32,000 bases of DNA from Alkanindiges illinoisensis DSM 15370 (GCF_000619845.1 NZ_JHUX01000003.1:1030064-1062063); one strand, 5' to 3'. Shown: positions 1 through 32,000, counted from the first letter of the stretch. A program made the numbers and translations. Notes: generated by a model not told the origin, from the sequence alone.

Positions 1-1429
1 TGCTGCGGAATACGGTGATCTGCTCCAAATGATGCTGAACGGCATGGATTTGCCGGAACAACCCGAAGCACTGATTTTGCCTGCAACCGGCAATGCCCCA
101 AAAACTGCTGGTGGCGCTGGTGTGGACTTGCTACCAGATTCAGCAGTCATGTGTTCCTGCAACAACGTGACCAAGGCTGATTTATGTAGTGCGATTGGTG
201 CCGGTAACACCACGCTGGCCAGTTTGAAAAAATGCACCAAGGCAGCCAGTTCCTGTGGCGGTTGTGCGCCTTTGGTCACTCAGGTTTTAAAATCCGAGCT
301 GAAACGTCAGGGTGTGACCGTCAACAATCATCTCTGCGAGCACTTCCCCTACTCACGTCAGGAAATTTACCATCTGGTGCGTGTGGGCAAAATCCAAAGC
401 TTTGAAGAATTGCTGCACAAGCATGGCAGCGGTCTGGGCTGTGACATTTGCAAGCCAACCGCATCCAATATTCTGGCCTCCTGCTGGAATGATTTTATCC
501 TCAAGCCACAGCATGCTGGCCTGCAAGACAGCAACGACTACTTTATGGGCAACATCCAGAAAGATGGCAGTTACTCCATTGTGCCGCGTATTGCTGGTGG
601 CGAAATTACTCCCGAAGGCCTGATTGTTATTGGTCAGATTGCCAAGGATTATGGCCTGTATACCAAAATTACCGGTGGCCAGCGTATTGACCTGTTTGGT
701 GCCCAAGTGCATCAATTGCCTGAAATCTGGGAAAAATTGATTGATGCTGGCTTTGAATCCGGCCACGCTTATGGCAAGTCGTTGCGTACCGTGAAGTCCT
801 GTGTAGGTAGCACCTGGTGCCGTTATGGTGTGGGTGATTCGGTCAAGCTGGCGATTGATCTGGAAAACCGCTACAAGGGTCTGCGTTCTCCACACAAGCT
901 GAAAATGGCGGTATCTGGTTGCACCCGCGAATGTGCCGAAGCGCAAGGCAAGGATGTGGGCGTGATTGCTACTGAAAATGGTTGGAACCTGTATGTATGC
1001 GGCAATGGCGGGATGAAACCACGCCATGCCGAACTGCTGGCTGGCGACTTAAGCACTGAAGACCTGATCAAATATATTGACCGCTTCTTTATGTTCTATA
1101 TCCGCACTGCGGATCGCCTGCAACGCACCAGCGTCTGGCGCGACAATCTGGAAGGTGGCCTGGATTACCTAAAAGACGTAATTATTCATGATTCCTTAGG
1201 TCTGGGTGCCGAGCTTGAAGCGGAGATGGCCATCATCATTGCCACTTATGAAGATGAATGGAAAAACGCCGTTACCAACCCGGAAGTTCGTCAGCGTTTC
1301 CGTACCTTTGTGAACAGTGCAAAAGTAGATGAGCATATTGAATTTGTCGCTGAGCGCGGCCAGATTCGCCCAATCACTGTTGATGAGCGTGCTGCACGCA
1401 AACGTATTCCAGTGGTTGCAGAAGTTTAA
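1..1429 (+). CDS. nirB: Assimilatory NAD(P)H nitrite reductase large subunit NirB, C-terminal ~475 aa (5' end lies outside the window)
   Basis: The reading frame is open from nt 2 with no stop before the listed ATG at 29. It has a BFD-like 2Fe-2S motif (CSCNNVT...SSCGGCAP). It also has the siroheme/4Fe-4S cysteine cluster (SCVGSTWCRYG ... VSGCTRECAEAQ). Stop at 1427-1429. Confidence 0.93.
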   Translation, partial: AAEYGDLLQMMLNGMDLPEQPEALILPATGNAPKTAGGAGVDLLPDSAVMCSCNNVTKADLCSAIGAGNTTLASLKKCTKAASSCGGCAPLVTQVLKSELKRQGVTVNNHLCEHFPYSRQEIYHLVRVGKIQSFEELLHKHGSGLGCDICKPTASNILASCWNDFILKPQHAGLQDSNDYFMGNIQKDGSYSIVPRIAGGEITPEGLIVIGQIAKDYGLYTKITGGQRIDLFGAQVHQLPEIWEKLIDAGFESGHAYGKSLRTVKSCVGSTWCRYGVGDSVKLAIDLENRYKGLRSPHKLKMAVSGCTRECAEAQGKDVGVIATENGWNLYVCGNGGMKPRHAELLAGDLSTEDLIKYIDRFFMFYIRTADRLQRTSVWRDNLEGGLDYLKDVIIHDSLGLGAELEAEMAIIIATYEDEWKNAVTNPEVRQRFRTFVNSAKVDEHIEFVAERGQIRPITVDERAARKRIPVVAEV

Positions 1430-1527
1430 TTGATTAATAAACCCCTCCAACTCCCTGATAAATAGTGCTGGAAATCTCCTCCCTTTATTAAGGGGAGGTT
1501 GGGTGGGGTCAAAAAAGAGATGCCAAA

Positions 1528-3123
1528 ATGAATCAAATGGTTAATACATGGATTGAGGTGTGCGCCTTAACAGAAATTGCTCCAGATACTGGCGCCTGTG
1601 CCCTGATCAATGGCCAGCAGGTTGCGGTTTTCCGCATGCGTGAAGATAACCGGATTTATGCCATTGGTAATCATGATCCGGCCAGCGGTGCCAACGTGCT
1701 GTCTCGCGGCATTGTCGGTGACTTGCAGGGTGAGCGCGTGGTGGCCTCGCCCATTTACAAGCAGCACTACAGTCTGGCTACGGGGCGCTGTATTGAAGAT
1801 GCCCAATATCAGGTGCCTGCCTATCCGGTGCAAGTGGTCGATGGCACTGTTTTTGTAGGTAGCATGCCGCAAAAAACCTATATCACCACGCCACAGGCCC
1901 GCGAAGAAAAAATGCGGCTAGTGATGGTGGGCAATGGTCTGGCTGGCATGCGCATGCTCGAAGAGCTGCTGGAAATTGCGCCCGACCTGTACGAGATTGA
2001 AGTGTTTGGTGCCGAGCCACATGGCAACTACAACCGCATCATGCTCTCACCTGTGCTGTCTGGTGAAAAAAAGCTGGATGACATTATGCTGCATCCGCAT
2101 AGCTGGTATGCCGAGCGTGGTATTACTTTTAACGCTGGCGATGAAGTCATCAAAATTGACCGTAAGCGTCGTCTGGTCATTGCCAAATCTGGTTATACCA
2201 CTTCGTATGATCGTCTGGTGATTGCAACAGGGTCTTCTCCAGTAGTTTTGCCATTGCCCGGCCGTGAGCTGGATGGGGTTACTACATTCCGTGATATTTA
2301 TGACATCAACAAAATGATTGATGCTTCAGAAAATTACCAGCATGCCTTGGTCATTGGCGGTGGCCTGCTCGGTCTTGAAGCAGCGCATGGCTTAAACAAG
2401 CGCGGCATGAAAGTCACCGTGATTCATTTGATGGATCGCCTGATGGAACGCCAGCTGGATCATGTTGCGGCTGACATGCTGAAAACCACACTCGAACAAC
2501 GCGGCATGCGCATTGAACTCAGCGCGCAAACTGAAAAGATTCTGGGCAGCGAACGTGTTACCGGAATTTTGCTAAAGGATGGCCGTAAAATTCCGGCTGA
2601 TCTGGTGGTAATGGCGGTTGGCATTCGTCCCAATATCGAACTGGCCAAATCTGCCGGTCTGCACTGTGAACGTGGTGTGGTGGTGAATGACATCATGCAA
2701 ACCTTTGACCCGCGTGTGTATGCCGTAGGTGAATGTGTGCAGCATCGCGGTATTGCCTATGGTCTGGTTGAACCGCTGTGGGGTCAGGCGTTTGTTTGTG
2801 CAACCCAGTTGGCCGAACGCGGCAGCATTCAGTATCGTGGCACGCAGCTTGCTACTCAATTAAAGGTGAGTGGTGTTGAAGTGTTTTCTGCTGGCAATCT
2901 TGAAAGCGATGAAAGCTGCGAAGACCTGGTGATCCGTGATCCAAAACGTGGCATTTACAAGCGCCTGATCCTGAAAAACAACCATGTGCAAGGTGCTGTG
3001 CTATATGGCGATGCGCGTGATGGTTCATGGTATGCCGAACTCATCAGCGAACAGACCGACATCAGTTCTATCCGAAACCGCCTGTTGTTTGGCCGCGATT
3101 TTGCCATGAAGCAGGCCAGTTAA
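1528..3123 (+). CDS. Fusion protein: N-terminal NirD-like (Rieske-fold nitrite reductase small subunit) domain plus an FAD/NAD(P)H pyridine-nucleotide-disulfide oxidoreductase (nitrate reductase electron-transfer subunit type)
   Basis: Residues 1-110 resemble NirD (WIEVCALTEI...GQQVAVFR...YAIGNHDP...VASPIYKQHYSLATG). The rest has two Rossmann GxGxxG motifs (MVGNGLAGMRM and VIGGGLLGLEAA) and resembles the N-terminal ~400 aa of NirB. No BFD or siroheme domain is present. Confidence 0.85.
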   Translation: MNQMVNTWIEVCALTEIAPDTGACALINGQQVAVFRMREDNRIYAIGNHDPASGANVLSRGIVGDLQGERVVASPIYKQHYSLATGRCIEDAQYQVPAYPVQVVDGTVFVGSMPQKTYITTPQAREEKMRLVMVGNGLAGMRMLEELLEIAPDLYEIEVFGAEPHGNYNRIMLSPVLSGEKKLDDIMLHPHSWYAERGITFNAGDEVIKIDRKRRLVIAKSGYTTSYDRLVIATGSSPVVLPLPGRELDGVTTFRDIYDINKMIDASENYQHALVIGGGLLGLEAAHGLNKRGMKVTVIHLMDRLMERQLDHVAADMLKTTLEQRGMRIELSAQTEKILGSERVTGILLKDGRKIPADLVVMAVGIRPNIELAKSAGLHCERGVVVNDIMQTFDPRVYAVGECVQHRGIAYGLVEPLWGQAFVCATQLAERGSIQYRGTQLATQLKVSGVEVFSAGNLESDESCEDLVIRDPKRGIYKRLILKNNHVQGAVLYGDARDGSWYAELISEQTDISSIRNRLLFGRDFAMKQAS

Positions 3124-3229
3124 AGTCATTAACCCACTTAAGCAACCAACAGATGATGAAATACAGGGATGTAGTTATTGGCACTGTTCGAGCCACGGAT
3201 GGCGAGTTTGCCGATAACGAAGAGTTTTG

Positions 3230-3253
3230 GTTACTTTTGCTCTCAAAAGTAAC
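3230..3253 (+). promoter_or_regulatory. Perfect 10-bp stem / 4-nt loop hairpin in the 204-bp nasA leader
   Basis: GTTACTTTTG (3230-3239), loop CTCT, CAAAAGTAAC (3244-3253). These are exact reverse complements. No U-tract follows, so this is not a canonical terminator. Confidence 0.35.
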
Positions 3254-3327
3254 GCTTAGCGCAGCGTAATCCCTTTTAGATTGATGCGCTGCCAAGACAG
3301 CTCAACTGAGAGAATCAAGGAATATCC

Positions 3328-6171
3328 ATGAATAGCATCGTATCCAAACCAATTACAGTACATCAAACATTGGATACTGCTCAAAGCACGCATACCACCT
3401 GCCCGTATTGCGGTGTGGGCTGCGGCGTGGAAGTCAGAAAAACCAAAAATAGCCTGACCCACGACCATCAGGTTAATGGCATTGCCAGCCATCCAGCCAA
3501 TCAGGGTCGCTTATGTGTTAAAGGTAGCAGCCTGGCTGAAACCATTGGCACCAAAAGACGTTTATTGTTTCCACAGTTTCAGGCCAACGGCCAAACTGAA
3601 CAGGTGTTATGGTCGCAAGCACTGGATAAAATTGCCACTACCTTTAAAGCAACCATTGAGCAGCATGGCGCAGATAGCGTGGCTTTTTACGTATCGGGCC
3701 AGCTACTGACTGAAGACTATTATGTGGCCAACAAGTTTGTAAAAGGTTTTCTGGGCACCGCCAATATCGACACCAATTCACGCCTGTGCATGTCCTCAGC
3801 CGTTGCTGGACACAAGCGCGCTTTTGGTGAAGATATTGTGCCCGGCTGCTACGAGGACTTTGAACTGGCCGATATGATTGTGCTGGTGGGTTCTAATACC
3901 GCATGGTGCCATCCGGTGCTATTCCAGCGCATTGCCAAAGCCAAGGAAAGTAACCCTAATCTATGCGTGGTGGTGATTGATCCACGCCATACCGCTACCT
4001 GTGATATTGCAGATATTCACTTGCCCCTATTGTCTGGCACCGACGTTGCCCTGTTTAACGGATTATTGCACTGGCTTCATCAGCATGAAGCACAGGATCA
4101 CCAGTTTGTAACTGCACATACACAAGGCCTGTCAGACGCTCTTAAGCAAGCTGGCGAGCATCGCGATACCAGAGCGCTGGCAGAGCTTTGTGGTGTGCAA
4201 TTACAAAGCCTTGAGGCTTTTTTTGACAAATTTGCTAAAACTGAAAAAGTCATTACCCTGTTTTCCATGGGCGTTAACCAGTCCAGCCAGGGTACTGACA
4301 AAGTCAACAGTATTATCAACTGTCACCTTTATACCGGACGCATTGGCAAACCCGGTATGGGGCCTTTTTCCATGACTGGCCAGCCCAATGCGATGGGTGG
4401 CCGTGAAGTGGGTGGTTTGGCCAATATGCTGGCAGCACACATGGAACTCAATAATCCGGTGCAGCGTGACCGGGTGCAGCGCTTCTGGCAAAGTCCGCTG
4501 ATTGCCTCTGAAAATGGTCTTAAAGCGGTTGAGCTGTTTGAAGCGGTAGAAGCAGGCCGTATTAAAGCCATCTGGATCATGGCCACTAATCCGGTGGTCA
4601 GTTTGCCCAATGCTGACCAGGTAAAGCGTGCCCTCTCCAACTGTGATTTTGTGGTGGTGTCTGATATTACTGCCAAAACTGACACCACGGCGTATGCAGA
4701 TGTGCTACTGCCCGCACTGGGCTGGGGCGAAAAAGATGGTACTGTTACCAATTCAGAGCGCTGTATTTCACGTCAGCGTGCATTTTTAAATCCTCCCGGC
4801 GAAGCCATGCCGGACTGGTGGGCCATTAGTCAGGTGGCAAAACGCATGGGATTTGGGGCCGCATTTGATTATCATCATCCGTCAGAAATTTTTGATGAAC
4901 ATGCCCGGCTTTCAGCCTTTGAAAATGTGAGCAGCGATCCAGAAACGCATGGCGTTTCCGCTGCGCAAGGCGAGAACTTTGCTCGAGCAGTGGCTGATCA
5001 AAAATCCACCACAAATTTTGATTTTCGCTACTTTAATCTCAAGGGCTTATGTGGCTTAAGCAAGCCCGCTTATGATGCTTTGCCGCCCCTACAATGGCCT
5101 GTATTGACGCCTTATCAGGGCACTAGCCGGGTATTGACCAATAACCGTTTTTCCCATCCAGATGGCAAGGCCCGCTTTATTAGCGTTAAGTATGAACCAC
5201 CGCGCAATAAGGCCAGCCGTGATTACCCGCTTGCCTTAAATTCCGGGCGTATCCGCGACCAGTGGCATACCATGACGCGCACAGGTCTGGCACCAACGCT
5301 GGGCTCACATATTCCAGAACCTTTTATTGACATGCACCCCAACGATGCCCTGCTGTTTGGCATCAAGCAAAATGAACTGGCACGCCTGCACTCGCAATGG
5401 GGAACACTGGTGGCACGGGTGCAATGCTCCGGCAATATGAGACGTGGGCAGGTGTTTGTTCCCATACACTGGACAGCGCAAACGGCTTCGGATGCTCGGG
5501 TGGGCGCGCTGGTCAATCCGGTGGTTGACCCCATCTCTGGCGAGCCTGAATTCAAGCACACACCGGTTCGCATTGAGCCATTTCATGTGCAATGGCAAGG
5601 TGTGGCCTATAGCCGCTATGCGCTTAACCTCGAACAGGTAGCTTGGTGGACACACATTCAAACACAGGCTGCATCGCGTTATGAACTGGCTGGCCGGCAA
5701 AAAATCAATACAGTTTCCGAACATAGCAAAGCACTACTGCTCAGCCATCCGGCACTGGCCGAAATGGTACACAACAATCAAGCGGACTGGCTAGAATACA
5801 GTGATCACAGCAGCGGCATTTATCATGCAGCCATTATGGTAGACAGCCAGATTCAGGCTTGCATTTATATTGCCCCGCGTGAACTATTGCCCAACCGGGA
5901 ATGGATTGCCAGCCTGTTTGTCAAATCTCGCCTCAGCAGTCGTGACCGTATGGCAATTCTGGCTGGTGCACCGTTAGGTAGCACCAATGATGCCGGGCCG
6001 CTGGTCTGCTCCTGCTTTAAAGTGGGCAAAAATACCATTTTAAATGCCATTCGGGAAAAAGGCCTGACCACCCCCAAAGAAGTAACTGCCTGTGTCAAAG
6101 CAGGTGGTAATTGTGGATCCTGTGTGCCAGAGATTCGCACGTTAATTGCTACCTGTCTGGTGGAATCCTAA
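3328..6171 (+). CDS. nasA: Assimilatory nitrate reductase catalytic subunit (molybdopterin/bis-MGD oxidoreductase) with a C-terminal BFD-like 2Fe-2S domain
   Basis: N-terminal 4Fe-4S motif CPYCGVGCGVEV...C. Long molybdopterin oxidoreductase body. C-terminal CSCFKVGKNTI...AGGNCGSCVPEI. Upstream AAGGAA is a plausible RBS. Confidence 0.93.
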   Translation: MNSIVSKPITVHQTLDTAQSTHTTCPYCGVGCGVEVRKTKNSLTHDHQVNGIASHPANQGRLCVKGSSLAETIGTKRRLLFPQFQANGQTEQVLWSQALDKIATTFKATIEQHGADSVAFYVSGQLLTEDYYVANKFVKGFLGTANIDTNSRLCMSSAVAGHKRAFGEDIVPGCYEDFELADMIVLVGSNTAWCHPVLFQRIAKAKESNPNLCVVVIDPRHTATCDIADIHLPLLSGTDVALFNGLLHWLHQHEAQDHQFVTAHTQGLSDALKQAGEHRDTRALAELCGVQLQSLEAFFDKFAKTEKVITLFSMGVNQSSQGTDKVNSIINCHLYTGRIGKPGMGPFSMTGQPNAMGGREVGGLANMLAAHMELNNPVQRDRVQRFWQSPLIASENGLKAVELFEAVEAGRIKAIWIMATNPVVSLPNADQVKRALSNCDFVVVSDITAKTDTTAYADVLLPALGWGEKDGTVTNSERCISRQRAFLNPPGEAMPDWWAISQVAKRMGFGAAFDYHHPSEIFDEHARLSAFENVSSDPETHGVSAAQGENFARAVADQKSTTNFDFRYFNLKGLCGLSKPAYDALPPLQWPVLTPYQGTSRVLTNNRFSHPDGKARFISVKYEPPRNKASRDYPLALNSGRIRDQWHTMTRTGLAPTLGSHIPEPFIDMHPNDALLFGIKQNELARLHSQWGTLVARVQCSGNMRRGQVFVPIHWTAQTASDARVGALVNPVVDPISGEPEFKHTPVRIEPFHVQWQGVAYSRYALNLEQVAWWTHIQTQAASRYELAGRQKINTVSEHSKALLLSHPALAEMVHNNQADWLEYSDHSSGIYHAAIMVDSQIQACIYIAPRELLPNREWIASLFVKSRLSSRDRMAILAGAPLGSTNDAGPLVCSCFKVGKNTILNAIREKGLTTPKEVTACVKAGGNCGSCVPEIRTLIATCLVES

Positions 6172-6221
6172 GTACTCATGTTAAAAATACAACGATGACT
6201 AAAACATCTTAAATCACTGGC

Positions 6222-6938
6222 ATGAGAATGACATTAGAAACTGTAGCTGATGAACTTGGTCTAACTGAGGGATTAGTTGAAGATGGCTTCGCTAAGCACG
6301 AATTGAAGGTCAGCATTGTCATTCTGGCTGGTGGTCGTGCCACACGGATGAATGGTCAGGATAAAGGCTTGGTGCTGTTAAAGGGCCAGCCGCTGGCAAT
6401 GCATCTTTACCGGCAAATTGAGTCTTTAAGTGATGATATTTTAATCAATGCCAACCGTAATCATGCGATCTACCAGCAATTGCTGCCAGCTTGCCAAATC
6501 ATTAGTGACCAATGGCCGGACTTTAAAGGCCCGCTGGCTGGTGTACACAGTGCGTTACTGCATGCCAAACATAACTATGTGCTGATCATCCCCTGTGATT
6601 TACTGATATTGCCCAAAGACTGCATTAGCCAGTTGTGGCAAGCCATGCAGAAACAACATAGCAAAGTTGCTTACGCCAGCTTTAACCGGCAGGCACTCTA
6701 TCCCCTTTGCCTGCTCCATTGCAGTTTGCGTAATAGTCTGGAACAGGTACTTGCCAGTGGTCGCCATGCGGTGCGGCACTGGCTGTTTGAGCAACAGGCA
6801 GCAGTAGCCGAGTTTGCAGTTGATAACATTTTGCCGCTGAATTTAAACACGCCAGATGATGTGGCACTGGCTGAGCAATGCTATGCTAGCGAAATATCTA
6901 ATTTTTCAAACCATTTTGATTCAGGAGTAAAACAATGA
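6222..6938 (+). CDS. mobA: Molybdenum cofactor guanylyltransferase MobA
   Basis: ILAGGRATRMNGQDKGL matches the MobA N-terminal nucleotide-binding signature. The ~30-aa leader before it is longer than usual, so the true start could be downstream (for example the in-frame TTG at 6303). The stop overlaps the moaA start (ATGA at 6935-6938). Confidence 0.8.
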   Translation: MRMTLETVADELGLTEGLVEDGFAKHELKVSIVILAGGRATRMNGQDKGLVLLKGQPLAMHLYRQIESLSDDILINANRNHAIYQQLLPACQIISDQWPDFKGPLAGVHSALLHAKHNYVLIIPCDLLILPKDCISQLWQAMQKQHSKVAYASFNRQALYPLCLLHCSLRNSLEQVLASGRHAVRHWLFEQQAAVAEFAVDNILPLNLNTPDDVALAEQCYASEISNFSNHFDSGVKQ

Positions 6939-8002
6939 CTGCTTTAGTCACCACTGTTCACCCTGAATCCTTAAAAGAACTTTTACTCCATAACTCAGCG
7001 TCATCACTTGTAGACCAGTTTGGTCGGCATAAGCACAAGTTACGCATTTCCCTCACTGATCGTTGCAATTTTCGCTGTAGCTATTGCATGCCGGATCAAC
7101 CCGACTGGCTGGCTAAAAAAGATATTTTAAGTTTTGAAGAATTATTAAAATTTGCCACTGTGATGGTGAGTATGGGTATTCGCCATATTCGTTTAACTGG
7201 CGGCGAACCCTTAATGCGCCAAGGCGTTGTTCACTTTATCCAGAGCCTAAACACCTTAAGAAAAAGTGGCCTGCAACGCATTTCCATGACCACCAATGCC
7301 TATTATCTCAAGAAATACGCCCATGACCTGAAACTGGCCGGCCTTGATGACCTAAATATCAGTCTGGACAGCATTAATCCGGCAACTTTTCTACACATGA
7401 CCCAGCGACCATTACAGCCTGTGCTGGACGGCATACAAGCCGCGGTTAATGCAGGCATTCCGGTTAAGCTGAATTGCGTGATTGTGGCTGGCCAAAACGA
7501 GCATGAAATTGTAGAACTCACGCAATGGGCCTATCAGCACAATCTACCCTTACGCTTTATAGAATATATGCCACTGGATGCACCCACTAACTGGCAGGCG
7601 GGCAAGGTCATTACTGAAGACCAGATTATTGGCATGCTTGCCCCGTATTTTCATATTGAAAAGCAGCAGCGCCTGAATGATCCAGCCACCATTTATCAGC
7701 TTATTCCTCTTTTCCCTAATGAATCTGCCACTCTAAAATCCCCGTTTGAACTGGGCATTATTTCCACCATTAGCAAGCCATTTTGCCAAACTTGTGACCG
7801 CTTGCGCCTCACTGCCACGGGCGAGCTATTTACCTGTCTGTTTGCCAATAGCGGCACCGCCATTCGTCCCTTATTGCAACAAACCAATAGCGCCTTATTA
7901 CAACAGGTCATTCTGCAAGCGGTCTGGCATAAAAAAGCCGGATTTATTGCTCAACAGCAAGCACCAGTACGCAAGATCAGTATGCATGCCATGGGTGGTT
8001 AG
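6935..8002 (+). CDS. moaA: GTP 3',8-cyclase MoaA (radical SAM)
   Basis: Radical-SAM motif CNFRCSYCMP. C-terminal second-cluster cysteines (CQTCDRLRLT...GELFTC). C-terminal GG. Confidence 0.93.
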   Translation: MTALVTTVHPESLKELLLHNSASSLVDQFGRHKHKLRISLTDRCNFRCSYCMPDQPDWLAKKDILSFEELLKFATVMVSMGIRHIRLTGGEPLMRQGVVHFIQSLNTLRKSGLQRISMTTNAYYLKKYAHDLKLAGLDDLNISLDSINPATFLHMTQRPLQPVLDGIQAAVNAGIPVKLNCVIVAGQNEHEIVELTQWAYQHNLPLRFIEYMPLDAPTNWQAGKVITEDQIIGMLAPYFHIEKQQRLNDPATIYQLIPLFPNESATLKSPFELGIISTISKPFCQTCDRLRLTATGELFTCLFANSGTAIRPLLQQTNSALLQQVILQAVWHKKAGFIAQQQAPVRKISMHAMGG

Positions 8003-8004
8003 CC

Positions 8005-8268
8005 ATGATTAATCCAAAAGATCATCCAGTTGAATGGGCTTTATTTCTATATGAACTTGAAGATGCCGAAGAGCATTTAAAAAACTTAATTATGCAACTT
8101 CACTCTAAATCAGATATCGATGAGATGGAGTTTAAAACTCACCTTTTTCATGTGTATGAGCACTTAAATCGTGCGTGGCATAGCAGAAATACCATTGGTG
8201 AAATTTCCAGTGCTCAATGGCAAGCTAATAGTCAGTTTCCAGCCAGTCTTAAACTTTTTAAAGATTGA
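8005..8268 (+). CDS. Hypothetical 87-aa acidic, probably helical protein inserted between moaA and moaD
   Basis: The ATG lies 2 nt after the moaA stop, and the ORF ends 18 nt before moaD. G+C is clearly lower than in neighbours: I counted 16/60 and 21/60 in nt 8041-8160, against 32/60 in moaA nt 7381-7440. I recognise no family. Confidence 0.55.
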   Translation: MINPKDHPVEWALFLYELEDAEEHLKNLIMQLHSKSDIDEMEFKTHLFHVYEHLNRAWHSRNTIGEISSAQWQANSQFPASLKLFKD

Positions 8269-8286
8269 AAAATAGGTAAATGCGTT

Positions 8287-8535
8287 ATGTCCGAAGTTAT
8301 TTTTGAATTTTATGGCCGCCTTGAGCGTCTGGCTCATCAATCGGAAATCAGCCTGAAACTGGATACCCCCGTTTCTATTGAAAACGCATTACAACAACTG
8401 GCTGAGCTTAAGCCTGACCTGAGTGAAAACCTGGAGCGCTGTGCCTGTGCCATTGGTGATGAATTGGTGTCTCGTTCCATGCTGGTAGACGCCAACACCC
8501 GTGTGGCTTTACTACCTCCTGTAGCTGGAGGTTAA
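8287..8535 (+). CDS. moaD: Molybdopterin synthase sulfur-carrier subunit MoaD
   Basis: 82 aa, ubiquitin-like size, C-terminal ...PPVAGG diglycine. Sits immediately upstream of moaE. Confidence 0.9.
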   Translation: MSEVIFEFYGRLERLAHQSEISLKLDTPVSIENALQQLAELKPDLSENLERCACAIGDELVSRSMLVDANTRVALLPPVAGG

Positions 8536-8538
8536 GTC

Positions 8539-9207
8539 ATGAATACGGCTGCAATTCATCCCCAAATCAATGACAGAATTAATCACAGAATCAACGAAAA
8601 TGTAGAACGGATTCAAGATCATGAAATTGACCTGAACAACCTGCTGGCAATGCAATACTTCCCTGAGTGTGGCGGTCTTGCGCTGTTTGCCGGAACGGTG
8701 CGCAATCACCACAATGGCAAGGATGTACAAAGCCTGAAATATACGGCTTACAAGCCACTGGCAGAAAAAATGATCCGCCAGATTGAACAGGAAATTGAAC
8801 AAAAATATGGCGTGTCCTATGTGCGTGTTGTACACCGGATTGGGCATTTAAATATTGGTGAAGTGGCCATTTATGCTGTGGCTCGTAGTGATCATCGGCG
8901 TGAAGCCTTTGCAGCCTGTGAAGAAGCGGTTGAGCGTGTTAAACATGAAGTGCCGGTATGGAAGGAAGAGTTTTATACTGATGGCAGCAGCATCTTTGTT
9001 GAAGGCTGCTGTATTCGCACTGATTTTAATGGCTTACCTCAGAATCGTTTTAACCATGATGCCTCTCATCTGGTGTTCCAGCACCAGCAATTTCAGAACC
9101 AGAAAACCCCCCAAGGCACTTTCCATAAAATTTTTCCCCTCACTGGACAGCAACAGACTCAACAGCAAAATAAGCAAGCCATCCAGCAAAAAGTTACTGA
9201 TGAATAA
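8539..9207 (+). CDS. moaE: Molybdopterin synthase catalytic subunit MoaE with a ~60-aa Gln-rich C-terminal extension
   Basis: The core motifs FAGTVRNHHNG, HRIGHLNIGE and VPVWKEE align to MoaE. Residues ~163-222 are an extra tail containing about 16 Gln. Confidence 0.88.
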   Translation: MNTAAIHPQINDRINHRINENVERIQDHEIDLNNLLAMQYFPECGGLALFAGTVRNHHNGKDVQSLKYTAYKPLAEKMIRQIEQEIEQKYGVSYVRVVHRIGHLNIGEVAIYAVARSDHRREAFAACEEAVERVKHEVPVWKEEFYTDGSSIFVEGCCIRTDFNGLPQNRFNHDASHLVFQHQQFQNQKTPQGTFHKIFPLTGQQQTQQQNKQAIQQKVTDE

Positions 9208-9293
9208 ACAGGAACTTTAATTACCAGCAACTCACTAAAGTACAGAAAATTATTCTTGTTTAATGTTCCCATTTAACTCAAGGCAGGCAGGTA

Positions 9294-9872
9294 GTGAACA
9301 GCATAAACGCAGAACGCAAGGTTTATATTATTCATGGCTATGGTGCTGGGCCACAGTCGCACTGGTTTCAGTGGCTAAAACAGCAACTGGAAGCACAAGG
9401 CATCACCGTATACGTACCGGCCTTGCCTGATTCTGAGCATCCTATCAAGGAACAGTGGGATGAGTGCCTAAAACAAATTATTGGTGTACCAGATGAATAC
9501 ACCTATTTTGTGGCGCACAGTTTAGGTTGCATTGCCCTACTGGATTATTTTCGCCAGCTTGAACCCCGTCCGCAAATTGGTGGCATGATTCTGGTGTCCG
9601 GTTTTTCAACGCCTATTTCCGGTTATTCACTGATTAATCCTTTTGTAGGCAATGCGTTTCATCCAGAACACTTCATTGCCATGACAGCGCAGCGTGTGGT
9701 TATTGCAGCCAAGGATGATCCAATTGTACCTTTTGAGCAGACTGAACAACTGGCTCATGACCTTGAAGCCCGATTTATTAAAGTTGAGCATGGTGGGCAC
9801 TTTCTGGATAGTGAAGGATTTACCGAGCTGCCCTTAGTACATGAACAACTGAGTGCCATGATCAATCGCTAA
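9294..9872 (+). CDS. Alpha/beta-fold serine hydrolase of the YdeN/RBBP9 type
   Basis: GTG start. The IIHGYGAGPQSHWFQWL N-terminus and the nucleophile elbow AHSLGC (GxSxG-like) resemble the small ~190-aa serine hydrolase family. C-terminal HGGHF. Confidence 0.7.
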   Translation: MNSINAERKVYIIHGYGAGPQSHWFQWLKQQLEAQGITVYVPALPDSEHPIKEQWDECLKQIIGVPDEYTYFVAHSLGCIALLDYFRQLEPRPQIGGMILVSGFSTPISGYSLINPFVGNAFHPEHFIAMTAQRVVIAAKDDPIVPFEQTEQLAHDLEARFIKVEHGGHFLDSEGFTELPLVHEQLSAMINR

Positions 9873-9994
9873 GGTGTTTTGAGCTTGGAACATGGACTCT
9901 TTGCGTTTAGTATTTTGCCAATCTATTCAAGCCCTTTACTTCATTAATCATTCAATTGACTATTTTTAATTTTTGCAAATCCTGAGAACACCGA

Positions 9995-10918
9995 ATGAAA
10001 AACGTTGGCATGAAACCCGACAGCTACCGCAAAGCCACGGCGACTGCCGAGCTACTGGTTCCGCCGCACTGTATTGACCTGCTACGCACAGGCCAGACCG
10101 AAAAAGGCGATGCGTTAAAAACGGCTCGTATTGCGGGCATTCTGGCCGCCAAGCGCACCGATGAGCTGATTCCGTTATGTCATCCATTGCCCATTTACCG
10201 GGCCGATGTGGATTTTGAATTGCTGGAAGACCGGGTGATTGCCAGTGCAGAAGTCGAAACCATTGGGCCAACTGGCGTGGAAATGGAAGCACTGACGGCA
10301 GCAAGTCTGGCAGTGCTCACCATTTATGACATGCTCAAACCGCACTGTGAACCGCATGAACTAATTATTCGCGAATGCAAGCTACAGGAGAAAAAAGGCG
10401 GCAAGTCACACTACAAGCGCGAGTTACGTCAGGCTGTTTCAGCCGCAGTCATTGTACTGTCGGATACCGTTGCAGCAGGCCGCAAACCGGATACTGCTGG
10501 TAAAGCTGTGGTGAGCACCCTGGAACAGGCAGGTTTCAACCCCATCCATTATCAGGTGTTACCCGATGAATCAGACCAGTTAAAAGATCTGGTGGTAAAA
10601 CTAGTGGCAGAGTATGCATGTGTCATTACTGTCGGCGGCACAGGTATTGGAAAACGTGACATTACTGTAGATACCTTGAAGCCGCTGATTGAGCGTGAAC
10701 TGCCGGGCTTGATGGAAGCAGCACGCGCTTTTGGTCAGCAGCGCACGCCTTACGCTGCGATGTCACGTGGTGTGGCCGGGTTTATTGATCGCTCACTCTT
10801 GATCACACTTCCGGGCAGCCGTGGTGGTGCAACTGAATCCATGGCAGCGATTTTGCCAGCACTGGTGCATATATTTGATGTCTGCCGTGACCTGCCACAT
10901 CCCGGGGGCTATGAATGA
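9995..10918 (+). CDS. moaC: Bifunctional MoaC (cyclic pyranopterin monophosphate synthase) / MoaB-Mog-like (MoCF biosynthesis domain) fusion
   Basis: N-terminal half: ELIPLCHPLP and GVEMEALTAASLAVLTIYDM are MoaC signatures. C-terminal half: VIVLSDT...ITVGGTGIGKRDIT...PGSRGG is the MogA/MoaB fold signature. There is an in-frame stop 9 nt upstream of the ATG. Confidence 0.88.
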   Translation: MKNVGMKPDSYRKATATAELLVPPHCIDLLRTGQTEKGDALKTARIAGILAAKRTDELIPLCHPLPIYRADVDFELLEDRVIASAEVETIGPTGVEMEALTAASLAVLTIYDMLKPHCEPHELIIRECKLQEKKGGKSHYKRELRQAVSAAVIVLSDTVAAGRKPDTAGKAVVSTLEQAGFNPIHYQVLPDESDQLKDLVVKLVAEYACVITVGGTGIGKRDITVDTLKPLIERELPGLMEAARAFGQQRTPYAAMSRGVAGFIDRSLLITLPGSRGGATESMAAILPALVHIFDVCRDLPHPGGYE

Positions 10919-12147
10919 GCCAGCCTGCTTGCAGCCATGACGGCCTAATTAGTCTTGATGAAGCGCTGGCCAGTTACGCCAGTGTTAGCACTTTGCCTGT
11001 TATTAGCCTACCTCTCATTAAGGCTCATCAGCACATACTGGCAGAAGATGTCATTTCCCCCGTAGAACTGCCGCTGTTTGATCAGAGTGCTGTGGACGGC
11101 TATGCCTTACGTCAGGCTGATATTGATGCCGGAATAACACAATTTGAACTGGTTGGCGAAATTCGGGCAGGTTTTGCACAACAAGTCGAGCTTAAGCCGG
11201 GGCAGGCCTTGCGTATTTTTACGGGTGGGCAACTGCCTGCTTCAGCCGATACAGTAGCCCGGCAGGAAATTGTGCAACGTGAACAGGATCGCATTCAGCT
11301 CATGCAATCCATTGATGCTGGCACTGATATTCGCTATCGCGGGGAAGAACTGGCAAAAGGCACCATGCTGGCCAAACAGGGGCAATTACTGAATAGTGGC
11401 CTACTTGCTGCCTTAAGCATGGCAGGCGTACAGCAGGTCAAAGTGCATCGTCAGCCTAAAATTGCAGTGCTGATTACTGGTGATGAAGTACGCACGGAAC
11501 GCGACAATGACGCTCAGGTGTTTGATGCCAATGGCCCATTGATTAGTAGCTGGCTTAAGGAACGCGGACTATCGGATATCACCCTACAGCATGTACCCGA
11601 TGAACCTGAAGTCCTTAAAGATGCATTAGATCAGGCTTTTAGCCAGCATGATCTGGTGATTACCACAGGAGGCGTTTCAGTGGGTGATTACGACCTGATT
11701 CGTCCGGTATCAATGCAATTAGGTGCTCAGCAAATCTTCTGGCAAGTGGCGCAGAAGCCCGGAAAACCGCTGTATTTTGCCAGCTATCAAAACGCGCAAA
11801 CAGGAAAGCAATGCTATTTATTGGGCTTACCGGGTAATCCTGCTGCCGTACTTATTGGCTTGCACCTGCACCTTGCGACATTACTTTCCTGTCTGCAACA
11901 AAAGCAGAATGCCCAGCCGCAATGGCAAACTGGTTTATTTACGGGTCATTTAAAACCTGATAGCCGTGAGCGTTTGCTGCGTATGCACATGCATGTTTCG
12001 CCTCAGGGACAAGTGATCTTAAAATCACTGGATAAACAGCAATCACATATGCTGAGCAATCTTGCCAATGCCAATGTCCTGGTACGAGTTCCTGCCCATC
12101 AGCACATTAATGAGCATACTACGCTACATTTTCTGCCAATCTTATAA
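10915..12147 (+). CDS. moeA: Molybdopterin molybdotransferase MoeA
   Basis: PLFDQSAVDGYALR, ITTGGVSVGDYD and LPGNPAA motifs. The start overlaps the preceding stop (ATGA at 10915-10918). Confidence 0.92.
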   Translation: MSQPACSHDGLISLDEALASYASVSTLPVISLPLIKAHQHILAEDVISPVELPLFDQSAVDGYALRQADIDAGITQFELVGEIRAGFAQQVELKPGQALRIFTGGQLPASADTVARQEIVQREQDRIQLMQSIDAGTDIRYRGEELAKGTMLAKQGQLLNSGLLAALSMAGVQQVKVHRQPKIAVLITGDEVRTERDNDAQVFDANGPLISSWLKERGLSDITLQHVPDEPEVLKDALDQAFSQHDLVITTGGVSVGDYDLIRPVSMQLGAQQIFWQVAQKPGKPLYFASYQNAQTGKQCYLLGLPGNPAAVLIGLHLHLATLLSCLQQKQNAQPQWQTGLFTGHLKPDSRERLLRMHMHVSPQGQVILKSLDKQQSHMLSNLANANVLVRVPAHQHINEHTTLHFLPIL

Positions 12148-12161
12148 ATCCTCAACCAATC

Positions 12162-12193
12162 TGGAATGTTATTGTCATTACAATGGCATTCCA
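12162..12193 (+). terminator. Long imperfect hairpin 15 nt after the moeA stop (possible operon-end structure)
   Basis: TGGAATG-TT-ATTGT, loop CATT, ACAAT-GG-CATTCCA. That is 12 Watson-Crick pairs plus two possible G.U pairs. No clean U-tract follows, so terminator function is uncertain. Confidence 0.35.
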
Positions 12194-12342
12194 AGCCTTA
12201 AAATTGGTAGCTTCTTCTATTTCGTTAAATTTTAGAAAAATAAATTTGAAGCTGATCTAAAACTTAATTGAAACTTAAATTTACATAAAACAAACAGGTT
12301 TAATTGAAAAAATAAGGGCTTAAATAAATTGTTTGATTGAAT

Positions 12343-12361
12343 TCCCTATAATTTATAGGGA
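12343..12361. promoter_or_regulatory. Perfect 9+1+9 palindrome containing a TATAAT hexamer, upstream of cyoA
   Basis: TCCCTATAA-T-TTATAGGGA, with TATAAT at 12347-12352. Lies 258 bp upstream of the cyoA ATG in an AT-rich 470-bp intergenic region. Candidate operator. Confidence 0.35.
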
Positions 12362-12618
12362 TTTACTACATTATGCTAAATTACAGATACTTAAAATTCA
12401 TCATTCCGCATCTCCGGTCATTAATTGTTATAGCTTCACATCATCAGTTAAGGCTATAATGCGCCGCAAAGTAGCAGTGCTGCACCTTTTGGTGCAACGC
12501 ATGTCAGTTTGATTTTTACCTGTTTTTTGACCTGTACAATGGCAAGCTGGATTCACGCAAGCACTCTAATAGCAAACCCATTTTTCGCTGTAATGGGACT
12601 CTTAACCGAGGTTGTAAA

Positions 12619-13653
12619 ATGAGACAAACCTTTTTAGCCGTATTGTCTTTATGCGCTATAGCGGTCTTACTGACTGGCTGTAGCGGAGACATCGTCATCT
12701 TTAACTCAAAGGGACAAATCGGAATTGAGCAGCGCGACCTAATCATCATTTCTTTTGTCTTGATGCTACTGGTTGTGATTCCTGCCATTTTCATGACGTT
12801 TTACTTTGGCTGGAAATACCGCCAGGGTAATGGTTCTGCCGAGTATTTACCGAAATGGGCACATTCCACCAAGATTGAAATCGTGGTGTGGGGCGTACCT
12901 ATTTTAATCATCTGTGCGCTTGCCTATTTAGCAGGTACAAGATCATTTAGCCTAGATCCATACAAACCAATCACTGCTGAGAAAGTTGCCCAGTCGGTTC
13001 AAAATAATCCAGACCAGGCAATTGCAAATCAGGCTAAAAAACAGCCTGTTACTATTCAGGTGATTGCAGAGCAATGGAAGTGGGTGTTCATTTATCCGGA
13101 ACAGAACATTGCGACTGTCAATGAGATTGTTTTACCGGTAAATACCCCCATTAATTTCCGTATTACCTCCAATTCTGTAATGAACTCGTTCTTTATCCCG
13201 CAACTGGGTGGACAGGTTTATGCGATGGCAGGTATGCAAACCCAGCTTCACCTGATTGCTGATGAATTGAGTGATCGTGACGGTAAGCCTGGTATTGGTC
13301 CGGATGATGGTTATCGTGGTATATCGGCCAACTACAGTGGCTACGGTTTCTCCAATATGCGCTTTAGAGCTCACTCTGTAACTGATGCAGAGTTCAATGC
13401 CTGGGTCAATCAGGTAAAAGCCTCACCACAAACACTGGATATGGCCAAGCTTCATGCCTTAAGAGACGACCCGAAAAATCGTCCTCATCACCCGCATCCG
13501 GTGACCTACTTCTCTTCTGTAGAGCCTAACCTATTCAAAGTCGTTATAGATCAGTATATGGCCGCACAGTACAATCATACAGCGTCTCAAGCAAGCCATG
13601 AGAGTGGCCATGCTGCTGGTGAAGGCAGTCATACTGCTGTTGTAGAGGAATAA
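12619..13653 (+). CDS. cyoA: Cytochrome bo3 ubiquinol oxidase subunit II
   Basis: Lipoprotein signal LLTGCSG, two TM helices, cupredoxin-like domain (WKWVFIYPEQNIATVNE...). GAGG RBS upstream. First gene of a cyoABCDE order. Confidence 0.93.
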   Translation: MRQTFLAVLSLCAIAVLLTGCSGDIVIFNSKGQIGIEQRDLIIISFVLMLLVVIPAIFMTFYFGWKYRQGNGSAEYLPKWAHSTKIEIVVWGVPILIICALAYLAGTRSFSLDPYKPITAEKVAQSVQNNPDQAIANQAKKQPVTIQVIAEQWKWVFIYPEQNIATVNEIVLPVNTPINFRITSNSVMNSFFIPQLGGQVYAMAGMQTQLHLIADELSDRDGKPGIGPDDGYRGISANYSGYGFSNMRFRAHSVTDAEFNAWVNQVKASPQTLDMAKLHALRDDPKNRPHHPHPVTYFSSVEPNLFKVVIDQYMAAQYNHTASQASHESGHAAGEGSHTAVVEE

Positions 13654-13656
13654 AAC

Positions 13657-15642
13657 ATGTTGTTAGGAAGGTTAAACTTTGAGGCAATACCTCACGATCC
13701 CATCGTGCAGGTCACAGTTGCCGGTATGATTCTTGGTGGGCTATTGCTGCTCGCGGCCATTACCTACTTTAAAAAGTGGAATTATCTCTGGTCTGAATGG
13801 TTTACCACAGTAGACCATAAAAAGATCGGTATCATGTATGTCATCGTGTCGATGATCATGCTGCTGCGCGGTTTCTCCGATGCCATCATGATGCGTCTGC
13901 AACAGGTGCTGGCAGCCGGTGGTGCCGAAGGTTACCTGCATCCGGAACACTATGACCAGATTTTCACTGCTCATGGGGTGATCATGATTTTCTTCGTGGC
14001 CATGGGTCTGGTGGTTGGCCTCATGAACATCGTAGTGCCTTTACAAATTGGCGCACGTGACGTTGCATTCCCACTATTAAACTCTGTCAGCTTCTGGCTA
14101 TTTGCAGTCAGTGCCGCATTGGTGATGATGTCACTGGTACTGGGTGAGTTTGCAGCAACTGGCTGGCTGGCTTATCCTCCGCTGTCGGGCATTGAGTATA
14201 GTCCGGGTGTCGGGGTTGATTACTATATCTGGTCGTTGCAGATTTCGGGTTTGGGTACCCTGCTGACTGGTGTGAACTTCTTCGTAACTATCATTAAAAT
14301 GCGTGCCCCTGGCATGACTTTAATGAAAATGCCGATTTTCACCTGGACTGCGCTGGTTACTGTAATCCTGATTATTGCTGTGTTCCCGATTTTAACCGGT
14401 ACTCTGGCAATGCTAACCGTTGACCGCCTGTTTGGTATGCATTTCTTTACCAATGAAGCTGGCGGTAGCCCAATGCTTTACGTCAACCTGATCTGGACCT
14501 GGGGTCACCCTGAAGTATACATTCTGGTATTGCCTGCTTTTGGTGCATTCTCAGAGATCGTTGCAACATTCAGCCGCAAATACCTGTTTGGTTATAACAC
14601 CATGGTCTACGCAACCGTAGCCATTGGCTTGCTGTCCTATGTAGTTTGGGTTCACCATTTCTTTACCATGGGTGCCGGTGCCAACGTTAACGCGTTCTTT
14701 GGTATCATGACCATGGTTATTGCAATTCCAACTGGCGTGAAGATTTTCAGCTGGTTGTTCACCATGTATAAAGGTCGTATCCGTTTTACCACGCCAATGC
14801 TGTGGACAATGGGCTTTTTGGTAACCTTCTCTATTGGTGGTATGACTGGTGTTCTGCTTGCAATTCCACCAGCAGACTTTGTTGTTCACAATTCCCTGTT
14901 CCTGATTGCACACTTCCATAACGTCATTATCGGTGGTGTGGTATTTGGTATGTTTGCTGCCCTGACCTACTGGTTCCCAAAAATGTTTGGTTTCACACTA
15001 AACGAATACTGGGGCCGTCTGTCATTCTGGTTCTGGGTCATTGGTTTCTATCTGGCATTCATGCCGCTATACGTGCTGGGCTTTATGGGTATGACCCGTC
15101 GCCTGAACACCTATGACAATCCTGACTGGGAACCCTACCTGTATGTCGCTTTTGTCGGTGCAGTATTTGTATTTATTGGTATTCTGTGCCAGTTAATCCA
15201 GATTGCCGTAAGCTTCCGTGATCGCAAGAAAAATGCAGACTTAACAGGCGACGTATGGGATGGTCGTACCCTGGAATGGGGAACTACTTCTCCTGCCCCG
15301 TTCTATAACTTTGCTCATATCCCCCATGCTGATGAAATTGATGCATTCTGGGTAGCCAAAGAAAAAGGCGTTGCTTACCAGCGTCCTGCCAAGTATGAAG
15401 ACATCCACATGCCGACAAACCGTGCTGCTGGTGTTCTGATTGGTGGCCTGCTGTTTGTATTTGGCTTTGCCATGACTTGGTATATCTGGTGGCTTGCAAT
15501 TGCTTCACTGGTTGGTTCAATTATCGTGTTCATTGCAAGTTCATTTACCAAGAAAGTGGACTACTATGTACCCGCTGCTGAAGTTGAGCGTATTGAGAAT
15601 GAGCGCTTTCATAAACTTGAGCAGTTTCAAAAGCAGGGCTAA
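13657..15642 (+). CDS. cyoB: Cytochrome bo3 ubiquinol oxidase subunit I (heme-copper oxidase)
   Basis: 661 aa polytopic protein with heme-copper oxidase signatures ([28 protein letters not shown]). Confidence 0.96.
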
Positions 15643-15645
15643 GAC

Positions 15646-16263
15646 ATGTCTGAAGTAATTCATCATCAAGACGAGCACGGTCACGATCATCATCACCATG
15701 ATGATACCGACATGACAGTGTTCGGTTTTTGGACCTATATCATGAGTGACTTGATCTTGTTCTCAAGTCTCTTCATTGCATATGCTGTATTACATACTCA
15801 CTTTGCAAATGGGCCCAGCTCTCAGGAAGTTTTTGGTGAATCCTTAAGCTTCGTTATGGTTGAAACCTTCCTTCTGCTGGTCAGTAGCTTTACCTTTGGT
15901 ATGGCTGTACTAGCCCGTTACAAGGAAAAAGTAGGTCAGGTACTAGGCTGGCTGGCGGTTACCTTTCTTCTGGGTGCCGGCTTTATCGGCATGGAAGTCT
16001 ATGAATTCCATCACCTGATTTCTATCGGTCACGGCCCAAATGTAAGTGCGTTCCTAAGCTCCTACTTCAGTTTGGTGGGAACTCACGGTATTCACGTTAC
16101 CTGCGGTCTGATCTGGATGATCGTTCTAATGATCCAGATTGCCAAAAATGGGCTTACCCTGCCAAATACCCGCCGTCTGGCTTGCTTAAGCCTGTTCTGG
16201 CACTTCCTGGACATTGTCTGGATTTGCGTATTTAGTGTGGTTTACTTGTTAGGAGCAATATAA
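15646..16263 (+). CDS. cyoC: Cytochrome bo3 ubiquinol oxidase subunit III
   Basis: 205 aa, five predicted TM helices, position after cyo[11 protein letters not shown] motif typical of subunit III. Confidence 0.92.
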
Positions 16264-16610
16264 TGGGTCATCACGCACATACCGATGCCGCTGGTGCTAG
16301 CCACGGCAGTACCAAGCAGTATGTTATTGGTCTGATTATTTCCATTGTTCTGACTATTATTCCGTTCTGGATGGTCATGCAGAATGTGGAGCAGCCCGGT
16401 AGCTTTGGACGTGGCCCGCTGGTATGGACCATTGTTGTCACTGCTATTGCACAGGTGCTGGTACAGTTAGTGTTCTTCCTGCATTTGAACTCATCTTCTG
16501 AGCAGCGCTGGAACCTGATTGCATTTGTTTATACTGTTCTGACAATTGCAATCCTGATCATTGGCTCAATCTGGGTCATGGATTACCTGCACTATTTCAT
16601 GATGTCCTGA
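16263..16610 (+). CDS. cyoD: Cytochrome bo3 ubiquinol oxidase subunit IV
   Basis: 115 aa, three TM helices. The ATG overlaps the cyoC stop (TAATG). Position in the operon. Confidence 0.88.
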   Translation: MGHHAHTDAAGASHGSTKQYVIGLIISIVLTIIPFWMVMQNVEQPGSFGRGPLVWTIVVTAIAQVLVQLVFFLHLNSSSEQRWNLIAFVYTVLTIAILIIGSIWVMDYLHYFMMS

Positions 16611-16622
16611 TTGGCTTGATTA

Positions 16623-17507
16623 ATGATTAAGAAGTTTATTTACTTAACCAAGCCTGGAATTATTTTTGGTAATTTCATTTCGGTCATGGGGGGCTTTTTT
16701 CTGGCCTCTCAAGGCAACATCGATTTATGGCTTCTACTGGTTACTTTGCTTGGAACCTCACTCGTTGTTGCTTCTGGTTGTGTAGTAAACAATATCATTG
16801 ATCAGGATATTGACGTCAAAATGGAGCGAACCCGGAACCGCGCACTTGTAAAAAAGTCGGTTTCAAATACAGCGGCATTTATTTATGCCGCTGTACTGGG
16901 AATTTTCGGGTTTGCTCTGCTTTACTGCTTTACTAACTTACTGGCGGTTGCATTTGCTGCCTTTGGTTTTTTTGTCTACGTTGTTCTATATAGCCTTTAT
17001 CTAAAGCGCCATTCCATTCATCAGACACTGGTCGGTAGCCTTTCAGGTGCCTGTCCTCCGGTTATTGGTTATTGTGCTGTTGCCAACCAGTTTGATGCTG
17101 GTGCACTCATTCTGTTTATTCTGTTTTGTATCTGGCAAATGCCACATTCTTTTGGTATCGCCATCTTCCGCTTAAATGATTATATATCTGCGCGTATTCC
17201 GGTATTACCGGCCAAAAAAGGCATCTATATTACCAAGCTGCAATCAGCCGTTTATGTCTTATTGTTTACATTAACAGGCAGCCTTCTGTATGTTTTCCAT
17301 TATGTAGGTCTAATTTATCTGGTGGTATTTGCTGGCTTGTGTGGTTACTGGTTATATCTGGCTGTAAGTGGTTTTAAAGCCATTGATGACCGTGTTTGGG
17401 CCCGTCGTTTCTTCTTATTTTCAGTCATCCTGATTACTGTTTTTAGTGTGCTGATTTCTGTTGATTATGAGCCGCAGCCTAGTTACGGTTTTATTTTTAA
17501 GCTATAA
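16623..17507 (+). CDS. cyoE: Protoheme IX farnesyltransferase (heme O synthase)
   Basis: UbiA-family polytopic protein with NNIIDQDIDVKMERTRNR (the Asp-rich prenyltransferase motif). Last gene of the cyo operon. Confidence 0.92.
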   Translation: MIKKFIYLTKPGIIFGNFISVMGGFFLASQGNIDLWLLLVTLLGTSLVVASGCVVNNIIDQDIDVKMERTRNRALVKKSVSNTAAFIYAAVLGIFGFALLYCFTNLLAVAFAAFGFFVYVVLYSLYLKRHSIHQTLVGSLSGACPPVIGYCAVANQFDAGALILFILFCIWQMPHSFGIAIFRLNDYISARIPVLPAKKGIYITKLQSAVYVLLFTLTGSLLYVFHYVGLIYLVVFAGLCGYWLYLAVSGFKAIDDRVWARRFFLFSVILITVFSVLISVDYEPQPSYGFIFKL

Positions 17508-17612
17508 AATAATGATTTAATTTTCTGATCCTGATAATTCTGTTTTTACTTTGTGTAACCCTGTTAGAGATTAAATTTTTCATTATTTTATAAAACAATA
17601 AGAGATAATGAG

Positions 17613-19787
17613 ATGACGCGATTTTTTACTGCTCGCCTGCACTTTAGAAGTGCAATTTTATTTGGCCTTTTTTTTCTGCTTCCTGTCAGCAGTTATGCCA
17701 GCTTTGATAGCTATTGTACGCCAACCTGGTCATTGGAATTACAATCCTATAATCGGTGCAGCAATCTGCCTATGTTAAGCCCGGCTAATGATAATCAAAC
17801 CAATATGCGACTATTGATGGCGGATATGCGACTGGCAACCATCGCACCGCCCAAGCCTCCTGTCTCTAGCTGGACAGATGAGTACAGTGCAGTGCCTTTC
17901 GCTGCTGAAGACTTTAAAAATGCTATCAGCAATACCAGTCCTTCACAAAGAAAAAAGTCATCATCGCAAAAATCTAGTGATCGCTATATTGCCGAGGAGC
18001 GCTGTCAAAGTAGTGCGTCAGGTATGCGGGCATTCATTGAGCAAGTCAATGCTGATCGTGGTTTAAAGCCTGCTGAAAAATTACTATTGATAAAACAGCG
18101 GCAGGCCATTTTACCTTCCTGCGATAAAGCACTGGAATATATCAAGGTGATTCCAGAATGGAGTTCACTGGTCAAGCAATATATTTCCTATATCAACGGT
18201 TCAGTAGCTTTTTATAATAGCGACTACCCCACTGCACAAAAAATCTATACGGCCCTGAATTCAGTGCCCTCAGCATGGCTGAGTGAAACTGCAACTTATA
18301 TGCTGATTAGAACGTCGGTGAATCACGCGTATAGCAGTGGGCTGGATGAATATGGTTTTCAGTCGCTGGCTAAAATTGATAAAAATGCCATTGCAACCTC
18401 ATTTAATGCAATCGGTACTTATTTTAAGCGTTATCCGCAGGGTCAGTATGCTGCTTCAGCACGCGGCCTATTACGCCGTCTATATTGGATGGGCGGCCAG
18501 CAACAGCAGCTTATTGATGAATTTTTATGGCAGTTTAATCATTTACAGAAATCACAATTTAATCTGGAAATGCAGTGGGTGCCAGAAGAAATTGACCAGC
18601 GAATTTTTGAGAGCAAACTATTTAACCCTAGTAATCTCAAAGATCCATTTTTCTTAGCCACTTATGATCTCATGCATATGCGTGAAAGCAGTGCAGAAAA
18701 ATATAAGCCCTTAAGCTGGACTGCCCTGCAAGCGCAAAAAGACTATTTTAAGACTGCACCCGAGTTGTATCGATATTTACAGGCAGCTCACTTATTTTTG
18801 CTTCAGAAAAAACCACAACAGGCATTGGATTATTTACCTAAAGGGAATCCACCCGATCGTCTAAACTATTTGCAGCTTAGCCAGTTTGTTTTAAAAGGCC
18901 GAATTCTGGAGCATCTGAGCAAGTCTGATGAAGCCAATACACTCTGGACAGTATTGCTGGGTTCTGCCAAGTCACCTTATCAGCCCCAGTTGGTAGAGCT
19001 TGCGTTAGCATTGAATTTGCAAAATGGTCAGGATATTAATGCATTTTTTAAAACGGATAGTTTGATTAAAGATCCGGCTATCCGTGCTGTTATGATCAGG
19101 CAGGCTGCCAATGCTGAATTACTTGATTCAATCATTAATTCCTCTGCTACTTCGGCACAGGAAAAGCTCCTTGCCAGTTTTACCTTATTGCATAAAAGCC
19201 TGAATCATCAGCAATATAAGCTTTTTGTTGATTCGCTAAAATATTTGCCCAAAGATGCGTTCAATTACAAAGGCTATGACAGTGAAACTGAAGCCCTAAA
19301 GAATCAGCCGAAGTTTGAATTATTTTTATGGAAAGGCACTGCAATTAATGATCAGTTAAGTTGCCCATCTTTAATCAATATCAGTAAAACCCTGACAACC
19401 CAGCCACAGGATGAAGTTGCATTGCTTTGTCTAGGTGAATTTGTACGCCTTAGCAGCTTTAAAAGCGGTGAATACAATCTTGAACCCGAAATGCCAAATC
19501 AAAACACATCAAATCGCCTAGACTGGGCTTTGGGTAACGGACAGATACCTTTTGCCCAAGCCACTTTCTCACGCGGTGAGGTATATAAAAATATCATCCA
19601 GAATAGTGCCAATGACCACTTAAAAGCTTACGCCTTATACCGCGCCATCAACTGTTATGCTCCAGGCGGTATCAACGATTGCGCTGGAGTAGATGTTGAA
19701 AAGAGTCTGCGCAAGAAATGGTTTGAGCAACTCAAGCAAAACTATCCTGATAGTCAATGGGCCAAGGAGCTAACTTATTATTGGTAA
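17613..19787 (+). CDS. Secreted 724-aa protein of unknown function, predominantly helical/TPR-like, 8 cysteines
   Basis: Signal peptide AILFGLFFLLPVSSYA|S. Eight Cys arranged in N- and C-terminal groups. Segments such as YPQGQYAASARGLLRRLYW and YPDSQWAKE resemble TPR/BamD/YbgF-type helical repeats. No catalytic motif recognised. Confidence 0.7.
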   Translation: MTRFFTARLHFRSAILFGLFFLLPVSSYASFDSYCTPTWSLELQSYNRCSNLPMLSPANDNQTNMRLLMADMRLATIAPPKPPVSSWTDEYSAVPFAAEDFKNAISNTSPSQRKKSSSQKSSDRYIAEERCQSSASGMRAFIEQVNADRGLKPAEKLLLIKQRQAILPSCDKALEYIKVIPEWSSLVKQYISYINGSVAFYNSDYPTAQKIYTALNSVPSAWLSETATYMLIRTSVNHAYSSGLDEYGFQSLAKIDKNAIATSFNAIGTYFKRYPQGQYAASARGLLRRLYWMGGQQQQLIDEFLWQFNHLQKSQFNLEMQWVPEEIDQRIFESKLFNPSNLKDPFFLATYDLMHMRESSAEKYKPLSWTALQAQKDYFKTAPELYRYLQAAHLFLLQKKPQQALDYLPKGNPPDRLNYLQLSQFVLKGRILEHLSKSDEANTLWTVLLGSAKSPYQPQLVELALALNLQNGQDINAFFKTDSLIKDPAIRAVMIRQAANAELLDSIINSSATSAQEKLLASFTLLHKSLNHQQYKLFVDSLKYLPKDAFNYKGYDSETEALKNQPKFELFLWKGTAINDQLSCPSLINISKTLTTQPQDEVALLCLGEFVRLSSFKSGEYNLEPEMPNQNTSNRLDWALGNGQIPFAQATFSRGEVYKNIIQNSANDHLKAYALYRAINCYAPGGINDCAGVDVEKSLRKKWFEQLKQNYPDSQWAKELTYYW

Positions 19788-19791
19788 ATCC

Positions 19792-20544
19792 ATGCGTGGT
19801 CTTAAACCGTTTATTGTGCGTTTGGCAGTGCTGTTACTGAGTTTTTCCATAACAGCCTGTCAGCCAGATCCTGATAACTTAAACGAAAAAAAGGCGCAGG
19901 GAATAAATGCCCATCATTATCATAGTTTCTGGTTATGGGGAAATGTCAATCCAGCGCCCTATCTGGCCAATACTACCGAACTGTATCTTTTACAGGGTGA
20001 AGTCAGTTTTTCAAATGTGTTGCAACAGCCAACTTTTACGGCGCAGGGCATGGGGCTTACAACGATTAAACCAGCAAAAATCTGGCTGGTTTACCGTACC
20101 ACGACACTGCAATGGTCACCAGAACTCATACAGGCCATAATCCGACGGCTTGATAGCTGGCAGCGCTACGGTAATCAGGTAATCGGCTTACAAATAGATT
20201 TTGATTCAGCAACTGGCCAACTAGAACAATATGCTAAATTTCTGCAAAGCATTCGGCAGCAGCTTCCTAGCCAATACCAGCTCAGTGCCACCGGTTTGCT
20301 GGACTGGAGTAATGCCAGCGCTAATACAATCTTAAGTCTGGGTCATGTGCTCAATGAGATTGTCATTCAAACTTATCAGGGTACACGCACAATAAATAAT
20401 TACCGCGCATATTTGCCTGCGCTGGGTCGCCTGAATATTCCCTTTAAAATCGGGCTGGTTCAGCATGGCCAGTGGGTTGCAGATCCCACAATTGAAAAAA
20501 ACCCGTACTTTAAAGGCTACGTGGTGTTTTTACTCAAGGAATAA
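19792..20544 (+). CDS. Lipoprotein of unknown function (I vaguely recall a DUF3142-like family; unverified)
   Basis: Lipobox LSFSITAC with the Cys at residue 23. Starts 4 nt after the preceding stop. Alternating hydrophobic-strand/helix pattern (LQIDFDS, VIQTYQG), possibly barrel-like. Confidence 0.7.
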   Translation: MRGLKPFIVRLAVLLLSFSITACQPDPDNLNEKKAQGINAHHYHSFWLWGNVNPAPYLANTTELYLLQGEVSFSNVLQQPTFTAQGMGLTTIKPAKIWLVYRTTTLQWSPELIQAIIRRLDSWQRYGNQVIGLQIDFDSATGQLEQYAKFLQSIRQQLPSQYQLSATGLLDWSNASANTILSLGHVLNEIVIQTYQGTRTINNYRAYLPALGRLNIPFKIGLVQHGQWVADPTIEKNPYFKGYVVFLLKE

Positions 20545-20557
20545 GCTAATTATTTCC

Positions 20558-20585
20558 TTGTATATTTTCAGGTTTTCTATACAAT
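20558..20585 (+). promoter_or_regulatory. Candidate sigma70 promoter of rpsF-rpsR-rplI
   Basis: TTGTAT (20558-20563), 16-nt spacer, TACAAT (20580-20585), about 100 nt upstream of the rpsF ATG. Sequence match only. Confidence 0.35.
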
Positions 20586-20683
20586 AACGCACTGCTTTAT
20601 AGCACGCGAAAATAATTTTTTTCGTGTTACTCCTTGCCATTGATGTTGGAATCAGTGGCTGTCTAAACCGTAAGGAGCTTAAT

Positions 20684-21085
20684 ATGCGTCATTACGAAAT
20701 CGTGCTGTTGGTTCATCCAGACCAGAGCGACCAGGTTGTTGGGATGGTTGAACGCTATCTCACTCAAATTAAAGAAGCTGGCGGTCAGATTCACCGTCTT
20801 GAAGACTGGGGCCGCCGTCAACTGGCTTACCCAATCAACAAAATCCATAAAGCGCACTACATTCTGATGAACGTTGAATGTGGTCAGCAGACTCTGGATG
20901 AGCTTGAAGAATTGTTCCGTTATAACGATGCGATCATCCGTAACCTGATCATCCGTCGTGAAAAGGCAATTACTGAAGAATCATTGCTGGCCAAGAGCGC
21001 TGAAGAAAAACGCGCCCGTAAGGCTCAACGTAATGATGATGGTCAGTCTAACGACCAAGATCAAAACCAAGCTGCTGAAGCATAA
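20684..21085 (+). CDS. rpsF: 30S ribosomal protein S6
   Basis: [15 protein letters not shown] is the canonical S6 N-terminus. TAAGGAG RBS 6 nt upstream. The listed ORF start at 20624 is an upstream in-frame extension. Confidence 0.96.
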
Positions 21086-21096
21086 GGAGAACCTAC

Positions 21097-21324
21097 ATGG
21101 CACGTTTCTATCGTCGTCGCAAGTTCTGCCGCTTCACTGCTGAGAACGTTGCATATATCGACTACAAAGACATCGATACCTTAAAACAGTACGTTACTGA
21201 AAACGGCAAGATTGTTCCTAGCCGTATCACCGGTACGAAGGCTCGTTATCAACGTCAGTTGGCGCTTGCAATCAAGCAGGCTCGCTATCTGGCTTTGATC
21301 CCTTACACTGACAATCATAAGTGA
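21097..21324 (+). CDS. rpsR: 30S ribosomal protein S18
   Basis: [18 protein letters not shown]...[21 protein letters not shown] is canonical S18. AAGGAGA RBS. Confidence 0.97.
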
Positions 21325-21332
21325 GGTGATCT

Positions 21333-21779
21333 GTGGACGTTATTCTGTTACAACGCATTAAAAACCTGGGTAAGCTGGGCGACAAAGTATCTGTTAAAGC
21401 AGGTTATGGTCGTAACTTCCTGATTCCTCAAGGTAAAGCTGTTTCTGCTACCGAAGCTAACACTGCTGCTTTTGAAGCGCGTCGTGCTGAGCTGGAAAAG
21501 CAGGAAGCTGAAGTATTGTCTTCTGCACAAAGCCGTGCTGACAAACTGAACGAAGTAAATGTTGTGATCACTGCTAAAGCTGGTGATGAAGGCAAACTGT
21601 TCGGTTCTATCGGTACTCGTGACATTGCTGATGCCCTGACTGCTTCTGGCATTGAAGTTGACCGCGCTGAAGTACGCCTGCCTAACGGTGCGCTGCGTCA
21701 CACTGGTGAGTTCAATGTTGCGGTACAACTGCATCATGATGTTACTGCTGAAGTTCTGGTAACGATTGTTTCTGAATAA
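21333..21779 (+). CDS. rplI: 50S ribosomal protein L9
   Basis: GTG start. [36 protein letters not shown] is canonical L9. Confidence 0.96.
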
Positions 21780-21831
21780 TCGTCACTGAATGATCAGTAT
21801 GCTAAATAATTCTATATAGAATCATTTGGTT

Positions 21832-21860
21832 AAAAGCATGCTTTCGGGCATGCTTTTTTT
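21832..21860 (+). terminator. Rho-independent terminator of the rpsF-rpsR-rplI operon
   Basis: AAAAGCATGC (21832-21841), loop TTTCGG, GCATGCTTTT (21848-21857). This is a perfect 10-bp stem running into a T-tract through 21860. Confidence 0.85.
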
Positions 21861-21997
21861 ATATCAAAAAAATGTCTTTATTTTTCAGCATCTCGTTCTG
21901 ATATTTAGTCAACTGCCGTTTAAAACAGCACACCACCTGCCCGATTTTTGCTTTAATAAGCACACGGATTTGGGTTTAATTATTTGGGATATTCACT

Positions 21998-23449
21998 ATG
22001 ACTTTGTCCTCTGCTCTTGACGCTACGGCGACGAACAAACCAAGCGACGGCAACATTGTGCATATGCTTCCCAATGGTCGTGAAGTACGTGTCCCGCCAC
22101 ACAACCTGTCAATGGAGCAAGCGGTATTGGCAGCGTTAATGACCATTTCCGAATCCTGGGACAGTATCAGTGATTTATTGCATGAAAATGACTTTTACGC
22201 AGTACGCCACCGCCTGATTTTTCGCGCCATTAGCCATCTGGCTGGCACCAACATGCCTTACGATGCCGTACTGGTGAATGACTGGCTCTCCAAGAACCAT
22301 CAACTGGAAGAAAGCGGTGGTGAAGCCTACCTGATGCAATTGCTGGCAGAAAGCCCGGCCAGTTTGTATAACCTGACTGCCTATGCTGAAAAAGTGAAAG
22401 AGCTGTCTGCACTGCGTGAGCTAATCAAAGCGGGTAATGACCTGCTGCAAACCGCCTATGATTCCAAGGGCAAATCTGTTACTGATATTCTGGATAGTAC
22501 CGAAAGCCGGATTTTTGCTATTAGCGAGCAGCATAATAACCGTAATAAGGAAACTGGCCCGCAACCGCTGGTAGGTGTATTAAAAACTGTGCTGCATAAG
22601 GTTGAAGAATTACAAAAAAATGATAGCCCGATTACTGGCTTATCGACAGGTTTTATTGAACTCGATAACAAGACCTTTGGCATGCAAGCCGGTGACCTCA
22701 TCATTGTGGCAGCGCGTCCCAGTATGGGTAAAACTACTTTTGCCATGAATCTGGTTGAAAGTGTACTGTTTAATGCCGACTTGCCAGCCTTGGTGTTTTC
22801 CATGGAAATGCCAGCAGATTCGATTGCAACCCGTCTGATTTCATCATTTGGCCGTATTCATCAGGGGCGCTTGCGCTCAGGACGACTGGAAGAAGGTGAC
22901 TGGGTCAAGTTTTCCAGCACGCTCATGCAGTTGCAGAGCAAGTATTTATATATTGACGATTCATCTGCTCTGCCTCCCAATGAACTACGCTCACGCGCGC
23001 GCCGGGTAGCCAAAAACCACGGTGGCAAGCTGGGCTGCATCATGGTCGACTATTTGCAACTAATGAAAGTGCCTGGCATGGGTGATAATCGTGTGGGCGA
23101 GATTTCGGAAATTTCGCGCAGCTTAAAAGCACTGGCCAAGGAAATGAATTGCCCGGTCATTGCCCTGTCCCAGCTTAACCGAAGCCTTGAGAACCGTCCA
23201 AACAAACGCCCGATTATGTCTGACTTGCGCGAATCTGGAGCTATTGAGCAGGACGCCGACCTGATCATGTTTATTTATCGGGATGAAGTATATAACAAGG
23301 AATCCAAGGAAGCCGGGACTGCCGAGATTATTATTGGTAAGCAGCGTAACGGCCCCATTGGTACAGTTCGCCTTGCCTTTGAAGGTCAGTTTACCAAGTT
23401 TGAAAATTTAAGCCCTGAATATTATCGTAATGCCGATGATGATGAATAA
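21998..23449 (+). CDS. dnaB: Replicative DNA helicase DnaB
   Basis: VPPHNLSMEQAVLAALM N-terminal domain. Walker A ARPSMGKTTF. DnaB motifs IMVDYLQLM, ALSQLNRSLE and IIGKQRNGP. Confidence 0.96.
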   Translation: MTLSSALDATATNKPSDGNIVHMLPNGREVRVPPHNLSMEQAVLAALMTISESWDSISDLLHENDFYAVRHRLIFRAISHLAGTNMPYDAVLVNDWLSKNHQLEESGGEAYLMQLLAESPASLYNLTAYAEKVKELSALRELIKAGNDLLQTAYDSKGKSVTDILDSTESRIFAISEQHNNRNKETGPQPLVGVLKTVLHKVEELQKNDSPITGLSTGFIELDNKTFGMQAGDLIIVAARPSMGKTTFAMNLVESVLFNADLPALVFSMEMPADSIATRLISSFGRIHQGRLRSGRLEEGDWVKFSSTLMQLQSKYLYIDDSSALPPNELRSRARRVAKNHGGKLGCIMVDYLQLMKVPGMGDNRVGEISEISRSLKALAKEMNCPVIALSQLNRSLENRPNKRPIMSDLRESGAIEQDADLIMFIYRDEVYNKESKEAGTAEIIIGKQRNGPIGTVRLAFEGQFTKFENLSPEYYRNADDDE

Positions 23450-23467
23450 AAAGAATGATCAACAGTA

Positions 23468-24583
23468 ATGAATGATCCTGCCTTGATGATGCATACGGTG
23501 ATAAAACGCCAGCCCAGAGTGGAACTTAGCACCTCTGCCCTACAACATAATCTCAAGCGTGTGCGTGAGCTTGCACCACAAAGTAAAGTCGTCTGCATGG
23601 TCAAGGCCGATGCTTATGGTCATGGCATTGAATTCGCCTTAAATGCCTTGCAGGATACTGATGCATTTGGTGTGGCCTGCATTGAGGAAGCACGACAAAT
23701 CCGGCAATTGGGCTGTTCACAGCTCGTTACACTGATTGAAGGGGTGTTTAGCCCGGCTGAATGGCTGGAAGCCAGCCAGCTACAGTTTGAATGCGTAGTA
23801 CACCAGCAGCAGCAAGTGGACTGGGCATTAGCGCATCCAGAAATTTATCAGCAAAATAACCTGAAAATCTGGCTTAAATTAAATAGTGGCATGAACCGCT
23901 TAGGGTTACAACCCGATGAGCTACTAAAAGCTGCGCATCAATTGCGTGCAGCCGGATTTGAATTAGTCCTGACCATGCATTTTGCCAATGCCGATGTACC
24001 AGAACATCCGTTAAATCAGCAACAGATCCAGACTTTTTTACATTTAAGACAGCAACTGGAACCCATTGAAGCGTCTTGCTGTAATTCGGCTGCCATTTTT
24101 AACTGGCCAGAACTGCATTTTGATTACGTCCGTCCTGGCATTATGCTGTACGGCGCATCGCCCTATGACTATATCAGTGCAGCCAAGCTTGATTTACGTC
24201 CGGTCATGCATCTTAAAAGTAATTTGATTGCCATCCAACATGTGAATGCTGACCAGGTCATTGGCTATGGCTCACGTTTTACCACAACCCGTCCTACCCG
24301 CTTGGGAATTGTGGCAATGGGTTATGGTGATGGTTATCCACGGGCTTTAAGCCACGGCGCTTATGTGAGCATTCAGGGCCATGAAGCGCCACTCTTAGGT
24401 CGTGTAAGTATGGACTTATTGGCAGTAGATTTAACCGATTTGCCGAGCACTATTGATATTGGTGCCGAGGTGACTTTATGGGGCGATAATCCAACGGTTG
24501 ACTTGATTGCCCAGTACAATAATACCATTGGCTATGAGTTGCTGTGTCGTTTAACGAACAGGCCTAAGCGTATAATATTTTAA
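23468..24583 (+). CDS. alr: Alanine racemase (PLP-dependent)
   Basis: VKADAYGHG PLP-lysine motif. YGDGYPR and GRVSMD motifs. The dnaB-alr adjacency is common in gammaproteobacteria. The start could instead be Met7 or Met8 (23486/23489). Confidence 0.92.
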   Translation: MNDPALMMHTVIKRQPRVELSTSALQHNLKRVRELAPQSKVVCMVKADAYGHGIEFALNALQDTDAFGVACIEEARQIRQLGCSQLVTLIEGVFSPAEWLEASQLQFECVVHQQQQVDWALAHPEIYQQNNLKIWLKLNSGMNRLGLQPDELLKAAHQLRAAGFELVLTMHFANADVPEHPLNQQQIQTFLHLRQQLEPIEASCCNSAAIFNWPELHFDYVRPGIMLYGASPYDYISAAKLDLRPVMHLKSNLIAIQHVNADQVIGYGSRFTTTRPTRLGIVAMGYGDGYPRALSHGAYVSIQGHEAPLLGRVSMDLLAVDLTDLPSTIDIGAEVTLWGDNPTVDLIAQYNNTIGYELLCRLTNRPKRIIF

Positions 24584-24588
24584 ATGAA
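24580..24588 (+). repeat. Left copy of the 9-bp direct repeat TTAAATGAA flanking the AT-rich orphan gene
   Basis: An identical 9-mer occurs at 24580-24588 and 25060-25068, exactly 480 bp apart. That equals the ORF length including its stop. Confidence 0.8.
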
Positions 24589-25063
24589 GCTTATTCCTTA
24601 TTTTGTATATAAAAAAATATCTGATAGACGCAGAGATGAAATTATTCAGTTTCTTAAGTCTAACAGTACAGCTGATGATTACTCATTATTTACTCATCAA
24701 AAAACAAATAATCTTCTTATTTCAAGAATGATAACAGATAATAATTTTATCGTTCGGCGAAATATAAATTATAGAAATTCTTTTTTACCTATAGCACTTG
24801 GCAGAATTATAGAGATCAATAACAAAACCTATATTAATATCTCAGTAAGAATGCATTGGCTTATAATTATCTTCTCAACAATATGGTTTACCCCTTTATT
24901 CTTTGCTTTTATTGCACTTTTATATATTGATACTGTTTCTATAGAATTTATATTAGGTGTATTTGGCTTAATTATTGGGGGATATTTACTTATACAAGTA
25001 TCGTTCTGGTTTGAAGCTCAAAAATTAATTAAAATATTTGATAAAATTTTTTCTGATAATTAA
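24584..25063 (+). CDS. Hypothetical 159-aa protein with a soluble N-terminal half and two C-terminal TM helices; strongly AT-rich orphan gene
   Basis: The ATG abuts the alr stop (TAAATG). N/K/I-rich composition. TM segments WLIIIFSTIWFTPLFFAFIALLYI and FILGVFGLIIGGYLLIQVSFWF. I counted 15/60 G+C in both nt 24601-24660 and 24781-24840, against 32/60 in alr nt 24301-24360. Confidence 0.6.
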   Translation: MKLIPYFVYKKISDRRRDEIIQFLKSNSTADDYSLFTHQKTNNLLISRMITDNNFIVRRNINYRNSFLPIALGRIIEINNKTYINISVRMHWLIIIFSTIWFTPLFFAFIALLYIDTVSIEFILGVFGLIIGGYLLIQVSFWFEAQKLIKIFDKIFSDN

Positions 25064-25068
25064 ATGAA
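25060..25068 (+). repeat. Right copy of the 9-bp direct repeat TTAAATGAA
   Basis: See the left copy. This one spans the orphan gene stop codon TAA (25061-25063). Confidence 0.8.
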
Positions 25069-25080
25069 TTTCAACTACAA

Positions 25081-25115
25081 AGCTAGTGCCTGGCAAGAGC
25101 TTTAGGCACATAGCT
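25081..25115. terminator. Hairpin between convergent genes (possible bidirectional terminator)
   Basis: AGCTAGTGCCT (25081-25091) pairs with AGGCAC-A-TAGCT (25104-25115). That gives 11 bp with one bulged A and a 12-nt loop. T-rich sequence follows on both strands but there is no clean U-tract. Confidence 0.4.
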
Positions 25116-25153
25116 TGTTATTAAAATTGGATAACCAAAATCAATAATTTAGG

Positions 25154-25891
25154 TCAACGCCAATAATCATCCGGTGGCTGTGGCAGATTGCTCATGGTAC
25201 TACGCAAACCATCTGACCATTGCTGACGAATCATAGAAAAATACGGGTCATTATCGTACAGGCGGCGCCCTTCCGGTAAATTAAACTGATTGGCACGATA
25301 TACAATCAGATCCAGCGGTGTTCCGACAGACACGTTGGAACGAATGGTGGAATCAAATGAAATCAGCGCACAACGCAAGGCTTTATCCAGTGGCGTATGA
25401 TAATTTAATGCACGATCCAGAATCGGCTTACCATACTTACTTTCACCAATCTGAAAATATGGCGTGTCCATAGTGGCTGCAATAAAGTTGCCTTGCGGAT
25501 AAATACTATAAAGCTCTGGCGGCTCGCCCTTGATTTGCCCACCAATTAAAATGGAACTGGAAAAATCATATTCATTGCTTTGTGCCAGACCAGTGACATG
25601 CTGGATTTCATGCGCCATGCACTCTCCAACAATTTCAGCAGCTTCAAACAGGGTACTGACATTGTGCAGATTACGCTCGGCATTGGATTGAATCTGATGC
25701 TGTAACCGGGTAATTACCGCTTGCGAGGTTGCAAGATTCCCGGCTGTTTGCAGCACAATGATTCGTTCACCCCTGACCCCAAAACGGTGCAGCTTGCGAA
25801 ATATTGCAATATGGTCTACCCCGGCATTAGTACGTGAATCACTGACAAATACCAGCCCTTCCTCAAGTCGCATTGCTACACAATAGGTCAT
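25154..25891 (-). CDS. Anbu (ancestral beta-subunit) proteasome-like Ntn hydrolase
   Basis: MTYCVAMRLEEGLVFVSDSRTNAG places Thr directly after the initiator Met, as expected for an N-terminal nucleophile. Size is ~245 aa. It is the last gene of the ATP-grasp/alpha-E/transglutaminase operon that defines Anbu loci. Confidence 0.88.
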   Translation of the reverse strand: MTYCVAMRLEEGLVFVSDSRTNAGVDHIAIFRKLHRFGVRGERIIVLQTAGNLATSQAVITRLQHQIQSNAERNLHNVSTLFEAAEIVGECMAHEIQHVTGLAQSNEYDFSSSILIGGQIKGEPPELYSIYPQGNFIAATMDTPYFQIGESKYGKPILDRALNYHTPLDKALRCALISFDSTIRSNVSVGTPLDLIVYRANQFNLPEGRRLYDNDPYFSMIRQQWSDGLRSTMSNLPQPPDDYWR

Positions 25892-25975
25892 AACTCTTCC
25901 TGTATAAATTTGAGGAGTAAACTAACAAATTACTCTCTACTTTTCCAGTTGAACCCATCTCGTTAAAAAAGCGCC

Positions 25976-26752
25976 TTAACTGGCCAGTACTTGCACCAGT
26001 GCTCGCATGGACTCCTCGCCGCCGCCTTGTCGTGTTCCACGCACGGGTGCAGCATCAAAATAATCACGGCCTACGGCTAAATATACATGATGATCAAGCG
26101 AGAAAAGTTGGTTGGACGTATCAAAACAGTACCATTTGCCATTGAGATATACTTCAGCCCACGCATGGGTTGATAAATGCGTGCTGTCACTGCTGTGCAA
26201 ATAACCTGATACATAGCGTGCAGGCAACTTAAGGTGGCGCGTACACGCCAAAAACACGTGTGTATGATCCTGACACACCCCTTGCTCCAGATCAAACGCT
26301 TCAGCCGCTGTAGTCAGGACATTGGTTGACATCGGGGTATAAGGCATACGCTCTAAAATAGCAGCCGATAAATCAATTAAGGCTGATCGGTCAGTACCTT
26401 TGCCGTACTGCGCTATAAAATCCAGCAAAGGTTCATGACAGGTTGTTGTTTCAGTGGCATGAGTAAAAAACATGGGTGACAAACGGTTGTCTTCAATCGC
26501 TTCAGTAGGATTAATCTCAACCTCGCCCTGCGCCATGATCAGCAATTCCTGATGCGGCTGGTTCACAGTCAGGCTGGTCCAGATGTTACCAAAGCCATCC
26601 TGCTGCGTGCATTTAATGCCCGGTGCAGCCAGTTGCCATGCATGTACAATCTGATGTCCAAAGGTTTGTGGTGTTAATCGAATATATTGATTACTTCTTT
26701 TGACTGCACTTTCATAGTTATAGTGCGTTTGATGATTAATCACCAGATTCAT
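25976..26752 (-). CDS. Transglutaminase-like cysteine protease/ligase family protein
   Basis: Candidate Cys-His-Asp triad: GVCQDHTHVF, STHAWAEVY and WYCFDTSN. The start overlaps the alpha-E stop (ATGA, 26749-26752). Confidence 0.88.
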   Translation of the reverse strand: MNLVINHQTHYNYESAVKRSNQYIRLTPQTFGHQIVHAWQLAAPGIKCTQQDGFGNIWTSLTVNQPHQELLIMAQGEVEINPTEAIEDNRLSPMFFTHATETTTCHEPLLDFIAQYGKGTDRSALIDLSAAILERMPYTPMSTNVLTTAAEAFDLEQGVCQDHTHVFLACTRHLKLPARYVSGYLHSSDSTHLSTHAWAEVYLNGKWYCFDTSNQLFSLDHHVYLAVGRDYFDAAPVRGTRQGGGEESMRALVQVLAS

Positions 26753-27351
26753 GGACCCTCCTCAAACAGTGCCTGCATTTGGTCACAGAAACTGTAGAGC
26801 GCAGTAATATCTTTGTTTTGCTGCAATTCGACCCATGGTGCTTCCAGTGCAGTCCAGCCAATCGGTGATAGCATTTCTACTACAGTACGCAAGTCCTGAA
26901 TGGCCATATCGGGAGAACGCTTAAGCCGTAACGCATTGTCAATCTGCTCAATGCACTGGCCCAGTTGCCAGAACAGGCGCACGTTTTCATCTTCATCCAG
27001 CACAGCTTCGCAGCACCCAGAAATCAGTTCACAGACCTTGTTTTTAAATTGCTGCTTGGGATTAGTCAAAATATTGAGTGACTCAAATACTTCCTGACTA
27101 ATGACCCCACGCACACACTGCATGTTTTCACGCACAGCACTAAGGTTTGCAATAATGGAGGCAGGCTGGTTAGGATCCTGTAGCAAGGCATTTAGGGTCT
27201 TGGCATCCCATGCTGACAGGGAAAAAGCATGGGAAAACTGCAAGGCTTCCTGATCATCGGTAAATGGTAATAAGCGGCACAGGCCATCAATCCGGATCAT
27301 GTAGCGACCCAGCCAATACAGGTTGGAAGCCGTGGACAATAGTAAAATCAT
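26749..27351 (-). CDS. Alpha-E domain protein (DUF403-type), short 200-aa version
   Basis: The N-terminus LLSTASNLYWLGRYMIRIDG matches the alpha-E signature (SxxLYWxGRYxER-like). The start overlaps the ATP-grasp stop (ATGA, 27348-27351). Confidence 0.8.
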   Translation of the reverse strand: MILLLSTASNLYWLGRYMIRIDGLCRLLPFTDDQEALQFSHAFSLSAWDAKTLNALLQDPNQPASIIANLSAVRENMQCVRGVISQEVFESLNILTNPKQQFKNKVCELISGCCEAVLDEDENVRLFWQLGQCIEQIDNALRLKRSPDMAIQDLRTVVEMLSPIGWTALEAPWVELQQNKDITALYSFCDQMQALFEEGP

Positions 27352-28907
27352 GCAATGCCTCCTGCTGCATCATGAGTCATTACGGGCAAGGTGGTGTCCT
27401 CCAGATCAATAATCCATGTGTCTTTTGTGCCACCACCCTGTGATGAGTTAACAACCAGGGAACCCTCTGTTAATGCAACACGGGTTAAGCCACCTGGCGT
27501 AATTTTGACCTGCCCGGGACTGCTCAGCACAAAGGGACGCAAATCAATATGACGTGGGGCAATGCCTTCTTCTACCAGTGTCGGACATACGGATAAAGCC
27601 AAAGTAGGTTGGGCAATATACGCAGCAGGGTCATCGGTTAGACGACGGCGAAAATCCTCAAGTTCAGCCTGTGATGCTTTAGGGCCAATCAGCATGCCGT
27701 AGCCACCAGAGCCTTGTGCTTCTTTGACCACCAGCTCTGATAAATGTGCCAGCACGTAATTTAAATCATCTTTTTTACGGCACTGCCATGTAGGAACATT
27801 ATGCAGGATGGGCTTTTCACCCAGATAAAATTCAATCATGTCGCCCACATAAGGATAAATGGACTTATCATCAGCAACGCCAGTACCCGGAGCATTGGCA
27901 ATCATCACTTTTCCAGCGCGGTAAGCAGCCATCAGGCCAGGTACACCCAGCATGCTGTCCGGTCTAAATGCCAGTGGATCGAGGAACGGGTCATCCAGAC
28001 GGCGATAAATCATGTCCACGCGTACTTTGCCACGCACTGATTTCAAGAAAACTTCATTACCTTCAACAAACAGGTCATAGCCATTAACCAGTGGCACGCC
28101 CATTTCACGCGCCAAAAAGGCATGCTCATAATAGGCGCTATTAAAGCGGCCCGGTGTTAGTACCACAATCGTTGGGTTTGCAACCAGTGAGTTGGCAATC
28201 AGGGTTTGTTTGAGTAAGACAGGATAATCATGGACAGGTGAAATTTTATGGCTGGCAAAGATTTCTGGCATTAATTTCTGGCTAATGGAACGGCCTTCCA
28301 GCATATAGGATACCCCGGACGGCGTTCGCAGGTTATCTTCCAGCACATAATACTGGCCATCACCATGACGGATCAGGTCAATGCCACTAATCTGGGCATA
28401 GACCTTCCCCGGCAGGTCTACATTGAGCATCCAGGGCTGGAAGCTGTCGTGGGCAATTACCTGATCGGCTGGCACAATACCCGCGCGAATAATATCCTGA
28501 TGATGATAAACATCATGCAAAAAGGCATTTAAGGCACGGATACGCTGATCGCACCCGGCTTCAAGAATTTTCCATTCTTTTTGTTCAATAATGCGTGGAA
28601 TAATATCAAAAGGAATGACGCGCTCCGTGCCATCTGCATCACTGTATACGGTAAAGGTAATGCCTTTCTTGTAAAAGTGTGAAGTGGCCTGCCCATTGAG
28701 CTTGTTGAGTTGCTCAATGCTTTGCTGGTTAAGCCATTGAAAAAAGTTATGATAACTTTGTCTGATATCACCGTCATCAAGCGACATTTCATTAAAGAAA
28801 CGCGGTAACAAGGTTTGGGCAATATCATAGGGTAAAGCACCACTTGATAATGTATCACTAGCCAAATTGATTGATGTTTCAGAAATCTCACGGGAGATTG
28901 CAGTCAT
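27348..28907 (-). CDS. Circularly permuted ATP-grasp type-2 protein (DUF404/DUF407-type amidoligase)
   Basis: About 519 aa. Its position and motifs (VVLTPG..NSAYYEH.FLA..MG, ANAPGTGVADDK, VVKEAQGSGGYGM) are typical of the family found with alpha-E and transglutaminase. I prefer the start at Met34 of the listed ORF (ATG at 28907-28905), because GAAGGG lies ~8 nt upstream and the first 33 listed residues look non-coding. Confidence 0.85.
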   Translation of the reverse strand: MTAISREISETSINLASDTLSSGALPYDIAQTLLPRFFNEMSLDDGDIRQSYHNFFQWLNQQSIEQLNKLNGQATSHFYKKGITFTVYSDADGTERVIPFDIIPRIIEQKEWKILEAGCDQRIRALNAFLHDVYHHQDIIRAGIVPADQVIAHDSFQPWMLNVDLPGKVYAQISGIDLIRHGDGQYYVLEDNLRTPSGVSYMLEGRSISQKLMPEIFASHKISPVHDYPVLLKQTLIANSLVANPTIVVLTPGRFNSAYYEHAFLAREMGVPLVNGYDLFVEGNEVFLKSVRGKVRVDMIYRRLDDPFLDPLAFRPDSMLGVPGLMAAYRAGKVMIANAPGTGVADDKSIYPYVGDMIEFYLGEKPILHNVPTWQCRKKDDLNYVLAHLSELVVKEAQGSGGYGMLIGPKASQAELEDFRRRLTDDPAAYIAQPTLALSVCPTLVEEGIAPRHIDLRPFVLSSPGQVKITPGGLTRVALTEGSLVVNSSQGGGTKDTWIIDLEDTTLPVMTHDAAGGIA

Positions 28908-29402
28908 GATCGAGCCCTTCTCAAACTTGTAAATCATGTTATGCAAGGCGAATACCAAGTTAGTGAGAAAGCATTTGAAAAATACCAAACACACTGGATT
29001 GCACAAAAAACATGCAGCGCCTAAAACTTATTAATAAACACGATTCCCTTGTGGTGCTATCATGCCCAAAGCGTTTAACCACAGTCATTAGCGTTATTTA
29101 GAGCGAATTGTTTTTAGTGTAACAGCACGTATTTTTTGCAACAAATTTAGCAATTTGCTGTAAGTGCTTTTACTGAACAATTACATGGAGATTTCGTGCT
29201 GCACTAAAAATGAACAAGCCTGCTTTATAAACTGGCAACCGGATAGCAAACTGTGTTCAAAAGACTCATGGATAGCCTTAAAGTCTAAGCAAAAAATAAT
29301 TTGGTCCGACTGGCTAATAAAGTGTGCAATTTTTTGCTATGGTTTAATGAATTCAATGACTGTTGTTAAAACAATGAAAATGCAGGATGGAGATACTGGG
29401 GA

Positions 29403-30548
29403 ATGAGTCTGCCAAAAAAAGCCCAAGCTACAACGCAACCGACGACAACGAAATCAGTGACAGCAAAACCGGAAGCAAAGAAAACCGCCAAATCTGTAGC
29501 GGGCAAAACTGCTGGCACAACCTCCAATGAAAAGGAAACAGTTAATAGTCTATATCGGCAGTGGCAGATTTTATCCAAACTTCCTACCGGCAAATGGATT
29601 GGTACACGCCAGCTTCAGGAACAGTTACAGCGCGAAGGGATTGATATCAGCATCCGTACCATTCAGCGTGATTTGAACCAGATTGCCAGTCGCTTTCCCA
29701 TTGAAAGTAACAAGGAAACGCCGCAAGGCTGGCGCTGGCAGGAAGATGCGCCTATTCAAAGTTTGCCACACATGAATAGCTCGCAAGCAGTGACCTTTAT
29801 GATGGTGGAAGATCACCTCAAGCATTTGCTGCCCCCCAGCCTGCTGGATGAAATGCGACCCTGGTTTGACCTTGCACGCCGCAGCTTGTCCTCTGAACAT
29901 AACAATGTACGCCAGTGGATCAACCGGGTACGGATTGTACCGGCCACCCAGCCGCTGATTCCTCCGGCAGTAGACGCCAGAGCCCAGCAAAGTATTTATG
30001 AAGCCCTGTTGCAGGATCGGCAATTGCGTGTCACTTATAAGGCACGGGCGCATCAGGGTGAGGACACGGTTTATACCTTAAATCCGCTGGCACTGGTACA
30101 ACGTGGTGCCATTATTTACCTGATCTGCACGCGACATGACAAACCGGATGTACGCCAGTTTGCCCTGCACCGGTTTAGCCATGCTACGGTACTGGAAAGC
30201 CGTTCCATGCATCCGGTTAATTTTAATATTGATGAATATCTGGCCGCTGGTGCACTGGGCTTTACTTCGTATAACCAGCAAAGTGTAGAGCCTATTTTTA
30301 TTGAACTGCTGTTTCACGCCAAAGCTGGACAAACCTTTTTTGAGTCACGTTTAAGTGAAGACCAAACTGTAGAAAAACTGGAAAGTGGTGAAGTACGGGT
30401 AACTGCTACTGTGCCATTTACCGCACAACTGGTATGGTGGTTACGCGCCTATGGCCGGATGCTGGTTGACATTAAGCCAGAGTTTCTGGCTGAACAGGTG
30501 CATGAAACTGCATTTTTGCCCAAGCCTGAACCTGTAACTGATGTTTAA
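29403..30548 (+). CDS. WYL-domain transcriptional regulator (wHTH - WYL - C-terminal WCX-like domain) with a ~48-aa Lys/Thr/Ala-rich N-terminal tail
   Basis: HTH: YRQWQILSKLPTGKWIGTRQLQEQLQREGIDISIRTIQRDLNQI. WYL domain: LRVTYKARAHQGEDTVYTLNPLALVQRGAIIYLICTRHDKPDVRQFALHRF. Divergent from the Anbu operon. The only in-frame alternative start I see is the GTG at 29457. Confidence 0.85.
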   Translation: MSLPKKAQATTQPTTTKSVTAKPEAKKTAKSVAGKTAGTTSNEKETVNSLYRQWQILSKLPTGKWIGTRQLQEQLQREGIDISIRTIQRDLNQIASRFPIESNKETPQGWRWQEDAPIQSLPHMNSSQAVTFMMVEDHLKHLLPPSLLDEMRPWFDLARRSLSSEHNNVRQWINRVRIVPATQPLIPPAVDARAQQSIYEALLQDRQLRVTYKARAHQGEDTVYTLNPLALVQRGAIIYLICTRHDKPDVRQFALHRFSHATVLESRSMHPVNFNIDEYLAAGALGFTSYNQQSVEPIFIELLFHAKAGQTFFESRLSEDQTVEKLESGEVRVTATVPFTAQLVWWLRAYGRMLVDIKPEFLAEQVHETAFLPKPEPVTDV

Positions 30549-30582
30549 TTTTTAGAACTTATATAGCAACTCTAAAGATGAT

Positions 30583-32000
30583 CTAGCCTCTGAATTTACG
30601 GGCTTCCTGCATTTCGTTTAGCCGATTTTCTAGTTTGGCCTGCATGCTGTAGTTGTTCTGTGCCAGTTTGCTGGCTCGCATCAATGAACGAATGGCGTTA
30701 TCGACATCACCTTGCCAAAACTGGGTTTCTGCCCGAAAGCGCAACACTTGCAGGGTTTTTAGCGGGCTTTCCGGCAAACGGCTGGCAGCAGCTTCCATGG
30801 TTTGCCATGCCACTAAATCACGCGGATTTTTATTCACCAATGGCTGCAATAGCTCCAGTGCCGCCTGTCCTTTACCCAGTGCGCTATAAGCCCGGGCGGT
30901 GTAGATGGCCAGGGCGCGGTTTTCCGGCATGATCCGGTTTTGAAGCAATATAATTTCCAGTGCCTGCTGGGGCTGGTTGGCCATTAGTTCAATTTCAGTC
31001 TGGGTAATGGCAGCGATAACAGCTTCTGGCTGCTTCTGTGCAAATTGTTTAGCCAATCCACGCGCCTGTTCATACTTGCCCGCTCTGGCATAAAACAGTG
31101 CCAATGCTGGTACAGCGGCGGGATCACGATCGGCAGCAATCACCAGACGATTTTCAGTGACCTGATCACTTAAAACTGCCATACGATATTGCATTACATG
31201 CAGGTTGTTCTCATCGCCCAAATTTAGACTGGTTTTGTGTTTTGGGTGCTGTTTTGGATATTGGGCTGCACGCAGACGCGCCTCACTCATGCGCTCGGTA
31301 GATAACGGATGGGTTAGCCAGAAATCCGGCATAAAGCTGACTGTGCCGGTTTTACGGTTCATGGTTTCAAAAAAGTCTGCCATGGCACTGGGATTATAGC
31401 CCGCTGCATACATCAACTGCATACCGATCCGGTCTGCCTCGCGTTCCTGATTACGGCTATAGGAAAGCTGGCGATCAATCATGGCAGCCTGTGCGCCCAG
31501 TGCCACTGCACCGGCGGCATCCGATGACTGTGAAGCCAGCAAGATACTGGCCAGCATGCTACCCAAGGTAATGAGCGTCTGATTTTTAAAGGCTTCCTTG
31601 CTGCGACTATAATGGCGTTGCGAAACGTGCGCCACTTCATGCCCCATAACTCCTGCCAGCTCATCGATATTTTTAACTGATAATACCAAGCCCGTATTAA
31701 GGGCAAATAAACCGCCCGGTACTGCAAAAGCATTAATGGAATTGTCGTCAATAATAACCAAGCCGAGTGGCGCTGCAATAGTAGAGGCTTTGTCTGCCGC
31801 AGAAGCGCTATAAATCCGGCTAAAAATCTTGCTAAGTTCATCTTGTGTCCAGGGATCTTGGTATAATGGCATTTCCTTGCCAATCTGACGTAAGACCATT
31901 TCTCCCAACTGGGTTTCCTGCTGTTGATCCAGCAGGCTGGTACCCGCACCTAAGTCCGGTATTTCAACGCCAAACACAGTGTCATTATGGCGATGAAACG
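30583..32000 (-). CDS. BepA/YfgC-like periplasmic M48 metalloprotease with C-terminal TPR repeats (5' end lies outside the window)
   Basis: HEVAHVSQRH zinc motif (HExxH), then a downstream EREADRIG. The C-terminal half is TPR-like. The frame stays open upstream of the listed GTG to the window edge, and no signal peptide is seen in the window. Confidence 0.85.
   Translation of the reverse strand, partial: FHRHNDTVFGVEIPDLGAGTSLLDQQQETQLGEMVLRQIGKEMPLYQDPWTQDELSKIFSRIYSASAADKASTIAAPLGLVIIDDNSINAFAVPGGLFALNTGLVLSVKNIDELAGVMGHEVAHVSQRHYSRSKEAFKNQTLITLGSMLASILLASQSSDAAGAVALGAQAAMIDRQLSYSRNQEREADRIGMQLMYAAGYNPSAMADFFETMNRKTGTVSFMPDFWLTHPLSTERMSEARLRAAQYPKQHPKHKTSLNLGDENNLHVMQYRMAVLSDQVTENRLVIAADRDPAAVPALALFYARAGKYEQARGLAKQFAQKQPEAVIAAITQTEIELMANQPQQALEIILLQNRIMPENRALAIYTARAYSALGKGQAALELLQPLVNKNPRDLVAWQTMEAAASRLPESPLKTLQVLRFRAETQFWQGDVDNAIRSLMRASKLAQNNYSMQAKLENRLNEMQEARKFRG

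Follow-up and report, generated by a model that had tools for sequence, protein, structure and literature searches.

Anbu is a proteasome-like bacterial protein encoded in a four-gene operon, for which the order COG2308-COG2307-COG1305-Anbu has been published (PMC6376114, PMC3235984). Purified Anbu proteins assemble into split-ring or helical dodecamers, but peptidase assays with standard proteasome substrates showed no activity, and the proteins of the operon formed no detectable stable complexes with one another (PMC5666114, PMC6376114). PMC8665760 describes Anbu as an open split ring without demonstrated proteolysis. The ATP-grasp protein of Yersinia bercovieri frees phosphate from ATP (PMC6376114), and in marine metagenomes the abundance of these domains tracks that of urea-metabolism domains (PMC3597751). 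A preliminary description of the locus studied here had held that neither the biology of the operon nor its inducing condition was established. The first part stands: PMC8665760 (2021), PMC5666114 and PMC6376114 state that no function is known for Anbu, and our literature search found no paper defining the operon's substrates or function. The second part does not. In Pseudomonas putida, nitrogen limitation strongly induces PP_2685-2688, which ranks with the most highly induced genes, and the operon is counted in the NtrB/NtrC regulon (PMC3235984, note added in proof; PMC7801951, table; PMC8050072).

The window is the whole stretch of Alkanindiges DNA that was analysed, 32,000 nucleotides long. 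Its operon and the operon's parts are as follows.

25154-28907, minus strand: Anbu operon, four genes, all in the published Anbu order
27348..28907, minus strand: circularly permuted ATP-grasp amide ligase (COG2308), 519 aa (Pfam, PDB, dN/dS)
26749..27351, minus strand: short-form alpha-E (COG2307, PF04168), 200 aa (Pfam, hhalign, AF2, dN/dS)
25976..26752, minus strand: transglutaminase-like cysteine hydrolase (COG1305), 258 aa (Pfam, PDB 3isr, triad)
25892..25975, minus strand: intercistronic gap of 84 nt, from the transglutaminase stop to the Anbu ATG (sequence read)
25154..25891, minus strand: Anbu, proteasome-beta-like Ntn hydrolase, 245 aa (phmmer against PDB, Pfam)
25070..25125, no strand assigned: stable hairpin between the convergent Anbu gene and a 159-aa ORF

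Positions 25154-28907 are almost certainly an Anbu operon of the bacterial four-gene proteasome-like type already described. ORF calls and Pfam gave the order ATP-grasp, alpha-E, transglutaminase-like protein and Anbu, all co-directional, and Pfam profile and PDB searches of all four proteins bore out the families and gene order named in the preliminary description. The ATGA overlaps it had reported at both first junctions, and the 84-bp gap, were confirmed by reading the sequence: the ATP-grasp/alpha-E junction is GCATGATT (27351-27348), the alpha-E/transglutaminase junction is CCATGAAT (26752-26749), and AGGAAGAG sits in the gap shortly 5' of the Anbu ATG. Anbu has a ribosome-binding site of its own, and the overlaps tie the other three genes together. 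In every operon compared, 17-281 nt separate Anbu from the gene before it, whereas the first three genes mostly overlap. The mechanical ORF for ATP-grasp extends upstream to an alternative start, TTG 29006; ATG 28907 is the supported start because it is conserved in relatives and because a sigma-54-type motif (28957-28942) lies between the two candidates. At the other end, the hairpin at 25070..25125 probably marks the operon 3' end, judging by its RNA fold (-22.5 kcal/mol, z-score -5.0; none of 200 shuffles folded as well). A simple terminator scan did not flag this hairpin because it has no clean T run.

The ATP-grasp protein matched CP_ATPgrasp_2 over the full profile (1-374 of 374, E 6.3e-157, 522.8 bits against a cut-off of 32), and its best structure match was PDB 3n6x (E 1.2e-186). 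Its dN/dS against relatives was ~0.05, with the N-terminal 35 aa conserved as well. The transglutaminase-like protein carries Bact_transglu_N (PF08379, residues 5-79, E 4.6e-19) and Transglut_core (PF01841, residues 117-211, E 3.9e-17), and it is matched by 3isr (E 2.4e-14). The Cys-His-Asp triad suggested for it earlier was located as Cys160/His196/Asp211, which aligns with the 3isr motifs and is invariant in six operons. Anbu aligned with the P. aeruginosa Anbu structure 5lox at E 3.2e-90 (query 2-243 on chain 1-240; phmmer, PDB) and with 5nyw, 5nyj and 5nyf at E 5e-86 to 3e-66; besides 5lox, four more Anbu sequences were matched, and 9 PDB entries were covered in all. The similarity to solved Anbu structures spans the whole protein, its C-terminal helical extension included, and the Pfam Proteasome profile matched at E 2.4e-09. 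The N-terminus reads MTYCVAM, with Thr directly after Met and no propeptide, which bears out the Thr nucleophile proposed for it. Methionine aminopeptidase removes Met before small residues at position 2; from this specificity and the 5lox mature chain, which begins at Thr, we infer that Met is removed from Anbu. Asp17 (VSDSRT) and Lys32 (FRKL), in mature numbering, are present, and 7 operons share Thr1/Asp17/Lys32, the one exception being a Ser in L009.

All four genes are syntenic in relatives and under strong purifying selection (dN/dS 0-0.07). They are co-conserved in Alkanindiges, Acinetobacter, Aquirhabdus, Stutzerimonas and two further lineages (loci L002-L004, L006, L007-L013 and L015), as had been expected of them. 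The only compared locus without the transglutaminase-like gene was that of Fluviicoccus (L014).

Upstream of the operon, three features were found.

28942..28957, minus strand: sigma-54-type -24/-12 promoter motif TGGTATTCGCCTTGCA, 50 nt upstream of the ATP-grasp ATG
28958..29190, minus strand: conserved upstream block with the dyad CAGCAAATT-N4-AATTTGTTG at 29136-29163
29403..30548, plus strand: divergently transcribed WYL-WCX regulator (Pfam WYL E 5.6e-14, WCX E 4.8e-08)

The pattern TGGYAYN5TTGCW occurred twice in the window against 0.34 expected. Each of 8 fetched loci held a single match, always just upstream of the ATP-grasp gene, and Stutzerimonas and Fluviicoccus have relaxed matches in the corresponding position. 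The motif is invariant among four Alkanindiges sequences and occurs at that place in six lineages (Alkanindiges, Acinetobacter, Aquirhabdus, L009, Fluviicoccus and Stutzerimonas); it is degenerate in L004 and absent in L011. From this distribution, transcription of the operon is probably sigma-54-dependent. It would then require sigma-54 together with an activator that binds an enhancer; by analogy with P. putida, the likeliest is NtrC when nitrogen is limiting. A search for NtrC boxes gave none that was convincing, the best scoring 10/14 at 29016-29000 (~0.3 expected by chance). The motif in the window matches the published NtrC-dependent induction in P. putida, so the condition that induces the operon is partly known. 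The block at 28958..29190 is almost invariant among the four Alkanindiges sequences, although synonymous dS in the adjacent genes reaches ~1, and is a candidate enhancer or operator region.

For the function of the operon we put forward, tentatively, a ligate-then-cleave mechanism for nitrogen recycling. The ATP-grasp enzyme would activate a carboxylate through ATP-dependent formation of an acyl phosphate and couple it to an amine, so that a peptide or protein gains an (iso)peptide bond. Alpha-E may be a tightly co-produced partner or specificity subunit of this enzyme. The two genes overlap or nearly so in most operons, in-frame ATP-grasp::alpha-E fusions were found (P0064, P0028), and Fluviicoccus retains the pair despite its loss of the transglutaminase. 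The Cys-His-Asp hydrolase and Anbu, a Thr1 hydrolase, would then cleave such bonds or the resulting peptides, and under nitrogen scarcity the cycle would help to recycle nitrogen. The catalytic residues that were checked, the transglutaminase-like triad and Anbu Thr1/Asp17/Lys32, are intact.

Those intact residues, and the encoding of one ligase together with two hydrolases, would also suit the tagging proposal of Iyer et al. 2009, as summarised in PMC5666114 and PMC6376114. Here ATP-grasp would tag proteins with an amino acid or peptide in a manner like pupylation, Anbu would degrade or de-tag them, and the transglutaminase-like protein would remove or cross-link the tags. WYL-domain PafBC is encoded beside the Pup-proteasome genes, and the WYL regulator adjoining the operon here recalls it. 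However, no tag gene or small conserved ORF lies beside the operon in any compared locus, there is no unfoldase, and Anbu is an open split ring that is inactive on peptides in vitro (PMC8665760, PMC6376114). Induction at nitrogen limitation also suits scavenging better than targeted regulation, and we consider tagging unlikely.

We give about the same low probability to the scavenging of small-molecule nitrogen, in which ATP-grasp would form an amide with a small amine or amino acid and the transglutaminase-like protein and Anbu would be amidases on small amides, not on proteins. The ATP-grasp protein is a relative of glutathione and glutathionylspermidine synthetases, and 3n6x was deposited as a putative glutathionylspermidine synthase, but that name is a structural-genomics label and not an assayed activity. 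Anbu shows no peptidase activity, and other Ntn hydrolases are amidases or amidotransferases (PMC6376114); against this, Anbu retains a proteasome-like multi-subunit assembly (PMC5666114). NtrC-dependent induction at nitrogen limitation in P. putida and the co-variation with urea-metabolism domains in metagenomes (PMC3597751) fit the small-amide reading, whereas no transporter or further catabolic enzyme is conserved beside the operon in the compared loci.

The divergent WYL neighbour raises the further possibility that the Moraxellaceae operon is under WYL-WCX control, answering a ligand such as a nucleic-acid-derived signal as a stress response and not for nitrogen scavenging. The gene is divergent beside the operon in both Alkanindiges and Acinetobacter (L007/L008), although the next gene along is not the same in the two. 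The upstream 260 bp is almost invariant and includes the dyad, and several upstream 8-mers are common to the two genera. Nevertheless, the WYL neighbour is absent from the operon loci of Aquirhabdus, Fluviicoccus, L009, L011 and Stutzerimonas, and it is the sigma-54 motif, not WYL, that is common across lineages. The alr-dnaB flank is syntenic as well, so WYL adjacency may be inherited gene order only. Control by WYL in place of nitrogen thus seems improbable; the regulator's association with the operon is uncertain, and it could be the real controller or an additional one. None of the four operon proteins matched an anti-phage defence model in PADLOC; the one match there was the adjacent WYL protein, to generic WYL models.

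The 200-aa length of alpha-E, which the preliminary description had found short, is indeed short of the canonical ~310 aa, but it is not the local peculiarity it was taken for. Pfam matched the protein at E 7.7e-20 (72.2 bits against a cut-off of 20.8) over profile positions 5-166 of 294 only. In hhalign against canonical alpha-E, residues 1-174 aligned to columns 16-224 of 345 with a probability of 99.5%. The short form is the N-terminal two-thirds of the canonical protein: it stops near column 224 of 345, adds a short subfamily-specific tail, and lacks the C-terminal ~110 aa (FLLLD..FPRS). A C-terminal alpha-E domain or remnant was sought across the window and not found. Because the protein ends early and this domain is nowhere in the window, it is a truncated divergent homologue and not a canonical member. 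Its ER motifs are also changed, RYxER near the N-terminus to RYMIR(ID) and LERAD in the middle to IEQID. Across the short subfamily, the first motif retains its Arg but not its Glu, and the second retains its Glu and Asp but not its Arg.

The ~200-aa form is a conserved lineage subfamily, neither damage nor a local oddity. Across dozens of clusters, with identity as low as 26%, its length stays at 197-206 aa; it occurs in Alkanindiges, Acinetobacter, Aquirhabdus and further lineages, and it sits in the four-gene operon at every locus examined. Alpha-E dN/dS is 0-0.03, with 100% amino acid identity to an A. illinoisensis sequence at 95.5% nucleotide identity, and the AF2 model is confident and self-contained (pLDDT 93, pTM 0.89). 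The loss of the last ~110 aa, and of one residue from each of the ER motifs, shows that these are not needed for the operon's role in the Alkanindiges lineage. That the gene is decaying, or is an artefact of truncation or a frameshift, in a partly inactive operon might be read from a protein a third shorter than the Pfam model with one residue replaced in each ER motif, but is ruled out, for practical purposes, by the conservation data, namely the fixed length, low dN/dS and amino acid identity, along with the confident model, the intact ATGA overlaps on both sides of the gene and the lack of a domain remnant in the window.

Taken as a whole, the explanation we favour on balance is an Anbu operon under sigma-54 and nitrogen control with a proposed ligate-then-cleave role. 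The locus is an intact, presumably expressed Anbu operon of Alkanindiges (Moraxellaceae), of a truncated-alpha-E subtype.

One of the known systems compared is the Pup-proteasome of Actinobacteria, in which a proteasome-family hydrolase is likewise encoded with an ATP-dependent amide ligase. Unlike it, the window operon has no Pup-like tag gene, AAA+ unfoldase or alpha subunit, and its ligase is an ATP-grasp enzyme, whereas PafA is glutamine-synthetase-like; this is resemblance only, not membership. The operons of Pseudomonas (PP_2685-PP_2688; 5lox) and Y. bercovieri have the identical four genes in identical order. Pseudomonas-type operons share Thr1/Asp17/Lys32 and Cys/His/Asp with the window, and the upstream sigma-54 motif is common to the window and Stutzerimonas. 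Compared with the Stutzerimonas operon (L015), the window Anbu is 65%, the ATP-grasp 62% and the transglutaminase-like protein 51% identical. Alpha-E differs more, being 200 aa against ~316 aa in the Pseudomonas type and just 24% identical over the N-terminal part; its missing C-terminal ~110 aa include the FPRS motif, and it has RYMIR for RYxER and IEQID for LERAD. The window ATP-grasp is ~45 aa longer, mostly at the N-terminus.

Fluviicoccus keumensis (L014), also of the Moraxellaceae, has an Anbu 68% identical to that of the window, the sigma-54 motif, and an alpha-E that likewise lacks the C-terminal domain and the ER residues. It differs in having three genes, with no transglutaminase-like gene, and in an alpha-E of 245 aa that keeps internal segments lost from the 200-aa form. 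Acinetobacter operons (e.g. CP094555.1, 515/200/259/244 aa) are of the same short-alpha-E subtype and share the window's flanks, the divergent WYL-WCX gene on one side and alr-dnaB on the other, with a sigma-54 motif at -56. CP094555.1 carries the annotations 'proteasome-type protease' and 'alpha-E domain-containing protein'. Acinetobacter is nonetheless deeply diverged from the window (alpha-E 35%, Anbu 60% identical); its ATP-grasp and alpha-E genes lie 22 nt apart where those of the window overlap, and it lacks the 159-aa ORF found in the window between Anbu and alr. The operon is one more copy of the widespread, already described Anbu operon, and its features here are the conserved shortened alpha-E and the sigma-54, nitrogen-type promoter motif.

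Four consecutive minus-strand open reading frames were found at 25154-28907, as the preliminary description had claimed. These genes and the two that flank them are as follows.

27348-28907, minus strand: ATP-grasp protein, 519 aa from ATG 28907
26749-27351, minus strand: alpha-E protein, 200 aa
25976-26752, minus strand: transglutaminase-like protein, 258 aa
25154-25891, minus strand: Anbu, 245 aa
29403-30548, plus strand: WYL-WCX transcription regulator, divergent from the operon across a 495-nt intergenic region
24584-25063, plus strand: 159-aa hydrophobic open reading frame, starting directly after the alr stop and convergent with Anbu

The two ATGA start/stop overlaps (27351-27348 and 26752-26749) were present on reading the sequence, as were the 84-nt gap ahead of the Anbu gene and the Anbu N-terminus MTYCVAM, which places Thr directly after Met. 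Called mechanically, the open reading frame of the ATP-grasp gene begins further upstream, at TTG 29006. Purifying selection also acts on the first 35 aa of the ATP-grasp protein, which supports ATG 28907 as the likely start.

The proposed family assignments were borne out by Pfam profile searches, in which all four families were matched. The first protein matched circularly permuted ATP-grasp over the full length (CP_ATPgrasp_2, E 6.3e-157), and the second matched Alpha-E (E 7.7e-20) over profile positions 5-166 of 294 only. The third carries Bact_transglu_N and Transglut_core, and the fourth belongs to the Proteasome family. A search of solved structures matched Anbu to P. aeruginosa Anbu (5lox; E 3.2e-90, residues 2-243) and to four more Anbu sequences, 9 PDB entries altogether. 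The ATP-grasp protein matched PDB 3n6x (E 1.2e-186) and the transglutaminase-like protein PDB 3isr (E 2.4e-14); a sequence search of the PDB with alpha-E gave chance matches only. The catalytic residues of Anbu (the Thr following Met, Asp17 and Lys32) were present and were invariant across the compared operons except for the nucleophile in L009, one of the compared loci. The L009 orthologue (7658-8401) starts MSYC, so that Ser, not Thr, is predicted as its N-terminal nucleophile. The Cys-His-Asp triad suggested for the transglutaminase-like protein was located at Cys160, His196 and Asp211, all invariant across the compared operons. NCBIfam offered a specific family for none of ATP-grasp, alpha-E and Anbu, and the four operon proteins matched no defence-system model in PADLOC.

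Purifying selection on all four operon genes is strong (dN/dS 0-0.07). Over the whole region, the window was 89% identical to Alkanindiges illinoisensis and about 83-87% identical, by segment, to A. hydrocarboniclasticus. The expectation that the four genes stay together in related genomes held: the same genes occurred in the same order in Acinetobacter (L007/L008), Aquirhabdus (L013), Stutzerimonas (L015) and two further lineages (L009-L012). Alpha-E is the fastest-evolving component, with 24% identity to Stutzerimonas versus 51-65% for the other three proteins. Fluviicoccus keumensis (L014, 3734-6723) has an Anbu operon of three genes, from which the transglutaminase-like gene is missing. 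A 1.3-kb contig labelled as a Cellvibrionaceae MAG (L001, JAGKXA010000501.1) was 94% identical to the alpha-E/transglutaminase region of the window, and probably belongs to Alkanindiges, having been misassigned during binning.

The preliminary description had noted that alpha-E, at 200 aa, is short for its family and had taken this for a local peculiarity. The length was confirmed, but it is not local: a subfamily of about 200 aa is common to Alkanindiges, Acinetobacter and others. A word-indexed search returned 27 homologues of 197-201 aa, with identity down to 32%. At E <= 1e-10, an exhaustive HMMER search returned 36 clusters (counted at 50% identity), the majority being full-length proteins of about 200 aa; the same search reached canonical alpha-E proteins of 300-340 aa only at E 1e-8 to 1e-3, and over their N-terminal part only. 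Carriers identified by profile search include Acinetobacter and Alkanindiges species. The short alpha-E is thus a shared form and not a defect.

Profile-profile comparison aligned residues 1-174 of the short alpha-E to canonical columns 16-224 of 345 with a probability of 99.5%. Compared with the canonical form, the short one is missing several internal segments as well as the C-terminal ~110 aa, in which the nearly invariant FLLLD..FPRS region lies. Throughout the short subfamily the first ER motif changes from RYxER to RYxxR, with loss of Glu, and the second from LERAD to IExxD, with loss of Arg. Nor does the window encode this domain at another place: tblastn with the canonical C-terminal domain gave no match. 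At 245 aa and without the C-terminal domain, the alpha-E of Fluviicoccus (Moraxellaceae) stands between the short form and the canonical one. An AlphaFold2 model of the short alpha-E was compact and all-helical (pLDDT 93, pTM 0.89), and the canonical model was confidently helical too (pLDDT 93.5). Neither model found a match in the PDB at E <= 0.001 in a fold search; judged from these models, alpha-E is without a solved structural relative. The locus showed the sequence and gene-order features sought for an Anbu operon, apart from the ER residues and C-terminal region of canonical alpha-E. As these were looked for and found missing, the locus is a truncated-alpha-E subtype of the Anbu operon, which Acinetobacter also carries; genetics is easy there. 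This natural minimal alpha-E of 200 aa, confidently folded and strongly selected, marks the C-terminal ~110 aa and one residue per ER motif as dispensable, and is a guide for mutagenesis and complex modelling. Compensation by the longer ATP-grasp protein (519 aa) was rejected because two other short-alpha-E operons have ATP-grasp proteins of ordinary length (L009, 489 aa; L011, 475 aa). Two proteins on short metagenomic contigs, P0064 (448 aa) and P0028 (345 aa), join the C-terminal part of ATP-grasp in frame to a short alpha-E; either they are genuine fusions, which would support physical association of the two proteins, or they result from erroneous indels at the ATGA junction.

Upstream of the operon, 50 nt from the ATP-grasp ATG, is a sigma-54 motif, TGGTATTCGCCTTGCA (28957-28942). 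The pattern matched twice in 32 kb versus 0.34 expected. In eight fetched loci the sole match per locus was just upstream of the ATP-grasp gene, and a slightly relaxed pattern was found in Stutzerimonas (TGGCGCGTACTTTGCA at -51) and Fluviicoccus (TGGCAAAGCTTTTGCA at -59). The motif was degenerate in the compared locus L004 and absent from L011. Its position at the operon is kept across six independent lineages, suggesting that the link to nitrogen limitation extends beyond Pseudomonas and offering a condition for the substrate search. In P. putida, the Anbu operon was among the genes most induced under nitrogen limitation (note added in proof, PMC3235984). This operon, PP_2685-2688, is listed as NtrB/NtrC-regulated (PMC7801951), and its promoters have been tried as nitrogen-starvation sensors (PMC8050072); a P. 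putida RB-TnSeq nitrogen study does not mention it. The second sigma-54-like motif of the window, TGGCACGCAGCTTGCT (2838-2853, plus strand), falls within a gene for a nitrite-reductase-like Rieske/pyridine-nucleotide oxidoreductase; an assimilatory nitrate reductase-like gene (3328-6171) follows about 475 nt further downstream. This motif could have arisen by chance or could be an internal promoter under nitrogen regulation.

When 28908-29402 was scanned for an NtrC box (TGCACCAnnnTGGTGCA), one unconvincing 10/14 match was obtained at 29016-29000 (~0.3 expected by chance). The 260 bp upstream of the operon are almost invariant among four Alkanindiges sequences, with dS about 1 in the adjacent genes, and a dyad, CAGCAAATT-N4-AATTTGTTG, lies at 29136-29163 within the near-invariant block 28958-29190. 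Most 8-mers common to the upstream regions of more than one lineage were AT-rich and attributable to chance; only Acinetobacter had several words in common with the window. Sigma-70 and terminator consensus matches were no commoner than in shuffled sequence, and Rfam gave no match at E <= 1 in 24900-29500. Downstream of Anbu there is a stable hairpin (-22.5 kcal/mol, z -5).

The WYL-WCX neighbour was also found in Acinetobacter (L007, 3172-4170) and was absent from Aquirhabdus, Fluviicoccus, L009, L011 and Stutzerimonas. On the other flank, the 159-aa open reading frame is low in GC (37%) and had no match in Pfam, NCBIfam or PADLOC. Acinetobacter lacks this gene, and its region in the window did not align to A. 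hydrocarboniclasticus. Elsewhere in the window, AT skew is strongly negative (-0.17 to -0.27) at 14-18 kb, matching the position of a cluster resembling cytochrome o ubiquinol oxidase (COX2, COX1, COX3 and UbiA-family genes; 12619-17507); the skew is therefore a codon-composition effect of membrane proteins and no anomaly. A 724-aa protein encoded at 17613-19787 (plus strand) has no Pfam domain and matches the type IV pilus-related NCBIfam family PA5441 over its full length (E 4e-231).

As a tentative best reading, we infer that the operon would encode a sigma-54-driven ligate-then-cleave system serving nitrogen recycling. ATP-grasp and alpha-E would form its invariant core, since their genes overlap, persist where the transglutaminase-like gene is lost and are occasionally fused; the two hydrolases, the transglutaminase-like protein and Anbu, would be accessories. 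Published work detected neither peptidase activity of Anbu nor stable complexes among the operon proteins, and showed that the ATP-grasp protein hydrolyses ATP (PMC6376114). The searchable literature yielded no substrate definition for the Anbu operon, and both tagging for degradation and small-molecule amide metabolism are live alternatives to ligation and cleavage for nitrogen recycling.

It is also conceivable, though we consider it improbable, that Moraxellaceae and a few other lineages have pared the Anbu system to a minimal form, with a divergent WYL-WCX ligand-sensing regulator added to sigma-54 control in Alkanindiges and Acinetobacter. In this reading, alpha-E has shed its C-terminal third together with one residue per ER motif, and in Fluviicoccus even the transglutaminase-like gene is gone. 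If so, the core needed for function would shrink to ATP-grasp, Anbu and the N-terminal bundle of alpha-E, and the genetically tractable Acinetobacter would be the best place for finding the substrate.

The WYL-type PafBC sits beside the actinobacterial proteasome, and WYL-WCX control, if true, would link the operon to a second, non-nitrogen signal in a loose parallel to PafBC. A literature search found no paper describing the short alpha-E subtype; public annotation already names an "alpha-E domain-containing protein" and a "proteasome-type protease". The locus belongs to the known Anbu operon kind and the operon itself is ordinary and already annotated; the short alpha-E subtype is a modest variation, and none of these findings would surprise a specialist.
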